IMG/VR virus record: IMGVR_UViG_3300045988_162287 | Length of the DNA: 55,761 nucleotides | From: a virus | Strand: one strand, 5' to 3' | Notes under the pieces: model-generated | Told to the model about the DNA's origin: nothing | Databases searched by the model: none | Seen by the model: the letters and a program-made list of their open reading frames with translations, nothing else | Shown: positions 1 to 55,761 of the stretch, piece by piece | Layout: every line of letters begins with the position of its first letter | How positions within the stretch are numbered: the first letter of the stretch is position 1 | Translations under genes and position numbers: made by a program

Positions 1-99
1 AATGTGCCCTGAGGCCTTGGAATCATTGGGTTTTCGGGGTGCCTGCATACTTTCGCGCGTTTTTTCTATCTCCTTATTATTTTAAAAAGAAAAAAAAAG
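1..99. repeat. 99-bp terminal direct repeat identical to 55663..55761 (circular-assembly overlap or terminal redundancy)
   Basis: aatgtgccctgaggcc...ttttaaaaagaaaaaaaaag occurs exactly at both ends of the window. Confidence 0.95.
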
Positions 100-172
100 T
101 AATAATACAAAGAAAACGCTGGCGAAGAAAACGCGCGAAAAAGTATGCAGCGGCCTGATACCTGCATACTTT
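42..172. promoter_or_regulatory. Part of a 12-bp motif cluster (CCTGCATACTTT / AAAGTATGCAGG) flanking an AT-rich poly-A tract; candidate origin or early control region
   Basis: Motif at 42-53 (+), 140-150 (-) and 161-172 (+). The segment gcctgcatactttcgcgcgt (41-60) is inverted at 131-151 around about 70 bp of AT-rich DNA. It lies directly upstream of the first gene. Confidence 0.5.
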
Positions 173-187
173 TAGAAAGGAGTGATC

Positions 188-535
188 ATGTCTTTTGAGA
201 ATTTAAGAACAAAACGTTCGATTTATGTTTACGAATTAGATAGCATGTTTGATTCAGCTGAAGAAGTTTCAAAACATTTTGATCTTAACGCCGATGATGT
301 AACCGAGGCTTTGATCTATCGTAAAGGTGAGATAGCGGGTCTTCATCTCGCTTGGGGAGATCATATTCATCCGCATCATTGGAGAAAAGTAAGAGTCGTT
401 GAAACTGGTGAAATACTTCTTAGCGATTATCACGCCGCCTATCATTTTCATGTGACCTATTCGTCTATAAGAAACGCGATCAAATTAAGAAACGGAAATT
501 TTCGTAACGTCCATCTCGAATATGTGGAGGAATGA
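188..535 (+). CDS. Small putative DNA-binding protein with two NUMOD1/IENR1-like HTH repeats (homing-endonuclease DNA-binding module without a nuclease domain)
   Basis: GAAAGGAG sits 5 nt before ATG 188. Two internal repeats (IYVYELDSMFDSAEEVSKHF..., VRVVETGEILLSDYHAAYHF...) resemble the VRIVETGELFDSEAECARAIG tail of the HNH enzyme at 44340. It is a paralog of the next ORF. Confidence 0.45.
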   Translation: MSFENLRTKRSIYVYELDSMFDSAEEVSKHFDLNADDVTEALIYRKGEIAGLHLAWGDHIHPHHWRKVRVVETGEILLSDYHAAYHFHVTYSSIRNAIKLRNGNFRNVHLEYVEE

Positions 536-538
536 AAC

Positions 539-910
539 ATGTCGCATCACGACAAGAATCAGGAAGTCTATATTTACGAACTTAACGAGATCCATTCGTC
601 TCCAGAGCGGGTGGCCATCTTTCTGGAAACGAGCATCGACGATGTTCTGAAGGCGCTTGCCCATCCAAGAAACCATGGTGTATGCCGAGGAATGCATATT
701 TGCTGGAACGACGCCCGCAACATCAAGGCCTACAAACCTGTCCGTATCATAGAGAAGGATCTTATATTTCCCAGTGTGACCCATATGGCCTTCTATTACG
801 GATGCAAGGATCAGGAGATCTACGATGCGCTCAAGCAGCCTGACGGATTCTGGTATGGATGGCATCTCGAGCATGTCGATGCCGTACCGGAACCGACCTA
901 TGTCAAGTAG
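539..910 (+). CDS. Paralog of the preceding ORF; two NUMOD1/IENR1-like repeats
   Basis: Repeats VYIYELNEIHSSPERVAIFL... and VRIIEKDLIFPSVTHMAFYYG...; ends ...GWHLEHV, as ORF 188 ends ...NVHLEYV; GGAGGA RBS. Confidence 0.45.
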   Translation: MSHHDKNQEVYIYELNEIHSSPERVAIFLETSIDDVLKALAHPRNHGVCRGMHICWNDARNIKAYKPVRIIEKDLIFPSVTHMAFYYGCKDQEIYDALKQPDGFWYGWHLEHVDAVPEPTYVK

Positions 911-1038
911 GTTTGTCATCGCGACAAAAACATCGCACAAAGAGGTAAGAGTGGGGAAGAGTTTGCCTTATTTTCTTAGCAATCTTTTCTAGGGCGATCG
1001 ATTCCCCGCTCTTATTTTTCTCTGTCGAAAGGAGAACC

Positions 1039-1359
1039 ATGAGTCTGGAACGCGACTTCCAACGAAAAGTCATCAAGGAGATCGGCAAACGTCTTCCGGG
1101 ATCGCGTGTGCTGAAGAACGATCCCAACTATATTCAGGGAATCCCCGATCTTCTCGTTTTGTATAAGGATCGATGGGCCGCCCTTGAGGTCAAGAAGAGT
1201 GCTGACGCTAAGCATCAGCCGAATCAGGATGACTACGTGGCTCAGATGAATGCCGACTCATTCGCGGCGTTCATCTATCCCGAGAACAAGGAATACGTTC
1301 TCGACAAGCTTCAACAGCACATGACCGAATCCCATATTTCCACGGAGGTTGCAGCATGA
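1039..1359 (+). CDS. VRR-NUC / PD-(D/E)XK nuclease (Holliday-junction-resolvase-like)
   Basis: GIPDLLVL...ALEVKK gives the D...ExK catalytic signature; about 106 aa; GAAAGGAG RBS. Confidence 0.6.
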   Translation: MSLERDFQRKVIKEIGKRLPGSRVLKNDPNYIQGIPDLLVLYKDRWAALEVKKSADAKHQPNQDDYVAQMNADSFAAFIYPENKEYVLDKLQQHMTESHISTEVAA

Positions 1360-1988
1360 TGCGTTTCAATGATCATCACAATCTTGAGGGCCTTCACGCC
1401 TTCATGGGGGCCAGCAAGCATTCATGGCTCCGTTATGATGACGATCATATGGCCGATATGTTCCGATCGTCCCTTGCGGCACAACGCGGAACCGAGCTGC
1501 ATGCTCTTGCTGCCGATCTTAACAAACATCGTGTGGCTCTGCCGAAGACCCATCTGACGTTGAACGACTTCGTCAATGATGGCCTGCATTATCGCATGTC
1601 TCCCGAAGTGGTGTTGTATTTCTCGCCAAATTGTTTCGGCACCGCAGACCTCATCGGATACGACGACAAGAAGAAGCTGTTGCGCATCTTCGACCTCAAG
1701 ACCGGAAGCGGCGAAGTCAAGCACTTCGATCAGTTGTATATCTACGCTTCGCTGTTCTGTCTTGAATACAAAGTCAAGCCGATGAACCTTCAGTTCGACC
1801 TTCGTCTCTATCAGAACGATCACATCAAGATCGCCACCAACGCCGATCCCAAGTATATCAAGCTTGGACCGAACGCTGATATTTACGAAGAGGTCAGCCC
1901 GGATGAGATCGCACACATCATGGATCGAATCCAGCACTTCGATCAATTGATCAACAAGCTGCGTGCCGAGGAATCGGAGCAGTGGTAA
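1356..1988 (+). CDS. RecB/Cas4-like PD-(D/E)XK exonuclease (DUF2800-like)
   Basis: GTADLIGY...RIFDLKTG...QLYIYASL matches the D / DxK / QxxxY RecB-nuclease motifs; ATGA-type overlap with the upstream gene. Confidence 0.6.
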   Translation: MMRFNDHHNLEGLHAFMGASKHSWLRYDDDHMADMFRSSLAAQRGTELHALAADLNKHRVALPKTHLTLNDFVNDGLHYRMSPEVVLYFSPNCFGTADLIGYDDKKKLLRIFDLKTGSGEVKHFDQLYIYASLFCLEYKVKPMNLQFDLRLYQNDHIKIATNADPKYIKLGPNADIYEEVSPDEIAHIMDRIQHFDQLINKLRAEESEQW

Positions 1989-2013
1989 TGATATTTTCAG
2001 GAAAGGCAGCGTC

Positions 2014-4797
2014 ATGGTCGTATTGATGGAAGACGAGTCGAACTCGCTGTCCCATATTGGCGTCAAGCGCCGTTCCGGAAGGTACCCGTATGGATCTGGT
2101 GAGGATCCTTACCAGCATGAAGACTTCTACAAACGATATTTGGATCTCAAGAACTCCGGTCTAACCGAAAAAGAGATCGCCGATTCCATGGGGATCACCA
2201 CGACGAAGCTTCGTGCTCGTAGGACCATTATCTATAACGAGCAGCTTGCCCAGCGTCAGCATCGCGCCTATGAGCTCAAGCAGAAGGGATATTCCAATAC
2301 CAAGATCGGTGAGATCATGGGTGTGAACGAATCTACTGTTCGGTCCCTTCTTAATCCTTCGAGTCGTGCTCGAGCCAATGCGTCGACCATCATCGCCAAT
2401 AATCTCAAGGAGACCATCGGCAAGGATGGAGCGGTACAGATTGGAAAAGGCGTTGAGCAGTATCTGGGATATTCCCAGGACAAGCTCAAGGTCGCTGTTG
2501 CCATGCTCGAAGAAGAAGGTTACACGGTTCATTATATTTACACCAAGATGGGAGGTCCGAACCATACCACGGTCAAGGTTCTTGCCGCTCCTGGTGTGAC
2601 CGTTCGAGATTTGGTAAACGATCGTAATAAGATTAAGATCGTCGGTATGTCCCTTGATGAGCCTCACGAAGGTGGCGTTGGAATCAAGAAGCCGGTATCC
2701 ATCGATTCTAAGCGTCTTGGTGTTGTGTACGCTGAGGACGGAGGAACCGAACGTGATGGCGTCATGCTTATTCGTCCGGGAGCAGCTGATCTCGAACTTG
2801 GCGGTTCGCATTACGCGCAGGTCCGCATCAACGTTGATAACAGCCATTACCTCAAAGGTATGGCCATGTACGGTGATCCGGATCAGTTCCCGGATGGTGT
2901 GGACATCATATTCAACACGAACAAGAAGCGTGGAACCCCGATCGAGGGAACCGGCGATAATTCGGTATTGAAGCCGCTCAAGCGACTGACCAATCCGGAT
3001 GGAACGAAAGGCGATGTCGATTGGAGCAATCCATTCGGCGCCACCATAGATCCGATCAAAGGTCAGTATGAGTACGACGATCCAAAGACCGGGAAGAAGA
3101 AGCAGTCATTGATCAATAAGGTCAATGATGAAGGCGACTGGGATGACTGGTCGAGAAGCCTTCCTTCCCAGATGCTTTCTAAGCAGGATATTTCTTTGGC
3201 CAAACGTCAACTTGGCATTGATCTTGATCGTCGTCAGCGAGACTACGATGAGATCATGGCGTTGGATAATCCAGTAGTCAAGGCCAATCTTCTCAAGTCA
3301 TTTTCTGATGAGTGCGATTCAGCGGCAATTCATATGAAGGCCGCGGCGATGCCTCGTCAGAGGACTCAGGTTATTTTGCCTATCCCTTCCTTGAAGGACA
3401 ATGAGATATATGCTCCGAACTTCAGACCTGGCGAGAAGGTGATTCTTATTCGCTTCCCGCATGGCGGAAAGTTCGAAATCCCTGAGCTCACGGTCAACAA
3501 TAACAACAAGGAAGCCCGGGCGGCTCTTAGCGGATCCAAGGATTGTGTTGGTATCAATGCCAAAGTGGCCGAACGACTCTCTGGTGCCGATTTTGATGGC
3601 GACAACGTTCTGGTTATTCCGAACAACCGAGGCGAGATCAAGACTCGATCCGCTCTTGACGGTCTGAAGAACTTCGATCCCAAGACCGCATATCCTAAGT
3701 ATGAAGGCATGCGAGTCATGACGAAGCGTGAAAAAGGAAGAGAGATGGGCATCGTCTCTAACCTTATTACGGACATGACCATCAAGGGTGCTCCTTGGGA
3801 GGATATCGAGAAGGCGGTCCGCCATTCGATGGTGGTCATCGATGCTGAGAAGCACGAGCTGAACTGGAAACAGTCCGAACGTGACAATCAGATCGATCTT
3901 CTCAAGCAGAAGTGGCAGAGTCGAGGAGATGGAAAATATGGTGGAGCATCCACTCTTATTTCCAGATCCAAGTCTACCGAACGCATTCCAGAACGTAAGC
4001 TTCGTTCGGCCAAGGAAGGCGGATGGATCGACCCTGAAACAGGTGAGAAAGTCTACGTCGAAACCGGTCGAGAGAAAGTTGTTCCCGCCAAGAAGGACAA
4101 GGACGGAAAGGTTATTTCTTGGAAGAAGGTTCCAGCCGAATCGGTAACGGTGAAGATGGACCTTGCCAAGGATGCCTACGAACTTTCGTCCGGAACGGCG
4201 ATGGAAGGTGTCTATGCTGACTATGCAAATTCTCTGAAGTCCCTGGCAAACCAAGCCCGAAAATCGTATTTGAATTCTGGTTCGTTCAAGTATGATCCCC
4301 AAGCTGCAAAAACATACTCGTCAGAGGTCAGTTCCTTGAAAGCCAAACTCAATACGGCTCTCAAGAACGCTCCTTTGGAACGCAAGGCCGAGCTTCTTTC
4401 GGACAGTTTGTACGAAGCCAAGAAGGCGGCTCATCCAGAATATGAAAAGGACGATCTGAAAAAGCTTTCCAACAGGTGCCTTAATGAGGCCCGTATTGTA
4501 GTGGGCGCCAAGAAGCAATTGGTCGACATCACTGATAAGGAATGGGAAGCCATTCAGCATAGGGCCGTCAGCAAGAATACCCTTCAGCAGATCCTGCAAA
4601 ACGCGGATCCTGACAGAGTCAAGCAATTGGCCACTCCGAAACAGGGTGTTGCTATGTCGGCGTCCCTTGTTGCGAGGGCCAAGTCCATGCTCAATCGTGG
4701 TTACACACAGGCTGAAGTAGCCGATAGGCTTGGCGTATCAATAGATACACTGAAGCGTAATGTGACTACTAAGACTAAGGTGGCAGACAATGGCTAA
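2014..4797 (+). CDS. Putative single-subunit two-barrel (beta/beta-prime-like, YonO/QDE-1-class) RNA polymerase with N- and C-terminal HTH segments
   Basis: HYLKGMAMYGDPDQFPDGVDIIFNTN resembles the RNAP beta barrel (RHGNKGV...EDMP..DG.PVDIVLNPLG). VILIRFPHGG...GINAKVAERLSGADFDGDNVLVIPN resembles beta-prime (VLLNRAPTLHRLG...NADFDGDQMAVH). HTH-like segments: EIADSMGITTTKLRARR, KIGEIMGVNESTVRSLL and QAEVADRLGVSIDTLKRN. Confidence 0.6.
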   Translation: MVVLMEDESNSLSHIGVKRRSGRYPYGSGEDPYQHEDFYKRYLDLKNSGLTEKEIADSMGITTTKLRARRTIIYNEQLAQRQHRAYELKQKGYSNTKIGEIMGVNESTVRSLLNPSSRARANASTIIANNLKETIGKDGAVQIGKGVEQYLGYSQDKLKVAVAMLEEEGYTVHYIYTKMGGPNHTTVKVLAAPGVTVRDLVNDRNKIKIVGMSLDEPHEGGVGIKKPVSIDSKRLGVVYAEDGGTERDGVMLIRPGAADLELGGSHYAQVRINVDNSHYLKGMAMYGDPDQFPDGVDIIFNTNKKRGTPIEGTGDNSVLKPLKRLTNPDGTKGDVDWSNPFGATIDPIKGQYEYDDPKTGKKKQSLINKVNDEGDWDDWSRSLPSQMLSKQDISLAKRQLGIDLDRRQRDYDEIMALDNPVVKANLLKSFSDECDSAAIHMKAAAMPRQRTQVILPIPSLKDNEIYAPNFRPGEKVILIRFPHGGKFEIPELTVNNNNKEARAALSGSKDCVGINAKVAERLSGADFDGDNVLVIPNNRGEIKTRSALDGLKNFDPKTAYPKYEGMRVMTKREKGREMGIVSNLITDMTIKGAPWEDIEKAVRHSMVVIDAEKHELNWKQSERDNQIDLLKQKWQSRGDGKYGGASTLISRSKSTERIPERKLRSAKEGGWIDPETGEKVYVETGREKVVPAKKDKDGKVISWKKVPAESVTVKMDLAKDAYELSSGTAMEGVYADYANSLKSLANQARKSYLNSGSFKYDPQAAKTYSSEVSSLKAKLNTALKNAPLERKAELLSDSLYEAKKAAHPEYEKDDLKKLSNRCLNEARIVVGAKKQLVDITDKEWEAIQHRAVSKNTLQQILQNADPDRVKQLATPKQGVAMSASLVARAKSMLNRGYTQAEVADRLGVSIDTLKRNVTTKTKVADNG

Positions 4798-5062
4798 TAC
4801 CAAAGACTATCTGCTTACCACGATTGACAATCCATACAATCCATGGACCAATTGGGATCAATGGTTTGACTATGATCAGCGTATGGGCTATTGCACATGC
4901 TCCTATCTAGCACGCATCATGTCAGTCACTGATACAATGACTGATGTTGAACTAGATCGTGAGTATGAGTTCGCAATGGACGAGATCATCAAGTACGATG
5001 TGATCGGCCGATACGCAAAGATTAAGAAGAGTGATCCTACACCAATGGGAAAACTTAACTGA
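4790..5062 (+). CDS. Hypothetical protein (Trp/Tyr-rich)
   Basis: ORF with AAGGTGG RBS; overlaps the end of the upstream gene; no recognisable motif. Confidence 0.5.
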   Translation: MANTKDYLLTTIDNPYNPWTNWDQWFDYDQRMGYCTCSYLARIMSVTDTMTDVELDREYEFAMDEIIKYDVIGRYAKIKKSDPTPMGKLN

Positions 5063-5143
5063 AAAGTACCGATTTCGTTGCGATCTCTCGCTCTTCATCG
5101 ATAAAATAATATGATTCGAGCCAAGGAGTCATATTATTTTGAT

Positions 5144-5203
5144 GGAGGGGGAGGGGTCGCGATGAACCGGTACCCTTCAGCATCGCCCGCCTCCTCATTT
5201 TTT
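5144..5203 (+). terminator. GC-rich imperfect hairpin followed by a T-run (terminator; could also mark a cos/pac region)
   Basis: ggagggggaggggtcgcgatg...catcgcccgcctcctc followed by attttttcc; located between the end of the 0.2-5.06 kb block and the packaging genes. Confidence 0.45.
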
Positions 5204-5428
5204 CCCCGACGGGATATTTTTCGAGAAGTCGATTACCCAGACCACGTGTTTTGGGGCTTCAAACGGGAGTGCCGCTTGGGTCCAAAGCAAAATTCCTCGC
5301 TCATGGCGGTTACGAAAACCGGAGGAAACTCCTTTCGATTTTAGGGACAACCATTCGGTACTCTCTTTTGGAGAACCAAAACCAATCAGAACTCTTCGAA
5401 ACAACTACAGAACTGGAGGCGATATTTC

Positions 5429-5776
5429 ATGGGGCGACGTAAGAAGCTCGATGGATCGTCTTCCCCTCAGTTCTCGCCCGCCTCTAACCCTGAGGAACGC
5501 GAGAATCAGATGATTTCGCTCGCCGTCAACCTTGCCGAGCAACAACTTCGCGAGGGGACGGCTTCATCTCAGGTCCTCGTGCACTATCTCAAGCTCGCTT
5601 CGACTCGAAACAAGCTTGAAGAGGAGAAGATCAAGTACGAGACGGCCATGCTTCAGGCCAAGAAGGATGCACTGAACAAATCTGGTCAGCTTCAAGAACT
5701 CATGGAGAACGCTCTGGAGGCGTTTCGTTCATATTCTGGAAATTCGGAAGGATGTGAAGTTCATGACGGACAATGA
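5429..5776 (+). CDS. Possible small terminase subunit
   Basis: 115-aa basic N-terminus plus coiled coil, first gene of the packaging block upstream of terL. The call rests on position and size only. Confidence 0.35.
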   Translation: MGRRKKLDGSSSPQFSPASNPEERENQMISLAVNLAEQQLREGTASSQVLVHYLKLASTRNKLEEEKIKYETAMLQAKKDALNKSGQLQELMENALEAFRSYSGNSEGCEVHDGQ

Positions 5777-6989
5777 ACTTTATCACTTCGGCGTCAAAGG
5801 CATGAAGTGGGGTGTTCGAAGGTATCAGAACGAAGATGGATCGCTTACCTCTCTCGGTAAGAAGCGCGATAAGATGCTTTCTGATCGGAAAGTCGCAAAA
5901 AGGAACTCGACCATTTCCAATATCGTTAAAGCGGAATATTCCCGTCGCGAATTTGAGGACGCCAAGACTCGACTGAAACTTGAAAACCAGACGAAAAAGT
6001 CAAAGCGTCGGCAGGATCTTGAGAAAAAGTATCTGAAGCAAGGGTTCGCCAAGGACGAGGCCGAGATCAAAGCTTATAATCGAGCTAAGACAGAAACAAT
6101 TCTTAAGGTTGCCGGAGGTATTGCTTTAGCATCCGCAGCGGCTTACGTTGCGTACAAGCATTACGATAAAGTCACCGATCGGGTATTCGAAAAGGGAAGT
6201 AAGATCGGTCGTTTGACGAGTGACGGATCGGAACAGACCAATAGGGCGTTTTATGGCTTCGTCAACAAGCACGACAAAGATCGGTATGAAGGTCTTTATG
6301 GAAAGACCCTTGGTAAGAACGGCACCGTATATCGAAAGGCCATGCGCGCTGCTGGCGATATTAATATTGCCTCCCCTGAATCCGCTCGAAAGGTTCTTAA
6401 GAACATGTTTGACACTGATAAGCAATCTTTCGATGCTTTTAAGAGGAACATAGATGTGATGGCCTTCGCGGTTCCTCCTACAACGAAGCAAGGACGACTT
6501 TGGCGTAAGGCCAAACAGGAACTTGATTCCGGAAAGATCGGTGATAACACCTATAAGGCGTTTAACACCGCACTTGTTCTTCACACACAAGAGCAACAGC
6601 CGATCAATGATAAATTCTATTCGGCTATGAAGAAGGCCGGATATGGTGCGATCCGCGATGTGAACGATAAAGAGAATTCCGGATATTTTGCCAGGAATCC
6701 GTTGATTGTATTCGATACCGATAAGATCGATGTCGAGGGATTCACGAAACTCGGAAGCGATCATATCAATTCCATGTTCGCTAAAGAGACGGGAAAGGTC
6801 GCTGCTCATGCATTGGCAAACGAGTATGGTCCTATTGGAGCCGTATTTGCGACTTCCATTGGAGCGATGAAACTCGTTAAGCGATCCAATGAGACAAAGT
6901 TCGTTGAAAACTATCGCAAGCAACATCCTGAGAGCACATTGTCCAATAATGAAATTCTGAAGATGAGAGATCGGATGATCAATGCTTAA
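5763..6989 (+). CDS. GVKGMKWG-module family protein 1 (408 aa)
   Basis: N-terminus MTDNELYHFGVKGMKWGVRRYQNEDGSLTSLGKKR, then a basic coiled region, a TM helix (ILKVAGGIALASAAAYVAY) and a globular C-terminal domain. GGAAGGA lies 9 nt before ATG 5763. Confidence 0.6.
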   Translation: MTDNELYHFGVKGMKWGVRRYQNEDGSLTSLGKKRDKMLSDRKVAKRNSTISNIVKAEYSRREFEDAKTRLKLENQTKKSKRRQDLEKKYLKQGFAKDEAEIKAYNRAKTETILKVAGGIALASAAAYVAYKHYDKVTDRVFEKGSKIGRLTSDGSEQTNRAFYGFVNKHDKDRYEGLYGKTLGKNGTVYRKAMRAAGDINIASPESARKVLKNMFDTDKQSFDAFKRNIDVMAFAVPPTTKQGRLWRKAKQELDSGKIGDNTYKAFNTALVLHTQEQQPINDKFYSAMKKAGYGAIRDVNDKENSGYFARNPLIVFDTDKIDVEGFTKLGSDHINSMFAKETGKVAAHALANEYGPIGAVFATSIGAMKLVKRSNETKFVENYRKQHPESTLSNNEILKMRDRMINA

Positions 6990-7518
6990 CGATACCGAAA
7001 TTAAAGATCTTTGTATTAACCGGCACATGATCACACCATTCGATGAGGCGAATCTTCAGCCGTGCAGTTACGACGTCACACTCTCTAAGAGCATCATACG
7101 ATATTTCGGTCGTGGTGAGATCAACGCCATGGATTACACGCTCCATGATCTGGAGTATATTCGTTTCGCCATGAACGATGACGGTTTCGTTCTCGATCCA
7201 AATGAATTCATTCTTGGTTCTACAAACGAGGGAGTGACGATCCCGAAGAACATCGCCGCGCGCTTCGAAGGTAAGTCGTCGCTTGGCCGTCTCGGTCTTG
7301 CGACCCATGTCACCGCCGGTTTCATCGATCCGGGGTTTACCGGTGACATCACACTTGAGATCAAAAACCTCAACAATCATCCGATCCGCATATTTCCAGG
7401 AATGAAGATCGGCCAACTGTGCTTCTTCGACCTTCATGATGATGTTGATCGAGCTTATGGATCGACTGAACTCGGATCTCATTATCAGCATCAATCAGGA
7501 CCGACGACAAGTCGGTGA
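6982..7518 (+). CDS. dcd: dCTP deaminase (dUTPase superfamily)
   Basis: GKSSLGRLGLATHVTAGFIDPGFTGDITLEIKNLNNHPIRIFPGMKIGQLCFF matches the Dcd signature GRSSLARLGL..HVTA..IDPG....LE..N...P..L.PGM.IG.L.F. Confidence 0.85.
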   Translation: MLNDTEIKDLCINRHMITPFDEANLQPCSYDVTLSKSIIRYFGRGEINAMDYTLHDLEYIRFAMNDDGFVLDPNEFILGSTNEGVTIPKNIAARFEGKSSLGRLGLATHVTAGFIDPGFTGDITLEIKNLNNHPIRIFPGMKIGQLCFFDLHDDVDRAYGSTELGSHYQHQSGPTTSR

Positions 7519-7556
7519 TATTTGGATTGCCCCTAGTGGGCGGAAAGGATATTCTT

Positions 7557-7997
7557 ATGAATTCTGAACTTTATCACTACGGCGTCAAAGGTATGAAGTG
7601 GGGCGTTCGGCGCTATCATAACGCCGATGGCACACTCACCTCCAAAGGTAAGGCCCGTCAGGCGAAACGAACCAAGAAGGCCCAGAAGAAGTGGGACAAG
7701 AACACGAGAAAGCATTGGGTCGAAGGGTATAATAAGGCCGCTGATTATTCCAATAACAACTTCATCAACAAGCTTAATGAGAAGTACAAGGATTACGATT
7801 TCTCGGATCGAACCAATAAGAAGACCCAGAAGGTCTATAAGCGCTATATCGAGGAGTACGTAAATGGCTTCAACAGTATTCTCGAAAAGAGCTATCGTGA
7901 GGTTCTTGGCGATCGTCCGGACGATCCGGGAGCTATTCGATCTCTTCCGTTCTATAATGATGCCAATTCGTTGTATCAAGCATGGCTGAATAATTAG
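7557..7997 (+). CDS. GVKGMKWG-module family protein 2 (146 aa)
   Basis: MNSELYHYGVKGMKWGVRRYHNADGTLTSKGKAR followed by a Lys/Arg-rich region; GGAAAGGA RBS. Confidence 0.6.
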   Translation: MNSELYHYGVKGMKWGVRRYHNADGTLTSKGKARQAKRTKKAQKKWDKNTRKHWVEGYNKAADYSNNNFINKLNEKYKDYDFSDRTNKKTQKVYKRYIEEYVNGFNSILEKSYREVLGDRPDDPGAIRSLPFYNDANSLYQAWLNN

Positions 7998-8007
7998 GAG
8001 GCGAATC

Positions 8008-9750
8008 ATGACCCTATCGAACACAGCCGTTCCGAAATACTACGGTCAATTTCGTGATAGGGTCATGGCCGGAGAGATCCCGGTATGCCATGAGATCGAG
8101 ATGGAGATGAATCGCATCGACGATCTCATTCGTAATCCAGGGATCTACTATGACGCCGATAAGGTCGAAGGATGGGTACATTTCTGCGAGAAGGAACTCA
8201 CCCTGACCGACGGATCTCCGGTTCATCTTCTCGATAGTTTCAAGCTCTGGGGCGAGCAGATATTTGGTTGGTACTATTTCGTCGAACGATCAGTCTATAT
8301 TCCGAATCCGCATGGAGGCGTCGGTCACTACGAGAACCGCAGGATCTGCAAGCGCCTGATCAATAAACTATATTTGATTGTGGCACGTGGCGCAGCCAAG
8401 ACCATGTTCGCCGAATTCGTCCAGGCATATTTCCTCATCATGGATACGTCGACGACTTCACAGATCGTCGTGGCTCCGACGATGAAGCAGGCTGAGGAAA
8501 CCATGGCGCCGTTCCGAACCGCCATCATCAGGTCACCCGGTCCGCTCATCAAGTTCCTGTCCGAAGGCTCACTTCCCGGCAACGGACCGAAATCTACTCA
8601 GGCCAAGCTCGCCTCGACCAAGAAGGGTGTAGAGAATTTCCTCACAGGCTCTCTTCTTGAGGTTCGTCCGATGTCAATCGACAAGCTCCAGGGTCTTCGT
8701 CCAAAGGTATCTACCGTTGACGAATGGCTGTCCGGCGATATTCGTGAGGATGTCATCGGCGCCATCGAACAGGGCGCGTCAAAGCTCGACGACTATCTCA
8801 TCGTGGCGACCTCGTCCGAGGGCACCGTCCGAAACTCAGTAGGCGATACCATCAAGATGGAGTTGATGGACATTCTCAAAGGAGAATACGTCAATCCTCA
8901 TGTCGCCATATTCTATTATCGGCTTGACGATACCAAGGAAGTTGCCAATCCGGATATGTGGGTCAAGGCAAATCCTAATCTTGGACAAACGGTTACCTAT
9001 GAGACCTATCAGCTTGACGTCGAACGTGCAGAGAAGGCCCCGGCCACACGTAATGATATTCTCGCCAAACGTTTCGGTATTCCGATGGAGGGTTACACCT
9101 ACTTCTTCACCTATGAGGAGACTCTTCCACATCGGAAGAAGGATTTTTGGGGGATGCCGTGTTCTCTTGGAGCCGATCTGTCGCAGGGAGACGACTTCTG
9201 CTCGTTCACGTTCCTCTTCCCATTGCCAGATGAGACCTTCGGCGTCAAGACGAGGAACTATATTTCATCATATACCATGCAGCATCTTCCTTCGGCGGCT
9301 CGTCAGAAGTACGAGGATTTCCTGAATGAGGGATCATTGTTCGTCATGGATGGCACAGTGCTCGATATGGTGCAGGTGTATGAGGATCTCGACAAGTACA
9401 TCACCGAGTCGGAGTATGATGTCCGTTGCCTCGGTTACGATCCCTATAACGCCAAGGACTTCGTGGTTCGATACACCATGGACTATGGAGAGTTCGGCAT
9501 CGAGAAAGTGATTCAGGGTGCCAAGACCGAATCCGTTCCGTTGGGCGAATTGAAGAAGCTGGCCGAGGATCGTCGTCTGCTCTTCGACGAGGAACTCATG
9601 TCGTTCACCATGGGCAACTGCATCGTCCTTCAGGACACGAACAACAACAAGAAGCTGTACAAGGCCAAGCGCGAGGACAAGATCGACGCCGTTGCGGCCA
9701 TGATGGACGCGTTCGTCGCGTATAAGAACAATCGCGACCTCTTCGACTGA
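8008..9750 (+). CDS. terL: Terminase large subunit
   Basis: 580 aa; Walker-A-like LIVARGAAKT, STVDEW Walker B, C-terminal RNaseH-like nuclease region (GADLSQGDDF...KIDAVAAMMDA); AGGAGG RBS. Confidence 0.9.
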   Translation: MTLSNTAVPKYYGQFRDRVMAGEIPVCHEIEMEMNRIDDLIRNPGIYYDADKVEGWVHFCEKELTLTDGSPVHLLDSFKLWGEQIFGWYYFVERSVYIPNPHGGVGHYENRRICKRLINKLYLIVARGAAKTMFAEFVQAYFLIMDTSTTSQIVVAPTMKQAEETMAPFRTAIIRSPGPLIKFLSEGSLPGNGPKSTQAKLASTKKGVENFLTGSLLEVRPMSIDKLQGLRPKVSTVDEWLSGDIREDVIGAIEQGASKLDDYLIVATSSEGTVRNSVGDTIKMELMDILKGEYVNPHVAIFYYRLDDTKEVANPDMWVKANPNLGQTVTYETYQLDVERAEKAPATRNDILAKRFGIPMEGYTYFFTYEETLPHRKKDFWGMPCSLGADLSQGDDFCSFTFLFPLPDETFGVKTRNYISSYTMQHLPSAARQKYEDFLNEGSLFVMDGTVLDMVQVYEDLDKYITESEYDVRCLGYDPYNAKDFVVRYTMDYGEFGIEKVIQGAKTESVPLGELKKLAEDRRLLFDEELMSFTMGNCIVLQDTNNNKKLYKAKREDKIDAVAAMMDAFVAYKNNRDLFD

Positions 9751-9763
9751 TTGGAGATTCAAA

Positions 9764-10507
9764 ATGGTGGATTTTTCCGATAAGCAACGGGCCATGCTGG
9801 CCAAACGAGGTCTTGCGATGCCCGACGGCGGCTATCCCATCAGGAATCGCAAGGATCTTCGCAACGCCATTCAGGCCTATGGTCGCGGCAATAGCAAGGA
9901 CAATGTTCAACGGTGGATCAAGAGGCGTGCCAAGCAACTTGACGCCGAGGACATGCTTCCAGAGAATTGGAGAACTTCGATGAACCATAGTGAAGAACTT
10001 TATCACTTCGGCGTCAAAGGCATGAAGTGGGGCGTTCGACGAGCCGAGCGTAAGACTCGCAAACAGGCCCGTAAAGACGCCCAGGAGACCGCTCAATCCA
10101 AGATGTATTACGGTGAAGGAGCCGGCGTTCGTCGACGCAACATCAATTCCGTGGTCAGGCAGCGTTCAAAAGATCCAACCTACAAGAAGGCTTTTGACGA
10201 AGAGTACTCAAAACAGGACATGGGCAAGGCTCGCCGTGACGCTGAACGACAGCGCAAACGTACCGATCGCACCGAACCGGTAAAGACCGGAATCGGTCGT
10301 GGTGTGAAGAAGGCTGTTCGTGCAGGAACCAAGGCTGTAACGTTCGCTGCGACGACCGCCGCAGGTGTGGCCGCTTCATACTATATTTCCCATCCGGATG
10401 AAGCCAAGCGAATGGTTAACACCATTGCCAAGAAGGCATCCAGTACGGTAAATAGGGCTCGGAACGTAGCCCGTGGCGCCCAGTTCCTTCGTAAGATGGG
10501 TCTGTGA
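9764..10507 (+). CDS. GVKGMKWG-module family protein 3 (247 aa) with an N-terminal AMPDGGYPIRNRKDLRNAIQAYGR domain
   Basis: Internal EELYHFGVKGMKWGVRRAERK (aa 77-96), a basic region and a C-terminal hydrophobic stretch (AVTFAATTAAGVAASYYI). Confidence 0.6.
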   Translation: MVDFSDKQRAMLAKRGLAMPDGGYPIRNRKDLRNAIQAYGRGNSKDNVQRWIKRRAKQLDAEDMLPENWRTSMNHSEELYHFGVKGMKWGVRRAERKTRKQARKDAQETAQSKMYYGEGAGVRRRNINSVVRQRSKDPTYKKAFDEEYSKQDMGKARRDAERQRKRTDRTEPVKTGIGRGVKKAVRAGTKAVTFAATTAAGVAASYYISHPDEAKRMVNTIAKKASSTVNRARNVARGAQFLRKMGL

Positions 10508-10911
10508 TGCGATCCTATCACGAGCTCATCCGGTATTCAGATTTTCTCGACCGGTTCCATTACCTGCAATGTCACGGATCCGTCGGACGTCCGACATTCG
10601 GTTCCGAACGTTGGATGAACCAGCGGTTCTATCGATCACCCGAATGAAAACACGTTCGTGATTTGGTGATCGCTCGGGACAATGGTTTCGATCTCGGGTG
10701 CCCCGATCATCCCATCGCCGGAAAGATCATGATCCATCACATCGAGCCGTTGACTCCGGATTTCATCGAACATGGTGACGATCTGCTGCTCGATCCGGAC
10801 AATCTTATCAGTTGTTCGTTGGCGACACACAACGACCTGCACTTCGGAACCGACGAACGAGCTCGCCCATGGGTCGAACGGAAACCCAATGACACCTGTC
10901 CATGGAGGTAA
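10507..10911 (+). pseudogene. HNH endonuclease interrupted by one in-frame TGA (10645-10647) at a conserved Trp position
   Basis: Same frame on both sides: ...NQRFYRSPE[TGA]KHVRDLVIARDNGFDLGC...IMIHHIEP...THNDLHFG. Small phage HNH proteins carry S.EWK..R at this point. Confidence 0.7.
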
Positions 10912-10950
10912 CTTCAAAATGATGGAATTTTATCGGATTGGAGGACCGTG

Positions 10951-11298
10951 ATGGATGAAAGCATTCTCAAATCGGTCAAGAAGGTACTCGGACTTGATCC
11001 CGAATCATCCGATTTCGATGAGGATCTTGTCATATTTATCAATTCGGCGTTCTTCAATCTCAGACAATTGGGAGTTGGTCCCTCGGAGGGATATTCGATC
11101 ACCGGAATCGAAGACACGTGGAGTGAATTCACTGATGACGATCAACTTCTTACTGGCGTAAAGCCATATATTCAGCAAAAGGTTCGTCTTCAGTTCGATC
11201 CGCCGACCAATTCGTTCCTTGGGCAATCGATCCGGAAGAACATCGAGGAGTATGAATGGCGTCTCAACATCCAAGGGGAAGGAGGTTTCAATGAATGA
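10951..11298 (+). CDS. Head-tail connector (gp6-like) protein
   Basis: ILKSVKKVLGLDPESSDFDEDLVIFINSAFFNLRQLG fits the gp6-like connector pattern; about 115 aa; GGAGGA RBS. Confidence 0.5.
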   Translation: MDESILKSVKKVLGLDPESSDFDEDLVIFINSAFFNLRQLGVGPSEGYSITGIEDTWSEFTDDDQLLTGVKPYIQQKVRLQFDPPTNSFLGQSIRKNIEEYEWRLNIQGEGGFNE

Positions 11299-11710
11299 GC
11301 TCTATCACTTCGGCGTCAAAGGCATGAAATGGGGCGTACGTAAGGATCGTAAGCGATCGGTAAGTTCCAAGCGTTCGCGATCGGACAGCAAGGATTACAC
11401 GGAAAGCCGAGACCTTCTCAAGAAGTCTCCGAACAAGTTGTCCAACACCGAGCTCCGTAAGATCAATGAACGACTCAATCTCGAACAACAGTATTCGAAT
11501 CTGACGACAAGTCAGAAGCAGAAAGGCAACCGGTTCATCGACAAGGTTGGTAACCAGATGAAGCAGACCGCGGCCAACGAGGTGTCGAAGCAGTTGATGA
11601 ATGTCGGCAAGATCGTTCTTGGAGCCGGAATCGCCTATGCGGCCAGCAGGGCCCGTGGGAACGGACAGTCATATTCATTCGACTTCGCTCGCAGGCAGAT
11701 CGGTCGGTGA
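11291..11710 (+). CDS. GVKGMKWG-module family protein 4 (139 aa)
   Basis: MNELYHFGVKGMKWGVRKDRKRSVSSKRSRS..., C-terminal hydrophobic stretch (IVLGAGIAYAA); AAGGAGG RBS. Confidence 0.6.
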   Translation: MNELYHFGVKGMKWGVRKDRKRSVSSKRSRSDSKDYTESRDLLKKSPNKLSNTELRKINERLNLEQQYSNLTTSQKQKGNRFIDKVGNQMKQTAANEVSKQLMNVGKIVLGAGIAYAASRARGNGQSYSFDFARRQIGR

Positions 11711-11716
11711 TGCCTA

Positions 11717-13024
11717 ATGAATGTCGTTACCGATGCATTGGCGCACGCATGGAATGCGTTCGTCAACCCGTCATCCAACTTCCGTCTGTCCGTCGGATAT
11801 TCCTCGGCGCGTCGTCCGGATACGCGGGTCTTCACCCGAGGCGTCGACCGATCGATCATATCCTCGCTGTACAACCGCATCGCCATCGATGTGAGCGCCA
11901 TCGAGATCCGGCATTGCCGTATTGACAAGACGACGCAGCAATATCTGGAGACGATCGACGACGGGCTCAATCAGTGTCTGAACATCGAGGCCAATATCGA
12001 CCAATCAGGCCGTGATTTCATCATGGACGTCGTGATGACCATGTGTGATGACGGGGCCGCGGCCATGGTGCCGATTGACACCACGGTGAATCCGATGAAT
12101 TCGAATTCGTTCGATATTCAGACCATGCGCGTCGGTCGTGTTGTTGAATGGTATCCTCGGGCCGTTAAACTTTCGGTCTATAATGATGCTCCGAACGCCG
12201 GCCAGCGGGAGGAGATCGTCATGCCGAAGTGCAAGGTGGCGATCGTCCAGAACCCGCTCTATCAGGTGATGAACGAGCCGAACTCTACCTTGCAGCGTCT
12301 GATCCGAAAGCTCAATCAGCTCGATACCATTGACGACAAGGCCGCGTCCGGCAAACTCGATCTTATCATCCAGTTCCCGTACCAGATCCGCACGGAGGAG
12401 AAGAAGCGACAGGCCGAACTCCGCCGTCAGCAGCTGGAGGATCAGCTCAAGGATTCCGCCTATGGCGTTGCGTACACCGACGGTTCCGAGAAGATCACCC
12501 AGCTCAATCGGAGTCTGGATAATCACATGCTTCAGCAGATCCAGAATCTGACGACCCAGCTCTACGGTCAGCTCGGCCTTTCCGAGGCCGTGGTGAACGG
12601 CACCGCCTCTCAGGAGGAGATGCTCAATTACCATAACCGCACCTTGGAGCCGATGATCTCAGCCATCTGTGACGCGCTGAAGCGAACCTTTCTGACCAAA
12701 ACCGCCCGAAGTCAAGGACAGAGCATCGAGTTCTTCCGCGATCCGTTCAGGTTGGTTCCGGTCACCGATCTGGCGAACATCGCCGCGGCATTCACGTCGA
12801 ATGAGATCATGTCATCGAACGAGTTCCGTTCGGTCCTTGGTTACGCCCGTTCCGAAGAACCTCAGGCGAATCAGTTGCGCAACGCCAACATCAACCCGCT
12901 CGGTACCGACGTGACCGCGCAGCAGCCGGAATCCATACAAGAACCAACCCAAGATTCAGCACAGCCTTCCATTCAGGATGTGCTGAACGCCCCAATGGAA
13001 GGAGACAGTCAAAATGGGGTATGA
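11717..13024 (+). CDS. Portal protein
   Basis: 435 aa, between terL and the protease-capsid gene; acidic C-terminus; size and position typical of portals. Confidence 0.6.
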   Translation: MNVVTDALAHAWNAFVNPSSNFRLSVGYSSARRPDTRVFTRGVDRSIISSLYNRIAIDVSAIEIRHCRIDKTTQQYLETIDDGLNQCLNIEANIDQSGRDFIMDVVMTMCDDGAAAMVPIDTTVNPMNSNSFDIQTMRVGRVVEWYPRAVKLSVYNDAPNAGQREEIVMPKCKVAIVQNPLYQVMNEPNSTLQRLIRKLNQLDTIDDKAASGKLDLIIQFPYQIRTEEKKRQAELRRQQLEDQLKDSAYGVAYTDGSEKITQLNRSLDNHMLQQIQNLTTQLYGQLGLSEAVVNGTASQEEMLNYHNRTLEPMISAICDALKRTFLTKTARSQGQSIEFFRDPFRLVPVTDLANIAAAFTSNEIMSSNEFRSVLGYARSEEPQANQLRNANINPLGTDVTAQQPESIQEPTQDSAQPSIQDVLNAPMEGDSQNGV

Positions 13025-14957
13025 TTTCAGTGGTTACGCCACGCGGAACAACATCCGTTGCTCCGACGGGCGAACCATTCTGAAGGACGCCTTCGCCGAT
13101 CAGGACGGTCAGAAGGTGCCGCTGGTCTACCAGCACAACCATAGCGACATCGATAACGTGCTCGGCCATGCCGTACTGGAGAACCGTGAGGATGGCGTCT
13201 ACTGCTATGGTACGTTCAACAGCACGCCGATGGGTCGCGACGCCAAAGAGCTCGTCAAGCACGGTGACATCACTGCACTGTCGATCTACGCGAACCATCT
13301 GACCGAACGCAACAAGAACGTCATGCACGGTAACATCCGCGAGGTGAGTCTAGTCCTTGCCGGCGCCAATCCCGGCGCCTACATCGACAATGTCACACTT
13401 CAGCATTCGGACGGAACTCAGGATCTTCTGGATGACGAGGCCGTGATCTACTCCGGCGAGGAGATCGTGCTTGAGCATGGCGATGAGGAAAGCGAGGATG
13501 ACATGCAGCATGCCGACGATTCCAAAACGTCGACCGCCAAGACCGAGGACGATTCGTCCGAGAAAGCGTCGGACAAAACGGTCCAGCAGGTCTGGGACAC
13601 TTTTACCGACAAGCAGAAGGACGCTGTATATGCTCTTATCGGCGCGGCCATTGGTGGTGCCGAGGAGAGCGTTGCACAGTCCGATATTTCGCATGCCGAT
13701 GACGAGTCTGACGATTCGTCTTCCGGCGAGACCGTTCAGGATGTCTTCGACACGCTGAACGAGGAACAGAAGAATGTCGCCTATGCTCTGATCGGCCTCG
13801 CCGTGGAGCAGGGTGATTCCGACACTGAGGACAGTGACGGAGAGAACAACAATAGCGCCTCCCATTCGGAGGAAGAAGGAGATATTATGTATATGAACGC
13901 CTTCGAACAGGCCGGTGCCGAGGATGAAGCTCCGGTCCTGTCCCACGACGACATGAAGGAATTCCTTACCGAGGCCAAGGACTACGGCTCGTTCCGTGAT
14001 TATTCCGAGAAGTGGATGCAGCACGCTGGCCAGAACTATGGCATCGAGAACATCGAAGTGCTCTTCCCTGATGCACGTCAGGTCGGCGACGAGCCGTACC
14101 TGTACAAGCGCGACACCGACTGGGTCGACGTCGTGCTCAACGGTACCCGTCACACCCCGTTCACCCGTATCAAGACCTCGTACGCGGATCTGACCGAGGA
14201 TGAGGCTCGTGCGAAGGGCTTTACGCTTGACCGCAAGAACAACAAGCGTAAGATGGACGAGGTGTTCAAGGTCTACAAGCGCGTGACCACCCCGCAGACG
14301 ATCTACAAGAAGCAGCGTCTCGATCGTGACGACGAGATCGACATCACCGATTTCAACGTGGTCAACTTCCTGTGGAACGAGATGAAGGTCATGATCCGTG
14401 AGGAGATGGCCCGTGATATTCTGATCGGCGACGGCCGTTCCGCCTCCGCCGAGGATCATGTCAACACCGAGAACGTCCGTCCGATCGTCGGTGATGATGA
14501 TCTGTACGTCATCTACAACGATGGTGCCAATCCGGCCACTGATCCGACCGCGTTCGTCGATCGCGCCCGTAAGGCCAAGGTTGGTTATATGGGCTCCGGC
14601 ATGCCGACCCTGTTCCTGTCCCCGAGCCTGCACGGCGAATTGATGGTGCAGCGCGATAAGGTTGGTCGTCGCCTGTACGACACCGATGCATCGCTGGCGG
14701 CCGCTATGGGTGTTTCTGCCATCGTTGAGGTCCCGGTTCTTGAGGGCTTTGAGATTACCGATGAGAGCAAGGTTGTTGATGGTGTGATGGTGAATCTGCG
14801 CGACTACACCATCGGCACCGATCGTGGCGGTGAGCTGACCCAGTTCTCCGACTTCGATATCGACTACAACCAGCATAAGTACCTCATTGAGGCTCGTCTC
14901 TCCGGTGCGCTGACCATGCCGAAGTCCGCCGTTGTGCTGACCCACCCAAAAGCGTGA
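13014..14957 (+). CDS. Fused prohead protease (S78/HK97-type), acidic scaffold-like linker and HK97-fold major capsid protein
   Basis: N-terminus FSGYATRNN...VPLVYQHNHSDIDNVLGH...GDITALSIYAN fits the S78 pattern. About 170 aa of acidic linker contains two repeats (TVQQVWDTFTDKQKDAVYALIGAAIGG / TVQDVFDTLNEEQKNVAYALIGLAVEQG). The C-terminal 350 aa or so are capsid-like. Confidence 0.75.
   Translation: MGYDFSGYATRNNIRCSDGRTILKDAFADQDGQKVPLVYQHNHSDIDNVLGHAVLENREDGVYCYGTFNSTPMGRDAKELVKHGDITALSIYANHLTERNKNVMHGNIREVSLVLAGANPGAYIDNVTLQHSDGTQDLLDDEAVIYSGEEIVLEHGDEESEDDMQHADDSKTSTAKTEDDSSEKASDKTVQQVWDTFTDKQKDAVYALIGAAIGGAEESVAQSDISHADDESDDSSSGETVQDVFDTLNEEQKNVAYALIGLAVEQGDSDTEDSDGENNNSASHSEEEGDIMYMNAFEQAGAEDEAPVLSHDDMKEFLTEAKDYGSFRDYSEKWMQHAGQNYGIENIEVLFPDARQVGDEPYLYKRDTDWVDVVLNGTRHTPFTRIKTSYADLTEDEARAKGFTLDRKNNKRKMDEVFKVYKRVTTPQTIYKKQRLDRDDEIDITDFNVVNFLWNEMKVMIREEMARDILIGDGRSASAEDHVNTENVRPIVGDDDLYVIYNDGANPATDPTAFVDRARKAKVGYMGSGMPTLFLSPSLHGELMVQRDKVGRRLYDTDASLAAAMGVSAIVEVPVLEGFEITDESKVVDGVMVNLRDYTIGTDRGGELTQFSDFDIDYNQHKYLIEARLSGALTMPKSAVVLTHPKA
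14945..14951 (+). promoter_or_regulatory. Candidate -1 programmed frameshift heptamer C_CCA_AAA
   Basis: An X_XXY_YYZ heptamer in the capsid zero frame (cac CCA AAA gcg tga), two codons before the stop. The -1 frame is open into ORF 14954. Confidence 0.5.
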
Positions 14958-15379
14958 GCCCGTCGGGTCCGACCGTTCTGGTCGAGCCTGTGGCGGGCAC
15001 CGAGACCAAGTATGGTAAGAAGGTCTCCGATCTTCAGGATGATGTTGTCATCAACACCAATCGGAAGATCGATGGCACGCTCCATTACGTGACCGGATAT
15101 ACCGAATTCAATAGCTCCGAGCCAACCGAGCAGGAAGGTAATTATCTTGCACTTGATTTCTCGGACAATTGGCTCGGCGATACAGATCCGACGACGTTCA
15201 CGGTCGAGCTCAAGGGCGGAAAGAAGGGACCGGTGACGTTGACGGATGGTGATGCCTTCTGCGTCTTCCGCGTGACCAATCCTAACACTCAGAGCATCGA
15301 GGTGGTATCCACCGATTCCACCGGAACGACCACGGTCAAGTATTCTCTGAAGGGTCTTACCTTGGAGCCAAAGGAGTGA
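14954..15379 (+). CDS. Ig-like/decoration-type domain ORF, probably expressed as a -1 frameshift extension of the capsid protein
   Basis: No ATG (first in-frame start is GTG) and no Shine-Dalgarno. Beta-rich 141 aa (GTLHYVTGYTEFNSSEPTEQEGNYLALDF...). Confidence 0.5.
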   Translation: MSPSGPTVLVEPVAGTETKYGKKVSDLQDDVVINTNRKIDGTLHYVTGYTEFNSSEPTEQEGNYLALDFSDNWLGDTDPTTFTVELKGGKKGPVTLTDGDAFCVFRVTNPNTQSIEVVSTDSTGTTTVKYSLKGLTLEPKE

Positions 15380-15386
15380 CGCGGCC

Positions 15387-15725
15387 ATGGCGAGGTTCTG
15401 CGGAAAGATAGGATATTCCCGTCAACAGGTGGAGACCTCGCCTGGCGTCTACGAGGATCAGATCAATGAGCGGATATATTATGGTGATGTGACAAGGAAC
15501 ACCCGTCGTCTTGAGGGTTCCGACTCCGTCAATATGGATATTCTCGCGAACAATACGATCTCGATCCTCGCCGACGCGTATGCCTATGACCATTTCTTCG
15601 ATATGAAGTACGTATGGTGGATGGGGACTCGCTGGATCATCACTAATGTCGAGGTCCAGCGTCCCCGTCTCATCCTTACCCTTGGAGGCGTATACAACGA
15701 TGGGGACGAGGCTGCAACTCCATGA
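15387..15725 (+). CDS. Head-tail joining / neck protein (family not identified)
   Basis: 112 aa, AAGGAG RBS, positioned between the capsid and major tail genes. Confidence 0.4.
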   Translation: MARFCGKIGYSRQQVETSPGVYEDQINERIYYGDVTRNTRRLEGSDSVNMDILANNTISILADAYAYDHFFDMKYVWWMGTRWIITNVEVQRPRLILTLGGVYNDGDEAATP

Positions 15726-15741
15726 TATTCTGGTGGGGATC

Positions 15742-16026
15742 ATGACCGATACCGATCCATCCTATGCACAGGGTCATGTATATTTTCAGCCCCCGTCGAA
15801 TATCCAGATGAAATATCCGTGTATTGTGTATGAACGGGACACCGGTGATACGCAATTCGCGGACAACAATCCGTATATTTTCAAATTCCGGTATCAGATC
15901 ACCGTGATCGATAGGAATCCGGACAGTCCGATACCGGAGAAGGTTGCCGAACTCCCGATGTGCACGATGGATCAGCATTTCGTAAGCGACAATCTTCATC
16001 ATGACGTGTTCAACTGCTATTTTTAA
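15742..16026 (+). CDS. Head-tail joining / tail completion protein (family not identified)
   Basis: About 94 aa directly upstream of the major tail gene. The start is uncertain (GTG 15733 or ATG 15742). Confidence 0.4.
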   Translation: MTDTDPSYAQGHVYFQPPSNIQMKYPCIVYERDTGDTQFADNNPYIFKFRYQITVIDRNPDSPIPEKVAELPMCTMDQHFVSDNLHHDVFNCYF

Positions 16027-16035
16027 GGAGCTAGA

Positions 16036-16701
16036 ATGGTAGCACTTACTTGGGATGATACCGGCAAGCGCCAGTATGAGATGGGTACGGACCACGGCGT
16101 ATTGTACCCGATGACGACCGGTGGCACGTACGGCACCGGCGTTGCTTGGAACGGCCTTACTGCCGTCACCGAGTCCCCTGATGGCGCCGAGGCGAACGCC
16201 ATGTACGCCGATAACAGCAAGTATGCCTCGCTGCGTTCCGCCGAGACCTTTGGTGCGACGATCGAGGCCTATACCTTCCCGGACGAGTTCATTCCGTGTG
16301 ATGGTGGCGCCGAAGTCACCGATGGCGTGGTCTTCGGCCAGCAGTCGAGGAGCAAGTTCGGTTTCTCGTACCGCACCCAGATCGGCAACGACGTCAGCCA
16401 GGACGCCGGCTACAAGCTGCATCTGGTGTACGGCGCCACCGCCTCTCCGTCGGAGAAGTCGTACGAGACAATCAACGATTCCCCGGAGGGCATGACCTTC
16501 AGCTGGGAGATCGACACCGATCCGGTCGCCGTGGAAGGCCATCCGGAACTCAAGCCGGTGGCGTCGATCACCATTAATTCGACCAAGGTCGATAAGGGCA
16601 AGCTCGCCGCGCTTGAGAAGAAGCTGTATGGCGACACTGCCGGCGAGCCGACCTTGCCCCTTCCTGGTGAGGTCTATACCATGATGAAGACAGAGGAATA
16701 G
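16036..16701 (+). CDS. Major tail protein
   Basis: 221 aa; GVAWNGLTAVTESPDGAEANAMYADN motif typical of siphovirus tube proteins; followed by chaperone-like and tape measure genes. Confidence 0.65.
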   Translation: MVALTWDDTGKRQYEMGTDHGVLYPMTTGGTYGTGVAWNGLTAVTESPDGAEANAMYADNSKYASLRSAETFGATIEAYTFPDEFIPCDGGAEVTDGVVFGQQSRSKFGFSYRTQIGNDVSQDAGYKLHLVYGATASPSEKSYETINDSPEGMTFSWEIDTDPVAVEGHPELKPVASITINSTKVDKGKLAALEKKLYGDTAGEPTLPLPGEVYTMMKTEE

Positions 16702-16725
16702 GGCTGACGGAAGTGAGATGTGCGA

Positions 16726-17265
16726 ATGCTCGAATTGACGGTTGAAGGTGAACTCTACGACGAGTCGGAGAACGAATTTATCACTGTAGGACCGCGAATC
16801 GTTCGATTCGAGCATTCGCTTCTTTCCGTTTCAAAATGGGAGTCGATCTGGAGAAAACCGTTCCTTGACGACGAATCCAAAAGCATCAAGGAAACGCGGT
16901 CATATTTTCGTTGTATGGCGATCGATGATATCTCGGATACCGAACTCGATCTGATCATGCTCGATCATTTTTCCGAACTTAATCATTACATCGAATCGTC
17001 GCAAACGGCGACCACGATCAATCACATGTCCAAAGGACGTCATTCATCATCCAAGGTGACGTCCGAACTTATCTATTATTGGATGTTTTCCGCTGGAATA
17101 CCCGCGCAACCATGCGAGACGTGGCATCTCAGCCGTCTTATCGCCCTGATCGAGATATTCGGAGTCAAGAATTCGCCGAAAAAGAAGATGGCAAAGTCTG
17201 ATATTTCGAAAATGTACAGGGAGATGAATGCCCGACGTCGAGCAGAGACTGGGAGCAAGGGATGA
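16726..17265 (+). CDS. Tail assembly chaperone-like protein
   Basis: SLLSVSKWESIWRKPFL...SELIYYWMFSAGIPAQPCETWHLSRLIALIE pattern seen in Gram-positive siphophage chaperones; lies downstream of the major tail gene. Confidence 0.5.
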   Translation: MLELTVEGELYDESENEFITVGPRIVRFEHSLLSVSKWESIWRKPFLDDESKSIKETRSYFRCMAIDDISDTELDLIMLDHFSELNHYIESSQTATTINHMSKGRHSSSKVTSELIYYWMFSAGIPAQPCETWHLSRLIALIEIFGVKNSPKKKMAKSDISKMYREMNARRRAETGSKG

Positions 17266-18311
17266 AAGGAATACTCATGGCATTGAATGGTATTGATATC
17301 GCCAGCTATCAGGCTGGTCTTGATTTTTCTAAGGTTCCTTGTGATTTCGCCATAATCAAGGCGACGCAGGGTACCGGTTACACCAACCCGGATTGTGTCC
17401 GAGCGGTCGAACAAGCCATGTCTCTCGGCAAGGGAGTTGGCGTCTATCATTATATTTCCGGCGGCAATGCGGTCGCCGAAGCAAATTTCTTCATTGATTC
17501 GATCCTTAACTGGATCGGCAAGGTGATGATCTGTCTTGACTGGGAATTCGACCAGAATTCGGCATGGGGCAATGAGTCCTATCTCGAGCAGGTGATCAAT
17601 CAGGTTATCGCACGAACCGGTGTTCCTCCGATGATCTATGCGCCGGCATCACGGTATAATGAGGTGGCTCCCGTGGCCCAGCGTAACAATTGCGGACTGT
17701 GGATTGCGCAGTACGCCGATATGAATCCGACCGGGTATCAGAATACACCGTGGAATGAAGGCGCTTATACCTGCGCCATCCGTCAGTATTCGGGCTCTGG
17801 TCGATTGAACGGTTGGAATGGCGATCTTGATCTTGATAAGTTCTACGGCTCGTTGGACGACTTCCGGAAGTATTACGGCAGCTCGTCGAGCACTCCGTCA
17901 AAGCCGTCGACTTCTGGTCCGTCCGGCACCACGCTTCAGCTGGCGACGTGGACGATGGAAGGCAAGTATGGCAATGGTGCGGATCGCAAGAAGAATCTCG
18001 GATCCCGATACGATGAGGTGCAGAACTTCATCAACCACATCGCCTCCGCCGATGTCAACACACTCGTCAATGAGGTCTATGCCGGTATGTATGGCGACGG
18101 CTTGACTCGTCAGACCGTGCTCGGCTCCCGCTATGACGAGGTCCAGGGTGCGATCAACGCCAACTCCGCGCAGTATTACACGGTGCAGTCCGGCGACAAC
18201 CTGGGTAAGATCGCCATTCAGTTCGGCACCACGGTCGATCAGCTCGTGGCGTGGAACAACATTGCCAATCCCGATCTCATTTACGCCGGTCAAACCATTC
18301 GAGTCAAGTAG
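17262..18311 (+). CDS. Endolysin: GH25 muramidase + two CW_7 repeats + LysM
   Basis: GIDIASYQAGLDFSKV...AIIKATQGTGY (GH25). GKYGNGADRKKNLGSRYDEVQNFIN and GMYGDGLTRQTVLGSRYDEVQGAIN (CW_7). YYTVQSGDNLGKIAIQFGTTVDQLVAWNNI (LysM). Alternative start at ATG 17277. Confidence 0.9.
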   Translation: MKGILMALNGIDIASYQAGLDFSKVPCDFAIIKATQGTGYTNPDCVRAVEQAMSLGKGVGVYHYISGGNAVAEANFFIDSILNWIGKVMICLDWEFDQNSAWGNESYLEQVINQVIARTGVPPMIYAPASRYNEVAPVAQRNNCGLWIAQYADMNPTGYQNTPWNEGAYTCAIRQYSGSGRLNGWNGDLDLDKFYGSLDDFRKYYGSSSSTPSKPSTSGPSGTTLQLATWTMEGKYGNGADRKKNLGSRYDEVQNFINHIASADVNTLVNEVYAGMYGDGLTRQTVLGSRYDEVQGAINANSAQYYTVQSGDNLGKIAIQFGTTVDQLVAWNNIANPDLIYAGQTIRVK

Positions 18312-18317
18312 GTCAAA

Positions 18318-18698
18318 ATGAGGGTGAAATTCGAAGTGTCTGGCGGTTTCACGAAGACCGAGCGGTTTCTCAACCGCATGAAGCGTCGTGAATACCTGAA
18401 CGTGCTCGATGAGTTCGGCCGTGACGGCGTTCAGGCACTTCGAAACGCCACCCCTGTCGATTCCGGTGCCACGGCCGAGGCGTGGGATTACGAGATCAAA
18501 CGCACCCGTAATTACACCGAGATTGTTTGGACCAATTCCAACATCAACGACGGCGTTCCGATTGCCGTCATCCTCCAGTACGGTCACGGCACCGGTACCG
18601 GAGGCTATGTCCAGGGTCGTGATTACATCAACCCGGCGATCCGACCCATATTCGATAAGATAGCCGAGAAGGCTTGGAAGGTGGTGACTTCTGCATGA
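18318..18698 (+). CDS. HK97 gp10-like head-tail/tail component
   Basis: 126 aa; ATPVDSGATAEAW resembles the P.DTG.L motif of the gp10 family. Confidence 0.5.
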   Translation: MRVKFEVSGGFTKTERFLNRMKRREYLNVLDEFGRDGVQALRNATPVDSGATAEAWDYEIKRTRNYTEIVWTNSNINDGVPIAVILQYGHGTGTGGYVQGRDYINPAIRPIFDKIAEKAWKVVTSA

Positions 18699-21600
18699 GC
18701 AGCATCGACGAACGCGTCGTAAAGATGCGTCTTGATAATAGCCAATTCGAGCAGGGTGTCAACAAGACCTCCGGTCTTCTCGGTAAGCTCAAGCAGGCAT
18801 TAAACCTCGACAAGTCGGTCGAATCGATCAGCAATGTCGATAAGGCCGTAAACGGCGTCAGCTTCAATCCGCTGACCTCCGGTCTTCAGGGAGTCCAGTC
18901 CGGCTTTAACGCCATGGGCGCCGTGGCGTTCTCCGTGCTCAACCGCATGACCAATGCGGCCATTGATGCCGGGAAGAGTATCACCAACGCCTTGACCGCT
19001 TCGGTCCGTGACGGTTTCGCCGAATACGAGACCCAGATGAACGCCGTGCAGACGATTCTGGCGAACACCCAGTCAAAAGGATCGACGATCGACGACGTCA
19101 ATTCGGCACTCGACACGCTGAACACCTACGCCGACAAGACCATCTATAACTTCACGGAGATGACGAGGAACATCGGCACCTTTACGGCTGCCGGTGTTGA
19201 TCTTCAGACATCGGTGGATTCGATCAAGGGTATCGCCAACCTTGCGGCTGTTTCCGGTTCGAGTTCCGCCCAGGCCTCGCAGGCCATGTATCAGTTGTCG
19301 CAGGCAATCGCCGCCGGAAAGGTCCAGCTTATGGACTGGAACTCGGTGGTCAACGCCGGTATGGGCGGCGAGGTCTTCCAGAATGCCCTGAAGCGCACTG
19401 CCGAGAACTTCGGCACCAACGTCGACGGTATGATCCAGAAGTACGGATCGTTCCGAGAATCGCTGACCGAGGGCGGATGGCTCACTACCGATGTCCTTAC
19501 GGAGACGTTGAAGCAACTTTCCGGAGCGTATACCGAAGCAGATCTTGTTTCTCAGGGCTATACCGAGGAACAGGCCAAGCAGATCGTCCAGTTGGCCAAT
19601 ACGGCCGAAGGCGCCGCAACCGACGTCAAGACGTTCTCTCAGTTGATCGATACGACAAAAGAAGCATTGGGATCTGGTTGGACCAATACTTTCGAAATCA
19701 TATTTGGCGACTTCGAAGAAGCCAAGGAGCTATGGTCTGGTGTCGCCAATGTTATTTCTGATGTCGTTAATCGATCGTCAGAATCGAGAAACAACCTTCT
19801 TCAGGGATGGAAGGATCTCGGCGGAAGAACCGAACTGATTGAAGGCCTGTCCAACGTCTTTGAATCCCTCGGTAAGGTGTTATCGACCGTCGGTAATGCA
19901 TTTCGGAAGGTGTTTCCTCCGACAACGTCTCAGCAACTTATGGATATTACCAAGGCGTTCGCTTCGTTTACGGAAAGCCTCGTTCCTTCCGAATCGACGC
20001 TAAACAAGATCGGCCGAGTTGCTGAGGGCGTCTTCTCCGTCTTTGATATCGGCGTGCAGGCCGTCAAAGCTGTTGGCGAGGCCATCTCCACGGCATTCGG
20101 ATCTGACAGCATGGGCAGTTTGCTCAACAATCTGCTCGATATCGCCGCCGGATTCGGAGATTGGCTTGTCGGACTTGATAATTCGATCAAGCAGTTCGGC
20201 ATATTCGAAGGAGCGGCCAAGAAAGTAGAAACGGCCGTCAGTAGTGTTCTTGGTCTGTTCAGTTCCTTCACCGGTAGAATCTCGTCGATGGGATCCACCA
20301 TCGGATCGATCGCTTCGACAATTGGATCCACCATCGGATCGATCGCTTCGACAATTGGTAATACTCTTGGCGGAGCGTTCGAACGGGTCAAGAACGTCAT
20401 CAGTGATGTCTTGACGTGGATCACCGACAACATCTCCGGTGGTGATATTTTCGCCGGCCTCGCCGGTGGTGGCATCTTCCTCGCTGCACAGAAGATCGGC
20501 GGTGCATTCGATAAGATCAAGGAGGCCGTTGAAGGCCTCTTCGGTAACGGGGCTGAAAAGCTCAAGAAGGGTGCTGGCGTATTCGATGAGATCCTAGACG
20601 GTCTTCAAGAATCGTTGAACGCATTCACGGGAAGCGTCAAGGCGTTTACTCTTGTAGAGATCGCCGGATCCATCGCGCTGCTTGTTAACTCGATGGAGAA
20701 GATCGCTGCCCTCAGTGGTGGTGAAGTCGTTGGCGGCGTTTCGGCCATCGGCGGCATGATGACCGAGCTTAACCTCAGTCTTAAATCGATCACGAAGACG
20801 GTGAAGGGCGTTAAGACCACCGATCTCATCAAGACCGGTGCGGCCCTCATAGAATTCGCGAAGGCTGTGGACATGTTGGCCAACGCCATGTCCACGATCG
20901 GTAATCTCAAGTGGGACGAGATCGCCAAGGGCCTCACCGGCATGGGCGGCGCCATGGCGGAGCTCGTCGCTGCCGCCAAGGGTCTGAGCTACGCCAAGGT
21001 CGATCTCAAGACGGCAGGCTCGCTTATCGCCATGGCCCAAGCGGTCAAAATGGTGGCAGATCCGCTCAAGAAGCTCGGTAACATGAGCTGGGATCAGGTC
21101 GGCAAGGGCCTATCTGCCATGGGCGGCGCCCTGACGGAGATGGGTACAGTCACTGGTCTGCTCGGCCGATTCGGCAAGCACAACATTTCTGCTGCCGTCA
21201 GCATGGTCGTTACGGCCAAATCCCTTGGTGATATCGCCAAGGCGTTCAATTCGTTCTCTCAGTATAGCTGGGACGAAATCGGACGCGGCCTATCTGCCAT
21301 GGGCGGTGCTTTGGGCGAAGTCGGGCTCGTTACCGGCGCCTTGGGCAAGATTGCAGGATTCTCTGGAATTCTAGCTAGCGGTTCCATTTTCATTACAGTG
21401 CAGTCCCTTGATGATATCGCCAAAGTATTCGGATCGTTCACTCAATACGACTGGGGTGAAATCGGACGCGGTCTGGCGGCCATGGGCGGTGCCCTTGGCG
21501 AGGTTGGACTCGTCACTGGAGCCCTCGGAAAGCTCGCGGGCTTCTCAGGCATCATCGGTGGCGGATCGATCCTTATCACAGCGCAGAGTCTCGGCGACAT

Positions 21601-24277
21601 CGCATCGGCGTTCGGATCGTTCACTCAATACGACTGGGGCGAAATCGGACGTGGTCTGACGGCCATGGGTGGTGCTCTCGGCGAGGTTGGCGTCATATCC
21701 GGCGCTTTGGGTAAACTCGCTGGTTTGTCCGGAATCATCGGATCTGGCTCCATAGTTCTTACTGCTCAGGGTCTTGGTGATATCGCCCAAGCGTTCAATT
21801 CGTTCTCTCAGTATAGCTGGGATGAGATCGGACGCGGCCTTACCGCCATGGGCGGCGCTCTCGGCGAGGTCGCGGTCGTTAGCGGTGCATTGGGTAAACT
21901 CGCTGGTTTGTCCGGATTGATCGGAGCCGGCACAATCAACCTCACCGTGCAAGGTCTTGACGAGATTGCCCAAGCGTTCAATTCGTTCTCTCAGTATAGC
22001 TGGGATGAGATCGGACGCGGCCTTGTTGCCATGGGCGGTGCCATGGGCGAGGTCGCCGCCATATCCGGAGCGACAGGTGCCCTGACCGGAATCGCTGGTC
22101 TGATGGGTGCCGGTACGATTACACTCGCTTCGCAAGGCCTGATCGATCTGGCGACCGCATTCGGTAAGTTCGCCGAATTCAATTGGGATGAGATCGGTAG
22201 GGGTCTGACGGCCATGGGCGCCGCGATGGGCGAGACCGCGCTTGGCGGCCTGCTCAACACCTTCTCCGGATTCGGTGCCAGTGCCATCGAGAAGATGGCC
22301 GCTCCGCTCGGAACGCTCGCTGATTCCATTAAGAAGTGGGAAGGCGTGGCCGTTCCGGACGATCTGGCCGATCAGCTCGGAAGGATCGCCGATGGCGTAG
22401 GCAAGTTCACGATGGCTGGATGGGGCAGCGATACCGTTGCCAACATCGCCCAGCCGATGAACGTCCTCGCTGATGCGGTGGCCAAGTGGTCGACGATCAC
22501 GTTCCCGACCGATATCGCAACGCAGCTTGGCTCGTTGGCCAGTGGAGTCGAGGCGTTCACACTGGCCTTTGCTGGTGGATGGTCGCTCAATGCCGTGGTC
22601 GGTCCGCTTGGAACGCTCGCCGATTCCGTTAAGAAGTGGGACGGCGTTGAGGTTCCCGGTGGCATTCAAGGCAATCTCACCGCTCTTGCGAACGGCGTGA
22701 AGGCGTTCACGCTTGCATTCGCCGGCGGCTGGTCGATTGACGCCGTCATTGGCCCCTTGGGACAACTGCCAGGGGCCGTTAAGAAGTGGAACGGCGTGGA
22801 GGTTCCTGGCGGCATTCAAGGCAATCTTACCGCTCTCGCCAATGGTGTGAAAGCGTTCACGCTGGCCTTCGTTGGTGGATGGTCGATAAATGCAGTCATT
22901 GGCCCTTTGGGACAACTGGCAGGGGAAGTCAAGAAATGGAACGGCGTTGAGGTTCCTGGAGGAATTCAAGGCAATCTTACCGCTCTCGCTAATGGCGTGA
23001 AGGCGTTTACTGGTATTGGATCCGGGATCGCGGAATCCATGTCAAATGCCGCTTCCGGGGTTCGATCCATTGCTACGGCGGCAACTAGTTTGTCGGCGGC
23101 GAACCTGTCTGGTGTATCGAAGCAGATTTCGAATTTCATCACTTCGCTGAACAACACACCGGCAGTGACGAGCACCCTTCCGGATCAGCTCAAATCCTTC
23201 GCGACCAACCTGTCGACATCGATGCAGAACATCGCCACCGCGATTTCGACCAACGGATCAACCATATCCGCTGGATTCACGCAGTTCAAGGCATCGGTTA
23301 CCAATGGATTGTCCGGGGTTGGATCCATCGTCAGCCAGAACATGTCGAGTATGTCCACCGCCATCATCGGCGCCACCTCGACCATCAACGGCGGATTGCA
23401 TTCAATCGTCAGTGTCGTACTGGCCTTCGCCGGAAGTATGAGGAACGCCCTTAACGAGTCGACAACATCGACGGCGGCCGGACTTCGGGCCACGGTGAAC
23501 AGGATCGATTCTTTCCAGTCACAGTTCCGCACGGCCGGTCAACATCTAGCTGATGGTCTGCTGAACGGCATGCGATCGAATTCATCACAGTTCGCCGGAG
23601 TGTTCTCATCGTCCGTCAATCAGGCCGTTAACAGCGTCAGAGGATATTATAACGGATTCTATAACACCGGACGATATCTCGTCGAGGGATTCACCAACGG
23701 CATAAATGATTACGCGAGATCAGCGGCCGCCGCAGCGGCCAATATGGCCAGTTCGGCCAAGACGGCTGCCGATCGCACCTTGGATGTCGGTTCCCCGTCG
23801 AAGGTCATGATGCAGGTCGGTCGATTCTTCACCGAAGGATTCTCGATCGGCATTACTGATCGAGAGGACATGGTCAGCGATTCTTCCGAGAAGGTCGCGC
23901 AGAAGGCGATATCCACGTTGAATGACATGCTGGCGACATCATCGATCGACGATCTGTTCGACGCGAGTCCGACGATCACCCCGGTGCTTGACCTAAGTGC
24001 CATCAGCAAGCAGGCTGGATCGATCGATTCGATGTTGTCGAGATCCATCGCTCCGTCAGAGACCGAGCTCAGGGAAATCGATCGTCGATTCCGTCAAAAT
24101 GAGAGTGGTTCTCGGACAACGGAGAAGGATACGAGCGGTCCGAAGTCGGTCAACATCGAATACAACCAGACGTTGAATTCGCCGACCAGTCTCAGTCGTT
24201 ATGATATTTACCGACAGACATCGAACCAACTCAAACTCCTTCGTCAGGAATTGAAAATGTCACCTATAGGAAAGTAG
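18695..24277 (+). CDS. Tape measure protein (about 1,860 aa) with several internal tandem repeat families
   Basis: Very long, Ala/Gly-rich, helical and repeat-rich ORF upstream of the distal tail protein; ATG 18695 overlaps the upstream stop. Confidence 0.9.
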   Translation: MSSIDERVVKMRLDNSQFEQGVNKTSGLLGKLKQALNLDKSVESISNVDKAVNGVSFNPLTSGLQGVQSGFNAMGAVAFSVLNRMTNAAIDAGKSITNALTASVRDGFAEYETQMNAVQTILANTQSKGSTIDDVNSALDTLNTYADKTIYNFTEMTRNIGTFTAAGVDLQTSVDSIKGIANLAAVSGSSSAQASQAMYQLSQAIAAGKVQLMDWNSVVNAGMGGEVFQNALKRTAENFGTNVDGMIQKYGSFRESLTEGGWLTTDVLTETLKQLSGAYTEADLVSQGYTEEQAKQIVQLANTAEGAATDVKTFSQLIDTTKEALGSGWTNTFEIIFGDFEEAKELWSGVANVISDVVNRSSESRNNLLQGWKDLGGRTELIEGLSNVFESLGKVLSTVGNAFRKVFPPTTSQQLMDITKAFASFTESLVPSESTLNKIGRVAEGVFSVFDIGVQAVKAVGEAISTAFGSDSMGSLLNNLLDIAAGFGDWLVGLDNSIKQFGIFEGAAKKVETAVSSVLGLFSSFTGRISSMGSTIGSIASTIGSTIGSIASTIGNTLGGAFERVKNVISDVLTWITDNISGGDIFAGLAGGGIFLAAQKIGGAFDKIKEAVEGLFGNGAEKLKKGAGVFDEILDGLQESLNAFTGSVKAFTLVEIAGSIALLVNSMEKIAALSGGEVVGGVSAIGGMMTELNLSLKSITKTVKGVKTTDLIKTGAALIEFAKAVDMLANAMSTIGNLKWDEIAKGLTGMGGAMAELVAAAKGLSYAKVDLKTAGSLIAMAQAVKMVADPLKKLGNMSWDQVGKGLSAMGGALTEMGTVTGLLGRFGKHNISAAVSMVVTAKSLGDIAKAFNSFSQYSWDEIGRGLSAMGGALGEVGLVTGALGKIAGFSGILASGSIFITVQSLDDIAKVFGSFTQYDWGEIGRGLAAMGGALGEVGLVTGALGKLAGFSGIIGGGSILITAQSLGDIASAFGSFTQYDWGEIGRGLTAMGGALGEVGVISGALGKLAGLSGIIGSGSIVLTAQGLGDIAQAFNSFSQYSWDEIGRGLTAMGGALGEVAVVSGALGKLAGLSGLIGAGTINLTVQGLDEIAQAFNSFSQYSWDEIGRGLVAMGGAMGEVAAISGATGALTGIAGLMGAGTITLASQGLIDLATAFGKFAEFNWDEIGRGLTAMGAAMGETALGGLLNTFSGFGASAIEKMAAPLGTLADSIKKWEGVAVPDDLADQLGRIADGVGKFTMAGWGSDTVANIAQPMNVLADAVAKWSTITFPTDIATQLGSLASGVEAFTLAFAGGWSLNAVVGPLGTLADSVKKWDGVEVPGGIQGNLTALANGVKAFTLAFAGGWSIDAVIGPLGQLPGAVKKWNGVEVPGGIQGNLTALANGVKAFTLAFVGGWSINAVIGPLGQLAGEVKKWNGVEVPGGIQGNLTALANGVKAFTGIGSGIAESMSNAASGVRSIATAATSLSAANLSGVSKQISNFITSLNNTPAVTSTLPDQLKSFATNLSTSMQNIATAISTNGSTISAGFTQFKASVTNGLSGVGSIVSQNMSSMSTAIIGATSTINGGLHSIVSVVLAFAGSMRNALNESTTSTAAGLRATVNRIDSFQSQFRTAGQHLADGLLNGMRSNSSQFAGVFSSSVNQAVNSVRGYYNGFYNTGRYLVEGFTNGINDYARSAAAAAANMASSAKTAADRTLDVGSPSKVMMQVGRFFTEGFSIGITDREDMVSDSSEKVAQKAISTLNDMLATSSIDDLFDASPTITPVLDLSAISKQAGSIDSMLSRSIAPSETELREIDRRFRQNESGSRTTEKDTSGPKSVNIEYNQTLNSPTSLSRYDIYRQTSNQLKLLRQELKMSPIGK
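20291..20356 (+). repeat. Perfect 33-bp tandem duplication inside the tape measure gene
   Basis: ggatccaccatcggatcgatcgcttcgacaatt x2, encoding GSTIGSIASTI twice. Confidence 0.9.
20860..22260 (+). repeat. About eight tandem 180-bp (60-aa) repeats in the tape measure gene (approximate bounds)
   Basis: Recurring (Y/F)SWDEIGRGL.AMGGALGEVG...GALGKLAG.SGI...Q.L.DIA.AF.SF.Q units at about 180-nt spacing (for example 21241, 21421, 21601, 21781, 21961). Confidence 0.8.
22307..23020 (+). repeat. About five tandem 150-bp (50-aa) repeats in the tape measure gene (approximate bounds)
   Basis: LG.L...VKKW.GVEVPGGIQGNLTALANGVKAFTLAFAGGWSI.AVIGP units repeated head to tail. Confidence 0.8.
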
Positions 24278-24285
24278 TGGTCTCA

Positions 24286-25197
24286 ATGTTCAGGTCCATG
24301 ACAGTGATCAATGATCGAAACGAAAGTCTGACCATTTCGCTCGCCGACCCTCGGGAGAGCGGATATTTGATCTCCGGCATCGATGGTCTTGGGCCAACGA
24401 AAGCCACTCTGTGGCATTCCGAATCGGTCACCTCCGATGGTTCCGTCTTTAATGGAGCAAGAAAGGAATCGCGTGACATCACCATCACGCTTGCCTATCT
24501 ATGGGATGCCAATCACAGCATCGAGGAGTTGCGTCATAGGATCTACCGATATTTTCCGGAGAAACGAACCGTAACACTCATCTTTGAGACCGATACCAGA
24601 CGGGTGAAGACCGTCGGGCATGTCGAGAGCAACGAGGTGTCCATATTCACGAGTCAGGAGGCGTCGGCGATCACGATCAGATGTGCGGATCCGTGGTTTG
24701 AAGACGCCTCCGAGGTCTCGGAGATCGTCACGCAGTTCTCGACAGTGGAGTCGCTGTTCGAATTCCCGTTCCCGATAGCCGGTGACACCTTTGAATTCGG
24801 CAATATCAGCGTCGATCATTCGAAGATCGTCCAGTACGACGGTGAAGCCGAGGTCGGCGTCATCATCACTGTCGAACTCACCGGACCGGTTTCTAATCCC
24901 TCATTCTACAACGAGGATTGGGACGAGTCGATCCTGATCTACACCGATAAGGTTAAGAGCATCATCGGATCCGATCTCCAGTCGGGGGATCAGATCATCA
25001 TATCGACCGTTTCCGGAAAAAAATACGCAAGAATCCGTAGGGAGGGCATCGATTACAACGTTCTCAACGCCATCGACAGGGCTGTGAGTTGGATTACACT
25101 GTATCCTGGAAACAATGTCATCACCTATATGGCCGAATCAGGTATCGATAACATGATGGTGTCCGTATCCAGTAAGATTCTTTACGCCGGAGTGTGA
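24286..25197 (+). CDS. Distal tail protein (Dit, siphovirus tail family)
   Basis: Immediately after the tape measure gene; SLTISLADPRESGYLISGIDGLGPTKATLWHSES...GARKESRDITITLAYL fits the Dit N-terminal pattern. Confidence 0.7.
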   Translation: MFRSMTVINDRNESLTISLADPRESGYLISGIDGLGPTKATLWHSESVTSDGSVFNGARKESRDITITLAYLWDANHSIEELRHRIYRYFPEKRTVTLIFETDTRRVKTVGHVESNEVSIFTSQEASAITIRCADPWFEDASEVSEIVTQFSTVESLFEFPFPIAGDTFEFGNISVDHSKIVQYDGEAEVGVIITVELTGPVSNPSFYNEDWDESILIYTDKVKSIIGSDLQSGDQIIISTVSGKKYARIRREGIDYNVLNAIDRAVSWITLYPGNNVITYMAESGIDNMMVSVSSKILYAGV

Positions 25198-25199
25198 TC

Positions 25200-26408
25200 A
25201 TGGCGAAACGAATGGAATTTTTCGTACTGGACAAATCGTTTAAGGTCATCGACATCGTCGATGAGTTTGAATCGGTTATTTGGACCGAGCGGTTCTCGGC
25301 TTATGGCGATTTCGAATTCTACGTTCGGGCGAGTATCGAGAATATCCAACGGTTCCCGAAAGGATATTATCTGTTCTATCCCGATTCCGTATCGACCATG
25401 GTGATCGATCAGGTGAAGATCACCAGCAATCTCGAAGATGGAGATCATCTTGTCGTGAGCGGTCGTTCCTTGGAGTCGCTTCTGTTGAGACGAGTCATTC
25501 CGAAGAAAGTCACGTACAAAGGCGATATTCAGATCGCAATTCAGACGATTCTGAACGAGAATGTCATCAAGCCAACGGAAGCACGACGGAAGATCGACAA
25601 CTTCGTTTTTGAAAAGAACAACGATCTTCCTGACACTTCGTCGGAGACCGATGATGGATACGAATTCGATGGCGACACCGTATACGACGCCGTCAAGACG
25701 ATTCTCGACTCCAAGAAATACGGATTCCGTCTTAGTTTGGCAACGGCCGACCGTTGGATCGATACGAAAATGACGTTTCGCATCATAAACGGAACCGATC
25801 ATTCATATGAACAGGATAAGAATCCATATGTGATATTTTCATCGAATTACGGAAATCTGGTTTCATCGGACACCACTATGGACTATCGTGAACTCTATAA
25901 CGCCGCATACGTCGGCGGGTCCGAGACACGAAACGATGATGGTTCGACGAAACGTCTGGTCGCCTATGTCCCAAATGAGGACGGATCTATCGGATGGGAT
26001 TATCACGAAACGTTCTATGGCGGACTATCGGTCCAGCAAAACGATGATGAGGGAAAACCGCTTCCGGATTCCACGGTACTTAACTCCCTCAAATCGGAAG
26101 GAAGGAAGGAACTCAAAAAGGTTGGTTCCGGTATCACCTTCGATGCAGAGGTATCATCAACTACTGGCATGGTCTACAACGAAGATTACACTATCGGTGA
26201 TATTGTGCAATTCGAGAACGCCTATAACATGGCGTATCCGGCCAAGATCACCGAGTATATTCGTAACTGGGATACCAATGGATACAGCGAGTATCCGACA
26301 TTGGAGACGATCGTCGATTCCTTGACATCGATCGATGATTCCTCCGGATTACCGATTCGAGATTCCACCGACAACACCTTGCATTCCTCGGTGAAGATAG
26401 ACGATTAA
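25200..26408 (+). CDS. Minor tail / baseplate protein (siphovirus Gp37-like)
   Basis: FESVIWTERFSAYGDFEFYV...VIDQVKI motif characteristic of the Gp37-like family; follows Dit. Confidence 0.6.
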   Translation: MAKRMEFFVLDKSFKVIDIVDEFESVIWTERFSAYGDFEFYVRASIENIQRFPKGYYLFYPDSVSTMVIDQVKITSNLEDGDHLVVSGRSLESLLLRRVIPKKVTYKGDIQIAIQTILNENVIKPTEARRKIDNFVFEKNNDLPDTSSETDDGYEFDGDTVYDAVKTILDSKKYGFRLSLATADRWIDTKMTFRIINGTDHSYEQDKNPYVIFSSNYGNLVSSDTTMDYRELYNAAYVGGSETRNDDGSTKRLVAYVPNEDGSIGWDYHETFYGGLSVQQNDDEGKPLPDSTVLNSLKSEGRKELKKVGSGITFDAEVSSTTGMVYNEDYTIGDIVQFENAYNMAYPAKITEYIRNWDTNGYSEYPTLETIVDSLTSIDDSSGLPIRDSTDNTLHSSVKIDD

Positions 26409-26425
26409 CCAGAAAGGAGTAAGCC

Positions 26426-27088
26426 ATGGCCGTTACCTCAGGATTTTTCAATTCCTCGAACCATGATCGTGTGTACAACAATATTCAGATGGGGCAGATT
26501 TTCGATGGCATCATCAACGATGGCGTGCTTCCGAATTTCGAGGACCATCTGGTCGTTAAGTCGGGAAGCGGCATGCAGGTCATTGTCGGATCCGGTCGAG
26601 CCTGGTTCAATCATACATGGACCTATAATTCCACCGATCTTCCGTTGACGATCGATTCTGCGTCGGCCACTCAGGACCGTATCGATGCCGTGGTGCTTCG
26701 GGTCGATACCTCATTGGCGGTCAGGGCCAATAGTATTCTCATCAAGAAGGGAACACCAAGCGGAAGTCCACAACGTCCGACTATGACCAAGACGTCGGAT
26801 ATTTCCGAATATCCCTTGGCGTACGTTAAGGTCGCTCATGGTACCATGAACATCACCTCCGCCGACATCACCAACGCCATCGGCACGAGCGCATGTCCTC
26901 TGGCGACGCTGGTCGAGAACACCTTTGACGCCGATACCATCATCAGACAGTGGCAGGCGCAATTCGACGACACCATGGAGTCCAACAAAAAGGAGTGGCA
27001 CGAGCTCATCGAGAGTGTCGTGACCGATCCGTCGGCCATCACGTCGATCCCCAACTCCGTCATCGACGACATGTTCGTCATTCACTAA
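26426..27088 (+). CDS. Tail fibre / baseplate-associated protein
   Basis: MAVTSGFFNSSNHDRVYNNIQMGQIFDGIINDGV N-terminus common in Gram-positive phage tail tip proteins; lies in the tail module. Confidence 0.45.
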   Translation: MAVTSGFFNSSNHDRVYNNIQMGQIFDGIINDGVLPNFEDHLVVKSGSGMQVIVGSGRAWFNHTWTYNSTDLPLTIDSASATQDRIDAVVLRVDTSLAVRANSILIKKGTPSGSPQRPTMTKTSDISEYPLAYVKVAHGTMNITSADITNAIGTSACPLATLVENTFDADTIIRQWQAQFDDTMESNKKEWHELIESVVTDPSAITSIPNSVIDDMFVIH

Positions 27089-27101
27089 GGAAGGAATCAT
27101 T

Positions 27102-28010
27102 ATGAGAATTTTGGACCAAAGCGACAACGAGATCCAGCCGGAGGACGTGGACTATCGTCTCGGCAAGCTCTCCGATGACAAGATCTTCATTCAGCACCAC
27201 GATGCCGTCGAAGCCGTTGAGGAGCAGGGCCATTACGAGACCCTTCAGGAGTATCCGAACGGCGGTAAGGACGTCGAGTGGAAGGTGGACGTTCCAGGCG
27301 TCGAAGCCAAGGAAGCCTGGGACGAATACGAGGATATTCAGCGCTACACCAAGTTCACCGCTGAGGAACTCAAGGCCAATGCCGAGCGTGAGGCGCAGGC
27401 AGTGGAACAGCAGGAGATCCAGAAGGCCGTCATGGCCTCCTTTCGGATGCTGATTCAGCCGATGCTGGCCAGCATGCCGGTCGAGGATCTGAAGGCCGTG
27501 TCGGCTCTGGTTCCGGAGTGGACTGTCGGCACCGAATACAAGACCGGTGATATTGTCCGGTATAAGGGCGTTCTGTACCATTGCCTTCAGAACGACACCG
27601 CCCAGGAGATCTTCCCGCCGGATACCTACATCTCGGGATGGAAGCACGTCGATGAGCCGGACGAGCATGGCATCCATCCGTTCAGCCAGCCGCTTGGTGC
27701 TACGGACGCCTACATGAAGGGTGACAAGTTGTCCTTCGAAGGCGCCTATTATCGGTCGAACATCGACTATAATGTCTGGTCGCCGACCGCCTATCCGCAA
27801 GGCTGGACCAAGTTGGATAGCACCGGCGAAAGCCCGGAACCAGGTGGCGATGATAACGAGTATCCGGCATTCGTCCAACCGACCGGCGCCCATGACGCAT
27901 ACAATATCGGCGACAAGGTGACGTATAACGGCCATCGCTACGAGTGCACGATGAACAGCAACGCCTATTCGCCGGATGCCTATCCGCAGGGATGGAAACA
28001 GATCGACTAA
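27102..28010 (+). CDS. Tail protein with three CBM5/12-like carbohydrate-binding repeats
   Basis: YKTGDIVRYKGVLYHCLQ...GWKHV; YMKGDKLSFEGAYYRSN...YPQGWTKL; YNIGDKVTYNGHRYECT...YPQGWKQI. Confidence 0.6.
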   Translation: MRILDQSDNEIQPEDVDYRLGKLSDDKIFIQHHDAVEAVEEQGHYETLQEYPNGGKDVEWKVDVPGVEAKEAWDEYEDIQRYTKFTAEELKANAEREAQAVEQQEIQKAVMASFRMLIQPMLASMPVEDLKAVSALVPEWTVGTEYKTGDIVRYKGVLYHCLQNDTAQEIFPPDTYISGWKHVDEPDEHGIHPFSQPLGATDAYMKGDKLSFEGAYYRSNIDYNVWSPTAYPQGWTKLDSTGESPEPGGDDNEYPAFVQPTGAHDAYNIGDKVTYNGHRYECTMNSNAYSPDAYPQGWKQID

Positions 28011-28021
28011 GGAGATGACGT

Positions 28022-28960
28022 ATGGCACGTCTTAATACCTACACCCGCACTTCGCAACCGTCAGATTCGGACGTGTTCGTCATCGATAGCACGACTGGTT
28101 CGGCGGGCACCAGGACGGTGCTTTGGTCCTCGATTAAAGCGCTGTTCGCCGCGGCCAAGCACAGTCACGCCGCTACGGACATCACCAGTGGCACGCTGAC
28201 ACTCGACCGACTTCCCACGATCCCTCTGGCCAAGGGAGGCACCGGAGCAACGTCGGCCGCAACGGCCCGTACGGCTCTCGGCGTCCAGAATCCGATTACC
28301 GCCGCCAACGCTCTGACGAATCAGAATCTGAATTCGTACAATGCGGTGGAGCACTGCGGATGGTATTACGCCGGAGGCGGCAACTCTGTGACCAATAAGC
28401 CGTCAGGCGTCGAGCATTTCGGTATGTTCGTCATGCAGACGGCGTCGGGTGTGCTCACTCAGATCCTGTACGATAACTCCGGCAAGATCTGGACGAGGTC
28501 GTATTTTAAGTCCGCATGGAGTACGTGGACCGCTCTGGTCCGAACGACCGATACGATCGCCAAGGCCACCAGCGCGACGAACGCCACCAACGCGACCAAT
28601 GCCACGAACGCCACCAAGGCGACGCAGGATTCTGCCGGTCAGACCATCAACACGACCTATGTGAAGTCCGTCACCGCATCAGGACGCACTGTCACGGTGA
28701 CCAAGGGCAACGGCACGACCTCGACGTTCACCACGCAGGATACGACCTATTCCGCGGCCACCCAATCGACGGCTGGTTTGATGTCGGCAGCCGACAAGAA
28801 GAAGCTCGACGGTCTGTCCGGCGATTACGGTTCGGCCATCGGAACGGCCACGTCCTCGAAGGACGGCCTGATGTCCAAGACCGACAAGGCCAAGCTCGAC
28901 AAATTCCCATCGGATGGTATGACCCGCATCAGCGAGGCCACCATTGACGGCATGTTCTAA
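28022..28960 (+). CDS. Tail fibre protein
   Basis: DRLPTIPLAKGGTGATSAATARTALGV, an (ATN)n tract, and GLMSAADKKKLDG / GLMSKTDKAKLDK repeats typical of phage fibres. Confidence 0.65.
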   Translation: MARLNTYTRTSQPSDSDVFVIDSTTGSAGTRTVLWSSIKALFAAAKHSHAATDITSGTLTLDRLPTIPLAKGGTGATSAATARTALGVQNPITAANALTNQNLNSYNAVEHCGWYYAGGGNSVTNKPSGVEHFGMFVMQTASGVLTQILYDNSGKIWTRSYFKSAWSTWTALVRTTDTIAKATSATNATNATNATNATKATQDSAGQTINTTYVKSVTASGRTVTVTKGNGTTSTFTTQDTTYSAATQSTAGLMSAADKKKLDGLSGDYGSAIGTATSSKDGLMSKTDKAKLDKFPSDGMTRISEATIDGMF

Positions 28961-28970
28961 GGAGATATTC

Positions 28971-29483
28971 ATGGTAAGCTACCTTGATCAGGATGGGGTC
29001 CAGCACCTCGTAGATAAAATGCTGGACCGGATGTACCCGGTCGATTCGATCTATATTTCCACCAATTCCACCAGCCCGGCGTCGCTGTATGGCGGCAGCT
29101 GGGAACGTTACGGTACCGGACGAGCGCTGATCAGCGCCTCCGATACCGATCCAGACTTCACCGCCGGCACCACCGGTGGAAGCAAGACGCATAATCATGC
29201 GTATGGTATTGTGTTTGGTACCGCTTATGGAATGACCGTATTGTCGGACAGTAGAGAATCACCACAAATTGGTATCGTTGATTATTCTATAACCGTTGGT
29301 AATCGTATTCGGAGACAAGGTATTCCACCTATCAATACGACCCGTATCGGTTTCGCAGATACGGTCTCTGGCTCATATGGCGAGAATAAACAACTGACCC
29401 TTCGAACCAGTGAAGGATTAACCAGGGAAACGTCATCAATGGAACCATACGTCGCTGTGTATGTATGGCGTCGAACGGCCTAG
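28971..29483 (+). CDS. Tail fibre tip / receptor-binding candidate whose C-terminal 95 aa lie inside a putative invertible segment
   Basis: AAGGAGA RBS. The constant N-terminus ends in GTTGGSKTHNH, encoded by the left 33-bp inverted repeat. The protein ends PYVAVYVWRRTA. Confidence 0.55.
   Translation: MVSYLDQDGVQHLVDKMLDRMYPVDSIYISTNSTSPASLYGGSWERYGTGRALISASDTDPDFTAGTTGGSKTHNHAYGIVFGTAYGMTVLSDSRESPQIGIVDYSITVGNRIRRQGIPPINTTRIGFADTVSGSYGENKQLTLRTSEGLTRETSSMEPYVAVYVWRRTA
29166..29198. repeat. Left arm of a perfect 33-bp inverted repeat (GGCACCACCGGTGGAAGCAAGACGCATAATCAT)
   Basis: The exact reverse complement is present at 29780-29812. The arm starts on a codon boundary of gene 28971. Confidence 0.95.
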
Positions 29484-29779
29484 GCGGTTCTTCTCCAGAC
29501 GTACACGGCAACGTAGGGGCTCAAGCTTGATTCCGTCTTTGTGTCGGTTTCGTATCGATATCGCTGAGCATGATATGGTTGGCCGGGTTGACCAATCATC
29601 GAACCTGACCCAATAACTGCTGTATTTTTATCTTCAAGCTTCGTCCATTCATGGAAACTGTCAATCGCTTCGCCGCTATCTTTGTCATACGAGACCAATC
29701 CGCTCCATACGGCTGGATGGGCATCAGTCGGAGCGATCAGGGTATGGCCATAGAACGATCCGACAGCGATTCCATACTT
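29480..29779 (-). other. Promoterless alternative C-terminal tail-fibre cassette (silent in this orientation)
   Basis: On the minus strand, reading in frame out of the right IR: KYGIAVGSFYGHTLIAP...SLSPYVAVYVWRRTA*. It has the same terminal 12 aa as the active gene but different codons. There is no matching N-terminus or credible RBS. Confidence 0.6.
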
Positions 29780-29812
29780 ATGATTATGCGTCTTGCTTCC
29801 ACCGGTGGTGCC
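29780..29812. repeat. Right arm of the perfect 33-bp inverted repeat
   Basis: atgattatgcgtcttgcttccaccggtggtgcc is the reverse complement of 29166-29198. Confidence 0.95.
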
Positions 29813-29921
29813 ATTATTCCTCCGGATGCTTCCGCAACGGGTTTTCTTATCCTTTTCCCGTCCCGAGGTCCGGAGGAGGGTTCTTTTATAAACATAAAGG
29901 ATGTATCGAAAGGAGTCCATC

Positions 29922-30368
29922 ATGCCCATGCCTCAATACAACGGCCCCATGTATTCCCAGGGACCGACCGCGGTGGGACCGTACAATTTGCAGGGTTATC
30001 AGTCGACGTTCGGATATAATCCGCAGCAGACCTATCTTCCTCAGACGCAACAGCCCCAGATGGCGACGCAGCAACCGCAGACGCCATCGTTGGTCGGCCG
30101 GATCGTCACCGCCAATGACCAGATCCCTCCGGCGGAGATCCCGTCGAACGGCACGCCCGCATATTTCCCTATGCAGGATGGGTCGGCCATCCTCGTCAAG
30201 GTCTGGAACGGGAATGGAACCATCAATACGGTCCGCTATATTCCGGAACCGGCTCAGCCCGCTCCTCAGCCGCAGCCTCAGGACAATTCGGCGCAGGAGG
30301 AGATCCTCAGGCGTCTGGAGTCGCTGGAGAACAAGCTTACCTCGCTTACGGACTCGCTGACGAACTGA
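29922..30368 (+). CDS. Hypothetical protein: Q/P/Y-rich N-terminus, beta-rich core, C-terminal coiled coil
   Basis: AAAGGAG RBS; MPMPQYNGPMYSQGP...QTQQPQMATQQPQ; ends EEILRRLESLENKLTSLTDSL. Confidence 0.5.
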   Translation: MPMPQYNGPMYSQGPTAVGPYNLQGYQSTFGYNPQQTYLPQTQQPQMATQQPQTPSLVGRIVTANDQIPPAEIPSNGTPAYFPMQDGSAILVKVWNGNGTINTVRYIPEPAQPAPQPQPQDNSAQEEILRRLESLENKLTSLTDSLTN

Positions 30369-30391
30369 TCGACGATATTCTGGAGGATCTC

Positions 30392-30598
30392 ATGCCCGGG
30401 CCTGAAGATATGTTCAAGCGGATGTTGCAGCAGAACCCTGCCGTCCGCAACAATCCCAACAATGCGCCGATTCTCAACGCCCTTGAGCGGAATGACGCCC
30501 AAACCGGCCAACAGTTGGCGCAGAATTATGTCAATACTTTAGGGATGGACTGGAACACCGCGCTCCAGCAAGCCAAGGCCTTCCTTGGACTTCCCTAA
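30392..30598 (+). CDS. Hypothetical small protein
   Basis: 68 aa, GGAGGA RBS. Confidence 0.45.
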   Translation: MPGPEDMFKRMLQQNPAVRNNPNNAPILNALERNDAQTGQQLAQNYVNTLGMDWNTALQQAKAFLGLP

Positions 30599-30642
30599 GG
30601 AAACAATAACAAACCAAAAATATCAATTAAGGAGGAACTATC

Positions 30643-31392
30643 ATGTTCGCTCCGAATAACCTCAGCGCCGCCGACGTGGCTGCCGTGACCGGTGGCCGGA
30701 ACAACGACGGTTTCGGTGATGGCAACGGTTGGTGGATCATCCTGATCGCCCTGCTGTTCGGCTGGGGACGCAACGGTGCGTTCGGCGGAGGTTACGGCGG
30801 CTGTTGCGCCTCGGCGACCTGCCAGGAGCTTCAGTCCGGCTTCAACAACCAGTCCGTGATGCAGATGCTCAACGGCATCAACTCGGGCATCTGCTCGCTG
30901 GGCTACGACAACGCCACGCTAGTCAACGGCGTGAATACCAACGTCATGCAGACCGGCTTTGGCATCACGAGCGCCATCCAGCAGGCCCAGTTCGCCCAGC
31001 AGCAGTCCGCTGCCGCCGCCCAGGCCCAGATGGCCGATTGCTGCTGCTCCATCCAGCGCGCGATCGACGGCGTGAACTACAACAACGCGCAGAACTTCTG
31101 CAACCTCGGCAACACGATGCAGTCTGTCGGCCGCGACATCATCGAGAACCAGAACGCGAACTACCGCGCTCTGCACGATGAGCTGGTGCAGTACCGCATC
31201 GAGGACAAGAACGACACCATCGCCGAGCTGCGTTCTCAGGTCCAGGCGCTCAACCTCGCGGCCTCGCAGTCGAACCAGAACACCTATCTGATCGACCGCC
31301 TCCAGCCGTGCCCGACCCCGGCCTACACGGTGCCGAATCCGAATGCGTACTACGGTTGCCAGCAGAACTGCTATCAGTCCTGCGGCTGCTGA
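30643..31392 (+). CDS. Gly-rich, Cys-rich membrane-anchored protein
   Basis: AAGGAGG RBS; GFGDGNGWWIILIALLFGWGRNGAFGGGYGGCC; cysteine clusters CCASATC, DCCCS and C-terminal GCQQNCYQSCGC; Q-rich coiled region. Confidence 0.55.
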   Translation: MFAPNNLSAADVAAVTGGRNNDGFGDGNGWWIILIALLFGWGRNGAFGGGYGGCCASATCQELQSGFNNQSVMQMLNGINSGICSLGYDNATLVNGVNTNVMQTGFGITSAIQQAQFAQQQSAAAAQAQMADCCCSIQRAIDGVNYNNAQNFCNLGNTMQSVGRDIIENQNANYRALHDELVQYRIEDKNDTIAELRSQVQALNLAASQSNQNTYLIDRLQPCPTPAYTVPNPNAYYGCQQNCYQSCGC

Positions 31393-31415
31393 GCCATGGA
31401 AAGAAGGTATAACCG

Positions 31416-31862
31416 ATGATTGTTCTGTCGAATTCCGCCGTGCAGGTCGTTCCCGTCGGCGGGACTGTTACCTTCAACCTGACGGTGATCCACACCGGAT
31501 GCGACCGCAACGGCTGCGGCGGATCCGAGTATCATCGCCAGGGGTCCGGAGCCGTTCGGTTGCGTGGCCGAGGGAACCGCTGCGGCCAGGCGAGCATCTT
31601 CGATCTGAGCTTCAACGGCAACGTCACCAGCGGCACCGCGGGAACCGAGGTTCAGCTGGCGATGACCATCGACGGCACCCCGTTGACCGAGACGACGATG
31701 ATCGAGACCATCGGTACCGCCAATTCGTACCAGAACCTCGCAGCCCGGACATATCTTAAGGTGTGCCCAGGCGAGGACGTCACGCTGTCCGTGACCAACA
31801 CCGGAACCGAACCGATGACCGTCGACGCGAACGCGGCATTCACCGCTCGCAGGATCGCATAA
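31416..31862 (+). CDS. Beta-sandwich protein, possibly C1q/BclA-C-terminal-like
   Basis: 148 aa with alternating beta pattern (AVQVVPVGGTVTFNLTV...VTLSVTNTGTEPMTVDANAAFTARRI). The fold assignment is a guess. Confidence 0.3.
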   Translation: MIVLSNSAVQVVPVGGTVTFNLTVIHTGCDRNGCGGSEYHRQGSGAVRLRGRGNRCGQASIFDLSFNGNVTSGTAGTEVQLAMTIDGTPLTETTMIETIGTANSYQNLAARTYLKVCPGEDVTLSVTNTGTEPMTVDANAAFTARRIA

Positions 31863-31872
31863 GGAGGCTGCC

Positions 31873-32433
31873 ATGACTCATATGACTAAGGATCTCGACG
31901 GCATCTGCGACATGAAGGACGCCCTCATGCGCAAGGTCCGCGGGAAGATGGACGACCTTGACGTCGAACGCAGCACCATCCAGGACGTCCAGGGCATGGA
32001 CATGATGATCAACATGATCCATCACCTGGCCGAAGCGGAGAAGTGCTGCTGGGAGGCCTGTTATTACAAGACCGTCGTCAAGGCCATGAAGGAAGGCGAT
32101 GATCGAGAAGACCGCGATGAGGACGATGACGAGTACGAGGAATGGATCGAGCATGGCGACATGCCGAACCGTAATCGTACGTCATCCGGACGTTTCCGTC
32201 GCAGGAACACGGTCGGCCGCCGATATCCCGGCAATGAGCGCCGCGACTGGGACGGCGATATGAGCTCCGATGGCGGCACGCTCCAGCATGGCGACATGTC
32301 GACCATGACGCCGGACGAACAGCTCAACCACCTCAAGACCGACGTCGAGACCATGTGGAGGGACGCCACTCCCGAGCAGCGCAAGCGCATCAAGGAGAGC
32401 CTTACCAAGTGGTCGACCACGTTGACCGTTTGA
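31873..32433 (+). CDS. Hypothetical charged protein
   Basis: 186 aa, AAGGAGG RBS, acidic stretch DDREDRDEDDDEYEE followed by an Arg-rich stretch. Confidence 0.5.
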   Translation: MTHMTKDLDGICDMKDALMRKVRGKMDDLDVERSTIQDVQGMDMMINMIHHLAEAEKCCWEACYYKTVVKAMKEGDDREDRDEDDDEYEEWIEHGDMPNRNRTSSGRFRRRNTVGRRYPGNERRDWDGDMSSDGGTLQHGDMSTMTPDEQLNHLKTDVETMWRDATPEQRKRIKESLTKWSTTLTV

Positions 32434-32454
32434 TGCGGAGGTGACTGAATCGAT

Positions 32455-32811
32455 ATGAACCCATGGGTCCAGACGATCGTCACCGTCGTATGCTCAGTGT
32501 TCGCTTCGTCTGGACTCTGGGCGTTCGTCACCACGGTCATCAACAATCGCAAAAAAAAGGACGATTCGGAGGACGAACGCATCGAGGCCATCGAGAAGAT
32601 GGTGCGGGGACTCGCTCACGCCAAGATCGTTGAGGTCGGCAAGCGTTATCTTGAGCAGAGCCGTATCACCCTCGATGACCTCGATGAATTCAACCATTAC
32701 CTCTATTACCCATACAGCGCCATGGGCGGCAACGGCTACGCAAAGAAGGTCGCTGAAGAGGTCAACAAGATTCCGCTCAATATCGTCGAAACCAAGAAGG
32801 AGGAGAAATGA
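32455..32811 (+). CDS. N-terminally membrane-anchored protein next to the holin (lysis accessory candidate)
   Basis: TM helix VQTIVTVVCSVFASSGLWAFVTTVI followed by a soluble domain; overlaps the holin start. Confidence 0.4.
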   Translation: MNPWVQTIVTVVCSVFASSGLWAFVTTVINNRKKKDDSEDERIEAIEKMVRGLAHAKIVEVGKRYLEQSRITLDDLDEFNHYLYYPYSAMGGNGYAKKVAEEVNKIPLNIVETKKEEK

Positions 32812-33110
32812 CCGATCAGAACACCGAACCGATTCCCGAGGAACCGACCGACGAGGTCTTCGATCCCGATTTCGTCCAGCAGGAGATCGTCCCGCTGCTC
32901 ATGTCGGACAAGACGTACAACATCATGAAGTGGATCGTGCAGTATATTCTACCCGGTCTCGGCGTGCTGTATGCCATCATCTCCGGCGTAACCGGACTTC
33001 CGTACGCGGAGGTCGTGCTGGCGGTCGTGATGGCCGTGGACTGGTTCCTGGGGATCATCCTGGGCATCAGCACGAAGCAATACAACAAATATATCGCCAA
33101 CAAGCAGTGA
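32808..33110 (+). CDS. Holin (Dp-1-type)
   Basis: KTYNIMKWIVQYILPGLGVLYAIISGVTGLPYAEVVLAVVMAVDWFLGIILGIS shows the two-TM pattern of Dp-1-family holins; it is the last gene of the late block. Confidence 0.6.
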   Translation: MTDQNTEPIPEEPTDEVFDPDFVQQEIVPLLMSDKTYNIMKWIVQYILPGLGVLYAIISGVTGLPYAEVVLAVVMAVDWFLGIILGISTKQYNKYIANKQ

Positions 33111-33122
33111 TGTTTATAAGAA

Positions 33123-33161
33123 TTAAGAGGTCGTGACCATATCATGGCCTCTTAATTTTTT
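33123..33161 (+). terminator. Hairpin + T-run terminator closing the late block
   Basis: ttaagagg...cctcttaa followed by tttttt. The 50 bp at 33123-33172 are repeated exactly at 33447-33496. Confidence 0.7.
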
Positions 33162-33166
33162 GGCCT

Positions 33167-33197
33167 TTCGCGATAAAAACATGTCATATAATGAAGA
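33167..33197 (+). promoter_or_regulatory. Conserved promoter-like motif, copy 1 (TTCGCG-N14-TATAAT-GAAG)
   Basis: ttcgcgataaaaacatgtcatataatgaaga. Confidence 0.6.
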
Positions 33198-33222
33198 CCA
33201 TATTTCAACGAAAGGAGTAACA

Positions 33223-33429
33223 ATGGAATCGAAACTCATTGCTGATATCGTCATTCACGAAAAGTCGGATGAAGATCGGAATAGAGTCGCGCAATCGATA
33301 CACGAGCAGCTTTGCGGAAAGCGATCGTATATCGATAACGCCATCATTCTGAACATAGACGAACCGAAAACGATTCGAATCGCGATATTCGATGATTGCG
33401 AGAACATTGGAGAAATCCACATTCGATAA
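33223..33429 (+). CDS. Hypothetical small protein
   Basis: AAAGGAG RBS, 68 aa. Confidence 0.55.
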   Translation: MESKLIADIVIHEKSDEDRNRVAQSIHEQLCGKRSYIDNAIILNIDEPKTIRIAIFDDCENIGEIHIR

Positions 33430-33446
33430 CGATTAAAGTCCAAATG

Positions 33447-33485
33447 TTAAGAGGTCGTGACCATATCATGGCCTCTTAATTTTTT
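33447..33485 (+). terminator. Hairpin + T-run terminator (exact copy of 33123)
   Basis: ttaagaggtcgtgaccatatcatggcctcttaatttttt. Confidence 0.7.
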
Positions 33486-33490
33486 GGCCT

Positions 33491-33520
33491 TTCGCGTTGG
33501 AAACATGGACTATAGTGAAG
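33491..33520 (+). promoter_or_regulatory. Conserved promoter-like motif, copy 2
   Basis: ttcgcgttggaaacatggactatagtgaag. Confidence 0.6.
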
Positions 33521-33549
33521 CGATAATTCACTATATTTCGAAAGGAACA

Positions 33550-33903
33550 ATGATGAACGAGAAACTTGAGAACGCGAAGAGCAAGATCGTCAAGTTCTAT
33601 GATAAGCATGAGGATGCCATCAAGATCGGAGTCAGTGTCACAGCATTAGTGGGATTCGTAGGCTGGGCCGCATATTGCGTCAAGAAGTATCCGGTCATTT
33701 CCGGCGTCAGCGGTGTCGTTGACGCACAGGGACCTGATGACAAATGCGTAACATTCGGCAGAGATACCCTCCTGGTAATGTTCGACCGAACCCAACGAGA
33801 TGAACTTCTCAACAACATCAAGAACGACGGTTGCTCCGTCACTCAGGATGGACTCGAAATTCTGAAAGCCGTTATCGACAATCCGGTGATTGTTGATCGC
33901 TGA
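33550..33903 (+). CDS. Membrane-anchored hypothetical protein
   Basis: AAAGGAA RBS; TM helix IKIGVSVTALVGFVGWAAYCV. Confidence 0.55.
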   Translation: MMNEKLENAKSKIVKFYDKHEDAIKIGVSVTALVGFVGWAAYCVKKYPVISGVSGVVDAQGPDDKCVTFGRDTLLVMFDRTQRDELLNNIKNDGCSVTQDGLEILKAVIDNPVIVDR

Positions 33904-33908
33904 CACGT

Positions 33909-33942
33909 ATAGGCGTCATGGAAACATGTCGCCTATATTTTT
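33909..33942 (+). terminator. Hairpin with CATG-GAAA-CATG apex + T-run
   Basis: ataggcgtcatggaaacatgtcgcctatattttt. Confidence 0.6.
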
Positions 33943-33957
33943 ATGAAAGGAGTTATC

Positions 33958-34251
33958 ATGAATACCGATATCGTTGAAGCAACAACCGATTCGATCGAAC
34001 GTTACTATATTCACACTTATCAGGAATATCTCAAGTTCTATCTGAATAGCGACGGCTATAAAATCAAACGAACCACAATCACTTTTGATGGATCTCCTTA
34101 CATTCTTCTGTTCGAGAAGCAAGATGGAACCATGCTGGAAATTTATTTGGTCGGAGACGACCCAAAGGGCGTGTTCTATTCTCAGATGCGGAAAATGATC
34201 TATAAAGGAGAAATCAAAGAGCGCTTCGATAAAGCACTACACTTCTTATGA
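33958..34251 (+). CDS. Hypothetical protein
   Basis: GAAAGGAG RBS, 97 aa. Confidence 0.55.
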   Translation: MNTDIVEATTDSIERYYIHTYQEYLKFYLNSDGYKIKRTTITFDGSPYILLFEKQDGTMLEIYLVGDDPKGVFYSQMRKMIYKGEIKERFDKALHFL

Positions 34252-34252
34252 T

Positions 34253-34282
34253 TTCGCGCCCAAAACATGTCTTATAGTGAAG
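34253..34282 (+). promoter_or_regulatory. Conserved promoter-like motif, copy 3
   Basis: ttcgcgcccaaaacatgtcttatagtgaag. Confidence 0.6.
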
Positions 34283-34304
34283 TAACCGAACAAAGGAGAA
34301 CACT

Positions 34305-34598
34305 ATGAAGTTCGAATCACAGCATCGGAACATCAACAAGGCGTTCGATGACAATATCGACGCAGCGTTGGCCAATATTTACGGAGCGGTCGATGACAAT
34401 CACGCCCGCATGGCCGTCGATGACCTCAAGGTCTTGGTGGAAGCGAAGAAGATGTATAACGAAGATCGCAACGCCATGATCGCGAAGGTCGTCGGGGTCG
34501 GAGGGACGTTGGTTTGTCTGGGACTGATGTTCGCATTCGAGACCGACCACGTCATTACGACAAAGGCGCTGAGTTTCATTCCGAAGCCGAAGATCTGA
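34305..34598 (+). CDS. Hypothetical protein with a C-terminal TM helix
   Basis: AAAGGAG RBS; VVGVGGTLVCLGLMFAF. Confidence 0.55.
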   Translation: MKFESQHRNINKAFDDNIDAALANIYGAVDDNHARMAVDDLKVLVEAKKMYNEDRNAMIAKVVGVGGTLVCLGLMFAFETDHVITTKALSFIPKPKI

Positions 34599-34631
34599 CG
34601 ACAGACGTTCAAATATGAACGGAGATTCAGG

Positions 34632-34664
34632 ATAAGGGTCCATGGAAACATGGGCTCTTATTTT
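34632..34664 (+). terminator. Hairpin with CATG-GAAA-CATG apex + T-run
   Basis: ataagggtccatggaaacatgggctcttatttt (13-bp stem including two G-U pairs). Confidence 0.6.
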
Positions 34665-34694
34665 CTCGCGTCCGAAACATGGACTATAGTGAAG
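34665..34694 (+). promoter_or_regulatory. Conserved promoter-like motif, copy 4
   Basis: ctcgcgtccgaaacatggactatagtgaag. Confidence 0.6.
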
Positions 34695-34721
34695 GATAAT
34701 TCATTATAGTAAGGAGTTACC

Positions 34722-34997
34722 ATGAACGACAACGAAAACAAGATGAACAACGTCAAGCAGTTCATCAACGAGCACAAGACCGGTTTGATTATCGGCGCTT
34801 GCGGAATCGTCACACTTGCGTTCGGGGCATATTGCTATCGTTCCGGCTATCGTTCCGGAAGGATCGATCAGTATAACACCGACGCAATAGGATGCGCAAT
34901 GCAATTTAATGAAGCCTTGAAGACGCTCGATGATGAAACGAAAATGACTGTCGTCAATGCTTTCAACGCCGTTGCATCAACAACTTTAAGCAAGTAA
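34722..34997 (+). CDS. Membrane-anchored hypothetical protein
   Basis: AAGGAG RBS; TM helix TGLIIGACGIVTLAFGAYCY. Confidence 0.55.
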   Translation: MNDNENKMNNVKQFINEHKTGLIIGACGIVTLAFGAYCYRSGYRSGRIDQYNTDAIGCAMQFNEALKTLDDETKMTVVNAFNAVASTTLSK

Positions 34998-35013
34998 TGT
35001 CAATTACACCAAC

Positions 35014-35048
35014 GATATAACCTCATGGAAACATGGGGTTATATTTTT
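35014..35048 (+). terminator. Hairpin with CATG-GAAA-CATG apex + T-run
   Basis: atataacctcatggaaacatggggttaatattttt. Confidence 0.55.
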
Positions 35049-35063
35049 CGAAAGGATTGTGTT

Positions 35064-35177
35064 ATGAAAAAGAAATATGGAATTTTCAACTTCCTGTTGG
35101 ACCTAGTCCTGACCGGTCTCACCGGAGGGTTGTGGCTTATCTGGATCGTGTTCCGTTTCCTTAGAAAAAACTCATGA
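35064..35177 (+). CDS. 37-aa membrane peptide (below the ORF-track length cutoff)
   Basis: MKKKYGIFNFLLDLVLTGLTGGLWLIWIVFRFLRKNS; AAAGGA RBS; its stop overlaps the next ATG (ATGA). Confidence 0.45.
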   Translation: MKKKYGIFNFLLDLVLTGLTGGLWLIWIVFRFLRKNS

Positions 35178-36007
35178 CTCCATGCGTGTATAGGATCGAT
35201 TATGTCTTCGAACGATATTTTCCGCAATATTGGAGCGAACGGCTATGTTTCCGAATTGATGGATGGAACCATATGGTGGTCGGGACCAAATCCGGACTGC
35301 TGTGCTATTTCACCGTCAACCATTATTACGGCGGAACGGATGCGGACTTCGATTTCTTCGTACGCACCGGACCGAAAAGAAAGAAAGCGATCATGAGCGA
35401 TTGTGTCCATATTTTCCTCATCGGTCCTCAGGGATCGGGAAAGACCACACTTGCCAAGGAATTGGAGTGTCGTGGGTATGAACAGATCCTTGCATATACG
35501 ACCAGGCCTCCACGGGACAACGAGATCGAAGGCGTCGACTATCATTTCGTCACCGACGCCGAATTCGAGGACGCGTTTCTTGATGGGGAACTGACCTGTG
35601 TGCGGACATATTCCACCGTCTTTGGCGTGTGGAGATACGCATTCGCATGGTCGGATCTTTATCGCGCGGTGGATAGTGTCGCCGTCATCGATCCGGAATC
35701 ATATTTACGCATCCATGACCAGATCGAGAACGTCTTCGGTATATATCTTGACGTGCCCAATGATGTCCGGAAAGCGCGACTGCTCGTGCGCGGAGACGAT
35801 CCCATGGAGATCGATCGGCGCATGCAGGCCGATGTAATGGACTTCGCATCAATCGACATGTGTTTCCTAGATGTCTGCAAGATGCGGATCGGTATGGTCC
35901 GACGACCGGACATCGAAGCCGATCGGATCGAAGGCCATGTCCGGGAGTTCCGCAGTCGGATATTTCGCGGTGAAAACATGGCGTATGATGAAGAGTCAAA
36001 CCTCTAG
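35174..36007 (+). CDS. Guanylate kinase-like nucleoside monophosphate kinase with a 73-aa N-terminal extension
   Basis: FLIGPQGSGKTTLAKEL...AYTTRPPRDNEIEGVDYHFVTDAEFE matches Gmk (P-loop plus TTR.PR..E..G.DY.FV). The kinase domain alone would start at ATG 35393. Confidence 0.65.
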   Translation: MTPCVYRIDYVFERYFPQYWSERLCFRIDGWNHMVVGTKSGLLCYFTVNHYYGGTDADFDFFVRTGPKRKKAIMSDCVHIFLIGPQGSGKTTLAKELECRGYEQILAYTTRPPRDNEIEGVDYHFVTDAEFEDAFLDGELTCVRTYSTVFGVWRYAFAWSDLYRAVDSVAVIDPESYLRIHDQIENVFGIYLDVPNDVRKARLLVRGDDPMEIDRRMQADVMDFASIDMCFLDVCKMRIGMVRRPDIEADRIEGHVREFRSRIFRGENMAYDEESNL

Positions 36008-36021
36008 GAAAGGATAATACC

Positions 36022-36225
36022 ATGAAAGAACAGTTCGAGAAGACCAAGAAGTTCGTGGTCGATCATAAGTACGAGTTCACCGTTGGTGCGATCGTCGTCG
36101 GAGCCGTTGCGGCTTTGGCGGTTGTCAAGTTCATCGGTGAACCGGATGAATTGATCGATGTCACCGAACCGGAGGCCATCGAGGACTCTTCAGACGATGT
36201 GGATTCCACGTCCGTCGAGGAGTGA
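36022..36225 (+). CDS. Membrane-anchored acidic small protein
   Basis: TM helix FTVGAIVVGAVAALAVVKF; GGAAAGGA RBS. Confidence 0.55.
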   Translation: MKEQFEKTKKFVVDHKYEFTVGAIVVGAVAALAVVKFIGEPDELIDVTEPEAIEDSSDDVDSTSVEE

Positions 36226-36240
36226 CATTTTTCAATGCCG

Positions 36241-36274
36241 TAAAGGCGCTGCGGAAACGTGGCGCCTTTATTTT
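36241..36274 (+). terminator. Hairpin with GAAA loop + T-run
   Basis: taaaggcgctgcggaaacgtggcgcctttatttt. Confidence 0.6.
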
Positions 36275-36290
36275 CTGAAAGGAGCAACCA

Positions 36291-37037
36291 ATGAATCTCG
36301 AATCCGTCAAGGATTTCGTCAAACACAACGCGGGTACGATTCTGACCGTCATATCCTGTGCCGGTGTTGTAGGTACGGCCGTATGTGCCGCCCATGACGC
36401 CGTGAAAGCCCGTGATGTCATGCTGGAGATCGAGATGGAGCATAATGATATGCCGAAGAGCGAGGTCGTCAAGCGTGTCGTTCCGTGCTATATTTCCACG
36501 GTGCTTATGGCCGGAACGACCATTGCATGCGTCATCGGCCATCATCAGATCTCGGCCGGAAAGATCGCCGCCTATGCATCGGCGTACACCATGGCCACCA
36601 AGGCCGCATCGGAATACCGGACCAAGATCGTCGAGGAACTCGGAAAGGAGAAGGCGCAGGAAATCGATGATGAGATCTCCAAGGATCATATTCGCAAGAA
36701 CCCGCCATCCGATCAGGATCTTATTCCGGGAATCGGTGATGTTCTGTGCTATGATCAGCTCATGGACCGATATTTCCATTCCGATCCGGAATCCATTCGC
36801 AAGGCCGTGAATGATCTCAACTACGAGCTTATCAACGGCCCGGGTATGTGGGTCGGTCTCAACGAGTTCTATGACAAACTCGGTCTCGATCCGGCTCCGA
36901 TCGGCGAGGAGCTCGGATGGACCATCGACAACCGAATCGATGTTTCGTTTTCATCGATGCTGTCCGATAACAACATCCCGTGTCTGGTCATGCGGTTCAC
37001 CACAAGCCCGATGGCGGACACGATGCGCAGGTACTGA
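36291..37037 (+). CDS. Membrane-anchored protein, paralog of 39011..39931
   Basis: N-terminal TM hairpin (ILTVISCAGVVGTAVCAAH...ISTVLMAGTTIACVIGHH), then ...EYRTKIVEELGKEKAQEI... and ...NEFYDKLGLDP...LGW, shared with the paralog. Confidence 0.55.
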   Translation: MNLESVKDFVKHNAGTILTVISCAGVVGTAVCAAHDAVKARDVMLEIEMEHNDMPKSEVVKRVVPCYISTVLMAGTTIACVIGHHQISAGKIAAYASAYTMATKAASEYRTKIVEELGKEKAQEIDDEISKDHIRKNPPSDQDLIPGIGDVLCYDQLMDRYFHSDPESIRKAVNDLNYELINGPGMWVGLNEFYDKLGLDPAPIGEELGWTIDNRIDVSFSSMLSDNNIPCLVMRFTTSPMADTMRRY

Positions 37038-37066
37038 TTCGTGATGAAAACATACCATATAATGAA
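37037..37066 (+). promoter_or_regulatory. Conserved promoter-like motif, copy 5
   Basis: ttcgtgatgaaaacataccatataatgaag. Confidence 0.55.
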
Positions 37067-37092
37067 GAGATTCATCAACGAAAGGAACTGCA

Positions 37093-37350
37093 ATGAAGGA
37101 ATCATTTGGTGAAGCCCTTGGTAATGCCATCGTCAAGAACCTTGCGAAGAACGCCGAAGTCGATCCGAAGAAGATCGCCGTTGGTTTGGTAGTTACGGTA
37201 GCCGGAAGCGCGCTGACCGTAGTAACCAAATCGGTGACTCAGAAGGTCGTCGGTAACGTGATCCGCAAGGCGAATGAACGAAAGGCGGAAGCCGAGAGCG
37301 AAGCTGAGGACATTCTCGAATTGGACGACAAACCGTCCGATGAAAACTGA
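37093..37350 (+). CDS. Small membrane protein
   Basis: GAAAGGAA RBS; IAVGLVVTVAGSALTVV. Confidence 0.55.
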   Translation: MKESFGEALGNAIVKNLAKNAEVDPKKIAVGLVVTVAGSALTVVTKSVTQKVVGNVIRKANERKAEAESEAEDILELDDKPSDEN

Positions 37351-37356
37351 TAGACG

Positions 37357-37388
37357 TATAGGCCCATGGAAACATGGGCCTATATTTT
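37357..37388 (+). terminator. Perfect hairpin with CATG-GAAA-CATG apex + T-run
   Basis: tataggcccatggaaacatgggcctatatttt. Confidence 0.7.
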
Positions 37389-37425
37389 CAACCAATAACC
37401 ATATATTCCAGAAAGGAACCATATC

Positions 37426-37821
37426 ATGATCAAGAAGACTGTCACCTACACCGACATCGATGGCGTCGAGCAGAGCGAGGATCTGCTCTTCCATCTCGAT
37501 AATAACGTTATTGTCGATATGCTAAAGAACGGTAAGCTCCAGAAACTATCGGACGACCTTTCCTCCGACGACCTGTCAGTGAAGATCACGGCTTTCGAGA
37601 ACTTCGTCGATATGACGTACGGCTTCCGTTATGAGGAGGAAAAGATCGACAAGAAGACCGGAGCACGTCGCATGGTGCCTCGATTCCGCCACGCCACGCC
37701 CGAGGAGATCGAAGAGTTCCACAAGAGCGAAGCCCATGGCGAACTCATGCTTGCCATGTATTCTACGAAGGGCGAAGCCGATAATTTCGTGAGCGCTCTG
37801 TTGCCGAACATTAAGGGCTGA
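37426..37821 (+). CDS. Hypothetical protein
   Basis: GAAAGGAA RBS, 131 aa. Confidence 0.55.
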   Translation: MIKKTVTYTDIDGVEQSEDLLFHLDNNVIVDMLKNGKLQKLSDDLSSDDLSVKITAFENFVDMTYGFRYEEEKIDKKTGARRMVPRFRHATPEEIEEFHKSEAHGELMLAMYSTKGEADNFVSALLPNIKG

Positions 37822-37850
37822 TCGCGATATTCTCATGAACTATAGTGAGG
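37821..37850 (+). promoter_or_regulatory. Conserved promoter-like motif, copy 6 (overlaps the next hairpin)
   Basis: atcgcgatattctcatgaactatagtgagg. Confidence 0.5.
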
Positions 37851-37889
37851 AGGGGATCCGCATGAGATCCTCTCCTCATATTTTTTTTT
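37847..37889 (+). terminator. Hairpin + 9-T run whose 5-prime arm overlaps the promoter-like motif
   Basis: gaggaggggatccgcatgagatcctctcctcatattttttttt. Confidence 0.6.
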
Positions 37890-37904
37890 CGAAAGGAGTT
37901 CCAT

Positions 37905-38519
37905 ATGGCGGAAGTCGACAAGGAGACCTTCGACGTTTCGAGAGAAGCGTTGGGAATCGAACCGAATGCCGATAGACCGAGCGACGTCGATAAGGTCGTG
38001 CAAGGCGAAGTCGTTTGCAAAAAGAAAAATAAGGTCCAGAAGGTCACCGAGACATTTTTCGGCGGCGATCTTCGCGATGTGGCATCATATGTTGTCAAAG
38101 ACGTCATGATTCCTGCTGCCAAGGACATGCTCTACGACACCGTAGTCCAGGGATTCAGTCGTTTGATTTTCGGTGATGTTCGTCCGAGAAACAACTCTAC
38201 AAATCGAGGATATACCAGCTATTCATCGATGAGTCGGGATCGTTCAACAGGACAACGTGAGATCGAAGCCCGAAACCGTAACGACTTCGATGATATTACA
38301 TTCCGAGATCGTCGTGACGCCGAGGCGGTCATGGATACGTTGCGGGATACCATCGATCATTACGGTCAATGCAGCGTGGCCGATCTGCTCAAGGCGTCTG
38401 GTATATCCCCAAGATATACCGATTATGACATTGGATGGACTGATCTGGCACGGGCGAGCATCGCACGATATCGCGACGGCTATGTCCTCAATATGCCGAG
38501 AACCGAGAGCTTGCGATGA
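37905..38519 (+). CDS. Hypothetical protein
   Basis: GAAAGGAG RBS, 204 aa. Confidence 0.55.
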   Translation: MAEVDKETFDVSREALGIEPNADRPSDVDKVVQGEVVCKKKNKVQKVTETFFGGDLRDVASYVVKDVMIPAAKDMLYDTVVQGFSRLIFGDVRPRNNSTNRGYTSYSSMSRDRSTGQREIEARNRNDFDDITFRDRRDAEAVMDTLRDTIDHYGQCSVADLLKASGISPRYTDYDIGWTDLARASIARYRDGYVLNMPRTESLR

Positions 38520-38668
38520 GCGCATCAGAGAACCGTCATATTCTGGAGCGGTGGTATTCCAATCCATTATGGAAGATGAAGGTCGATAAGATGAGTGACG
38601 AGCAGGTCGTCGTAAAACTCGACCTTCTCCGCAGAGCCAGAGAATACAGGAGGACTCACCATGGCTGA
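38516..38668 (+). CDS. 50-aa hypothetical protein (below the ORF-track cutoff)
   Basis: MSASENRHILERWYSNPLWKMKVDKMSDEQVVVKLDLLRRAREYRRTHHG; ATGA overlap upstream and overlap with the next start. Confidence 0.4.
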   Translation: MSASENRHILERWYSNPLWKMKVDKMSDEQVVVKLDLLRRAREYRRTHHG

Positions 38669-38948
38669 GTTCAGCACCTTCGAAAAGACGGGTTTGTTTC
38701 CCATCGATAAAAAGCGATGTATTTCGGATGAGGATCAAAAATCGCTCCGTATCTGGAAGGATCGCGTCCGTCGATATTTTTCCAAGATCGATCAGAAAGC
38801 TCTCGACTATCGAGTAAACGATGACAATACCGGTGTCAAGGTGCTGGAAGATGATGGAACGATCTTCGAGATCACCATCGACAAAGGCACCAGTGTGGCC
38901 GTGGCGCGTCTCTGTCCAAGCGACGAACCGTGGTCGTTCGAATACTGA
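38661..38948 (+). CDS. Hypothetical protein
   Basis: AGGAGG RBS, 95 aa. Confidence 0.5.
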   Translation: MAEFSTFEKTGLFPIDKKRCISDEDQKSLRIWKDRVRRYFSKIDQKALDYRVNDDNTGVKVLEDDGTIFEITIDKGTSVAVARLCPSDEPWSFEY

Positions 38949-39010
38949 ATGATATTCTCGGAGACGTTCCGGAGATCCCCGAGATCATATTTCAACGTAA
39001 AGGAATAAAC

Positions 39011-39931
39011 ATGAGCGTAAAGGAAACCATCGTACGTTTCGGCAACAAGGCGTTGCTGCAACTTGACAAGCATTCCCCGCAGATTCTCATCGGCGCGGGC
39101 ATCGTCGCAGGCGTGGCCGCCACTGGCTTCGCGGTATATTCCACGATGAAGCTGGATACCGTTATGGATCATCATCAGAACAAGATGGTGGATATTTCCA
39201 AGAAGGCCAAGGAGGCCGAAAGCGACGACGAGATCATCTACGACAACAAGGCGCAGAAGCACGACAAGACGATGGTCTATGTCGAGACCGGAGCCGAGAT
39301 CGCCCGTCTATATATGCCGACGATCCTGCTGACAGGCCTGAGCGTCGGATGTGTGCTGTCCGCACATCATATTCTGGATGGACGGTACATGGCGGCTGCC
39401 TCGGCGTTCACGGCCGTGTCCAAGGAGTTCTCCGACTATCGAGGCCGTGTTCGCAAACAGCTCGGCGAGGACAAGGAGCGCGATATCTATCAGGGAGTCG
39501 TCGAAGAGGAAATCACCGACGAAGAGACCGGAGAGACAAAGACCGTTCGCCATTACGACAAAGACACGATCGACCGTGACGGACTGTCCCGATATTTCGA
39601 CGAATACTCAATCTATTGGGATAAGACCAATCCCGATCAGAATATCGCGCATATTCGCTCGGTTCTCCACCAAGCGAACGATCAGCTCTATGCCAACGGT
39701 CATCTATTCCTTAATGATGTGTATCGCATGCTTGGAATCGAGGATAGCAAGGAAGGTGCAGTCCTGGGATGGATCATCGATGATGAGCATCAGAGCCCCT
39801 TTGTCGATTTCGGTGTGTTCGGCGTGAATAGCGACGATCCGTGGGATTATAGCAACGCTGAACCATGGGACGGCAAGCTTGGCGTCCTGCTGACATTCAA
39901 CGTGGATGGCATCATCTACGATAAGATCTAA
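39011..39931 (+). CDS. Membrane-anchored protein, paralog of 36291..37037
   Basis: AAAGGAA RBS. TM hairpin (ILIGAGIVAGVAATGFAVY...ILLTGLSVGCVLSAHH), then FSDYRGRVRKQLGEDKERDI and NDVYRMLGIEDSKEGAVLGW, parallel to the paralog. Confidence 0.55.
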   Translation: MSVKETIVRFGNKALLQLDKHSPQILIGAGIVAGVAATGFAVYSTMKLDTVMDHHQNKMVDISKKAKEAESDDEIIYDNKAQKHDKTMVYVETGAEIARLYMPTILLTGLSVGCVLSAHHILDGRYMAAASAFTAVSKEFSDYRGRVRKQLGEDKERDIYQGVVEEEITDEETGETKTVRHYDKDTIDRDGLSRYFDEYSIYWDKTNPDQNIAHIRSVLHQANDQLYANGHLFLNDVYRMLGIEDSKEGAVLGWIIDDEHQSPFVDFGVFGVNSDDPWDYSNAEPWDGKLGVLLTFNVDGIIYDKI

Positions 39932-39999
39932 TCAAATGATATTTTTCGGGACGGTCGTCTTCATGATGGCCGTCCCGTTCATTCAATCAAGGAGTATCC

Positions 40000-40941
40000 A
40001 TGAATCTCAAGAGTATTGGGTTCGTAGTGGGTGGATTCGCCGCTGGTGCCGCTACGGCGACCGCCATGTTCTACTTCGGTATATACAAGCGGTATATTCC
40101 ACTGAAGGACCTCGAGCAAGAGATCGCCGATCTGGAACGTAAGAAGCATGAACTTAACCAGCAGTTCAAAGACAACCATGAGAAGTTCGTCAACGTCAAG
40201 CGGTCGACCGACGAGGCCATTAGGCGCAAGGAGCAGGAGCTTGACTTCTACGACGATCAGATCATCGAGGTGAAGAAGGAATGGGAGGCCGTCAAGGCCG
40301 CCAAGACGTATGGTGATCCCAAAGTCACCGAACAAAAGGATATTCCAGATGATCCCGATGACGAAAATGGCGATGAGCTCGATGACGATCCTGTTGACAT
40401 CGACGCCGACGAACCGGATCGGGATAATTTTATCATCGATGACGGCGTTCCGCGATGGGATGGTCCCCTTACCGATGACGAACAGCGTCAGTATGACGAG
40501 GCGAACGGGGACGAGCGCGTCGAGCAATCAATCCTCATGACGATCAAGGCGCGTCGCTGGCATCAGTCCATCGACCGTGACGATCCGAGCTACCAGATCT
40601 CCGAGGAGGATCACGAGAATGCCCCGTGGTTCATCGATACGGAGAATCTCGATTACTGGGAGGACGATGACGTGCTTGCCCGAGGAATGGAGATCGTTCA
40701 GGACCCGGATGCCATCATCAACACCATCGTGCTCAACAGGTTCGGAAGGTTGTCGCAGAGTGGCGATCCCAACGTCGTGTGGTGCAGGAATGATATTCTG
40801 GAGACCGACTACGAGATCACCCGGCATGACGGATCATATCAGCACGAGGTGCTAGGCATTCCTGAAGAGGAGTCATACCGACCCAAAAAGCGGTTCAATT
40901 CCACTATAGCGGCTGAAATGGAGGAGGTCAATGACAAGTAA
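40000..40941 (+). CDS. Membrane-anchored coiled-coil, highly acidic protein
   Basis: TM helix IGFVVGGFAAGAATATAMFYFGI, then a coiled coil and Asp/Glu-rich tracts. Confidence 0.5.
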   Translation: MNLKSIGFVVGGFAAGAATATAMFYFGIYKRYIPLKDLEQEIADLERKKHELNQQFKDNHEKFVNVKRSTDEAIRRKEQELDFYDDQIIEVKKEWEAVKAAKTYGDPKVTEQKDIPDDPDDENGDELDDDPVDIDADEPDRDNFIIDDGVPRWDGPLTDDEQRQYDEANGDERVEQSILMTIKARRWHQSIDRDDPSYQISEEDHENAPWFIDTENLDYWEDDDVLARGMEIVQDPDAIINTIVLNRFGRLSQSGDPNVVWCRNDILETDYEITRHDGSYQHEVLGIPEEESYRPKKRFNSTIAAEMEEVNDK

Positions 40942-41467
40942 TTCATCGCCATTTTTCAACGCATCATATATTCAATGGCTACGTCATCGTGTGAATTTCG
41001 ATGAATACGTCGATCTCAGCATGTCTCTTGCGTCCATACCATTCCGTTCCAGTGTCATGATGGACCGGAATCGGATATCCGATGGCGAGTCGTTACGTGA
41101 TGTATACACACGCCGAACCGGATATTCGTTGGTTGGCGGTATGCGAGGATGCTCAGTTCTTGAGTTCCTCGTCGCCTTGGCCGAACGGGTCAACGATGTG
41201 CTTGCCATCATCCCGGTCGACGCGGCATTCTCCATGTTCCTCGAAAACATGGATCTGACACGATGCTCGGATGACTGGTTTCTCAACCAGAGAGATCCGG
41301 AGTGTTATATTCAGGACCGATGCGACATCATGATGGATCGACAGTACCGACCTGACGGATCGGGCGGCGGACTCTTCATCGTTCATGATGATAAGGATAT
41401 CCGCCAATCCGAATGGTGGTGGCAGATGCAATATTGGCTCAACGAACAGTATATTCCCGACATGTAA
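40931..41467 (+). CDS. Hypothetical protein
   Basis: 178 aa, GGAGGAGG RBS, directly upstream of the replicase. Confidence 0.5.
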   Translation: MTSNSSPFFNASYIQWLRHRVNFDEYVDLSMSLASIPFRSSVMMDRNRISDGESLRDVYTRRTGYSLVGGMRGCSVLEFLVALAERVNDVLAIIPVDAAFSMFLENMDLTRCSDDWFLNQRDPECYIQDRCDIMMDRQYRPDGSGGGLFIVHDDKDIRQSEWWWQMQYWLNEQYIPDM

Positions 41468-41478
41468 AGGAGGCGAAG

Positions 41479-44355
41479 ATGGATCAAGTGCAGGTGCGTG
41501 TCAAAAAGACAAACAAGGGCCATGAATCCATATTCGCCGATCCGAAGATGCGAGGGTATCACGATCTGCTCGTCAAAGGCGGATCGTTTTATGCGGTGTT
41601 CGATCCGGATAGTCATCTCTGGTCGCAGAACCTTCAACGCCTTGGCGAGCTGATCGACCGTGATATTCAGGAGTTCGCCGACTCATATGAGTCTCCAGAC
41701 GGTAATGAAGTGACCTGCATGCTTATGCAGAACACCTCCAACGGTTGCTGGAACAGGTATATTTCCGGACTGCGCAATCTGGCCGATAGTGATGCGGTGC
41801 TCAATCAGCGGATCATATTCGCCAATGACACTCCGAAGCGCGAGGACTACGCCACCGTGCAACTGGAATACGCGATATCCGAGGGAGACACCTCGGCATA
41901 TGACCGGCTCATGAATACGCTGTATGCCCCATCCGAACGCGAAAAGCTCGAATGGGGCATCGGCGCCTTGGTCGACGGTAATGATATTCAACGCATCCAG
42001 AAGATGTTCGTCATCTATGGTGAGCCCGGAACTGGAAAGTCGACGATTCTCAATATCATCGAGATGCTCTTCCCTGGATACATCGCATATTTCAATGCGG
42101 AGGAACTCGGCAAGGGATATCAATTCAGTACCGCATCCTTCAAGAACTCTCCTCTCATCGGTATCCAGACCGACGGCGATCTGAGTCACATGTGGGACAA
42201 TACACTGCTTAATCAGATCGCTGCACATGAGAAGATCGTGGTAAACGAAAAGGGTGTCAAGCAGTACACCGTTCCGCTGAAAACGATGTTGTTCATGGCG
42301 ACGAATAAGCCGGTGAAGATCACTGACGCCAAGTCGGGCATCACAAGGAGACTGATCGATATTTATCCGACCGGCAACACGTTGAAACCGGATGATTATT
42401 TCGACTGCATGAAGCAAATCGGATTCGAATTGGGTTCCATTGCCTATCATTGTCGTGAGGTTTACAGGAAACTCGGGGTCAACCGATATTCCCAGTATCG
42501 TCCAACAGAGATGATCGCCAAGACGAATGATATTTATACGTTCGTTCAGGACAACATCGACCTCATGGACATCGATGAGCCAGTGCGTCTGACAGATTTG
42601 TGGCGTGCCTATAAGGAATGGTGTGAGGAAGCCCACATCACCGACGTCATGAAACGCTCCGAGTTCATGTTCGAACTGGCTTCATATTTCGAAATAATGA
42701 ACCGGGGAGCGAGTAAGGCAGTTACCTATCATGGATTTCAACGAGACAAATTCGAATCGAGAATCGTTGACTCTTCTGACCGACATGCTCGAGCATCCGA
42801 TGATGACCATATCTCGTGGCTTCGACTTGTTAAAACGGACAGTCGATTCGACGAACTCTGTCATGATTGCCCTGCGCAATACGCCAGAGACGATGAAAGC
42901 GGATCCCCAGTTGCCAAATGGGCCCAAGTCAGCACCACGCTCAAAGACCTCGACACCAGTCGACTTCATTGGGTTAAGGTTCCGGAAAACCATATCGTCA
43001 TCGACTTCGATATTCGAGGAGAGGATGGCGAGAAATCGCTTCAGGCCAATCTCGAGGCGGCCCGCAAGTTCCCTCCAACCTATGCCGAGGTGTCTAAGAG
43101 CGGACAGGGATTGCACCTCCACTATATTTACGATGGAGACGTATCCCGACTCAAAAACCTTTACGACATCCATGTCGAGATCAAGGTCTTCCGAGGCAAT
43201 TCATCGCTACGACGTCTGCTCTCACGGTGCAACGATCATGAGATTTCCCATATTTCAAGCGGCCTTCCGTTGAAAGGAGAAAAGTCCGTGATCAATCAGA
43301 AGGAACTCAAGGACGAACAGCATCTACGCAATGTCATCAAGAAGTCTCTGCGCAAGGAATGTTGTCCTGGGACCAAGCCGAGCGTCGAGTTCATCAAGAA
43401 GCTCATGGACGAGATGTATGAGTCCGGTAAACCGTACGACGTCACCGACATGCGTAATGAGATATTTGATTTCGCTTTGCGGTCGACGCATTGGTCGGAT
43501 TATTGCATCGTTCTGGTGAACGAGATGAAGTTCAAGTCCGATGATATTCCGAAGGGCAGCGATCCGAAGAACGCCGATATTCTCACCTTCTTCGATGTCG
43601 AGGTCTTTCCGAATCTGTTCATGGTCTGCTTCATGAAGAGCGATTCAGACGTCGTCAAGACATGGATCAATCCTCCGCGGCAGAACATCATGACACTGCT
43701 CGATGAGAATCTGGTGGGATTCAACAACCGCAAGTACGACAATCATATTCTCTGGGCGTGGGGTGTCATGGGATACAACAACGCCCAGCTGTATGATCTG
43801 TCGACGCGGATCGTCAGCGGTAACAAGAATTCCATGTTCGGTCAAGCATACAATGCATCCTACACGGATATTTACGACTTCTCCGCCAAGAAGCAGTCAC
43901 TGAAGAAGTGGGAGATCGAATTGGGCATCGACCATCATGAATTGGGCATGCCATGGGACCAACCGGTTCCGGAGGACAAATGGCCGTTGGTGCAATCATA
44001 TTGCGAGGATGACGTCAGGGCCACCAAGGCCGTGTTCGAACACCTCAAGGAGGATTTCACCGCACGCCAGATGCTGGCCATGCTCAGCGGCCTGACGGTC
44101 AACGACACCACCAACACCCATACCGCCAAGATCATATTCGGGAACAACAAGCATCCGCAGTCGGAATTCAACTTCACCGACCTTTCGGATATGTTCCCGG
44201 GATACACCTTCGACCGATACGCGCTCAAGGACAAGAAGTCCCAGTACATGGGCGAGTATCCTGGAGAAGGCGGCTACGTATTCGTCTACGGTATGGACAA
44301 CGGATACGGCGATTACAGTTATATGGAGATGAAGCATCCATGGGACACAAACTGA
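41479..44355 (+). CDS. Replicase fusion: D5/P4-type SF3 helicase + archaeo-eukaryotic primase-like domain + family-B polymerase 3-5 exonuclease/N-terminal part (upstream half of a split PolB)
   Basis: VIYGEPGTGKST (Walker A), LIGIQTDGD, LFMATN. HIVIDFDIRGED...SKSGQGLHLHYIY (AEP DxD and sGxGxH motifs). FFDVEVF, GFNNRKYDNHIL and SYCEDDVRAT (Exo I-III). The homologous sequence ends at ...GEGGYV, then a 24-aa tail. Confidence 0.75.
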   Translation: MDQVQVRVKKTNKGHESIFADPKMRGYHDLLVKGGSFYAVFDPDSHLWSQNLQRLGELIDRDIQEFADSYESPDGNEVTCMLMQNTSNGCWNRYISGLRNLADSDAVLNQRIIFANDTPKREDYATVQLEYAISEGDTSAYDRLMNTLYAPSEREKLEWGIGALVDGNDIQRIQKMFVIYGEPGTGKSTILNIIEMLFPGYIAYFNAEELGKGYQFSTASFKNSPLIGIQTDGDLSHMWDNTLLNQIAAHEKIVVNEKGVKQYTVPLKTMLFMATNKPVKITDAKSGITRRLIDIYPTGNTLKPDDYFDCMKQIGFELGSIAYHCREVYRKLGVNRYSQYRPTEMIAKTNDIYTFVQDNIDLMDIDEPVRLTDLWRAYKEWCEEAHITDVMKRSEFMFELASYFEIMNRGASKAVTYHGFQRDKFESRIVDSSDRHARASDDDHISWLRLVKTDSRFDELCHDCPAQYARDDESGSPVAKWAQVSTTLKDLDTSRLHWVKVPENHIVIDFDIRGEDGEKSLQANLEAARKFPPTYAEVSKSGQGLHLHYIYDGDVSRLKNLYDIHVEIKVFRGNSSLRRLLSRCNDHEISHISSGLPLKGEKSVINQKELKDEQHLRNVIKKSLRKECCPGTKPSVEFIKKLMDEMYESGKPYDVTDMRNEIFDFALRSTHWSDYCIVLVNEMKFKSDDIPKGSDPKNADILTFFDVEVFPNLFMVCFMKSDSDVVKTWINPPRQNIMTLLDENLVGFNNRKYDNHILWAWGVMGYNNAQLYDLSTRIVSGNKNSMFGQAYNASYTDIYDFSAKKQSLKKWEIELGIDHHELGMPWDQPVPEDKWPLVQSYCEDDVRATKAVFEHLKEDFTARQMLAMLSGLTVNDTTNTHTAKIIFGNNKHPQSEFNFTDLSDMFPGYTFDRYALKDKKSQYMGEYPGEGGYVFVYGMDNGYGDYSYMEMKHPWDTN

Positions 44356-44840
44356 TATTTGAACAGGACTGGAAGCCTTGGCCTAAAGATCCTAGAATAT
44401 TGGTATCCGATGAAGGCGATGTTCTTAGCTATCGCAGTGGGTCTTGGAAAAGATTAAAGCAAACCGATGGTGGAAGATATTTGACGGTTGGCATCAACAA
44501 TCCGACAGGAAAATCATACTTGGTTCATCGATTGGTCGCCGAGACATGGATCCCTAAAGAATCGGAAGATCTTGAAGTCAATCACATCAATGGCAACCGT
44601 TACGATAACCGAGTTGAGAATCTTGAATGGATCACCCATCAAGAAAACATCGACCATTCAAGAAAAACCGGTCTCGTTCCAAAAAGCTGTTCCACAAGAG
44701 TCCGAATTGTCGAAACCGGCGAGCTTTTCGATAGTGAAGCCGAATGCGCCAGAGCCATTGGTGGGCATTATAAAAATATTAGCAGCTGTCTTCATGGATG
44801 GCAAAAGACACATCTTGGATACCATTTCGAAAGGGGATGA
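44340..44840 (+). mobile_element. HNH homing endonuclease gene inserted in the PolB gene
   Basis: LVHRLVAETWIPKESEDLEVNHINGNRYDNRVENLEWITHQENIDHS (HNH_3-type) plus a C-terminal NUMOD1/IENR1-like VRIVETGELFDSEAECARAIG; GGAGA RBS. Confidence 0.8.
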
Positions 44841-44943
44841 ATGAAAATGCCGGTGGTGACAATAGACAAGATCAAAGTCGTTCCGAGAAGCAGCTATTTA
44901 TCATACTGGTTCTCGCCTTGTTCATCTATGGGAGGTAAAAACA

Positions 44944-45294
44944 ATGGGTAAGGTTTCGAGCTCCGAATCACCGGTTCGGTTCGTCAATGAAAACAAATAC
45001 AAGCATCCATCACATATCAGCGGAAGTTATCTATCACGATTGTTCCTTCACGGATATTTGATGGCACTTGGTATCGTCAGCACAAAACCAGATCCGAAGA
45101 AACGAGCTTTCTATGCTGAAGGGCTCGATGAAATCGATCTCATATCGCTTGTCGACGCCTATAACCATCATCTTGAAGGTGATGATGAACCGCTGAAGAT
45201 ATTTGGAAAGGAGCTACGACATGGGCGTAGCATGGATCTTCATTGGATACATCATCACATTGATATTCGTGATGTTGGTCATTCATGGAGGTGA
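44944..45294 (+). CDS. Hypothetical protein encoded within the PolB insertion
   Basis: GGGAGGT RBS, 116 aa, His-rich C-terminus, no recognised motif. Confidence 0.4.
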   Translation: MGKVSSSESPVRFVNENKYKHPSHISGSYLSRLFLHGYLMALGIVSTKPDPKKRAFYAEGLDEIDLISLVDAYNHHLEGDDEPLKIFGKELRHGRSMDLHWIHHHIDIRDVGHSWR

Positions 45295-45300
45295 TGACCG

Positions 45301-46401
45301 ATGGTAGAGAAAGAGGAACATCGTCTTGGCGGCATGTTCGGCAATGTCGGACTGCTCGACATCTCATCCATGCATCCTAGTTCGATCGTGGCCATGAATC
45401 TCTTCGGTCCATATACCGAACGGTTCGACGCCATCCGACAGGCCCGTATCTCCATCAAGCATAAAGACTTCGATCGATGTCTTGATATTTTCAGGAAATT
45501 CGTTCCCGAGGAACGCCTCAAGGATCTCGAACCCGTGCTCAAGGGCGAGGATTCCAAGGCGCTGGCCCAAGCTCTGAAGATCGCCATCAACGCGGTCTAC
45601 GGCCTGACCAGCGCCTCGTTCCCCACCCGGTTCAACGATGCGGCCAATCCGAACAACCGCAATCTCGACAACAAAGTCGCCAAACGAGGCGCCTTGTTCA
45701 TGATTGCGCTCAAGCACAAGGTACAGGAGCTCGGATACACCGTGGTCCACATCAAAACCGATTCGATCAAGATCGCCGATGTGGACCGCGATATCATCGA
45801 CTTCGTTACCGCCATGGGTAAACAATACGGATACAACTTCGAATTGGAGTCCATTTATGACAAGATGTGCATCGTCAACAAGTCCACCTACATCGCTCAT
45901 TCAGCCTACGGTGAGCACTGTGGTGAGTGGACCGCTACTGGGTTGCAGTTCCAAGTTCCTTATGTCTTTAAGACCCTGTTTACCAAAGAGCCCGTCGCTC
46001 TGGAGGATTTCCGAGAGACTAAATCGGCTCAGTCCAACATTTTCCTCGATTTCAACGAGGGACTTGGACCGGACGAGCATCATTACAGCTTTGTTGGTAA
46101 GGTTTCGGCCTTTTCCCCCGTCAAAGCGGGATGCGGAGGAGGTCTACTGGTACGTGAGAACAATAGAGGCGGTTACGATGCGGTATCTGGAACAAAAGGA
46201 TATCGCTGGAAGGAGTACTCGGTCATCCGAGACAATGGTCTTTCTTCAGAGATTGATCGATCGTATTACGAGCGATTAGCCAATGATGCCATCGACACCA
46301 TCGAACAATACGGATCGTACGAATGGCTGATCGACGAGAGTAGTCCATATTCCTCGCCGAATCCGGCATCGAACGATCTCATGAAGAGGCTGGCTACATG
46401 A
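45301..46401 (+). CDS. Family-B DNA polymerase, downstream (palm/fingers/thumb) half
   Basis: LGGMFGNVGLLDISSMHPSSI (motif A D..S[LM].PS), KIAINAVYGLT (motif B K...N..YG), VVHIKTDSIKI (motif C TDS); own GGAGG RBS 9 nt before the ATG. Confidence 0.8.
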   Translation: MVEKEEHRLGGMFGNVGLLDISSMHPSSIVAMNLFGPYTERFDAIRQARISIKHKDFDRCLDIFRKFVPEERLKDLEPVLKGEDSKALAQALKIAINAVYGLTSASFPTRFNDAANPNNRNLDNKVAKRGALFMIALKHKVQELGYTVVHIKTDSIKIADVDRDIIDFVTAMGKQYGYNFELESIYDKMCIVNKSTYIAHSAYGEHCGEWTATGLQFQVPYVFKTLFTKEPVALEDFRETKSAQSNIFLDFNEGLGPDEHHYSFVGKVSAFSPVKAGCGGGLLVRENNRGGYDAVSGTKGYRWKEYSVIRDNGLSSEIDRSYYERLANDAIDTIEQYGSYEWLIDESSPYSSPNPASNDLMKRLAT

Positions 46402-46484
46402 CCTGGCCTGATGCAATCATCGTTATATTTCTGGTCGCTCTCATGCTGGTCATCAGCTGGTTCTGCGATCACTATCATTTCTAA
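46398..46484 (+). CDS. 28-aa membrane peptide (below the ORF-track cutoff)
   Basis: MTWPDAIIVIFLVALMLVISWFCDHYHF; ATGA overlap with the polymerase stop. Confidence 0.35.
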   Translation: MTWPDAIIVIFLVALMLVISWFCDHYHF

Positions 46485-46506
46485 ACACTACAAAAGGAGT
46501 TCATCC

Positions 46507-46947
46507 ATGAGTATCAACTTTATTTTCGGACTGATTCTAGCCATGGTCATCGGAACAATTGTCAGTTATCTGGTGATCCAAGGAACTGACTTTTTAATCC
46601 GTTATATTCGCAAGAAGAATCTCTGTAAAAACAGCACTTATCTCAAAGACTGGCGTATCGTTGATTTCGATCCCGATATTCCTGCGGTTCAGATCAACGC
46701 CGAGGAGTTCACCGATGACGAAGTGATACTCGATGCGCGAGACTGGTGCAAGGAGGACGATCGGATTGTCTTCATCATGGTCAAGACCGCTGATAAGGCG
46801 AATCTGGTGACCAAGAACGGAGTGCGTGACGCCACTGATATTTACAATAAGTTCCACAAGGAGGAGAACAATGAGCCGGAAGATGAAGACGCTGATCGGA
46901 ATGACGATCGCGACGACAATGATTCTTCTGATGAAGATCGTCAGTAG
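46507..46947 (+). CDS. N-terminally anchored protein with an acidic tail
   Basis: AAAGGAG RBS; TM helix INFIFGLILAMVIGTIVSYLVI. Confidence 0.55.
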   Translation: MSINFIFGLILAMVIGTIVSYLVIQGTDFLIRYIRKKNLCKNSTYLKDWRIVDFDPDIPAVQINAEEFTDDEVILDARDWCKEDDRIVFIMVKTADKANLVTKNGVRDATDIYNKFHKEENNEPEDEDADRNDDRDDNDSSDEDRQ

Positions 46948-47140
46948 CATCACCTGGATCCGAAACCATATTCTCAAGATGCATGACGAATGCGACGAGC
47001 TTCGCAGAATCAGCGATGATATTTATACACAGGGATTGAGGATCACGGAATCGATCAATGAACTCGGTTACGATCCCAATGCCGAATGCGATATCAACGA
47101 CGATTCAAACTTCTCCGACATGGGTGATTGTAATGATTGA
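46871..47140 (+). CDS. Membrane-anchored small protein overlapping the previous gene by 77 nt
   Basis: AAGGAGGAG RBS; MSRKMKTLIGMTIATTMILLMKIV. Confidence 0.45.
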   Translation: MSRKMKTLIGMTIATTMILLMKIVSSITWIRNHILKMHDECDELRRISDDIYTQGLRITESINELGYDPNAECDINDDSNFSDMGDCND

Positions 47141-47363
47141 TTTGACGAATTGTTTGATATGTCTATCAATGGTGGCCGTCGCCTTTATCGGACTCCTGGT
47201 AGACTGGTTGATCACGCCGACCGACGAATACGTCAATGACGCACCGTATCGACATTTGCTGTGGATCATCGAAAACCGGATTCATCGAGGCAAGCATGCC
47301 CGTAGATGGACGCATCCGACCATTTGGTGGGCGGATTATCCGCGACATAAACATATGCTATAA
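47133..47363 (+). CDS. Membrane-anchored small protein
   Basis: ATGATTGA overlap with the upstream stop; TM helix LICLSMVAVAFIGLLVDWLI. Confidence 0.45.
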   Translation: MIDLTNCLICLSMVAVAFIGLLVDWLITPTDEYVNDAPYRHLLWIIENRIHRGKHARRWTHPTIWWADYPRHKHML

Positions 47364-47368
47364 TGAAG
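47339..47368 (+). promoter_or_regulatory. Conserved promoter-like motif, copy 7
   Basis: tccgcgacataaacatatgctataatgaag. Confidence 0.55.
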
Positions 47369-47395
47369 AGTTATAGTGTATGAAAGGAGTCCACC

Positions 47396-47596
47396 ATGGA
47401 CAAGAAAGATATGTTCACCATCGCCAGCGATGTTATCGCGGGTGCTGCCAGTGCGATCGTGATCGTTCTCGCCTATAAGGAATACAAGACGACCATGAAC
47501 GATCACGAACGCATCGAGCATCTGGAGGATACCGTAAAGTGGATGGTCCAGAACGATCTCAATCTCCAAAAGGAATCCGATCAGAGCAAGAACTGA
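47396..47596 (+). CDS. Small membrane protein
   Basis: GAAAGGAG RBS; IASDVIAGAASAIVIVLAY. Confidence 0.55.
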   Translation: MDKKDMFTIASDVIAGAASAIVIVLAYKEYKTTMNDHERIEHLEDTVKWMVQNDLNLQKESDQSKN

Positions 47597-47604
47597 TCAA
47601 CATT

Positions 47605-47640
47605 ATAGGCCCGTGCATCAACGCATGGGCCTATATTTTT
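47605..47640 (+). terminator. Hairpin + T-run
   Basis: ataggcccgtgcatcaacgcatgggcctatattttt. Confidence 0.65.
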
Positions 47641-47656
47641 ATGAAAGGAGCAAACC

Positions 47657-47824
47657 ATGAAACAGCGTACCATCGACACCGCCCGAGAGGCGAGACTCTG
47701 GATTAGGGACATCATCGTCCCTGCGGTCGGAGTCATCGCATTCGTCGCGCTCAACACAGGAGCCAACGAACGGTTTAAGTCAGTGATGGATCATATCCGC
47801 AACAGGAAGCCGGGCCGGCCGTGA
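47657..47824 (+). CDS. 55-aa membrane protein (below the ORF-track cutoff)
   Basis: GAAAGGAG RBS; MKQRTIDTAREARLWIRDIIVPAVGVIAFVALNTG... Confidence 0.45.
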   Translation: MKQRTIDTAREARLWIRDIIVPAVGVIAFVALNTGANERFKSVMDHIRNRKPGRP

Positions 47825-48024
47825 AAGAAAACGAACTCAACGAGCTCAACGAGCTCATGGGATGTGACTGCGACTACGACATTTGCCCCCATGATGTATA
47901 TTTCAAGGACCACAGGATCGTTGCCGTGTTCATCTGCACCGGTTGCGGCAAACAGGTGATGGTCGAAGGTCCCATTGAAACCATCTACGACATCACCGTA
48001 ACCCGGCATAAACGCAAGGATTGA
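47821..48024 (+). CDS. Small Cys-rich (zinc-ribbon-like) protein
   Basis: GTG start overlapping the upstream stop (GTGA); CDCDYDICPH...CTGCG. Confidence 0.4.
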   Translation: MKENELNELNELMGCDCDYDICPHDVYFKDHRIVAVFICTGCGKQVMVEGPIETIYDITVTRHKRKD

Positions 48025-48083
48025 TCATGGACTTCAACATTCATATTTCACCGAAATTCCGCAAATCAAAGAAGGAGACCACC

Positions 48084-48269
48084 ATGGACGACAAGACCAT
48101 CAACGTCAACGACGAGATCAACAAGGCGGGAAGCACCGTCATGGGTTTCATCGAACAACATCCGGAATCGCTGATCGTAGCGGCTGGAGCCATTTTCTAC
48201 GTAGGATACAACATCGGCCGCAACAAGTCGATGATGGATGTCATGCGCATTGCCGCCATGAGTGATTGA
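48084..48269 (+). CDS. Small membrane protein
   Basis: GAAGGAG RBS; LIVAAGAIFYVGYNIG. Confidence 0.45.
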   Translation: MDDKTINVNDEINKAGSTVMGFIEQHPESLIVAAGAIFYVGYNIGRNKSMMDVMRIAAMSD

Positions 48270-48299
48270 TTCGCGATAAGGTCATCGCTTATAATGAAG
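48270..48299 (+). promoter_or_regulatory. Conserved promoter-like motif, copy 8
   Basis: ttcgcgataaggtcatcgcttataatgaag. Confidence 0.55.
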
Positions 48300-48323
48300 G
48301 ATATTCATAGGAAAGGAACAACG

Positions 48324-48536
48324 ATGACTATTGAACTGCTCGACTATCAGGTCGTGGCCCTCATCCTGATCGGCGTATGCATCGGTTCACTCGTCTGGTA
48401 TATTATCGATCTCAGGTCCGAACACAAGGACATGAGCCGAAGGGAATTCGCCAAGCGGGTGTTCCGTGAATTCGCCGGTCTCGGATTCGAAGACCGCGTC
48501 GTGAAGTCCGACAATCATGGAATCGATCTCGACTGA
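48324..48536 (+). CDS. Small membrane protein
   Basis: GGAAAGGAA RBS; VVALILIGVCIGSLVWYII. Confidence 0.5.
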   Translation: MTIELLDYQVVALILIGVCIGSLVWYIIDLRSEHKDMSRREFAKRVFREFAGLGFEDRVVKSDNHGIDLD

Positions 48537-48551
48537 TTTGTCCATTAAACA

Positions 48552-48590
48552 ATATGGGCCTGTGCGACCGACGCATGGGCCCATATTTTT
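48552..48590 (+). terminator. Hairpin + T-run
   Basis: atatgggcctgtgcgaccgacgcatgggcccatattttt. Confidence 0.65.
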
Positions 48591-48605
48591 CAGAAAGGAT
48601 TGTCA

Positions 48606-48914
48606 ATGATCCAATTCCCGCCAATGGAGACCTTCGACGACGGTGAACTCGACGATGGCAAGAAGCTGGCGAAGAAGGTGCTGGAGGAATCGGCCGAACT
48701 GATGGTCGCCTCGCAGCACGATACGCGTGAGCACATGCTGGATGAATTCGCGGACGTCCTCCAGACGCTGGTGAACTTCTACAAGTACTCTGGCATCACC
48801 AATGAGGAAATCGCCTCGGCCATTAAGCGCTGCAACGAAAAGAACATTGCGCGAGGCCGGATGACCGATCCGAGACCGTTCGTCGATCGAGTGACCACGT
48901 TCGCCGCAAAGTGA
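48606..48914 (+). CDS. mazG: MazG-like nucleotide pyrophosphohydrolase
   Basis: VLEESAELMVA...MLDEFADVLQTLVNF matches the EE..EL / DE.ADVL metal-binding helices of MazG-type NTP-PPases. Confidence 0.6.
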   Translation: MIQFPPMETFDDGELDDGKKLAKKVLEESAELMVASQHDTREHMLDEFADVLQTLVNFYKYSGITNEEIASAIKRCNEKNIARGRMTDPRPFVDRVTTFAAK

Positions 48915-48949
48915 TATTTTCTAACCAAACCAACGAAAGGAACAGAATA

Positions 48950-49537
48950 ATGGCAGTCGAAAAGTATGTGGATTCCCGTGGTCGTGTGTCGTACCGCATT
49001 CGTGGGGCGAAACTCATCTATCCGAACTTCGCCGGTAACGGAGGTCAGTTCAATGATGAGGGCAATCGCAACTTCAACATTGAGCTGACTCAGGACGAAT
49101 TTGATTTCCTGACCGACGAGGGGTTCCGTCCCCGCATGCGTGAGAAGATCGACGCTGATCCTCAGCTCCTGCTCAAGGTCAACGTCAAGTTCAAGGACGA
49201 TCCGGCCGATACAAGGAATCCGAAGATCCTGTTCAAGACCCAGTACGGCAACAAGCGCCTGTGGGCCGAACATAAGAAGGCCGTGGTGCAGGGTGAGGAG
49301 ATCGACCTCAGCCCGGTTGATATTCTGGACTGGGCCGACATCGAGAACGTCAATCTGTCGTTCTCCGCATACCGCGGTAAGATGTCGGATCACAACACCG
49401 CATATTTGCAGATGCTCATCGCAACCAAGCATGAGGATCCGTTCGAGGACGAGTTCTATGACAACGACGAACCGGATACGGCCCTCAACACCATGACCTT
49501 CCAGAAGGTCGATGCGGACCTGAAGTCCATCGAGTAA
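48950..49537 (+). CDS. Single-stranded DNA-binding protein candidate (DUF2815/gp2.5-like)
   Basis: About 195 aa, AAAGGAA RBS, OB-like beta pattern, acidic DPFEDEFYDNDEPD segment, located in the replication module. Confidence 0.4.
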   Translation: MAVEKYVDSRGRVSYRIRGAKLIYPNFAGNGGQFNDEGNRNFNIELTQDEFDFLTDEGFRPRMREKIDADPQLLLKVNVKFKDDPADTRNPKILFKTQYGNKRLWAEHKKAVVQGEEIDLSPVDILDWADIENVNLSFSAYRGKMSDHNTAYLQMLIATKHEDPFEDEFYDNDEPDTALNTMTFQKVDADLKSIE

Positions 49538-49553
49538 ACCATATTTCCATCAT

Positions 49554-49600
49554 AGGGCATGGGCGGCGTCATCGCGCGTCGGTCATGCCCTCTTATTTTT
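49554..49600 (+). terminator. Hairpin + T-run
   Basis: agggcatgggcggcgtcatcgcgcgtcggtcatgccctcttattttt. Confidence 0.6.
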
Positions 49601-49611
49601 AGGAGCGTATT

Positions 49612-49845
49612 ATGGCGCCAGCGAATGTATTCGATCGGGCAAGACGATATCTTGGATGCCACCCAAACGCATCGCTGCTCATCACCGACGCATGGGAGAT
49701 CACGCCGGATCATCATGAATGTGAAGTGATGTGCTGTCGATGCGAACGATCGACGCACTTCGATATTTCCAAGAATGAGTATCGACAAATGGATAATCGC
49801 AAGCCATGGACTTTTGAACAGGATGGCGATCGTGGACGAGATTAA
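49612..49845 (+). CDS. Small Cys/His-rich protein
   Basis: TAGGAG RBS; HHECEVMCCRCERSTH. Confidence 0.5.
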   Translation: MAPANVFDRARRYLGCHPNASLLITDAWEITPDHHECEVMCCRCERSTHFDISKNEYRQMDNRKPWTFEQDGDRGRD

Positions 49846-49852
49846 CTGGGGT

Positions 49853-50083
49853 ATGATGCCGGTATATCTACTACTCAACTTTGTTGGAGGAGTCCTCGCC
49901 ATGGGAGCATACTGCGAATTCGTCGGCGAATGGGACCAACCCGCAAGAACAGTCCTTCTCGTCATCGGAGGAACGTTCGTAGTGCTCTGTATCGTCGAGT
50001 TCCTCTGCTGGCTGTTCCATATTCCCGCATGGATCTACAAAGGATTGACGTGGATCCATGACAAGACAGAACCAAAGGAGTAA
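49853..50083 (+). CDS. Multi-pass small membrane protein (start uncertain: 49823 or 49853)
   Basis: MMPVYLLLNFVGGVLAMGAY...VLLVIGGTFVVLCIVEFLCWLF. Confidence 0.4.
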   Translation: MMPVYLLLNFVGGVLAMGAYCEFVGEWDQPARTVLLVIGGTFVVLCIVEFLCWLFHIPAWIYKGLTWIHDKTEPKE

Positions 50084-50086
50084 ATT

Positions 50087-50380
50087 ATGACCGAAAATCA
50101 TATTCCCGCAGGCCCGATGGTTGAGATCCGTGACGCGGACTTCGATGCCATCCGCAAGGAGCTGCACGACGAACACAAGCTTCATTGCGAATCAGAATAC
50201 GATCCTTATATTTGGATCGACACGAACCATGCATGGAGTGATGGACGCAACATCTATGTCAATGCGGGATGCCAGAACTGTATGAAGGGATCGGATCGGA
50301 CGCCAGTCAGGGAAGACCCGAAGTTCCATATTCAGGCCAAAACGACCAGAAGGAGACGCTCAAATGATAGTTCTCATTAA
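50087..50380 (+). CDS. Hypothetical protein
   Basis: AAAGGAG RBS, 97 aa. Confidence 0.5.
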   Translation: MTENHIPAGPMVEIRDADFDAIRKELHDEHKLHCESEYDPYIWIDTNHAWSDGRNIYVNAGCQNCMKGSDRTPVREDPKFHIQAKTTRRRRSNDSSH

Positions 50381-50531
50381 CGCTATAATCACCGTTTTCT
50401 CGGCCCTTCTGGTCATACCCATAGTTTTAATCGTTTCGATCGCGTTCGCCTCTCTACGGGCCCTTAAAATGGCTCACAAGGCCGAAAATCGACGCATCCA
50501 GAATCTACAAGGCCGACATATTCGGAGGTGA
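50364..50531 (+). CDS. 55-aa membrane protein (below the ORF-track cutoff)
   Basis: AGGAGA RBS; MIVLINAIITVFSALLVIPIVLIVSIAFASL... Confidence 0.4.
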   Translation: MIVLINAIITVFSALLVIPIVLIVSIAFASLRALKMAHKAENRRIQNLQGRHIRR

Positions 50532-50534
50532 ATC

Positions 50535-50813
50535 GTGTTTTTCAAAAACATATTATTAATTATCCTGATTCTGTTGATCGGATTGGCGTTCTTTCGTTCG
50601 CTATGTTTTATTCAGCGCGGATGGGATGGATCGCCGATGCGAGATTTCATACACAATATCATGGACGATCATGTTCCTGAAGATCATGTCGATTTTGACG
50701 GAGCATCGATTCACTCGAAATGTAAGATCTGCAACAAAATGATCCTTCAGGACTCGCAGGGAAATTGGTTTTCTGTTGCAGTCGATAAGGAGGCTCCTCA
50801 TGGATCCCGATAG
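50535..50813 (+). CDS. Membrane-anchored protein with a CxxC motif
   Basis: GTG start after GGAGGTGA; ILLIILILLIGLAFF; CKICNK. Confidence 0.45.
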   Translation: MFFKNILLIILILLIGLAFFRSLCFIQRGWDGSPMRDFIHNIMDDHVPEDHVDFDGASIHSKCKICNKMILQDSQGNWFSVAVDKEAPHGSR

Positions 50814-51015
50814 GAAACCAACAATCTGGCAATACGCACGACGGAAATTCGTCGATTGCCAGTGTCTCTGCGTGCTTATGACAAGCATGCCGATTGTTAG
50901 GGATGGATGGATCAGCTACATGGCCATCTGTCCGGAATGCAACGAACGGAAGTATATTCACACGAAGGTCGAGGATGTAGATCTCGATTTTCTCTATTTG
51001 AAAGCGGGTGAATAA
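50800..51015 (+). CDS. Small Cys-rich protein
   Basis: AAGGAGG RBS; CQCLC...CPECNE. Confidence 0.45.
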   Translation: MDPDRKPTIWQYARRKFVDCQCLCVLMTSMPIVRDGWISYMAICPECNERKYIHTKVEDVDLDFLYLKAGE

Positions 51016-51272
51016 TGAGCTCGACAACGACACTTTATGTATTGACCATCAGCTATCGCAAGGGATTTACCATCAACGGAGCCGCGAACCATTCCATTGT
51101 CCCCGATGACACGATCATCGAACAATGGTTTCCATACAAACCGACGCTTTCCGAAATCAAAGAGGTCATTCCGGACCTCAACAGTGACGTAAACTGGATC
51201 GCCCTCGACAAACGGGAGGTCGAGATCAGGAAGACCACGCTGCTCGGCATCACCAATCCAAAGAATATCTGA
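51015..51272 (+). CDS. Hypothetical protein
   Basis: TAATG overlap with the upstream gene, 85 aa. Confidence 0.45.
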   Translation: MSSTTTLYVLTISYRKGFTINGAANHSIVPDDTIIEQWFPYKPTLSEIKEVIPDLNSDVNWIALDKREVEIRKTTLLGITNPKNI

Positions 51273-51334
51273 TATTTTCGAAAGGAGACAACCATGAATG
51301 ATTCCATCGAGACTGAGAAATCGGTGATGTGATC

Positions 51335-51829
51335 ATGCCAACGCCTGATCAATTTCGAGCAGCACGAACCCTGCTCGGTCTTACACAGTATCGTTGTCGG
51401 GAAATGATGGGCATCAGCACCCAGGCAATACGCGACATCGAGAGTATCTACGGCAAGCATCAGCCCGAGCGTCCCTACTCCCAGTACTATAATCTCTGGT
51501 TGCGAGAGTACGCCAGGATGGTCAAACCGGAGCTGCTCGGCGCCGTGGACAGTATTCTCGGCAACGACAACTTCGCCAGAATGTTCCGTGTGGTCGAGCC
51601 GACACTTCGCACCGAGAATCGGACCGTGATCAACGAACTCGACCTGACGTTCCCGACGACAGCCGACTGTGCGCGATGGCTTATCGAACACGGGCATAGC
51701 AATGGACGTGTAGAGAACGTGGCCCAGCGAATCAGGAATGCCATTAATGGTACGGGATCCTCAACCTATCTCGGATTCACGTACCGTTATGACAATCCGC
51801 CGCAAGACGAAACCACATTGGATATTTAG
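51335..51829 (+). CDS. XRE-type HTH DNA-binding protein
   Basis: QFRAARTLLGLTQYRCREMMGISTQAIRDIES is a classic HTH_3 pattern; preceded by a 12-codon mini-ORF with a strong RBS. Confidence 0.55.
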   Translation: MPTPDQFRAARTLLGLTQYRCREMMGISTQAIRDIESIYGKHQPERPYSQYYNLWLREYARMVKPELLGAVDSILGNDNFARMFRVVEPTLRTENRTVINELDLTFPTTADCARWLIEHGHSNGRVENVAQRIRNAINGTGSSTYLGFTYRYDNPPQDETTLDI

Positions 51830-51837
51830 GAGTAATC

Positions 51838-52464
51838 ATGAACAAGTACGTCCATCTGACTTATATCATTCGCAACGATGCCGATCTCACCTTCTATCGC
51901 ACCGAGAACCAGATGAACAATCTGCTCGCGTTGTATCGGAAATTCAATGCCCTGGGATTGGACCCAGGACCGATTTGTGATGTGCAATATGTCATGAGTC
52001 CGACAAGTGATATGGAGGACGTCCTCCATATCGATCTCGACGTCACCGACATGAACGAGGTCACGGTACTTCGGGAGGCCAACGTCTTCGCCGATGTATT
52101 CGATAAGGTCGACAGCATATTGATCAACCAGACCGATATCACGACCATGTTCGTCGGTCTGGAAATCGGCATGCGCATGACCGCCGAGAGCAGAGCGCAC
52201 TTCGCCGATCGCATCAAATATAGCTGCGTCTGCACGACTGATCAGATCGTCAGATCCATGGACACTCTGGAAGGTACTATCTTCTATATTTGGGATAAGA
52301 AGACCAACCGTCCGATGCGCGACATCAACGTCGACGGCATATGGGACGAGTTCCTGAGCGAGATCGAGAACGTCTACGATCTGGACTCGAAGGATCGCCC
52401 CACGATGAAGTACGTCGTCATGAACTGCCAATTCGAACCCAAGATCATCAAAGCGAGCCTTTGA
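51838..52464 (+). CDS. Hypothetical protein
   Basis: TAGGAG RBS, 208 aa. Confidence 0.5.
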   Translation: MNKYVHLTYIIRNDADLTFYRTENQMNNLLALYRKFNALGLDPGPICDVQYVMSPTSDMEDVLHIDLDVTDMNEVTVLREANVFADVFDKVDSILINQTDITTMFVGLEIGMRMTAESRAHFADRIKYSCVCTTDQIVRSMDTLEGTIFYIWDKKTNRPMRDINVDGIWDEFLSEIENVYDLDSKDRPTMKYVVMNCQFEPKIIKASL

Positions 52465-52510
52465 TGGCCGGGTTCTTCGGATTCGTCGATAATTAGTACA
52501 AGGAACAATC

Positions 52511-52813
52511 ATGATTGAAATCTTAATTGCTGTTCTACTGCTCCTGGCGATCTTTATGATGATCTTTGCGGTGTTGCTGATAAGTGCCTATATCGTCAAT
52601 TCCCTGGTCAAGGAGTTGACGGTATACGACAATATCGCAGACATGATCAAGGCTAGGAAAGGTGTGCCTTGCAGTATCTATCACGGCAGTCTCTATGGTG
52701 ACCGGCTGTGCTGCGGCAACTGCAATAGCTATATCGAATCAGACTATAAAGTGTGTCCCAACTGCCATTATCGAATCATTATACCTGAGGCGTTAAGGAG
52801 CAATAATGATTGA
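52511..52813 (+). CDS. Membrane-anchored zinc-ribbon protein
   Basis: ILIAVLLLLAIFMMIFAVLLISAYIV; CCGNCNS...CPNCH. Confidence 0.5.
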   Translation: MIEILIAVLLLLAIFMMIFAVLLISAYIVNSLVKELTVYDNIADMIKARKGVPCSIYHGSLYGDRLCCGNCNSYIESDYKVCPNCHYRIIIPEALRSNND

Positions 52814-52973
52814 AGCCATCATGACGATATTTGTATGGATGGGATTGCTGCTGATTGGTCTGCTGCTCATCACCGGCTATGTCGCCATAGGATATCTGGT
52901 GGCGTTGCTGGCCGATCATATTCGGCATCGCAACGCCAAACTTGAAACCGGAAAACACGCAAGGAAAGGATGA
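52806..52973 (+). CDS. 55-aa membrane protein (below the ORF-track cutoff)
   Basis: MIEAIMTIFVWMGLLLIGLLLITGYVAIGYLVALLADH...; overlaps the upstream stop. Confidence 0.4.
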   Translation: MIEAIMTIFVWMGLLLIGLLLITGYVAIGYLVALLADHIRHRNAKLETGKHARKG

Positions 52974-52976
52974 ATC

Positions 52977-53303
52977 ATGTTCCCGAATAACGAAAAACTC
53001 ATCGGCATCGCCGTTAGCAGCAAATTGAGTCCGGATGCCTCGATCGCCATGGATGGATGGATCAACGGATTTCTCGGGTCACGATATTTCGATGGAAAGG
53101 AGCTCCGTCACGATAGCGACGGCGATCATATCTTCTACTGGCATACATCATGGGACTTCGATCAAGATGAGCTTGACGTACTGACGAAGTATCTGGAGCG
53201 ATATTTCGAGGAGGATGATCCGAGACCGTATCTCTGCGATATTCGGATGATCCAGGAGTATTACTACGTCGGCGAGCATATCAACAAGGAGGCGAAGGCA
53301 TGA
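52977..53303 (+). CDS. Hypothetical protein
   Basis: GGAAAGGA RBS, 108 aa. Confidence 0.5.
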   Translation: MFPNNEKLIGIAVSSKLSPDASIAMDGWINGFLGSRYFDGKELRHDSDGDHIFYWHTSWDFDQDELDVLTKYLERYFEEDDPRPYLCDIRMIQEYYYVGEHINKEAKA

Positions 53304-53569
53304 AACGAATCGTTACAGGTATCTGCTGTGCGACACTGATGATATTTGGTCTATCTTCATGTGGATCGGGAGATCGAGATCGAGACCCGATTGGCGTCGA
53401 TTGCATCTCAAATGGCGATTTCCTCAACAACATGAAGCAGTGCCAGATCACGATGACCGATACAAGACGAGTCACCTGCCTGGTATATAACGACAAGACC
53501 ATCGATTGCGATTGGCTCCATGCCGATGGAACCGATGCTCATATTTCTGGCGAAGGAACAATCCAATGA
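53300..53569 (+). CDS. Lipoprotein
   Basis: MKRIVTGICCATLMIFGLSSCGSG is a signal peptide plus lipobox (L-S-S-C). Confidence 0.6.
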   Translation: MKRIVTGICCATLMIFGLSSCGSGDRDRDPIGVDCISNGDFLNNMKQCQITMTDTRRVTCLVYNDKTIDCDWLHADGTDAHISGEGTIQ

Positions 53570-53796
53570 AATACTACGATATTCCCGACGAAGCGACGTG
53601 GAACTCGGTCGTCGGATCTCTCGGCGAGATACGAATTCGCGAGATCGTGGTCGACCTCCGATATCACGAGCACTGCGTCACCGGCGATACGGCATCGAAC
53701 CCGGATGAAAAGGTCGTATTCTGCATCAGAGATGACGGCATATTCGCCAATCTCCTCAAGACCGCACTCAAATCCTCCGAGGAGGTAAGCGAGTAA
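53566..53796 (+). CDS. Hypothetical protein
   Basis: ATGA overlap with the upstream gene, 76 aa. Confidence 0.45.
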   Translation: MKYYDIPDEATWNSVVGSLGEIRIREIVVDLRYHEHCVTGDTASNPDEKVVFCIRDDGIFANLLKTALKSSEEVSE

Positions 53797-55052
53797 TGGC
53801 CGTCACACTGGAACCGTTTCAGGAACGGGCGCTGAGCCAACTGCGATCCGGAAACGTTCTGGTCGGCGAGGTCGGGTCCGGCAAATCGATCGTGGCCATC
53901 ATGTGGTGGCTTCGGACGTGCTGCCGGACCCGTTCGGGCGAGTCTGACAGTGGCAGGACGCTCATGCCGCTCAAAGGCTCGCCCGACCTGCTCATCATCA
54001 CCGAGGCGAAGAAGCGCGATAAGGCCGAATGGGGCGAGGATCTCGTCAAATTCGGCCTGCATATCGGGACTAACAAGCCGTCGGGCGTGGAGATCATCGT
54101 GGATAGCTGGCAGCGCATCAAAGCCTATCACGATTTTCATGGTGTGATCATATTCGATGAGCAGCATGCGACCGGAACCGGGGTCTGGAGCAAGGAATTC
54201 ATCCATATCGCCAAGGCTCAGGGAAACCGATGGATCCTGCTGTCGGCGACCCCTGCGGATTCGTATGAGGATCTCATTCCCATATTCGTGGCGAACGGGT
54301 TCTACAAGAACAAGACGCAATTCATGACCATGCATGCCGTGTATGACCGATGGGCGAAGTATCCGAAGGTCAATGACTGGAGGCATACTGATATTCTGGA
54401 GAAGCTTAAACGACGGATCATGGTCCCGATGAAGCGTCCGAAGGACCGTGGCCCCAGTCGCAATCCTGTCTATCAGATTGCCGTGGATTACGACAAACAG
54501 GCCCTGAAGACCCTGAGAAGGGAACGGAAGGATCCTTGGACCGGAGAGCCGCTCAAGAACGTATCGCAGTACTGCTTCGCCCAGAGGAAACTGGTGAATT
54601 CGGATCCGAGTAGGATTAAGGAAGCGACGGATGCATGCATCCGTCATCCGAGGATCGTGATATTCTACAACTACGATTTCGAACTGGAGGAGCTGCTGAG
54701 CCTGCGGAGGCGGACGGGCATTCCGGTGTACCAGTACAACGGCCATCGTCATGATGATATTCCGAAGGACGGCGATTGGATCTATCTGGTGAACTATGGA
54801 TCCGGGGCCGCCGGGTGGAACTGCACGCAGACCGATACCATGCTGTTCTATTCGCTCAACTACTCGTATCGGATCATGGAGCAGGCGGCAGGGCGCATCG
54901 ACAGGATCAACTCGCCGTTCAAGGAACTCAACTATTATATTCTGCGCAGCTTCGCCCCGATCGATTCGGCGATTCTGCGGGCGCTTTCGAACAAGGAGAC
55001 CTTCAACGAGCGGACGTTCGCCTCGAAGGATATTTCCGGGAAGGAGGATTAG
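53796..55052 (+). CDS. SF2 (SNF2/DEAD-like) helicase
   Basis: GEVGSGKS (motif I), IIFDEQH (motif II), LLSATP (motif III), QAAGRIDR (motif VI). Confidence 0.7.
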   Translation: MAVTLEPFQERALSQLRSGNVLVGEVGSGKSIVAIMWWLRTCCRTRSGESDSGRTLMPLKGSPDLLIITEAKKRDKAEWGEDLVKFGLHIGTNKPSGVEIIVDSWQRIKAYHDFHGVIIFDEQHATGTGVWSKEFIHIAKAQGNRWILLSATPADSYEDLIPIFVANGFYKNKTQFMTMHAVYDRWAKYPKVNDWRHTDILEKLKRRIMVPMKRPKDRGPSRNPVYQIAVDYDKQALKTLRRERKDPWTGEPLKNVSQYCFAQRKLVNSDPSRIKEATDACIRHPRIVIFYNYDFELEELLSLRRRTGIPVYQYNGHRHDDIPKDGDWIYLVNYGSGAAGWNCTQTDTMLFYSLNYSYRIMEQAAGRIDRINSPFKELNYYILRSFAPIDSAILRALSNKETFNERTFASKDISGKED

Positions 55053-55053
55053 G

Positions 55054-55494
55054 ATGACCTATGTGATGGATGGAGGCGATCCCGACAGGATCGACGTCTA
55101 TGATCTGGCGAGACGAATGAGCCCATGCGACTGCGATTCGGAGGTTCCGATCGCGGTTCAGATCGAGACATCGGGGAGGCCGTTACGTGATTTCTACGGT
55201 AATGAGGTCCCTTTCGACCTCGGAACGTATTGCATACGGTGCCAGAAGAGAGGTCTTGTGCGGGCATATTTCGACGATCTGGTTCAGATTCAGCCAAGTG
55301 CGATGGTTCAGATTCGGTCGATCATGCCGTGCGAGCACTATCATTCGTGGGAGATCACGGCTGCTTTGTGCAGGAAGGGAGAGCGGATGGCCGCATATTC
55401 ACGCGTCCAGCGCCTTCATCTGCTCTATTGTCGGACATGCAGAAGGGTCTATAGGATCCCGTTGGCATACGATCTCGCGGTATTTCGGACATGA
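55054..55494 (+). CDS. Cys-rich hypothetical protein
   Basis: AAGGAGG RBS; CDCD...CIRC...CEH...CRTC. Confidence 0.45.
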   Translation: MTYVMDGGDPDRIDVYDLARRMSPCDCDSEVPIAVQIETSGRPLRDFYGNEVPFDLGTYCIRCQKRGLVRAYFDDLVQIQPSAMVQIRSIMPCEHYHSWEITAALCRKGERMAAYSRVQRLHLLYCRTCRRVYRIPLAYDLAVFRT

Positions 55495-55504
55495 TAACGA
55501 GGCA

Positions 55505-55652
55505 AAAGTATGCAGGAAGGAAGGCCGCCTGCATACTTTTTATGTCTGAACCTGCATACTTTTTTAAAAACTATGCAGGTTTGGACCTGCATACTTTTGG
55601 TGTAAACTATGCAGGTTTTCCAGAAAAGTATGCAGAAAAACCTGCATACTTT
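55505..55652. promoter_or_regulatory. Main cluster of the 12-bp motif CCTGCATACTTT / AAAGTATGCAGG (eight copies, mostly as inverted pairs)
   Basis: Minus-orientation copies at 55505, 55568 (variant aaaCtatgcagg), 55604 (variant) and 55625. Plus-orientation copies at 55528, 55551, 55586 and 55641. Inverted pairs have 5-11-nt spacers. Confidence 0.6.
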
Positions 55653-55662
55653 TTTGAGGGTC

Positions 55663-55761
55663 AATGTGCCCTGAGGCCTTGGAATCATTGGGTTTTCGGG
55701 GTGCCTGCATACTTTCGCGCGTTTTTTCTATCTCCTTATTATTTTAAAAAGAAAAAAAAAG
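55663..55761. repeat. 99-bp terminal direct repeat identical to 1..99
   Basis: Exact duplicate of the first 99 bases. Confidence 0.95.

Follow-up and report, generated by a model that had tools for sequence, protein, structure and literature searches.

A phage polymerase that has been characterized experimentally is YonO of the Bacillus prophage SPbeta, a single-chain DNA-dependent RNA polymerase as reported by Forrest et al. (2017; PMC5467207). Other compact single-chain two-barrel RNA polymerases are the non-virion enzymes of the phages P23-45 and P74-26 (gp64, gp62). P23-45 also has gp96, a virion RNA polymerase fused to the tape measure and thus a precedent for fusing a polymerase to a virion protein. 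Phage phi14:2, a member of the crAss-like group, encodes, among its structural genes, the virion-packaged gp66 of 2,180 aa (chain 6vr4_A, 2,166 residues), which likewise has its two-barrel catalytic core in a single chain. In eukaryotes the two-barrel polymerases QDE-1 and RDR2 belong to RNA silencing.

A further family, phrog_4291, is named “RNA-dependent RNA polymerase” both in PHROGs and in GenBank records; “HTH DNA-binding domain protein” is another name in use. Its phages include Lactococcus phage 1706 (orf75), the Rhodococcus phages ReqiPepy6 and ReqiPoco6 (gp106), Streptomyces cluster BI, Arthrobacter cluster AU, Gordonia phages and Bifidobacterium phage BitterVaud1. Koert et al. described the family as a polymerase with helix-turn-helix (HTH) modules, and HHpred with a family alignment is reported to give a probability of 95.7% to PF05183 (bioRxiv 10.1101/842583). 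A literature search found no biochemical study or activity data for any family member.

Gene, family and genome context

The DNA analyzed here, called the window, is a stretch of 55,761 nucleotides from the IMG/VR virus record IMGVR_UViG_3300045988_162287. The polymerase gene and its surroundings contain the following features.

1039-1359, + strand: endonuclease, phrog_93, upstream of the polymerase (profile match)
1356-1988, + strand: RecB-type exonuclease, phrog_3953, upstream of the polymerase (profile match)
2014-4797, + strand: polymerase gene, 927 aa, HTH-flanked two-barrel homologue (ORF list; phrog_4291 at E=0 over the full length; public assembly)
4790-5062, + strand: conserved 90-aa gene, phrog_4303, always directly after the polymerase gene (positional homologues)
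5147-5222, no strand: cos region (alignment with the genome ends of relatives)

The polymerase reading frame starts with the ATG at 2014; there is an alternative GTG start at 1963. The identical gene call is found in a separate public assembly that contains this same sequence. A sequence-only reading of this DNA had singled out the 927-aa frame, and all the peptides and motifs which it quoted are present: HYLKGMAMYGDPDQFPDGVDIIFNTN is aa 278-303 (nt 2845-2922), VILIRFPHGGKFEIPELTV is aa 476-494, GINAKVAERLSGADFDGDNVLVIPN is aa 513-537, DFDGD is nt 3589-3603, and the three HTH peptides are aa 54-70, 97-113 and 899-916.

The protein matches phrog_4291 with 1188.6 bits, aa 4-918 lying on profile positions 4-906 of 909. 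Homologues are found in 250 deposited phage genomes and, when sequences are grouped at 50% identity, in about 1,170 clusters; at the 90% level the matches with E<1e-10 fill at least 8,000 clusters. All but one of the phage records (249 of 250) align to 80% or more of the polymerase. The deposited phage homologues are 38-54% identical, the nearest 54%, and copies 97% identical occur in unannotated metagenome assemblies. Judged from its sequence the polymerase is a new member of the phrog_4291 family, that of the 1706/ReqiPepy6/Streptomyces-BI/Arthrobacter-AU supercluster. It has in common with these phages the full-length homology, the terminal HTHs, the DFDGD and KG motifs, the neighbours and the position at the right end, and there is no essential difference. 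The view that such an enzyme would be unusual in a siphovirus had to be given up, since this is the signature gene of a large, already described phage supercluster and is annotated in hundreds of phages. By profile comparison the polymerase is sister to the YonO family, phrog_8308, and not a member of it. Only an 82-aa stretch in the DFDGD barrel matches (aa 456-537; weak, E=1.6e-4), whereas YonO itself scores E=0 on phrog_8308. The two have no full-length sequence similarity, and an hhalign comparison with the single YonO sequence gave no match.

The block of endonuclease, RecB exonuclease and polymerase has the same order in ReqiPoco6, 1706, Bing and Arcadia, and this order has also been described in a published paper. 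The positional homologues of the 90-aa gene are gp107, orf76, gp87 and gp97. With a helicase added, the run of helicase, nuclease, RecB exonuclease, polymerase and small ORF is a gene order that the relatives share, and it is situated next to cos at the right end of the genome. The polymerase gene is located in this nuclease/replication block, outside the structural module, in the window as in nearly all relatives.

The gene had been placed immediately upstream of a terminator and a long intergenic region. The region (5063-5428) is cos, where the virion DNA has its physical ends, and not simply a terminator and a spacer; the folding of its hairpin with a U-run does not surpass that of shuffled sequence (z = -0.31). 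Cos has the right-end block GGGGGAGGGGTCGCG...GCAT, a predicted 9-nt 3' overhang CGCCCGCCT (5184-5192) and a predicted left genome end which starts at 5193 (CCTCATTTTTTCCCCG...). The cos region could be aligned to genome ends of relatives: in ReqiPoco6 to the annotated 3' cos terminus, in Arcadia to the right end, and in the records of 1706 and ReqiPoco6 to the left ends. It is conserved in two closer relatives. Since the intergenic region holds cos, the polymerase gene is the last but one before the right end of the DNA in the virion. The remark that the late block has no sigma-70-like promoter carries no information, because matches to the consensus occur at chance frequency everywhere, one of them (9/12) at 5078-5107.

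Catalytic core and HTH modules

The polymerase chain was divided into these segments.

2035-2100, + strand: extreme N-terminal peptide, aa 8-29, ESNSLSHIGVKRRSGRYPYGSG (disorder in the model, conservation, likeness to DUF7211)
2125-2352, + strand: pair of HTH units at the N-terminus, aa 38-75 and 76-113 (Pfam, model helices)
2431-2628, + strand: small alpha/beta domain, aa 140-205 (model secondary structure only)
2716-3129, + strand: beta-like barrel DPBB-B, aa ~235-372 (core model, fold alignments, invariant residues)
3136-3333, + strand: helical connector between the barrels, aa 375-440 (models)
3361-3621, + strand: beta-prime-like barrel DPBB-A, aa 450-536 (invariant residues, phrog_8308 match, fold matches)
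3724-3855, + strand: pair of long conserved helices that follow DPBB-A, aa 571-614 (model, conservation)
4660-4764, + strand: C-terminal HTH, aa 883-917 (Pfam)

The full-length AlphaFold model has a pLDDT of 77.8, and all 17 significant matches to the PDB (E<=0.001) are two-barrel RNA polymerases, with QDE-1 in the lead (E=5e-8). A model of the core (416 aa) has a pLDDT of 89 and a pTM of 0.81, and its top 50 PDB matches are all two-barrel RNA polymerases or complexes containing one. Its alignments to QDE-1, RDR2 and the P23-45-type enzymes are 442-537 columns long, counting gaps. The values are E=2e-9 and TMq 0.52-0.54 for QDE-1 (~510-540 columns, gaps included), TMq 0.46-0.52 for plant RDR2, and TMq 0.49 with an rmsd of 7.2-7.5 A for the P23-45-type non-virion RNA polymerases. 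The bacterial beta-prime barrel is matched with a probability of 0.99 and an rmsd of 3.1-3.2 A over 143-146 columns. AR9 and crAss gp66 are also among the matches, the latter marginally (E=0.014). It should be noted that the TM-scores are modest globally: the full-length model reaches 0.29 and the core about 0.5.

The models thus support a two-barrel (double-psi beta-barrel, DPBB) fold for the polymerase core. The sequence-only reading had postulated such a single-chain enzyme, with a beta-like barrel followed by a beta-prime-like one, and had suggested structure prediction with a fold search as the way to see whether the DPBB folds are there. They are, in that the predicted core matches only two-barrel RNA polymerases. 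The profile searches which it also suggested gave the weak match to the YonO family and no HMMER match of the Pfam RdRP model (PF05183) at E<=1. A profile search of the PDB sequences with the polymerase retrieved only HTHs and no known RNA polymerase.

DPBB-B contains YLKGMAMYGD...VDIIFNTNK (nt 2845-2922), and R271, K281 and K304 are invariant in 40 aligned homologues; the conserved basic residues of a beta-like barrel are present as the KG motif K281-G282 and K304. They would correspond to K1065/K1073 of beta. DPBB-A contains LIRFPHGG and the metal-binding loop GADFDGD (aa 524-530), with R480, P482, H483 and A525-D530 invariant in the same homologues, so the DFDGD loop recognized from the letters is found in 40 of 40. 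The catalytic-core residues as a whole are invariant in these 40 and likewise in five phages from five host genera. The connector at aa 375-440 would be the clamp connector of published descriptions of two-barrel RNA polymerases. In the full-length model the two helices after DPBB-A span residues 571-590 and 595-614, and N583-M588, A601, V602, H604-D610, K613 and H614 are invariant in the 40 homologues. They appear to sit where the bridge helix and the start of the trigger loop would be, and may function as such.

YonO is, like the polymerase, a single chain of less than 1,000 aa with the same barrel order and a gene directly upstream of structural genes, and its VKGLLV, IIFTKSQ, ILRSPH and FDNDGD parallel LKGMAM, IIFNTNK, LIRFPH and ADFDGD of the polymerase. 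It differs in having DNDGD where the phrog_4291 family has the cellular-type DFDGD, in a Cys-rich C-terminal segment and in the lack of HTH modules. QDE-1 and RDR2 are the best structural match of the core, but are only 12-14% identical, with other flanking domains, no HTHs and another biological setting. The P23-45/P74-26 enzymes resemble it as compact single chains, but have no detectable sequence similarity and no HTHs and come from another phage lineage.

The HTH-like segments suspected at both ends are real. There are three HTHs, two of which score above the Pfam cut-offs for sigma-70 region 4. The unit at aa 76-113 matches Sigma70_r4_2 with E=2.3e-11 and 43.6 bits (cut-off 25.7), HTH_23 also matches the N-terminal region, and the recognition helix ES[ST]V is conserved in four of five host genera. 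The C-terminal HTH (aa 885-917) matches Sigma70_r4 with 32.9 bits (cut-off 24.1) as well as HTH_3 and HTH_24, and is conserved in five host genera. Pfam finds HTHs at both ends of the homologues too. With the sigma70-ECF superfamily model of NCBIfam the score stays under the cut-off (33.2 vs 42.9).

The first 32 residues are disordered in the model (pLDDT<50). Within the N-terminal peptide H14, G16, S21, G22, R23, G27 and G29 are nevertheless invariant in 40 homologues and Y24 is present in at least 90%. Its first half resembles the DUF7211 motif, DxLxH[YF]G[VI]K being common to both; this motif occurs in four head-module ORFs of the window and in orf7 of 1706, which was deposited as structural. 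An ad hoc DUF7211 HMM matched the polymerase weakly (E=0.75 in a 736-sequence database) over half of the motif, and Pfam's own DUF7211 model gave no match to it.

Promoter-like motif and virion-linked relatives

A motif of fixed geometry, YCRC-N7-ACA-N5-TATAAT, precedes small genes of the early and middle classes. It occurs both in the window and in relatives whose hosts belong to five genera and two phyla. The window has nine copies, each of them on the + strand and within the early region.

33168-33196, + strand: copy 1, TCGC-N7-ACA-N5-TATAAT-GAAG (motif scan)
33492-33520, + strand: copy 2 (motif scan)
34254-34282, + strand: copy 3 (motif scan)
34666-34694, + strand: copy 4 (motif scan)
35965-35993, + strand: copy 5 (motif scan)
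37039-37067, + strand: copy 6 (motif scan)
37822-37850, + strand: copy 7, weaker (PWM score 15.6)
47340-47368, + strand: copy 8 (motif scan)
48271-48299, + strand: copy 9 (motif scan)
917-949, + strand: degenerate upstream half of the motif, TCGCGACAAAAACATCGC, lacking TATAAT (PWM 5.7 vs shuffle maximum 8)

The same geometry is found in BitterVaud1, 1706, Bing, ReqiPoco6 and Arcadia, where at most 0.8 copies are expected in shuffles. Across these phages the recognition helices of the polymerase HTHs are conserved as well. TCGC and ACA are about 10.5 bp apart, TCGC/TCAC and ACA keep their positions across the two host phyla, and there is no TTGACA-like -35 element, even in the Lactococcus phage 1706. 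The hexamer is a perfect sigma-A -10, which means that the host RNA polymerase could read the motif, perhaps with a phage-encoded factor. ReqiPoco6 and Arcadia each have the motif directly upstream of their nuclease-polymerase operon (L002:4054 and L015:44103, respectively). The degenerate copy of the window has the same position, just upstream of the endonuclease gene, with a score at chance level. A PWM scan found no copy upstream of the late block.

Some relatives are devoid of HTHs and occur in the head module as fusions with portal or head-cargo proteins. They keep the catalytic core, which shows that the HTHs are not needed for the function of every member. P0251 (1,789 aa) is a fusion of portal, linker and polymerase; before it comes a 533-aa unannotated ORF in the large terminase position, and after it come a 203-aa ORF, an S78 prohead protease and the major capsid protein. 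The same slot is occupied by P0166 (1,809 aa). The linker of P0251 is shared by portal-fused proteins with precomputed Pfam ADP-ribosyltransferase, SAP or peptidoglycan-binding domains, which from the ordering of the Pfam hits would be C-terminal. As the linker is common to other portal fusions, the polymerase appears to occupy a variable “cargo” position. These portal-fused relatives parallel the tape-measure-fused gp96.

Models for the role of the polymerase

The gene quite probably encodes an active single-chain RNA polymerase of the two-barrel superfamily which works on a DNA template. Both barrels would form one active site, the three aspartates of GADFDGD holding the catalytic Mg2+, and the chain would carry HTHs in place of a sigma factor as the phage's own transcriptase. 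We infer its promoter specificity and timing in the following model, which we put forward tentatively and with somewhat more doubt than confidence. The HTH modules would recognize the YCRC-N7-ACA-N5-TATAAT promoter throughout the supercluster and drive the early and middle small genes, in Arcadia and ReqiPoco6 also the nuclease-polymerase operon. Transcription from the right-end operon would enter the 27.7-kb late block only once the cos ends are joined, and the first polymerase molecules may arrive with the virion.

The late-transcription role implied by the sequence-only reading is not supported as such and has become one of two live models. It postulates a division of labour like that of YonO: the host sigma-A RNA polymerase reads the early motifs and makes the polymerase as an early or middle product. 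The polymerase would be absent from the virion and have the late block, reached across the joined cos, as its sole transcription target. This is possible, though we are inclined to doubt it. The gene is in the replication/nuclease module, and the circular map puts it directly upstream of the 27.7-kb late block, much as yonO is upstream of the terminase, portal and structural genes of SPbeta on the same strand; the motif includes a consensus -10, in two relatives it stands before the polymerase operon, and the late genes lack a motif copy of their own. However, apart from short blocks the stretch from cos to the first late gene yielded no conserved late-promoter candidate, and sigma-A recognition alone does not predict a fixed TCGC/TCAC and ACA without a -35 across two phyla. 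The hints of virion association also count against it. These hints and the motif make virion delivery with early transcription a serious rival. The polymerase would be packaged in the head like crAss gp66, N4 vRNAP and P23-45 gp96, come in together with the DNA, and start at the motifs without host RNA polymerase, where the promoters are non-canonical and conserved across phyla. Orf75 of 1706 is deposited as “structural protein” in a record where most ORFs are “unknown”, which is a depositor annotation; the invariant disordered N-terminal peptide resembles the DUF7211 motif of head-module ORFs, a likeness that is weak and covers half the motif; and P0251 and P0166 have a cargo-like position in the head module, but such HTH-less fusions are a small minority (2/150 among the representatives listed). 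With the gene of the window and of nearly all relatives outside the structural module, we regard virion delivery as rather unlikely. Less likely still is a fully self-sufficient system, in which the injected polymerase reads the motif promoter with its HTHs for early transcription independent of the host enzyme, having been packaged by the DUF7211-related peptide or, in one lineage, by the portal/cargo fusion. If true, it would explain closely related phages in both Actinobacteria and Firmicutes.

That the enzyme copies RNA, for instance to produce dsRNA or to amplify transcripts, is suggested by its database name and by QDE-1 and RDR2 as best fold matches. The name derives from similarity to PF05183 and not from an assay, QDE-1 is reported to copy DNA as well, the characterized phage relative YonO is reported to be DNA-dependent, and this is a dsDNA phage whose enzyme has three HTH modules of dsDNA type; the idea is highly improbable. 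A role in making replication primers or origin-activating transcripts instead of messenger RNA is very unlikely too. The gene does lie in a replication/recombination block with helicase, nuclease and exonuclease, and upstream of the polymerase operon the window, L007, BitterVaud1 and 1706 have a cluster of iteron-like repeats together with an A/T-rich tract. But the fold matches of the core model include no PolD-type DNA polymerase, and the phage already encodes a primase-polymerase (phrog_4210 plus primase profiles).

The polymerase gene and its family

The window is a circular assembly of a complete phage genome of about 55,662 bp; its last 99 nt equal its first 99 nt, and essentially all of its genes are on the + strand. 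The polymerase reading frame starts with GTG at 1963 or ATG at 2014 and ends at 4797. The ATG version has 927 aa, and an independent public assembly with an identical protein makes the same gene call. Every peptide quoted from this protein in the sequence-only reading was found where it had been placed, including DFDGD at nt 3589-3603. The gene belongs to a conserved block:

53796-55052, helicase
1039-1359, endonuclease
1356-1988, exonuclease
2014-4797, + strand, polymerase
4790-5062, phrog_4303 ORF

The gene is clearly real, since at least 8,000 clusters at 90% identity match the polymerase (E<1e-10) and its core (aa 225-640) is found in 1,168 clusters at 50% identity, 929 of them with E<=1e-10. 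The latter numbers come from phmmer, run on 1.84 billion representatives with just the 416-aa core as query; of the 150 representatives listed, almost all are proteins of ~880-1,050 aa that have the core at about aa 225-650.

The sequence-only reading considered such an enzyme unusual in a siphovirus. This is not so, as the family occurs in 250 deposited phages and has been described and annotated before. These genomes were found by tblastn (38-54% identity) and are distributed over phages of Arthrobacter (95), Gordonia (55), Streptomyces (54) and Lactococcus (13), with Curtobacterium, Microbacterium, Rhodococcus, Faecalibacterium and Bifidobacterium as further hosts. The deposited records call the protein "helix-turn-helix DNA-binding domain protein", "RNA-dependent RNA polymerase", "hypothetical protein" or "structural protein". 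Exactly this protein was presented as a putative RNA polymerase by Koert et al. (bioRxiv 10.1101/842583), who reported HTH domains at both ends and an HHpred match to PF05183, and noted the DxDGD loop and the YonO/crAss-type motifs; the gene block listed above agrees with the published description. Papers of 2024-2026 still list the polymerase of the phrog_4291 family as an RdRP, taking the label at face value, and one of them treats it as an oddity typical of RNA viruses. The literature searched contained no biochemical, transcriptomic or virion-proteomic study of the family. The window protein is a further member of this recognised, annotated and uncharacterised family and no new kind of protein.

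Cells transcribe their genes with two-barrel RNA polymerases. The single-chain enzymes YonO, QDE-1, crAss gp66 and those of P23-45 are the main source of insight into how such an enzyme works without cellular subunits and sigma factors. The present family is among the most compact of these minimal enzymes (core about 415 aa), and with members in 250 deposited phages and some 1,170 clusters (50% identity) it is very widespread; alone among them it carries sigma region 4-like HTHs in the same chain. Because it is compact, widespread, HTH-bearing and still labelled RdRP, a biochemical study would be worthwhile, for which the promoter-like motif and the portal-fused relatives described below give concrete templates and hypotheses. 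Homologues from phages that can be cultivated include BitterVaud1 gp4, Arcadia gp96, Bing gp86 and 1706 orf75.

Identification as a two-barrel RNA polymerase

We identify the window protein with high confidence as a single-chain two-barrel RNA polymerase with built-in HTH modules; the polymerase part is supported by fold matches, by a profile match to the YonO family and by motif conservation. Pfam finds the HTH modules only: Sigma70_r4_2 at aa 76-113 (43.6 bits, cut-off 25.7), and Sigma70_r4, HTH_3 and HTH_24 all at aa 885-917. On the core, Pfam and NCBIfam gave no polymerase family. In PHROGs the protein falls into phrog_4291 ("RNA-dependent RNA polymerase") with E=0, aa 4-918 aligning with positions 4-906 of the 909 in the profile.

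A full-length AlphaFold2 model (pLDDT 77.8) was built from 40 homologues. All 17 of its significant PDB matches (E<=0.001) are two-barrel RNA polymerases, among them QDE-1 (E=5e-8), maize RDR2 and P23-45-type non-virion RNAPs, and RNA polymerase II Rpb1 is among the weaker matches. A model of the core only was better (pLDDT 89, pTM 0.81), and its best 50 PDB matches are all two-barrel RNAPs or complexes containing one, so that modelling and fold search bear out the fold proposed by the sequence-only reading. A PolD-like DNA polymerase was rejected because no PolD-type fold is among the core-model matches.

Structural matches of the core model (aa 225-640)
QDE-1: E=2e-9, TMq 0.52-0.54
P32 gp64 and P74 gp62: TMq 0.49, rmsd 7.2-7.5 A
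RDR2: TMq 0.46-0.52
Bacterial RNAP beta-prime barrel: probability 0.99, rmsd 3.1-3.2 A, 143-146 columns
AR9 non-virion RNAP: among the matches
crAss gp66: E=0.014

Profile searches agreed with the proposal in part. YonO of SPbeta defines phrog_8308 (E=0), and the window protein has a weak match to this profile (E=1.6e-4) at aa 456-537, which is exactly the DFDGD barrel; the Pfam RdRP model gave no polymerase match. The 40-sequence alignment, used as a profile against PDB sequences, returned HTH proteins only and no polymerase, single-sequence phmmer with the window protein gave nothing useful, and hhalign of the shallow family alignment (Neff 2.45) against the single YonO sequence gave no meaningful match. 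Four motifs stand in the same order in YonO and in the window protein:

YonO VKGLLV, window protein LKGMAM
YonO IIFTKSQ, window protein IIFNTNK
YonO ILRSPH, window protein LIRFPH
YonO FDNDGD, window protein ADFDGD

K281, G282, K304, R480, P482, H483 and A525-D530 are invariant in the 40 homologues and in phages of five host genera.

The cos region, a promoter-like motif and the mode of transcription

The intergenic region after the polymerase operon, which the sequence-only reading took for a terminator and long intergenic region, is, judged by alignment to phage genome ends, the cos region. Positions 5147-5192 (GGGGGAGGGGTCGCG...GCAT-CGCCCGCCT) align with the right ends of the ReqiPoco6 and Arcadia genomes, of which ReqiPoco6 has an annotated 3' cos overhang CGCCGCCCT; the predicted 9-nt 3' overhang in the window is CGCCCGCCT (5184-5192). 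The sequence from 5193 on (CCTCATTTTTTCCCCG...) aligns with the first position of two records, those of phage 1706 and ReqiPoco6, and the cos block is also kept in two closer relatives. A terminator at 5136-5226 was rejected: RNA folding is no better there than in shuffled sequences, and the conserved cos block explains the sequence. With cos after the operon, the polymerase gene is therefore penultimate at the right end of the packaged DNA, a position it has in nearly all deposited relatives too. A small hairpin and a T-run are found just inside the left cos end (cos region 5147-5222), and the hairpin pairing is kept in relatives despite different sequences (CCCCGACGGG, CCCCGCAGGGG, CCTCGGGAGG).

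The window contains nine copies, eight strong and one weaker, of TCGC-N7-ACA-N5-TATA(A/G)T-GAAG, each about 15-35 nt 5' of a ribosome-binding site and several preceded by a hairpin and T-run. The form YCRC-N7-ACA-N5-TATART-GA recurs with unchanged geometry in phages of Bifidobacterium, Lactococcus, Streptomyces, Rhodococcus and Arthrobacter, against 0.8 or fewer copies in shuffled sequences.

Copies of the promoter-like motif
Window, + strand: 33168, 33492, 34254, 34666, 35965, 37039, 37822, 47340, 48271
BitterVaud1 (Bifidobacterium): 5-8
1706 (Lactococcus): 6-11
Bing (Streptomyces): 10
Arcadia (Arthrobacter): 6 (strict) to 8 (relaxed pattern)
ReqiPoco6 (Rhodococcus), 8-kb right end: 2
Metagenomic relative L007: 2

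The motif has no TTGACA-like -35 element. Numbering from TATAAT as the -10 hexamer puts the conserved TCGC near -31 to -28 and ACA near -20 to -18, a spacing of roughly one turn of the helix. Counted from the sequences, 14 of the 19 positions 5' of the hexamer are identical between Bing and 1706, two phages with hosts from different phyla. A copy stands directly 5' of the nuclease-polymerase operon in both Arcadia and ReqiPoco6; at the same place the window has only a degenerate half-copy (917), which is at chance level. We found no copy 5' of any late block or on the minus strand of the window. The motifs of 1706 (ACTATAGTAGAAAG) and the window (ACTATAGTGAAG) resemble the core of T7/SP6-type promoters (CACTATAG), probably by coincidence.

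The function of the polymerase is almost certainly DNA-dependent transcription of phage genes, and two models remain for how this is brought about. In a YonO-like model the host polymerase makes the enzyme early and the enzyme then transcribes the late block across cos. Since cos lies between the operon and the 27.7-kb late block (5429 to about 33136), such read-through requires joined cos ends. In the other model the enzyme is self-sufficient: it recognises the conserved motif and may enter with the virion. Motif positions outside the sigma-A reading are kept across host phyla and the HTH recognition helices of the polymerase are conserved (ES[ST]VR), so the polymerase is a plausible reader and, on this comparative evidence, a reasonable candidate. 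The host RNA polymerase stays a serious alternative because the -10 hexamer of the motif is perfect. Scans for the sigma-70 consensus gave match counts equal to chance in both the late and the early halves and are uninformative, speaking neither for nor against the statement of the sequence-only reading that the late block has no such promoter. We lean slightly towards the enzyme itself as the reader of the motif.

A repeat cluster separates the helicase region from the first small ORF (182-535). It consists of eleven copies of CCTGCATACTTTT in both orientations (55504-55761 and 1-175), flanking an A/T-rich tract (about 60-120), and the motif is found nowhere else in the window genome. Other repeats have the same layout in L007 (GAT[GT]AGATTTACACACA, 7560-7860), BitterVaud1 (AAAATTCTCAGTCGAGAATTTT, L011:41673-42033) and 1706 (CTATCACGAAAAAACTTCGGG, L004:7634-8037, directly 5' of the polymerase gene). 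It might serve as an origin of replication or as an operator array. As the main reading, a promoter array for the polymerase was rejected for the CTGCATAC cluster, which is confined to one locus and has both orientations; the variation of the repeat sequence between relatives, set against the conserved HTH recognition helices, also disfavours it. Directly after the cluster two adjacent paralogous small ORFs (182-535 and 539-910), with no family match, both have a repeated IYVYEL...S...V...L......V..AL pattern, which we take to resemble NUMOD1-type DNA-binding modules; they might bind the repeats.

Hints of virion association and other features

There are indirect hints of virion association for the polymerase family, and the window enzyme may perhaps be packaged. 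The 1706 homologue, orf75, was deposited as "structural protein", while most other ORFs of that record bear the name "unknown"; RefSeq renamed it RdRP. Two representatives of 50%-identity clusters, P0251 and P0166, have about 1,800 aa and contain the polymerase (phrog_4291 positions ~113-866) without either HTH set. In P0251 the order is Phage_portal domain (E=3e-29), linker, polymerase; its gene comes after a 533-aa unannotated ORF in the large terminase position, and next in line are a 203-aa ORF and the genes for the S78 prohead protease and the major capsid protein. The slot of P0166 is the same. The P0251 linker is also present in portal-fused proteins with precomputed Pfam ADP-ribosyltransferase, SAP or peptidoglycan-binding domains, whose C-terminal placement we infer from the ordering of these matches. 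The polymerase thus appears to occupy the variable cargo position of a head-internal protein. Giant proteins fused or adjacent to the portal and with a common linker occur on high-GC phage contigs (L009 1866-7235, L010 229-5658, proteins P0269-P0281), with two-barrel RNA polymerase, ADP-ribosyltransferase (PF03496), SAP and peptidoglycan-binding as the varying domains; this resembles a polymorphic cargo family delivered by the head.

The extreme N-terminus of the polymerase is disordered in the model, yet has invariant residues. It has DxLxH[YF]G[VI]K in common with the DUF7211 motif, which is 25 aa long. Pfam's own DUF7211 model does not match it; an ad hoc HMM, run on 736 fragments, places the polymerase N-termini immediately below the true DUF7211 members, with weak E-values (3.5e-4 to 1.3). 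The motif (ELYHFGVKGMKWGVRR) is found near the N-terminus of four head-module ORFs of the window (Pfam E 1e-10 to 6e-12), interleaved with terminase, connector and portal genes:

5754-6989, DUF7211 ORF
7515-7997, DUF7211 ORF
9764-10507, DUF7211 ORF, motif at aa 77
11219-11710, DUF7211 ORF

L007 has five such ORFs, and 1706 orf7, also deposited as structural, has the motif. It may be a shared head-targeting or docking peptide. Among the DUF7211 ORFs, 5' of the large terminase gene, lies a dCTP deaminase/dUTPase-like gene (6982-7518), an odd place for nucleotide metabolism which is conserved in L007.

The primase-polymerase (phrog_4210, 41413-46401) is split into ORFs 41413-44355 and 45301-46401 by an insert with an HNH homing-endonuclease ORF (44340-44840) and a 116-aa ORF (44944-45294). 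Where the tail-protein genes end, 559 nt are enclosed by a 44-nt inverted repeat (29166-29209 and 29769-29812) whose arms are 93% complementary. One arm is in the tail protein ORF 28944-29483 and the other in ORF 29480-29929, which has no family match and is on the minus strand, in a genome with an apparent + orientation of the remaining genes. A host-range segment that is invertible or duplicated is a possible reading. ORF 18674-24277 (1,867 aa) is in the tape-measure position and its DNA is similar to an annotated tape measure gene; its part 20898-23010 is repetitive, with a 177-183-nt (59-61-aa) unit present eight times in frame and a 150-nt unit three times.

Follow-up and report, generated by a model that had tools for sequence, protein, structure and literature searches.

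A short conserved module, DUF7211, with variable cargo in the head-gene block of virus IMGVR_UViG_3300045988_162287: a candidate virion-loading motif

In phage T4, the capsid targeting sequence (CTS) of IPI-III and Alt is approximately 10 residues long and poorly conserved, and gp21 removes this tag by cutting after it. The cargo-loading peptides of encapsulins are short, usually C-terminal, and direct diverse cargo inside a shell of the HK97 fold. Polyvalent proteins of phages and conjugative elements were reportedly treated by Iyer et al. in 2017. The T4 CTS has been reviewed (PMC9026906, PMC7697877), and minor head proteins of the MuF/SPP1 gp7 type with polymorphic toxin C-termini have been described (PMC5576092). 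Here we analysed a stretch of viral DNA of 55,761 nucleotides (the window), in which four proteins, p1 to p4, share a short module that may, at roughly even odds (a probability of about 0.5), be a linear motif loading cargo into the virion.

The module, (N/E)ELYH(F/Y)GVKGMKWGVR(R/K), was present in four ORFs on the plus strand, as the preliminary description had claimed. These and the other features of the block are:

2047..2100, plus strand, related N-terminal motif LSHIGVKRRSGRYPYGSG of the YonO-like RNA polymerase (ORF 1963/2011-4797; PHROG 4291, E = 0)
5763..6989, plus strand, p1, DUF7211 protein of 408 aa (Pfam DUF7211 E 1.7e-11, 43.7 bits)
5775..5819, plus strand, module 1 (ELYHFGVKGMKWGVR), in p1
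7557..7997, plus strand, p2, DUF7211 protein of 146 aa (Pfam DUF7211 E 2.8e-11)
7566..7610, plus strand, module 2 (ELYHYGVKGMKWGVR), in p2
8008..9750, plus strand, terminase large subunit, TerL (Pfam TerL_nuclease E 8.9e-37, and TerL_ATPase)
9764..10507, plus strand, p3, 247 aa (Pfam DUF7211 at aa 77-95; PHROG 6291 at aa 75-246)
9969..9988, plus strand, p3 junction: GGAG, 7 nt, in-frame ATG (9980), then N-H-S
9995..10039, plus strand, module 3 (ELYHFGVKGMKWGVR), internal, in p3
10948..11298, plus strand, head-tail connector protein (Pfam Phage_connect_2 E 1.6e-30)
11291..11710, plus strand, p4, DUF7211 protein of 139 aa (Pfam DUF7211 E 1.5e-10; PHROG 7021 E 1.3e-24)
11297..11341, plus strand, module 4 (ELYHFGVKGMKWGVR), in p4
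11717..13024, plus strand, portal protein (Pfam Phage_portal E 2.7e-18)
13014..14957, plus strand, fusion of prohead protease (S78), acidic linker and major capsid protein (Pfam Peptidase_S78 at aa 5-128)
13464..13958, plus strand, acidic linker of this fusion, aa 151-315, with five H-[SAGD]-[DE] motifs

Searched with a degenerate DNA pattern encoding GVKGMKWG, the window gave exactly four sites (5790, 7581, 10010 and 11312), with 0.03 expected from shuffles and none of 100 shuffles reaching four. The 45-bp segments of the module are indeed nearly identical, at 84-98% in pairs, and in the 45 bp directly 3' of them only 8-15 of 45 positions agree pairwise, except for p1 and p2, where 29 of 45 agree because both also have the extension RYxNxDGxLTSxGK. 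The core H-x-G-[VI]-K-G-[MQ]-[KR]-W-G is invariant in p1 to p4, and the same core occurs in Jodelie19, ReqiPepy6, 1706 orf7 and 150 representatives. AF2 with a 55-sequence alignment predicted the core without regular structure, as expected for a docking peptide. The genes had been described as alternating with terS-like, dcd, TerL, HNH, connector and portal genes. Pfam matches among the interleaved and nearby genes (dCTP deaminase, TerL, Phage_connect_2, Phage_portal and Peptidase_S78) uphold dcd, TerL, connector and portal; the HNH gene was recognised by PHROGs only (phrog_4321), with no family from Pfam, and the sole match of the "terS-like" ORF 5429-5776 was PHROG 4259, of unknown function.

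The four proteins have whole-protein pI values of 9.8-10.8, and the very basic stretch noted earlier behind each module amounts to a net charge of +8 to +12 over the next 60 residues. The module is N-terminal in three of them and, in agreement with the preliminary description, internal in p3, with its His at residue 81. In p1 (pI 9.8) the N-terminal module with its RYQNEDGSLTSLGKKR extension is followed by a basic tract, one hydrophobic segment (residues 111-131) and, as C-terminal domain, some 270 aa that match PHROG 7502, of unknown function; the AF2 model, with a mean pLDDT of 49.6, gave no structural confirmation of a globular domain there. Homologs of p1 are ReqiPoco6 gp021, ReqiPepy6 gp020 and Streptomyces BI gp8/9, and in-frame deletion variants among relatives retain just the module and a tail. 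A GTG at 5754 would lengthen its ORF, but translation more likely begins at the ATG at 5763, which GGAAGGA precedes by 10 nt. The small p2 adjoins TerL on its upstream side, has GGAAAGGA 7 nt ahead of its ATG, and consists of the module, the extension and a basic, probably helical tail, with a net charge of +12 in the 60 aa after the module and no hydrophobic segment. The first 75 or so residues of p3 (PDGGYPIRNRKDLRNAIQAYGR) form a domain that belongs to no known family; then come the junction MNHS, the module, a basic stretch and a hydrophobic tail rich in Ala/Gly. Among relatives of p3, some keep this N-terminal domain, some lack it and some have lost part of it, the C-terminus is swapped after MKWGVR[KR], and those of 173 aa begin straight at MVDELYHFG. 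With an H[SAGD][DE] motif at residue 75, the p3 junction could possibly be an internal start as well as an H-S-E candidate protease site ahead of the module. The fourth protein (pI 10.6) continues from its N-terminal module into a basic tract of Ser/Arg and then a hydrophobic tail rich in Gly/Ala, and its ORF ends 6 nt before the portal start.

The module corresponds to Pfam DUF7211 (PF23847), a 25-position profile with a gathering score of 27 bits whose model covers exactly the conserved module; p1 to p4 scored 43.7, 43.0, 41.2 and 40.7 bits, all above it. As the family is catalogued in Pfam without function or literature, the earlier view that the module belongs to no characterised family was borne out; the profile matched 42,675 clusters at 50% identity. 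The module extends across several actinophage clusters, Lactococcus 1706, and phages and prophages of Faecalibacterium and Clostridia, and the phages of this lineage have in common a protease-capsid fusion and a YonO-like RNA polymerase. DUF7211 is a mark of a very large lineage of siphoviruses of Gram-positive hosts and is not peculiar to this virus. Neighbourhoods in 80 related IMG/VR loci indicated that the position in the head-gene block is conserved: 78 of the loci share head genes with the window, all 217 modules are co-oriented, and 215 of them fall between the terS-like gene and the portal gene. By finer position, 123 lie between TerL and portal, 64 upstream of TerL (nearly all after the terS-like gene) and 2 elsewhere, and the last module is a median of 543 nt from the portal ORF (68 loci). 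Genomes carry from one to at least eight copies of the module. Our results add to DUF7211 that it is restricted to a lineage, has a set place in the gene block, occurs in polyproteins and comes with a junction motif, and that it may be linked to virion proteins.

That a constant short module is joined to variable cargo, as proposed in the preliminary description, was confirmed by relatives more than 90% identical N-terminally that have at least four unrelated C-termini, joined directly after MKWGVR[KR]. Units homologous to p1 to p4 occur fused in single proteins of other phages, and these polyproteins have 2-5 modules each. The portal gene adjoins all three polyprotein relatives examined, two of which follow TerL or a TerL-sized upstream gene. 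The cargo domains of polyproteins include a GNAT acetyltransferase, a Gln_amidase "papain fold toxin 1" (deamidase) and a 2_5_RNA_ligase2 domain (2H RNA-ligase-like), and one distant unit matches PHROG 7625 "head morphogenesis". Because most cargo has no recognisable function, the label "effector" is an extrapolation from a minority. No fusion of a module with a portal, TerL or capsid gene was found.

Ahead of internal modules stands a junction of the form x-H-S-D/E. A His is found 4-40 aa upstream in 177 of the 202 internal modules, compared to 38% expected, and the residue next to this His is S in 47%, followed by D/E in 45%. The density of H[SAGD][DE] per 100 aa is 1.17 in the zone upstream of internal modules versus 0.066 elsewhere in the same proteins, 1.18 in protease-capsid linkers versus 0.14 outside them, and 0.005 in TerL and 0.014 in portal. 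In the window, the protease-capsid fusion aligns with the protease/capsid fusions of Jodelie19, ReqiPepy6 and Bing and has a net charge of -64; the motifs of its linker are LEHGDE, MQHADD, ISHADD, ASHSEE and LSHDDM, and the linker contains the repeat TVQxVxDTxxxxQKxxxYALIG in two copies. Since the H-S-D/E motif is concentrated in the acidic linker, it is probably a prohead protease site, although it is a statistical association rather than a mapped cleavage site. It had been suggested that the S78 protease might cut after the module. Sequence statistics speak against this: the recurrent site is 4-30 residues upstream of internal modules, and no H-[SAGD]-[DE] or other recurrent site was found after the module. 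With the candidate site upstream, the mature protein probably retains the module.

The YonO-like RNA polymerase, a single-subunit two-barrel enzyme with flanking HTH domains, was besides the modules the sole long-ORF match to [LIMV]xH[YFHIRW]G[VIT] in the six frames of the window. Its motif aligned with DUF7211 at an hhalign probability of 73% (P 3e-5) over just 15 columns, and an N-terminal motif of the LxHYG type was kept in 22 of 22 intact polymerase homologs. In the depositors' GenBank record of phage 1706, both orf7 (DUF7211, two modules) and orf75 (the polymerase) are named "structural protein", and the half-motif has no occurrence in 1706 beyond these two. The virion evidence from 1706 thus consists of GenBank product names; the labels reportedly derive from mass spectrometry.

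The idea of a capsid-targeting or polyvalent logic gains circumstantial support from the conserved position in the head block, the C-terminal swaps, the enzyme and toxin cargo and the 1706 label. In the mechanism we propose, (D/E)-x-L-x-H-[YFH]-G-[VI]-K-G-[MQ]-K-W-G-V-R-[RK], often continued by RYQNxDGSLTxxGKxRY, would be a short linear docking motif located 5-16 residues in from the mature N-terminus, recruiting otherwise unrelated, strongly basic cargo proteins to the assembling procapsid. The proteins would be expressed jointly with the head genes, and the motif, predicted to be unstructured alone, would bind a conserved procapsid site, possibly on the portal or on the linker of the S78 protease-capsid fusion, which is acidic and contains repeats. 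Docking would be aided by attraction between this linker (-35 per 150 aa) and the basic stretches behind the modules (+8 to +12 over 60 aa). The S78 protease would then cut the linker and the cargo polyproteins at sites resembling x-(L)-x-H-[SA]-[DE], so that module-headed units are trapped and retained along with the DNA, with which they would exit at infection. The cargo of this virus would be small proteins with hydrophobic Gly/Ala-rich segments, and relatives would deliver, among others, GNAT acetyltransferases together with a deamidase toxin domain of the papain fold and a domain resembling 2H/RNA ligases; the polymerase with its LxHYG motif may enter the host by the same route.

Transmembrane-like segments such as those of p1, p3 and p4 are unusual for capsid-internal proteins and agree equally well with a function at membranes of the infected cell. 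The proteins might therefore act on membranes of the producer cell (lysis timing, superinfection exclusion or membrane anchoring of assembly) and not be virion components, the motif binding a host envelope or cytoplasmic target. The hydrophobic Gly/Ala-rich segments, the annotation of the p1 homolog ReqiPepy6 gp020 as "hypothetical membrane protein", and the lysin and holin genes just upstream of the module block in many relatives fit this. However, the modules follow the slot between TerL and portal and lysis genes are not adjacent in the window, many cargos are soluble enzymes or, like p2, basic tails with no hydrophobic segment, 1706 orf7 was deposited as a structural protein, and the junction agrees with the prohead-protease linker motif, which makes this explanation unlikely. 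We consider it still less probable that the proteins are accessory factors of DNA packaging, the motif binding TerL or portal and the basic tract binding DNA. All four are highly basic, p2 occupies the usual position of a small terminase directly upstream of TerL, p4 directly precedes portal, and HTH segments in one polyprotein relative weakly match "Phage_terminase small subunit". Yet one to at least eight copies, swapped C-termini and enzyme or toxin cargo are unsuited to a core packaging factor, 53 distinct loci have, conserved upstream, a terS-like gene apart from the module genes, and no HTH or oligomerisation domain was detectable in p1 to p4. A small terminase identity was rejected for the four proteins on the same grounds: no TerS/HTH family, variable copy number and swapped C-termini.

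The loading of cargo by a docking motif must also be weighed against a motif that is a mere handle for processing or assembly (for recognition by a protease, binding of a chaperone or oligomerisation through a strand) with no targeting, or that binds the RNA polymerase, making the proteins accessory factors of transcription. The motif is tightly tied to the candidate protease junction in polyproteins, and the related motif of the polymerase could mean a shared partner or homotypic pairing. We nevertheless find both versions unlikely: the motif also occurs in stand-alone genes that lack a junction before it, which indicates that it is needed even where processing is not, and the module genes are in the late head block, approximately 3-4 kb from the polymerase gene, with cargo that is not transcription-like. 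Finally, it could be the nucleic acid (DNA or RNA) of the 45-bp repeat that matters, for example as a hot spot of recombination or, at gene starts, as a signal for translation or transcription, and the peptide would be incidental. The four copies in the window resemble each other at most synonymous sites too, and in relatives the C-termini are swapped exactly at the module. Across phages, however, synonymous positions vary freely (GGC/GGT/GGG/GGA, GTC/GTA/GTT, AAA/AAG) with the peptide invariant, and the peptide is conserved from phages of Actinobacteria to those of Firmicutes and also inside long ORFs. Because synonymous sites differ between phages, the constraint is, as judged from these codons, on the protein, and this explanation is very improbable, while the homology patch may well promote shuffling as a by-product.

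Compared with the described systems, the cargo-loading reading resembles the T4 CTS, with which it would share a short N-terminal tag, unrelated and often basic cargo, packing into the head followed by injection, and a prohead protease. The DUF7211 motif differs in having 16-30 residues that are almost invariant across phyla, with no sequence similarity to the CTS, and in its candidate cut, which is upstream so that the motif is probably retained, whereas the T4 tag is removed. With the MuF proteins it shares a portal-adjacent gene, a constant N-terminal part, variable and sometimes toxic C-terminal cargo, and proposed travel in the capsid. A MuF protein, however, has a single folded domain exceeding 100 residues, while DUF7211 is a linear motif that a protein may contain 1-5 times; no Phage_Mu_F-type domain was matched by Pfam in p1 to p4 at E up to 0.1, which speaks against MuF membership even though p4 adjoins portal. 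Polyvalent proteins likewise have long strings of unrelated enzymatic modules, with proposed co-delivery with DNA and cutting into units, but all DUF7211 units have one common short motif at their head and are divided from each other by a candidate protease junction, and in the window each unit is a gene of its own. Encapsulin peptides offer an analogy only, as the sequences are unrelated and encapsulins have no DNA or ejection step. The YonO-like polymerase, labelled "structural protein" in 1706 and carrying the module-related motif, recalls the virion-packaged polymerases of N4 (vRNAP) and crAss-like phages, from which it differs as a single-subunit two-barrel enzyme with HTH domains on its flanks.

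The four window proteins that share the peptide (N/E)ELYH(F/Y)GVKGMKWGVR(R/K), here called p1 to p4 and the module, lie among packaging and head genes, and a gene for a YonO-like RNA polymerase is found directly upstream of this head block.

1963-4797, YonO-like single-subunit RNA polymerase (PHROG 4291, E = 0), likely start ATG near 2011-2023
2047-2100, N-terminal motif of the polymerase, reading SLSHIGVKRRSGRYPYGSG
5429-5776, terS-like gene (provisional label)
5763-6989, p1, co-oriented with p2-p4, module N-terminal
6982-7518, dCTP deaminase gene, between p1 and p2 within the packaging/head block
7557-7997, p2, co-oriented with p1, p3 and p4, module N-terminal
9764-10507, p3, co-oriented with p1, p2 and p4, module internal, after a 75-residue domain (the N-domain, 9764-9988)
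9969-9982, candidate internal start of p3: GGAG, 7-nt spacer, in-frame ATG at 9980
10504-10911, HNH endonuclease gene
11291-11710, p4, co-oriented with p1-p3, module N-terminal
13014-14957 (+), fusion of S78 prohead protease, acidic linker and major capsid protein
13464-13958, acidic linker of this fusion, with two copies of a 25-28 residue repeat, TVQQVWDTFTDKQKDAVYALIGAAIG and TVQDVFDTLNEEQKNVAYALIGLAVE

Each of the four ORFs contains the peptide, which confirms the observation of the preliminary description, and the GVKGMKWG sites in the window are exactly the four modules (0.03 expected by chance for the degenerate DNA pattern). The 45-bp segments encoding the module, described as nearly identical, are 84-98% identical in pairwise comparisons of the four copies, and downstream of them the likeness drops at once except between p1 and p2, which have the common extension RYxNxDGxLTSxGK. 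The basic stretch said to follow the module was recovered as a net charge of +8 to +12 over the next 60 residues in all four proteins (pI 9.8-10.8). The paralog with the internal module is p3, the N-domain of which (AMPDGGYPIRNRKDLRNAIQAYGR...LPENW, 75 residues) matched no Pfam or PHROG family; it is kept at 45-55% identity in the distant relatives P0161, P0199, P0203 and P0218, always directly upstream of the module. Most of the genes listed earlier as interleaved with the paralogs were recovered as named, dCTP deaminase, TerL, connector, portal and the S78 protease-capsid fusion by Pfam and the HNH gene by PHROGs only, while terS-like stays a provisional label. At the position of the dCTP deaminase gene just four distinct homologous ORFs were found among 80 related loci, and the gene therefore looks recently inserted (moron-like). 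The HNH gene has an in-frame TGA at 10645-10647, exactly at the conserved Trp of ...FYRSPEWKHVRDLVIARD in the close relatives L017 and L018 and 25 other homologs. Since TGA is a normal stop nearby (that of p3, at 10505-10507), it seems to be a nonsense mutation from TGG to TGA, an error of sequencing or a site of local readthrough rather than the mark of a recoded genome.

By profile score (41-44 bits against a cutoff of 27) p1 to p4 formally belong to DUF7211 (PF23847, a 25-position model), a Pfam family that is already catalogued and functionally blank. The dozen PHROGs families matched by the four proteins are all of 'unknown function', and NCBIfam and PADLOC gave them no meaningful match. 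A PDB sequence search with p1 and the module profile had no match at E up to 10, a literature search gave nothing relevant on DUF7211 or the peptide, and the motif goes unmentioned in the comparative papers on actinophages and Rhodococcus. With a family lacking a function and no literature or solved structure matched, the earlier statement that the module cannot be assigned to a characterised family holds. Homology search with a 43-residue module query gave short fragments only, useful solely as profile input and for deletion variants. In the AF2 model of this 43-residue module (55-sequence alignment, mean pLDDT 73.6) the core motif, residues 1-20, is without regular secondary structure (pLDDT 60-67), followed by a small beta-bridge in YQNEDGSL and a helix from residue 30, and the predicted picture fits a linear motif that folds upon partner binding. 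The AF2 model of p1, for which homologs more than 90% identical made a shallow alignment, was too poor for use (mean pLDDT 49.6) and for this reason not taken to fold search.

Isolated phages with the module infect Streptomyces (cluster BI), Arthrobacter, Gordonia (DJ), Rhodococcus (CC), Microbacterium, Curtobacterium, Faecalibacterium and Lactococcus (1706). They are the supercluster of Koert et al. (bioRxiv 10.1101/842583), the hallmarks of which are common head genes, a YonO-like RNA polymerase with HTH domains on either side, and the protease-capsid fusion, which PMC5513430 notes as well. Searched with the profile, 1.84 billion representative proteins gave 42,675 clusters at E up to 1e-3; at the stricter limit of 1e-10 the number was 22,796. 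In a reference-genome scan the module was found in prophage-like regions, mainly of Lachnospiraceae, Ruminococcus, Faecalibacterium and Eubacterium and also of Collinsella and Eggerthellaceae; the scan returned no close relative, the best module match (79%) being in an unclassified bin. The 80 IMG/VR loci examined are the best module matches, and these loci and the 150 representatives are biased toward such matches. Homologs of the head and packaging genes of the window were found in 78 of the 80 loci, and all 217 modules share the strand of these genes. Between TerL and portal lie 123 of the 217 modules and upstream of TerL 64, and 67 of 69 scored are downstream of the terS-like gene; only two lie beyond the portal start. 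The loci carry one to six modules each, and the polymerase gene is upstream in 22 of 23 with enough flanking sequence. The conserved position and copy range indicate that an arrangement of four paralogs is characteristic of the lineage and nothing peculiar to this genome. In public metagenomes p1 and p3 are represented by hundreds of distinct sequences with more than 90% identity to those of the window, making this a very abundant phage type, and they are often on contigs of 50-57 kb, as in the window, which suggests that the window is a complete genome.

The module is joined to exchangeable sequence. Where relatives match p3 at more than 90% identity over the N-domain and module, four or more unrelated C-termini were seen to follow MKWGVR(K/R) without a gap, and in other relatives the N-domain is absent or partly deleted. 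In the metagenomic p1 variants P0010, P0013, P0014 and P0068, in-frame deletions join the module and basic stretch to the last ~30 residues (...HPESTLSNNEILKMRDR...), leaving some variants of only 51-71 aa; other short p1 relatives are frameshifted or ended by contig edges. The top-scoring family members are long proteins of up to 1,569 residues with two to five modules, and their units are homologous to the separate proteins of the window: P0321 has one p4-like unit after three p1-like ones, P0309 combines p3-like with p2-like, and P0337 combines p3-like with p4-like. These three polyprotein genes adjoin the portal gene; two come after TerL or a TerL-sized gene, and the contig of the third ends just upstream. 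The cargo that could be recognised among 49 polyproteins includes GNAT acetyltransferases (five), a 'papain fold toxin 1' glutamine deamidase domain (three), a 2H/2'-5' RNA-ligase-like domain and HTH segments, and one unit matches a 'head morphogenesis' PHROG; some actinophage family members are annotated as acetyltransferase or RNA ligase. In the 80 loci the module was not seen fused to any of portal, TerL, capsid, connector and polymerase. P0283, suspected from HTH/sigma-r4 matches to be a polymerase fused to a genuine DUF7211, was rejected: by BLASTP it is no polymerase, and the alignment is confined to the HTH segments.

The fusion points have a motif of their own. For 177 of the 202 internal modules of the representatives a His lies 4-40 residues upstream (38% expected); Ser comes next in 47% and then Asp/Glu in 45%, and Lys/Arg precedes the His in 42%. 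Mostly 10-14 residues separate this His from the module, and the leader of N-terminal modules is of equal length (5-16 residues).

Density of H-[SAGD]-[DE] (occurrences per 100 residues)
Junction zone before internal modules: 1.17
Remainder of internal-module proteins: 0.066
Protease-capsid linker (51 fusion proteins): 1.18
Protease-capsid fusions outside the linker: 0.14
TerL: 0.005
Portal: 0.014
Polymerase: 0.049

The fusion protein of the window has nine such sites, five of them in the linker (LEHGDE, MQHADD, ISHADD, ASHSEE, LSHDDM), and p3 has one, exactly at MNHS-EELYH. 'KHS' as the usual C-terminus of stand-alone units was rejected, as H[SAGDT] occurs in the last 15 residues of 28 of 192 ORFs, which typically terminate in Lys/Arg runs; stand-alone proteins thus do not end in the junction motif, and it belongs to fusion points. 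The simplest reading of these statistics is that x-H-[SA]-[DE] are candidate prohead-protease cleavage sites, which would release the capsid protein from the protease and split polyproteins into module-headed units. A module-headed p3 product could also come from internal initiation, as GGAG and an in-frame ATG lie 22 nt upstream of the His codon of the module and 15 nt before the 45-bp segment, and these signals may give a p3 of ~175 aa beside the full one of 247 aa; many p3 relatives encode the short form only. The linker has a charge of -35 over 150 residues and a conserved repeat, TVQxVFDTLxEEQKNxxYALIG (TVQDVFDTLNEEQKNVAYALIG), which is probably a built-in scaffolding element and is kept in at least one copy in Gordonia, Rhodococcus, Streptomyces and gut-phage homologs.

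In the GenBank record of Lactococcus phage 1706 the depositors labelled orf7 and orf75 'structural protein' and most other genes 'putative ...' or 'unknown'. The first, between the connector and TerL genes, has two modules, ILQHRGVIGMRWG and ILLHKGVKGMKWG; the second is the YonO-like polymerase. The depositors' laboratory reportedly gives this label to proteins that mass spectrometry detects in purified virions, and for orf75 it suggests a virion-packaged polymerase in the lineage. The polymerase of the window has HTH/sigma-r4-like domains near both ends and the N-terminal motif (D/E)-x-L-x-H-Y-G-[VTIM]-x-R-x-S-G-R-Y-P-W-G-S-G, present in 22 of 22 intact homologs from the IMG/VR loci. In the window and in 1706 it is the sole other long-ORF match to the half-motif, and it aligns to the DUF7211 profile (hhalign probability 73%, P 3e-5, 15 columns); taken together this is suggestive of kinship with the module, not conclusive.

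We propose for the module the part of a docking peptide close to the N-terminus, which would draw basic cargo into the procapsid, the likely receptor being the acidic linker with its conserved repeat, or the portal. The S78 protease would then take out the linker and part the polyprotein units, and the cargo would remain with the DNA and be released into the next host. To this mechanism as a whole we give a probability of roughly 0.5. The genome position, modularity, junction statistics and 1706 labels support in part the earlier idea of a capsid-targeting or processing tag on variable cargo, and no recurrent cleavage site was found after the module. Charge complementarity is likewise observed; binding, cleavage, retention and ejection we infer. 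It is also conceivable, although we would wager against it, that the near-invariant LxH[YFH]G[VI]KG[MQ]KWGVRR, with its short cousin LxHYG..RxSGRYPWGSG on the polymerase, is a universal 'load into capsid and eject' signal of a very large Gram-positive siphovirus lineage, packaging a virion polymerase and freely shuffled effectors that are encoded one by one or in polyproteins, the latter to be cleaved at x-H-S-D/E by the prohead protease; it would then be a portable tag with which foreign proteins could be brought into phage heads.

Other functions were weighed against docking. The peptide is the same in Gordonia phage Jodelie19 (four copies) and Rhodococcus phage ReqiPepy6 (eight copies), where Gly, Val and Lys codons vary freely, and by this codon comparison conservation acts at the protein level. 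The higher DNA identity in the window then most likely reflects duplication or gene conversion of recent date. As synonymous sites differ among phages, an element acting at the DNA or RNA level was rejected and is given next to no weight. Gly/Ala-rich hydrophobic segments lie at the end of, or within, p1, p3 and p4, and the module proteins could be producer-cell proteins acting on the membrane, which we consider unlikely. We find it quite improbable that they are packaging accessory or small-terminase-like factors. It is doubtful, too, that the module is purely a handle for processing, oligomerisation or polymerase binding.

If the module is a virion-loading signal, a purpose would be found for the unannotated ('hypothetical') genes, tens of thousands in number, that lie between terminase and portal; gut Clostridia phages and prophages have them, as do hundreds of actinophage genomes from SEA-PHAGES. 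Injected effectors, acetyltransferases and toxin domains of deamidase type among them, would come to light in quantity, probably together with a virion-borne YonO-type RNA polymerase. S78 protease-capsid fusions would gain a candidate rule for their cleavage, and a short, sequence-defined tag would be at hand to be tried for loading cargo into capsids. The hypothesis is testable on existing isolates (Streptomyces BI, Gordonia DJ, Arthrobacter AU/AM, Lactococcus 1706, Faecalibacterium FP_oengus).

The module system is rated as tagged head cargo, a kind already known. The capsid-targeting sequence of T4 works alike; however, the module is far more conserved and more often repeated, and in contrast to the T4 sequence it has no recurrent cleavage site after it. 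The MuF/gp7 minor head proteins, which bear polymorphic toxin ends (PMC5576092), also work alike, but the MuF domain is absent from the module system. Polyvalent proteins are similar in the way they work as well, and the module system belongs to none of the three.

Follow-up and report, generated by a model that had tools for sequence, protein, structure and literature searches.

Introduction

Inversion-based switching of tail fibres has been textbook knowledge since phages Mu and P1. In the Mu G/Gin, P1 C/Cin, e14 P/Pin and p15B Min shufflon systems, inverted repeats lie within the tail-fibre reading frame and a constant N-terminal part is joined in frame to alternative C-terminal parts; of the two versions, one is expressed while the other stays silent, and an alternative host range is the presumed gain. 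The serine invertases (Gin, Cin, Pin, Min and Hin) are encoded beside their segments and use conserved 26-bp crossover sites with two imperfect half-sites and a 2-bp core, together with a Fis-dependent recombinational enhancer; the tyrosine-invertase shufflons (Rci and Rin) carry a flanking tyrosine recombinase gene and have short, asymmetric crossover repeats. To our knowledge, tail-fibre inversion has always come with a cognate invertase, mostly in temperate phages. The L and S isomers of herpesviruses show that general recombination between long inverted repeats can isomerise a genome, and a ~30-kb invertible region has been reported from Anabaena cyanophages (bioRxiv 10.64898/2026.02.14.705889). 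In bifidoprophages, the Rin shufflon lies beside its tyrosine invertase gene and uses rix sites of 11 bp (PMC6109161), and prophages integrated at tRNA-Met have a second, ‘orphan’ inversion of ~500 bp that has no flanking recombinase and flips at the 8-bp sequence CAGGGTTA (Mavrich et al. 2018, PMC6109161). In bacteria, the neighbourhoods of predicted gene-altering inversions are enriched for annotated recombinases and invertases (Milman et al. 2023, PMC9881135).

Here we describe a tail-tip locus with two alternative cassettes in a phage genome (IMG/VR record IMGVR_UViG_3300045988_162287; ‘the window’ denotes the whole 55,761-nt stretch analysed). The genome is complete and circular at 55.7 kb, as indicated by a terminal overlap of 99 nt in the assembly. 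The locus works like Mu G and P1 C, sharing with that group the placement of the repeats in the reading frame, the in-frame fusion of a constant part to alternative C-terminal parts, the expressed and silent versions and the presumed gain, and it stands outside those families. An initial annotation had likened it to Mu G, P1 C and the shufflons, which holds for the function of the switch and not for family membership, as neither the recombinase nor the crossover sites that define those families are present. Whereas Mu G-type systems have a cognate invertase, a segment of ~3–4 kb and a long fibre as target, the present complete genome has no invertase gene, and so none that could carry an enhancer, the segment measures 0.58 kb and lacks chaperone genes, and the target is a 170-aa tip of the Gp10_C fold. 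Also unlike that group, the repeat varies among relatives with co-varying arms, and neither an integrase nor any other lysogeny gene is recognisable in the genome.

Like the bifidoprophage systems, the locus is Actinobacteria-linked and swaps the C-terminal part of a tail or receptor-binding protein between cassettes of ~95–100 aa, and like the orphan locus it inverts a segment in the ~500 bp range without a flanking recombinase. Its repeats, however, are 27–36 bp long (up to 68 bp in a second system) and evolve in concert, as opposed to 11-bp rix or 8-bp CAGGGTTA, and whereas the bifidoprophages integrate (tRNA-Met), the present genome lacks an integrase, and the genomes searched below held no close prophage relative of it. 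As in the intragenic invertons of bacteria (PMC9881135), which show the same asymmetry between a gene and a truncated pseudogene, a full gene is accompanied by an inverted, 5′-truncated alternative copy that shares a repeat inside the coding sequence, and the target belongs to an enriched class, phage tail proteins; that survey covered bacterial genomes, while the present locus lies in a free phage genome without a recombinase. Genome isomerisation in cyanophages and herpesviruses likewise has no dedicated recombinase identified and an orientation independent of phylogeny, but it involves repeats of 400–700 bp or longer and flips tens of kb with no reading frame remodelled, whereas here ~30-bp repeats flank 0.58 kb and one protein is rewritten. 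Diversity-generating retroelements in gut phage tail genes have the same target, the C-terminal receptor-binding part, and mutagenise it, whereas here there are two discrete alleles; no reverse transcriptase family was detected in Pfam/PHROG scans of the ~70 ORFs, and nothing like a template/variable pair turned up among the direct repeats of the genome. In the literature we searched, neither this lineage nor a tail switch operating without an invertase in a phage that lacks lysogeny genes is described.

Organisation of the invertible unit

The features of the locus are collected in Table 1. The sequence GGCACCACCGGTGGAAGCAAGACGCATAATCAT forms the left arm and recurs downstream as its exact reverse complement. 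This pair, already noted in the initial annotation, is the longest perfect inverted repeat of the genome, the runner-up measuring 17 nt. The similarity stretches to 44 nt at 93% identity (29166–29209/29769–29812), and 0 of 100 dinucleotide shuffles gave any match at ≤3 mismatches. We found that the constant part of the gene and the intergenic sequence beyond the right arm have no homology, giving the repeat a sharp outer edge. As first described, the left arm contributes the in-frame residues GTTGGSKTHNH to the tail-tip gene product; read on the minus strand, the right arm specifies these 11 aa as well and leads into a different C-terminus, which is 99 aa long and not 100. Both cassettes end in PYVAVYVWRRTA using different codons (27/36 nt identical), again as reported, and their stop codons overlap. 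Inverting 29199–29779 in silico gave an in-frame protein of 175 aa. The minus-strand ORF is a truncated copy, and the earlier statement that it lacks a usable ribosome-binding site is likely, not certain, to be right, with GAGG sitting 7–10 nt 5′ of its ATGs. The G+C content of the unit (0.46 in cassette A and 0.50 in cassette B) lies below that of the flanks (0.57–0.59).

The protein expressed in the present orientation (state A) matched Pfam Gp10_C (PF21939) over residues 17–169 (E=4.7e-19, 70.1 bits; gathering cutoff 27) and the C-terminal domain of T4 gp10 in the PDB (2FKK, E=8e-5), and its PHROG matches were tail and baseplate-wedge families. The gene order is Dit, a Gp37-like tail protein, two tail-module ORFs (one with CBM_5_12 repeats), the fibre-like protein and the tip, and the tip protein probably caps the 312-aa fibre-like protein. 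The variable half of the tip protein is presumably the receptor-binding part of a trimeric-type tip with the fold of the T4 gp10 C-domain. AlphaFold2, run on a 23-sequence alignment of the tip protein, returned a pLDDT of 46 and an unusable model.

Table 1. Features of the tail-tip locus and candidate recombination genes in the window
Feature	Position	Strand	Basis or remark
PD-(D/E)XK exonuclease	1356..1988	+	phrog_3953 exonuclease, E=1.7e-63; weak DUF2800 / PDDEXK_1 matches
Fibre-like protein, 312 aa, 5′ of tip gene	28022..28960	+	gene order
Tail-tip gene, now expressed, 170 aa, constant N-half + cassette A	28971..29483	+	ATG after AGGAG
Constant N-terminal part, 65 aa, never inverted	28971..29165	+	92–96% identical in relatives irrespective of cassette
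Whole invertible unit	29166..29812	.	647 bp, 581 bp between arms; L023 inverted at 97.7%, flanks collinear
Left repeat arm, 33 bp, codes GTTGGSKTHNH	29166..29198	+	inversion breakpoint inside; L023 alignment changes strand within 29166–29209
Cassette A, type T2, 94 variable aa + stop, now expressed	29199..29483	+	fused in 7 loci, silent in 4
Overlapping stop codons CTAG, cassettes tail-to-tail	29480..29483	.	centre of imperfect palindrome from two PYVAVYVWRRTA codings
Cassette B, type T1, 99 variable aa + stop, now silent	29480..29779	-	fused in 9 loci, silent in 9
Right repeat arm	29780..29812	-	exact reverse complement of left arm
Outer flank of right arm, intergenic	29813..29921	.	no homology to constant part (arm alignments)
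Phage ssDNA-binding protein	48911..49537	+	PF24083 Phage_ssDNA_bind, E=2.9e-21

Search for a recombinase

Pfam and/or PHROG searches of the ~70 ORFs of the complete circular genome detected no serine, tyrosine, DDE, IS110 or other site-specific recombinase, with no match to Resolvase (PF00239 plus HTH_7) or to the Phage_integrase family, which agrees with the initial annotation that no serine or tyrosine recombinase could be recognised. The surroundings of the locus in two relatives, annotated with Pfam over 20 kb and 12.7 kb, likewise contained none, and Rfam and tRNA scans, in which guide-RNA-type elements were sought, gave zero matches. Several phage ORFs of 150–410 aa have no detectable family in Pfam/PHROGs. 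The PD-(D/E)XK exonuclease is a candidate general-recombination factor of the phage, and the ssDNA-binding protein, for which a sequence search of the PDB returned no significant match, is a candidate annealing partner. HTH_7-like and ‘DNA invertase’ PHROG signals occurred only as weak helix-turn-helix matches within a 944-aa YonO-like RNA polymerase.

A near-DNA search of 28000–31000 against 50,697 GenBank phages gave no match, and the exact 33-mer of the repeat arm had no match in IMG/VR; the relatives compared below were collected via the protein and not via the 33-mer. Prophage relatives in 185,579 species genomes reached only ≤36% identity over the full length, in Bacillota MAGs, and only one of them (L071) had a repeat.

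Inversion among relatives

Orientations were compared across metagenome assemblies from different samples. One relative, L023, is ~97% identical to the window over 24001–29209 and carries 29166–29812 inverted at 97.7% identity, and in relatives whose flanks are ~96–99% identical this segment is also found inverted, the breakpoints lying within the repeat. Pairs in opposite orientation with near-identical flanks and segment were found for cassette types T2/T1 (L001 and the window, each versus L023), T2/T3 (L005 versus L012) and T1/T0 (L034 and L037 versus L038; L028 versus L034; L011 versus L029). Since the T1/T0 pairs fall in two sub-lineages and three cassette pairs are represented, at least four independent inversions are indicated. 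The product flipped in silico was 94–95% identical to natural 175-aa proteins (166/175 for the L023 protein), bearing out the prediction that inversion swaps the C-terminal half in frame.

Cassettes A and B share just ~35% amino acid identity. Cassette A also occurs as orphan ORFs of 141/118 aa in many protein clusters, and the constant part joined to B (state B) forms more than 50 clusters of natural 173–175-aa proteins that match PF21939. Each of the cassette types T0–T4 was seen silent as well as fused to the constant part. In all cassette comparisons dN/dS was <1, with values of 0.18–0.39 for silent-versus-silent pairs; the silent cassettes are intact and, by this measure, under purifying selection. 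Taken across the assembled genomes, these comparisons show that the switch has flipped repeatedly in nature, with both cassettes kept functional. Two short contigs (L080 and L081) from different samples begin at the same flank position; considered as ‘bubble’ contigs of a minority orientation, they follow a pattern that is compatible with strain mixtures and is no proof of heteroplasmy. A further candidate for a minority-orientation contig, L024, proved to be a fragment with a nonsense codon.

Evolution of the repeats

Among the relatives, 38 unique switches had a perfect repeat of ≥18 bp, mostly 27–36 bp. They are distributed over 24 distinct repeat strings, with at least 10 core haplotypes, and the differences include synonymous sites. 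The repeat differed at up to ~1/3 of positions between relatives while its arms mostly stayed identical. That arms are identical within a genome and haplotypes differ between genomes, synonymous sites included, indicates that the arms evolve in concert. The C-terminal 12-aa motif is equally conserved, yet in the same cassette pairs its two codings differ at 7–12/36 nt; nucleotide identity there is just 24–29/36 in every genome, and the 4-nt stop overlap is present in 19/20 systems. Relatives also have a second tandem switch at another gene position, with an unrelated repeat of 26–68 bp encoding YIGGSWEAYAPGRTLVGVDEKHP; its arms co-vary too, and its cassette Y was seen both expressed and silent. 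Where two switches of the same motif type occur together (L016/L019), the repeat families differ at 9/27 nt and the arms are identical per switch, and in L071, a distant homologue, a 37-bp repeat covers the ...EMPSHSH motif found there. Mismatched arms in three relatives (L013, L015 and L018) and the missing repeat in L006 suggest that conversion is not absolute.

Identical arms, at least 10 haplotypes and an unrelated second repeat are better explained by inversion through homology, accompanied by gene conversion, than by an invertase that recognises a specific sequence. On balance, we lean towards reading the locus, from sequence comparison, as a working two-state switch of the tip’s distal half that inverts by homology, with no dedicated sequence-specific invertase. 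For switching, the initial annotation had considered only an enzyme of the host or an unrecognised one of the phage; these belong among the options, but the list was incomplete, as arm evolution points more to homology-dependent recombination.

We consider it unlikely, though worth weighing, that a host site-specific DNA invertase, chromosomal or prophage-borne, acts in trans at infection like the Mpi-type global invertases of Bacteroides. Such an enzyme would suit a phage that itself has no recombinase and whose breakpoints lie consistently inside the repeat, but crossover at a fixed 2–8-bp core does not give identical arms in repeats that diverge at up to ~1/3 of positions, nor does it account for the second tandem switch on an unrelated repeat of 26–68 bp. 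A core site could be concealed in the invariant CCGG.GG...AAGAC. Across all system-1 haplotypes the invariant bases are CCGG.GG and AAGAC.CAT, and the repeat always lies over the same coding motif; coding constraint explains these bases, and a short recombinase core could also be hidden there. No conserved internal dyad symmetry was found in the arm, and the palindrome CCACCGGTGG within it, considered as a recombinase core, is missing from most haplotypes and specific to the present one. Lacking a conserved dyad, existing as at least 10 core haplotypes and accompanied in the same genomes by an unrelated repeat family, the repeat does not appear to conform to a conserved 26-bp serine-invertase crossover site such as gix or hix. 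The nearest isolate infects Bifidobacterium, and a trans-supplied invertase has been proposed for the ~500-bp tail-gene inversion in Bifidobacterium prophages (PMC6109161); the published sites are nonetheless missing at the locus, the rix sequence TTCCCTAACCC being absent from the window and CAGGGTTA occurring in one copy per strand (29991 and 5485) and not at the arms, and the 185,579 species genomes held no close prophage relative.

A still less probable account is that a recombinase or nuclease of a new family, encoded among the phage ORFs of unknown function, performs the inversion. There are many ORFs without a family, such as the DUF7211 paralogues (5754–6989 and 9764–10507) and those at 37905–38519, 40000–40941, 51838–52464 and 46411–46947, none of which is linked to the cassette. 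The phage also carries an HNH endonuclease (44340–44840) that could initiate recombination by a break. The diversity of the repeats, their two families and the co-variation of the arms tell against such an enzyme, as may BitterVaud1, which has tandem Gp10_C genes and no inverted cassettes.

That there is no switch at all, the arrangement being an assembly artefact or, as the initial annotation had allowed, a fossil (a single ancient inversion with a decaying silent copy), is highly improbable: the comparison rests on metagenome assemblies and some relatives show decay (no repeat in L006, a nonsense codon in cassette A of L024, the first system deleted and frameshifted in L026), but at least four independent inversions separate 96–99% identical genomes, silent cassettes are intact at dN/dS 0.18–0.39, each fusion appears in dozens of independent assemblies, and the assembler k-mers (99-nt overlap here; k141 contigs elsewhere) exceed the 33-bp repeat in length, so that orientation is fixed by repeat-spanning reads. 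The L026 arrangement (P0040), considered as a marker of a fixed cleavage point, reflects an illegitimate deletion of the first switch with a frameshift and is uninformative on mechanism.

Possible routes to inversion

The gene consists of the constant 65-aa N-terminal part and an 11-codon junction, a second, inverted copy of which lies 581 bp downstream; between the two junction copies sit the convergent, unrelated C-terminal cassettes A and B with their stops overlapping. Recombination between the arms would invert the segment and join the constant part in frame to the other cassette, leaving the displaced cassette promoterless on the opposite strand. This might proceed by general recombination, using host RecA-type functions and/or the phage exonuclease, ssDNA-binding protein, helicase and nuclease, or by template switching during replication between perfect arms of ~27–36 bp. 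Such lengths are near the lower limit of efficient homologous recombination, going by E. coli MEPS values. Heteroduplex repair accompanying inversion would keep the arms identical, and rare inversions together with selection upon a change of host surface would be enough for host-range bet-hedging. Template switching between inverted repeats is reported to homogenise the arms and invert the spacer (PMC8604942).

More tentatively, and short of calling it probable, we propose that this is a recombinase-free contingency locus. The ~30-bp repeat, barely of sufficient length for homology-dependent recombination, would be the whole ‘site’, kept perfect by gene conversion, and the replication and recombination machinery of the phage (PD-(D/E)XK exonuclease, ssDNA-binding protein, helicase and nuclease) would serve as the enzyme. 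Tandem switches would be insulated from each other by repeat divergence, and the tail-to-tail C-terminal motifs would be kept synonymous-divergent, avoiding a lethal perfect palindrome.

Wider implications

If confirmed, inversion of this kind would open host-range bet-hedging to phages without lysogeny genes at near-zero genetic cost, and would provide an explanation for the earlier ‘orphan’ bifidophage inversions. It would also mean that recombinase-anchored inverton searches undercount such loci, and would offer phage engineers a minimal ~30-bp design for switchable receptor-binding modules. Should the recombinase-free reading be true, programmed inversions that rewrite a protein could evolve wherever a conserved motif has acquired a second, inverted copy, and surveys that demand a nearby recombinase would systematically miss them. 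In gut virome work, apparent ‘strain’ differences at the locus may reflect phase states and not lineages; the lineage is widespread in the human gut, where it is represented by dozens of metagenomic genomes of 53–60 kb and hundreds of protein clusters.

A tail-tip gene with two alternative C-termini

The 33-mer GGCACCACCGGTGGAAGCAAGACGCATAATCAT lies within the tail-tip gene and recurs downstream as its exact reverse complement, as the initial annotation had recorded, and this inverted repeat reaches 44 nt at 93% identity once mismatches are tolerated. We found no match to the repeat in 100 shuffled windows, and the second-longest perfect inverted repeat across the 55,761 bp is 17 nt. The annotated coding content also held: the left arm encodes GTTGGSKTHNH in frame, and these 11 residues are encoded again by the right arm on the minus strand, where a distinct 99-aa tail follows. 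The two alternative tails, the expressed cassette A (type T2) and the silent cassette B (type T1), are ~35% identical. Both close with PYVAVYVWRRTA in different codons, as first described, with only 27/36 nt matching there, and their stop codons overlap. G+C is 0.46 and 0.50 in the invertible cassettes as against 0.57–0.59 in the constant (N-terminal) part and neighbouring tail genes, which suggests a different origin or different constraints.

The tip gene is the last in a siphovirus-type tail module that runs from tape measure through Dit, a Gp37-like tail protein, a 220-aa protein, a CBM_5_12-repeat protein and a 312-aa fibre-like protein. Its product matches Pfam Gp10_C (PF21939) over residues 17–169 (E=4.7e-19) and the crystallised T4 baseplate gp10 C-terminal domain (2FKK, E=8e-5), and the position of the repeat within this gene indicates that a small domain protein is split into constant and swappable halves. 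From its position, diversity and homology to the gp10/gp12-type head fold, we infer that the variable half would be receptor-binding; an AlphaFold model of the tip protein was too poor for use. The endolysin gene is located between the head genes and the tape-measure gene, 14 kb from a Dp-1-type holin.

Positions of the switch and of other genome features
Feature	Position (nt)	Strand	Remark
Terminal overlap	1-99 / 55663-55761		identical, 99 nt
Endonuclease	1039-1359		general DNA-transaction gene
PD-(D/E)XK exonuclease	1356-1988		general DNA-transaction gene
944-aa protein	1963-4797	+	full-length phrog_4291 match, bit score 1188.6
DUF7211-motif paralogues	5754-6989, 9764-10507, 11219-11710	+	25-aa motif
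Direct repeat	5775-5812 / 9995-10032		perfect, 38 bp
Endolysin	17262-18311	+	GH25 + CW_7 + LysM
Tail-tip gene	28971-29483	+	170 aa
Left arm / right arm	29166-29198 / 29780-29812		33 bp
Invertible segment	29199-29779		cassettes A and B
CTAG	29480-29483		overlapping stop codons
Segment downstream of switch	30225-31389		~1.16 kb
Dp-1-type holin	32808-33110
Direct repeat	33123-33172 / 33447-33496		perfect, 50 bp
98-aa ORF	33133-33429		G+C only 0.41
Replication region	41413-46401
HNH / I-HmuI-like homing endonuclease	44340-44840
ssDNA-binding protein	48911-49537		general DNA-transaction gene
DEAD-box helicase	53796-55052		general DNA-transaction gene
D5-like primase-helicase, DNA polymerase fragment and the HNH endonuclease listed above			further general DNA-transaction genes

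Recurrent inversion among relatives

Protein searches returned two kinds of match: 170-aa proteins joining the constant part to cassette A, and 141- and 118-aa orphan ORFs in which cassette A stands behind unrelated sequence, i.e. in the silent position. Proteins of 173–175 aa joining the constant part to cassette B formed >50 clusters. One of the orphan ORFs comes from L023, a 54-kb contig that is ~97% identical to window positions 24001-29209, carries 29166-29812 reversed at 97.7% identity and is collinear again beyond. The anticipated in-frame swap of the tip was borne out both by this natural inversion and in silico, where inverting the segment yielded a 175-aa protein with 94–95% identity over its full length to natural proteins (166/175 against that of L023).

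When cassettes were typed in 40 related loci, each of the types T0–T4 was found fused to the constant part and also silent. For three cassette pairs, we identified loci of opposite orientation with near-identical flanks and segment. These pairs, with T1/T0 occurring in two sub-lineages, point to at least four independent inversions, every breakpoint falling inside the repeat. Compared across relatives, the assemblies indicate that the tail-tip switch is real, active and recurrent in a phage without an invertase.

Nucleotide identity between related loci carrying the switch in opposite orientations
Cassette pair	Loci	Upstream flank	Reversed segment	Downstream flank
T2/T1	L001 vs L023	98.1%	96.3%	100%
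T2/T3	L005 vs L012	95.9%	98.8%	100%
T1/T0	L034 vs L038	98.0%	99.3%	90.7%
T1/T0	L037 vs L038	98.3%	98.1%	98.5%
T1/T0, second sub-lineage	L011 vs L029	97.0%	96.3%	98.7%

Search for a recombinase

Scans of ~70 ORFs against Pfam and/or PHROGs, which also took in the plus-strand alternatives where minus-strand ORFs were spurious, detected no Resolvase, Phage_integrase, DDE or IS110-type family, in agreement with the earlier reading, which had found no serine or tyrosine recombinase. The sole 'invertase'-flavoured signals were weak helix-turn-helix matches within the 944-aa protein, whose PHROGs label is 'RNA-dependent RNA polymerase' and which we take to belong to the YonO-like single-subunit phage RNA polymerase family. 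Sigma-70 region-4-type helix-turn-helix motifs occur at either end of this protein, and Pfam sees nothing else in it. In two relatives, Pfam annotation around the locus, covering 20 kb and 12.7 kb, contained no recombinase, and Rfam and tRNA scans gave no matches. The homing endonuclease sits between the D5-like primase-helicase and an ORF whose match to a DNA polymerase PHROG is confined to the C-terminal third of that family; a replication gene may here be split or interrupted by an intron.

Evolution of the repeats and mode of inversion

We compared the arms of 38 unique switches whose perfect repeats span 18 bp or more (mostly 27–36 bp). Their repeats comprise 24 distinct strings and no fewer than 10 core haplotypes, which vary at synonymous and non-synonymous positions (e.g. 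GGCACCACCGGTGGAAGCAAGACG vs GGCAAAGCCGGCGGAGAGAAGACG), and within each genome both arms were identical. Serine or tyrosine recombinase crossover at a fixed 2–8-bp core exchanges sequence without copying mutations between arms; heteroduplex repair in homologous recombination copies mutations from arm to arm, as does template switching, for which homogenised repeat arms and an inverted spacer are documented (PMC8604942). Protein constraint alone does not yield such nucleotide identity, since the C-terminal 12-aa motif of the same cassette pairs is equally conserved yet differs at 7–12 of 36 nt in every genome. Divergence at this motif is presumably advantageous: with the same codons in both cassettes, the tail-to-tail junction would become a perfect 70-bp palindrome.

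Many relatives have another tip gene in tandem that carries a switch of its own. The repeat of this second switch (TAT[A/C]TCGGAGGCTCCTGGGAGGCGTATGCTCCCGGAAG...) is unrelated in sequence, is placed 22 codons further upstream within the domain and measures 26–68 bp, its outer edge being fixed. The arms of this repeat likewise co-vary, and cassette Y of the second switch is silent in L040, L045-47 and L052 and expressed in L055 and L056. L016 and L019 each carry two switches of the same motif type, with repeats that differ at 9/27 nt, a divergence that under a homology rule would insulate the two switches; shufflon sites, in contrast, share a single core common to all. L071, a Clostridia MAG contig, has a distantly homologous gene of Gp10_C-like or tail-collar-like type in which a perfect inverted repeat of 37 bp (192-228 / 593-629) covers the gene's own ...EMPSHSH motif (KLTINEMPSHSH), and the same architecture may have arisen independently.

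Together, the concerted arms, the contrast with the C-terminal motif, the second repeat, L016/L019 and L071 suggest that inversion is most likely homology-driven, the arms acting as a homology tract rather than a protein-binding site. The segment would be inverted when the arms undergo general recombination or template switching during replication, possibly assisted by the phage exonuclease and ssDNA-binding pair, and inversions could be rare and later amplified by selection. The main rival is a host invertase that flips the segment in trans, the explanation that Mavrich et al. put forward for an orphan inversion of ~500 bp in bifidoprophages (PMC6109161). CCGG.GG and AAGAC.CAT, invariant for coding reasons, could conceal a core site for such an enzyme, but the published rix and CAGGGTTA sites are absent at the locus, and arms identical within a genome yet varied between genomes are unlike the outcome of a fixed-core crossover.

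The window switch resembles Mu G, P1 C, Min and Rin in its constant N-part, its alternative C-parts and the expression of a single cassette at a time, and differs from them in having neither a cognate serine or tyrosine invertase nor a conserved crossover site. The kinship with Mu G, P1 C and the shufflon originally proposed thus stands for function and fails for membership. The switch can be placed among gene-altering programmed inversions in the broad sense (PMC9881135). A ~30-kb cyanophage segment also inverts between repeats without a recombinase (bioRxiv 10.64898/2026.02.14.705889), but that genome isomerisation uses long repeats, whereas those of the window are ~10x shorter and the flip rewrites a protein. 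In the literature we found no description of this lineage, nor of a tail switch operating without an invertase in a phage that lacks lysogeny genes.

Integrity of the cassettes

That the system is a fossil, an option left standing by the initial annotation, was rejected, because inversions recur among relatives and currently silent cassettes are intact, with dN/dS of 0.18–0.39 between silent copies, not above that of expressed copies. Assembly artefact was likewise rejected, as the 33-bp repeat is below the assembly k-mer size and is thus spanned by single reads. Decay also occurs, as evidenced by mismatched or absent arms in a few relatives (L013, L015, L018, L006) and by L026, in which the first switch is deleted and frameshifted. 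The expressed cassette A of L024 (581-bp contig, ERZ28615235) has a premature stop, TCA to TAA, which may reflect either a defective variant or an error in sequencing.

Genome context

The terminal overlap, of the kind that assemblies of circular or terminally redundant genomes show, indicates that the assembly is complete and circular; G+C is 51.7%, and nearly all genes are on one strand. The nearest cultured phage is Bifidobacterium phage BitterVaud1 (large terminase 71% identity), which has two tandem Gp10_C genes without inverted cassettes, followed by Gordonia and Streptomyces phages. The host is probably an actinobacterium. Because no integrase was found, the phage is probably virulent, and we found no close prophage relatives among 185,579 species represented by one genome each.

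Two tandem tip genes, each with an invertible cassette pair, are present in L002, L005, L009, L011, L016, L019 and L040-L054; two tandem switches would allow at most four tip combinations, and the window has one switch. Sequence adjoining the switch is hypervariable. The segment directly downstream, missing in L023, contains a 68-aa ORF and the gene for a 249-aa protein (phrog_16490) whose C-terminus is Cys-rich. In L026, the beginning of gene 29922 is joined directly to the ...QQNCYQSCGC end, giving a 22-aa mini-ORF. Further downstream, the 50-bp direct repeat contains a terminator-like hairpin and flanks the 98-aa ORF. L023 and most relatives checked have one copy of this repeat and lack the ORF, and relatives have more copies further downstream, so that the region looks like moron cassettes shuffled via short repeated regulatory sequences. 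The three DUF7211-motif paralogues are interleaved with terminase and portal genes, and in two of them the 25-aa motif common to all three is encoded by the 38-bp direct repeat.

Follow-up and report, generated by a model that had tools for sequence, protein, structure and literature searches.

The window analysed here is a stretch of 55,761 nucleotides of viral DNA (IMGVR_UViG_3300045988_162287), in which a family-B DNA polymerase is encoded by two consecutive cistrons with an HNH endonuclease gene, a small lineage-specific gene and a short hydrophobic ORF between them (Table 1). The N half starts at ATG 41479, behind an AGGAGG ribosome-binding site (41469-41474), and not at 41413. The coordinates which an earlier reading from the sequence alone gave around the break were all correct, namely the end of the GGYV strand at 44280, the 24 codons and the stop that follow (a TGA at 44353-44355), the 116-aa ORF at 44944-45294, which is indeed present, and the GGAGG and ATG 45301 of the C half.

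Table 1. Features of the split polymerase locus, with positions counted from the first letter of the window.
Feature	Position	Strand	Remarks
PolB N-half cistron	41479..44355	+	958 aa from ATG 41479; phrog_4210 positions 1-949, E = 0; DUF5906/D5-like primase-helicase, family-B 3'-5' exonuclease, palm strand GGYV, 24-aa tail
C-terminal tail of the N half, FVYGMDNGYGDYSYMEMKHPWDTN	44281..44352	+	lineage-conserved; homologous tails in relatives
Left 11-bp direct repeat, CATCCATGGGA	44335..44345	+	cassette border; HNH start codon inside
Putative HNH homing endonuclease, free-standing, I-HmuI-like, 166 aa	44340..44840	+	HNH_3 and NUMOD-like DNA-binding tail
HNH cassette, 588 bp	44346..44933	+	precise insertion when aligned with the empty site CATCCATGGGAGGTAAAAAACAATGGG
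Right 11-bp direct repeat, CATCTATGGGA	44923..44933	+	overlaps the GGGAGG ribosome-binding site of orf116
orf116, small lineage-specific gene	44944..45294	+	conserved core, residues 1-90 (44944-45213)
Small hydrophobic ORF, 28 aa, MGVAWIFIGYIITLIFVMLVIHGGDDRW	45221..45307	+	stop codon overlaps the C-half start codon
Ribosome-binding site of the C half, GGAGG	45287..45291	+	9 nt ahead of ATG 45301
PolB C-half cistron	45301..46401	+	366 aa; phrog_4210 positions 953-1290, E 1.9e-119; motif A LLDISSMHPS, motif B KIAINAVYG, motif C HIKTDS, fingers, thumb

In a profile search, phrog_4210 ('DNA polymerase', 1304 positions) is covered contiguously by the two ORFs. This end-to-end match is far above chance and bears out the earlier proposal that the two ORFs are halves of one polymerase. 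The intact ReqiPepy6 enzyme spans the same junction as GGYV-YAEPGLYHNV-AVLD. The N half carries the Pfam domains DUF5906 and Pox_D5 and the exonuclease motifs Exo I (FFDVEV), Exo II (NNRKYDNH) and Exo III (YCEDD), with exonuclease residues D39/E41, N82..D87 and Y174..D178 invariant or nearly so among 35 homologues. In the C half, D20, K93, N97, Y100, G101 and T153-D154-S155 are invariant among 36 homologues, as are motifs A, B and C; motif C reads KTDS instead of the canonical DTDS, the K being invariant family-wide, intact members included. Taken together, the halves hold Exo I-III in an RNase-H-like domain as well as motifs A, B and C in a palm-fingers-thumb arrangement, as in family-B enzymes. 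The E. coli Pol II profile matches the C half across motifs B-C (E 0.0015), and the AlphaFold model of this half (pLDDT 90) retrieves only family-B polymerases from the PDB with Foldseek, with E values down to 4e-9. For a model of the exonuclease region, the best structural matches are RB69 gp43, Tgo, P. abyssi PolB, KOD and Pol II, at a probability of 0.97-1.0 but with weak E values of about 1e-2. Both halves are predicted from these models to fold as family-B polymerases.

It is very improbable that the split polymerase is a decaying pseudogene, in a phage replicated by the host machinery. The gene is interrupted, and a Bifidobacterium thermophilum chromosome carries a C-half fragment only, but both halves are intact ORFs in dozens of genomes, at 54-98% identity, with invariant catalytic residues and with a ribosome-binding site and start codon of its own in every copy; the C-half cluster at 98% identity comprises 859 member sequences. 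An equivalent ribosome-binding site and ATG precede the C half in all split relatives. The locus has the features of genes in pieces, since the cistrons are collinear with an intact homologue, the catalytic residues are kept and the split is conserved across diverged relatives.

The HNH ORF overlaps the end of the N half, stop codon included, by 16 nt, and its ribosome-binding site is weak or distant (GGAG, 12 nt upstream). It matches HNH_3 (E 5e-12) and I-HmuI_NUMOD-like (E 4e-9) in Pfam, phrog_59 (E 7e-43) and the I-HmuI structure, PDB 1u3e (E 1.4e-9); the Pfam and PDB matches confirm the HNH_3-type endonuclease with a NUMOD-like tail that had been read at this place. The motif VNH...N...N...H...N is conserved in three paralogous HNH types, and L023 and L042-44 carry HNH genes 45-52% identical to this one at two other positions of the same gap. 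The cassette borders were set by alignment to clean empty sites in L007 and L005, and the 11-bp repeat occurs only twice in the whole 55.7-kb window. The cassette is present in the window, L004 and L011, with a GC content of 43-45% vs 48-60% in the flanks. A catalytic motif with a DNA-binding module, presence/absence polymorphism and precise borders together point to a free-standing homing endonuclease.

The neighbouring orf116 has no family match. Its homologues, restricted to about 20 close clusters, sit always in this gap, and its dN/dS of 0.18-0.49 indicates purifying selection. The gene is deleted in L013, L014 and L018, and its C-terminus varies among relatives; in the window, its 3' end is frameshifted, one nucleotide being deleted in comparison with the 95-aa forms of relatives. 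The protein encoded by the 28-aa ORF is conserved in L003, L004, L005, L007 and L017, where the nucleotides diverge and an indel of 12 nt keeps the frame.

How far the split depends on what lies in the gap can be read from a close-relative set of 21 IMG/VR phage loci, near-identical to the window and with at least 89% C-half identity. This HNH gene is absent from 19 of them, and the stop and restart are kept in all. Two loci hold this HNH gene and orf116, 15 hold orf116 only, one has orf116 and, after it, a different HNH gene, and the three with neither have 40-48 nt from the N-half stop to the C-half ATG. Relatives lacking the HNH gene, or both this gene and orf116, are 96-98% identical and retain the same stop, tail and restart; the split is older than the HNH insertion of the window. 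Further away, BitterVaud1 has the same split with an unrelated 213-aa gene in the gap, and L054-56 share the split site and tail, with 3.6 kb and 10 small genes in between. The arrangement is old and common to relatives, with the HNH cassette a recent arrival in an already split gene. The sequence-only reading was right about the layout, a PolB with an HNH gene between its halves, but the insertion of about 1 kb did not create the split, HNH-less relatives being equally split. That reading had itself named relatives with two natural genes and unrelated content between them as evidence against it, and BitterVaud1 and L054 are of this kind.

It had also left a choice between a group I intron and a free-standing endonuclease with the polymerase as two polypeptides, and the second reading is the one supported. 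An intron with an intron-encoded HNH gene, whose splicing would restore one mRNA and a polymerase of about 1,300 aa, has some points in its favour. The HNH protein is I-HmuI-like, and I-HmuI is encoded by an intron in the SPO1 DNA polymerase gene; the insertion adjoins a highly conserved catalytic motif, as introns typically do, and the upstream ORF runs slightly beyond homology before its stop. Against this, the covariance-model search with Rfam 15 gave no match in 43800-45800 at E <= 10 and none in the whole window at gathering score, bearing in mind that large ORF insertions can mask the core from such models. Nearly all of 44281-45300 is coding (tail, HNH, orf116 and small ORF), with a spacer of about 100 nt that shows no excess RNA structure (z = 0.57). 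A group I core could not fit in some HNH-less relatives because their gaps are only 40-48 nt, and a conserved intron is incompatible with relatives that carry 3.6 kb and 10 genes there. A continuous polymerase gene was looked for in the 19 HNH-less close relatives and found in none, all being split, and the tail evolves as protein. With the empty Rfam search, the lack of room in relatives and a ribosome-binding site for each cistron, the intron was ruled out, and its probability is minimal.

Joining of the halves at a later stage looks even more remote, be it by a split intein once both are translated, or by bypass or recoding on the ribosome. In fractured genes, a free-standing endonuclease gene lies between split-intein halves (PMC2677866), which resembles the present layout. 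Here, however, the 24-aa tail begins with F or W and has no N-terminal Cys/Ser, the C half has only 5-9 extra residues (an MVEKEEHR lead in the window) and no HN[CST] junction, and no Hint or intein domain was matched in Pfam. As to bypass, T4 gene 60 skips 50 nt adjoining mobA, and the tail of L013 ends in GGA-TAG; but its close relatives have GGG-TAG or GGG-TAA at this point, and the window, with a gap of 945 nt, has AAC-TGA. Both mechanisms are contradicted by the sequence.

The 24 residues after GGYV had been taken as unrelated to the polymerase, when they rather form a conserved tail, with homologous tails in BitterVaud1, L054 and all split relatives. The tail also matches the start of an in-frame loop of about 64 aa located at the split site in a sister clade (L024 type, 19 loci), where the polymerase is single and continuous. 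Its dN is 0.3-0.5 with saturated dS; it is conserved and evolves as a protein, intron read-through not being its origin, and it is predicted to be disordered when modelled on its own. Since this intact sister clade has a loop at the site, evolution may have gone in either direction, with the loop first or with a split then re-fusion.

An HNH homing endonuclease might have broken a continuous polB gene at a deeper level, later loss or replacement leaving the gene split. In L042-44, an HNH gene 45% identical to that of the window lies inside a long tail homologous to the intact L024-type loop, an arrangement with the look expected of a splitting insertion, and related HNH genes occupy three positions in the gap. 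The same ambiguity has been raised for phages 25 and 44RR (PMC2988022). Such an origin is nonetheless doubtful: the window cassette demonstrably came later, when the gene was already split, HNH-free close relatives exist (the 15 orf116-only loci among 21), L023 has a different type only, and L057 is split with no endonuclease gene in its gap. The L057 break is a second split, about 25 residues upstream, and is independent of the main one. Taken further, homing endonucleases would have driven repeated, reversible fission and fusion of this polymerase family at a permissive loop before motif A, an unlikely scenario that we raise only tentatively. If it were true, the tail would be an element of assembly that arose from an endonuclease insertion or was recruited after one, and the L024-type loop would be what remains of a former split, since healed. 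The gap would be a stable expression slot for up to 10 cargo genes, small membrane peptides included, and the L057 and main splits would provide a natural map of the cuts tolerated by a family-B polymerase.

The explanation favoured here, and held with high confidence, is that of a replicative PolB encoded as two genes, with an ancestral split independent of the gap content, an HNH gene that arrived later, no intron, and halves that would assemble. The replicative enzyme is a primase-helicase/family-B polymerase fusion in two cistrons, split ancestrally in a group of siphophages whose host is probably Bifidobacterium. The palm strand GGYV lies on one side of the break and the motif-A hairpin on the other, and the surface loop in which the break falls is lineage-specific. 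The cistrons are probably co-transcribed. Promoter- and terminator-like sites are no more frequent than in shuffled sequences. Each half has a ribosome-binding site of its own, from which it is translated. By analogy with split phage enzymes (PMC2988022, PMC3045599), the two polypeptides may assemble non-covalently into one active polymerase, likely through beta-sheet complementation, the N-half strand GGYV(F/W)V pairing with the first C-half hairpin; the conserved tail possibly aids this pairing. The intercistronic gap is a place where accessory and selfish genes land, here the HNH cassette, orf116 and the 28-aa ORF. On the model of I-HmuI and other free-standing homing endonucleases of phages, the HNH enzyme could nick or cut HNH-less alleles near the site in co-infected cells, and repair by recombination would then copy the cassette into the cut allele.

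Several known systems share part of this layout. Natural family-B fragments rebuilding one enzyme, as presumed for the window, are known from the split PolB of Methanobacteriales and the split-intein PolB of Nanoarchaeum equitans (PMC4104785); these are archaeal, and intein excision or a trans-splicing split intein is given as their origin, whereas the window has no intein remnants. I-HmuI is the closest solved HNH homologue, with the same HNH_3 core and NUMOD-like module, and targets a phage DNA polymerase gene, which may also be the target of the HNH gene lying in the polymerase gap of the window. I-HmuI is, however, intron-encoded in a family-A gene and has D-H at the first motif residue, whereas the window enzyme is free-standing between family-B cistrons and has N-H. 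In the nrdA-a/mobE/nrdA-b locus of phage Aeh1, an essential replication-related enzyme is likewise in two pieces, broken by or around a free-standing homing endonuclease of the HNH family, and the split NrdA is functional (PMC3045599). The enzyme there is a ribonucleotide reductase, and its tails are AT-rich foreign sequence with opposite charges, experimentally essential (PMC3045599), in contrast to the window tail, which is homologous to a loop of intact relatives. The layout is already known in phages, its closest precedent being the split gp43A/43B polymerase of Aeromonas phages 44RR and 25. In the account of these phages in PMC2988022, PolB is also encoded by two collinear cistrons, with a short gap in 44RR and a free-standing homing endonuclease gene in that of phage 25. 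The endonuclease there is of the seg type (GIY-YIG) and not HNH, the polymerase is a T4-type gp43 of myoviruses and not a primase-helicase-PolB fusion of siphophages, and phage 25 has a group I intron in its 43B, unlike the window. The same account considers that the endonuclease may have entered an already split gene, and relates that gp43A and gp43B of phage 25 co-purify and are polymerase-active (Petrov, Ratnayaka and Karam 2010, via PMC2988022).

Together, the two long ORFs make up a single family-B polymerase (PolB); its halves are referred to here as the N half and the C half. They lie contiguously on the PHROGs profile phrog_4210 ('DNA polymerase', 1304 positions), the N half covering positions 1-949 (E = 0) and the C half positions 953-1290 (E 1.9e-119). 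The intact enzyme of phage ReqiPepy6 (1294 aa) reads ...SEGGYV-YAEPGLYHNV-AVLDVASMHPSS across the corresponding junction. Since Pfam detected the DUF5906/D5-like primase-helicase part and scarcely saw PolB, the fold was examined directly by structure models. The PDB matches of the C-half AlphaFold model (36-sequence alignment, pLDDT 90) are all family-B polymerases (Pol alpha, Pol delta, KOD and 9°N, Pol II, ASFV; E down to 4e-9), and a profile built from the C halves matches E. coli Pol II across motifs B-C (E 0.0015). For the exonuclease region, a single-sequence search against the PDB returned no matches, and AlphaFold and Foldseek were therefore used instead; the top matches of this model (pLDDT 81) are RB69 gp43, archaeal PolB and Pol II, with probabilities of 0.97-1.0, yet E values of only about 1e-2. 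The polymerase ORF pair proposed in the sequence-only reading is thus borne out by both profile and fold. Among 35-36 homologues, Exo I-III and motifs A-C show little or no variation. Motif C itself reads IKTDSI (window 45751-45768, C-half residues 151-156), as compared with the canonical DTDS, and K152-T153-D154-S155 is invariant in 36 homologues, intact-enzyme relatives among them.

The + strand of the region carries five closely spaced cistrons (see table), including a small hydrophobic ORF that was missed when the gap between the two halves was first inventoried. The N-half ORF had been listed from 41413; its start is placed at the ATG lying just past the stop of the preceding gene, as this agrees with both the start of the profile match and the annotated start in Bifidobacterium phage BitterVaud1. 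The ribosome-binding site and ATG initially noticed for the C half are indeed its own, and in every split relative the two polymerase cistrons each have their own Shine-Dalgarno sequence and ATG. A spacer of 103 nt separates the HNH gene from orf116. The GC content of the gap is 43-45% overall, versus 48-60% for the polymerase halves, and a promoter and terminator scan of the gap gave no sites above shuffled expectation. The first 99 bases of the window are identical to the last 99 (1-99 and 55663-55761), which indicates a complete genome of ~55.66 kb (about 55,662 bp), circularly assembled or terminally redundant.

Features of the split polymerase locus (window coordinates)
Feature	Position	Strand	Details
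N half	41479..44355	+	ATG 41479; AGGAGG at 41469-41474; TGA 44353-44355
Last conserved polymerase segment, GEYPGEGGYV	ends 44280	+	followed by 24 codons (the tail), FVYGMDNGYGDYSYMEMKHPWDTN
HNH gene, 166 aa	44340-44840	+	overlaps the N-half stop by 16 nt
orf116, 116 aa	44944-45294	+	GGGAGG upstream
Small hydrophobic ORF, 28 aa (MGVAWIFIGYIITLIFVMLVIHGGDDRW)	45221-45307	+	stop overlaps the C-half ATG
C half, 366 aa	45301-46401	+	GGAGG at 45287-45291; ATG 45301

The polymerase had at first been described as split by a roughly 1-kb insertion carrying the HNH gene. This causal order is contradicted by the relatives, which remain split when the HNH gene is missing, and whose gap can be filled otherwise. 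Loci from an IMG/VR scan (51, numbered with an L) were classified by tblastn and translation. Two listings of protein homologues held no protein longer than ~640 aa, though the loci contain relatives of 960-1370 aa; protein lengths were thus unusable for a census of split and intact forms, and the counts rest on the 51 loci. Among the 21 loci with a C half at least 89% identical, two (L004, L011) show the window arrangement, with the same HNH gene and orf116, and 15 have orf116 alone. L023 has orf116 followed by a different HNH gene (52% identical) on the C-half RBS and ATG, and the remaining three (L013, L014, L018) carry neither gene, with only 40-48 nt from the tail stop to the C-half ATG. 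At ~62% identity, L041 is split around a 54-aa membrane-type ORF, and L042-44 have a long tail with homology to the L024 loop described below; an HNH gene of a third type (45% identical) lies between this tail and the C half. At 47-56% identity, seven loci and ReqiPepy6 are intact, without this loop. The comparison with uninterrupted polymerase genes therefore confirms that the halves are collinear with an intact enzyme, and does not support the HNH gene as the cause of their separation.

In BitterVaud1, the nearest GenBank phage, the split falls where it does in the window: the N half ends GGYV-WVYGMENGDTDQDYQDIVPAWERKEQ before the stop, the C half begins MTKAAKLGGIFGNV, and the gap is filled by a 213-aa gene with no relation to either the HNH gene or orf116 (for the latter, homology was considered and rejected, best E 0.15). 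The split site and tail are also as in the window in L054:1-6074, L055 and L056 (C half 76% identical), where a gap of ~3.6 kb contains ten small genes, with weak DivIVA and PGDYG Pfam hints as the only annotations; this gap behaves as a cargo island. The polymerase of L057:1369-6137 (C half 54% identical) is split ~25 residues upstream of the window's split point, its N half ending ...FNYRDLGKPVRP before the stop and its C half beginning MSRVF...FFPGYTFDHG, and its gap contains four small genes, no endonuclease gene among them. This fission is an independent event. A sister clade at ~62% identity (L024:2992-7098 and 18 similar loci) has a single continuous ORF of 1368 aa with an in-frame loop of ~64 aa (GGYV-WVYGMANG...PELPDKT-LGGMFGNV). 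The tails of the split forms are homologous to the start of this loop, which could either have been the precursor of the split or be a scar left by re-fusion.

The HNH gene matches both Pfam HNH_3 (E 5e-12) and the I-HmuI NUMOD-like module (E 4e-9), as had been recognized from its sequence, as well as phrog_59 (E 7e-43) and the I-HmuI structure 1u3e (E 1.4e-9). It is present as one copy in the window. In L007 and L005, the empty site has the sequence ...CATCCATGGGAGGTAAAAAACAATGGGTAAGG; the window junctions are CATCCATGGGA / CACAAACTGA... on the left and ...GTTCATCTATGGGA / GGTAAAAACAATGGG on the right, which delimits an insert of 588 bp (44346-44933). This cassette is flanked by an 11-bp direct repeat, absent elsewhere in the 55.7-kb window; the left repeat includes the ATG start codon of the HNH gene, and the right one regenerates the orf116 RBS. 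The end of the tail was altered by the insertion, from ...PWEVKNNG-stop to ...PWDTN-stop. Judged from these alignments, the HNH cassette entered a gene that had been split before, and did so recently and with precise borders. Short start-codon duplications are seen at all three HNH insertion sites. The second HNH type, at L023:5500-6030, occupies the original RBS and ATG of the C half (GGAGGTGATGGCCGATGGTAGAG / GAATGG...), with a new AGGAGG and ATG (MTDKEEH) downstream. In L042, a 14-mer at the start of the HNH gene (TCATGGATGAACTT) is duplicated 32 nt upstream, within the tail.

A self-splicing group I intron had been proposed as one reading of the locus. The putative intron is nearly all coding sequence, and in the relatives lacking the HNH gene, which stay split, the spacers are much too small to house a ribozyme. 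A covariance-model search against Rfam 15 gave no match around the site at E <= 10 and none across the whole window, and the 116-nt stretch around the spacer (44835-44950) shows no excess of RNA structure (folding z = 0.57). The intron reading was consequently abandoned. Archaeal split PolBs have been ascribed to inteins (PMC4104785), and the 'fractured gene' arrangement (PMC2677866) provided the comparison case for a split intein; an intein of either kind is rejected here on wrong lengths, wrong junction residues and the absence of a Hint domain. Translational bypass of the T4 gene-60 type is suggested by GGA-TAG in L013, but the relatives have GGG-TAG or GGG-TAA and the window AAC-TGA. No take-off or landing codons are conserved, and 945 nt separate the N-half stop from the C half in the window; bypass is rejected as well. 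Finally, a pseudogene is rejected because dozens of genomes keep both halves intact and the catalytic residues invariant. The 98% cluster of the C half counts 859 member sequences.

The tail and the other ORFs in the gap are genuine coding sequence. The 24 tail residues, first taken as unrelated to the polymerase, evolve as protein (dN 0.3-0.5, synonymous sites saturated) and share homology with the loop start of the ~62% clade. One tail allele (A) is identical to the window in L003, L004, L007, L011 and L015, and a second one (L005, L016, L017 and others) is ~65% identical over 60 nt (44281-44340), the upstream flank being ~87-99% identical. Allele A is found in all HNH-bearing genomes, plus three HNH-less ones. 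Mosaics like this one occur around homing endonuclease genes, and the two alleles may represent a co-conversion tract or a cleavage-resistance allele. The core of orf116 (residues 1-90) has dN/dS values of 0.18-0.49 against five relatives. A protein search found about 20 close clusters of homologues, all from this lineage; orf116 sits in this gap in all the examined loci that have it, and matches no Pfam or PHROGs family. Its 3' end differs among relatives: at 45210-45225, the window has GGAGC-TACGAC versus GGAGCATACGAC in relatives, a 1-nt deletion that lengthens the 95-aa product to 116 aa, so that it reads through the small hydrophobic ORF in a different frame. This deletion could be a true variant or an assembly error. 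The 28-aa hydrophobic peptide is kept in relatives despite nucleotide divergence and a 12-nt in-frame indel. The 54-aa membrane-type ORF of L041 occupies the same place, with a different sequence.

The host is likely Bifidobacterium, given that the nearest cultured relative infects Bifidobacterium asteroides and that a chromosomal fragment of Bifidobacterium thermophilum JCM 1207 (JGZV01000004.1; L058:6001-6876) encodes C-half residues 94-366 at 60% identity. No N half lies within 6 kb of this fragment, which is probably a prophage relic, and the genome scan for hosts returned nothing beyond it.

As to how the locus may work, the cistrons would be co-transcribed, with translational coupling at the overlapping stop/start pairs. 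The N half would provide a strand, GGYV(F/W)V, expected to pair with the first hairpin of the C half, which bears the motif-A aspartate; in the C-half model this hairpin comprises strands 11-13 and 16-21 (pLDDT 96 for residues 11-20). The tail is predicted to be disordered when modelled alone, and may stabilise the interface between the halves. Enzymes split in this way have been published as active; in the split NrdA of phage Aeh1, tails are required for holoenzyme assembly (PMC3045599). By analogy with I-HmuI, the HNH protein would nick or cut alleles lacking the cassette and spread by recombinational repair.

An easy mis-annotation is thereby corrected: there is no intron at the locus, nor is its gene a broken or newly broken one. 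At one site, relatives of an abundant phage lineage display intact, intact with loop, split with an empty gap, and split with one to ten cargo genes, with three different HNH insertions also among these states. This makes a natural, well-populated series for the co-evolution of selfish endonuclease genes and essential genes. Two candidate positions appear to tolerate two-chain expression of a family-B polymerase, which is of practical interest for split-polymerase engineering. Among known systems, the gene 43 locus of Aeromonas phages 44RR and 25 comes nearest. According to a review (PMC2988022), PolB is split there by a short intercistronic sequence, and in phage 25 the gap also harbours a gene for a free-standing endonuclease, which may, as the reviewers noted, have entered a gene already split; the review also describes co-purification of phage 25 gp43A and gp43B with polymerase activity. 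The mechanism is thus not new: phage PolB in two parts, with a free-standing homing endonuclease between them, is already known from these phages. As a clean and well-sampled case, the present locus has some value for engineering and for evolutionary studies. It differs from the 44RR and 25 loci in that no intron was found, that the polymerase is the primase-helicase-PolB fusion of siphophages, that the endonuclease is an I-HmuI-like HNH enzyme, and that the allelic series is richer.
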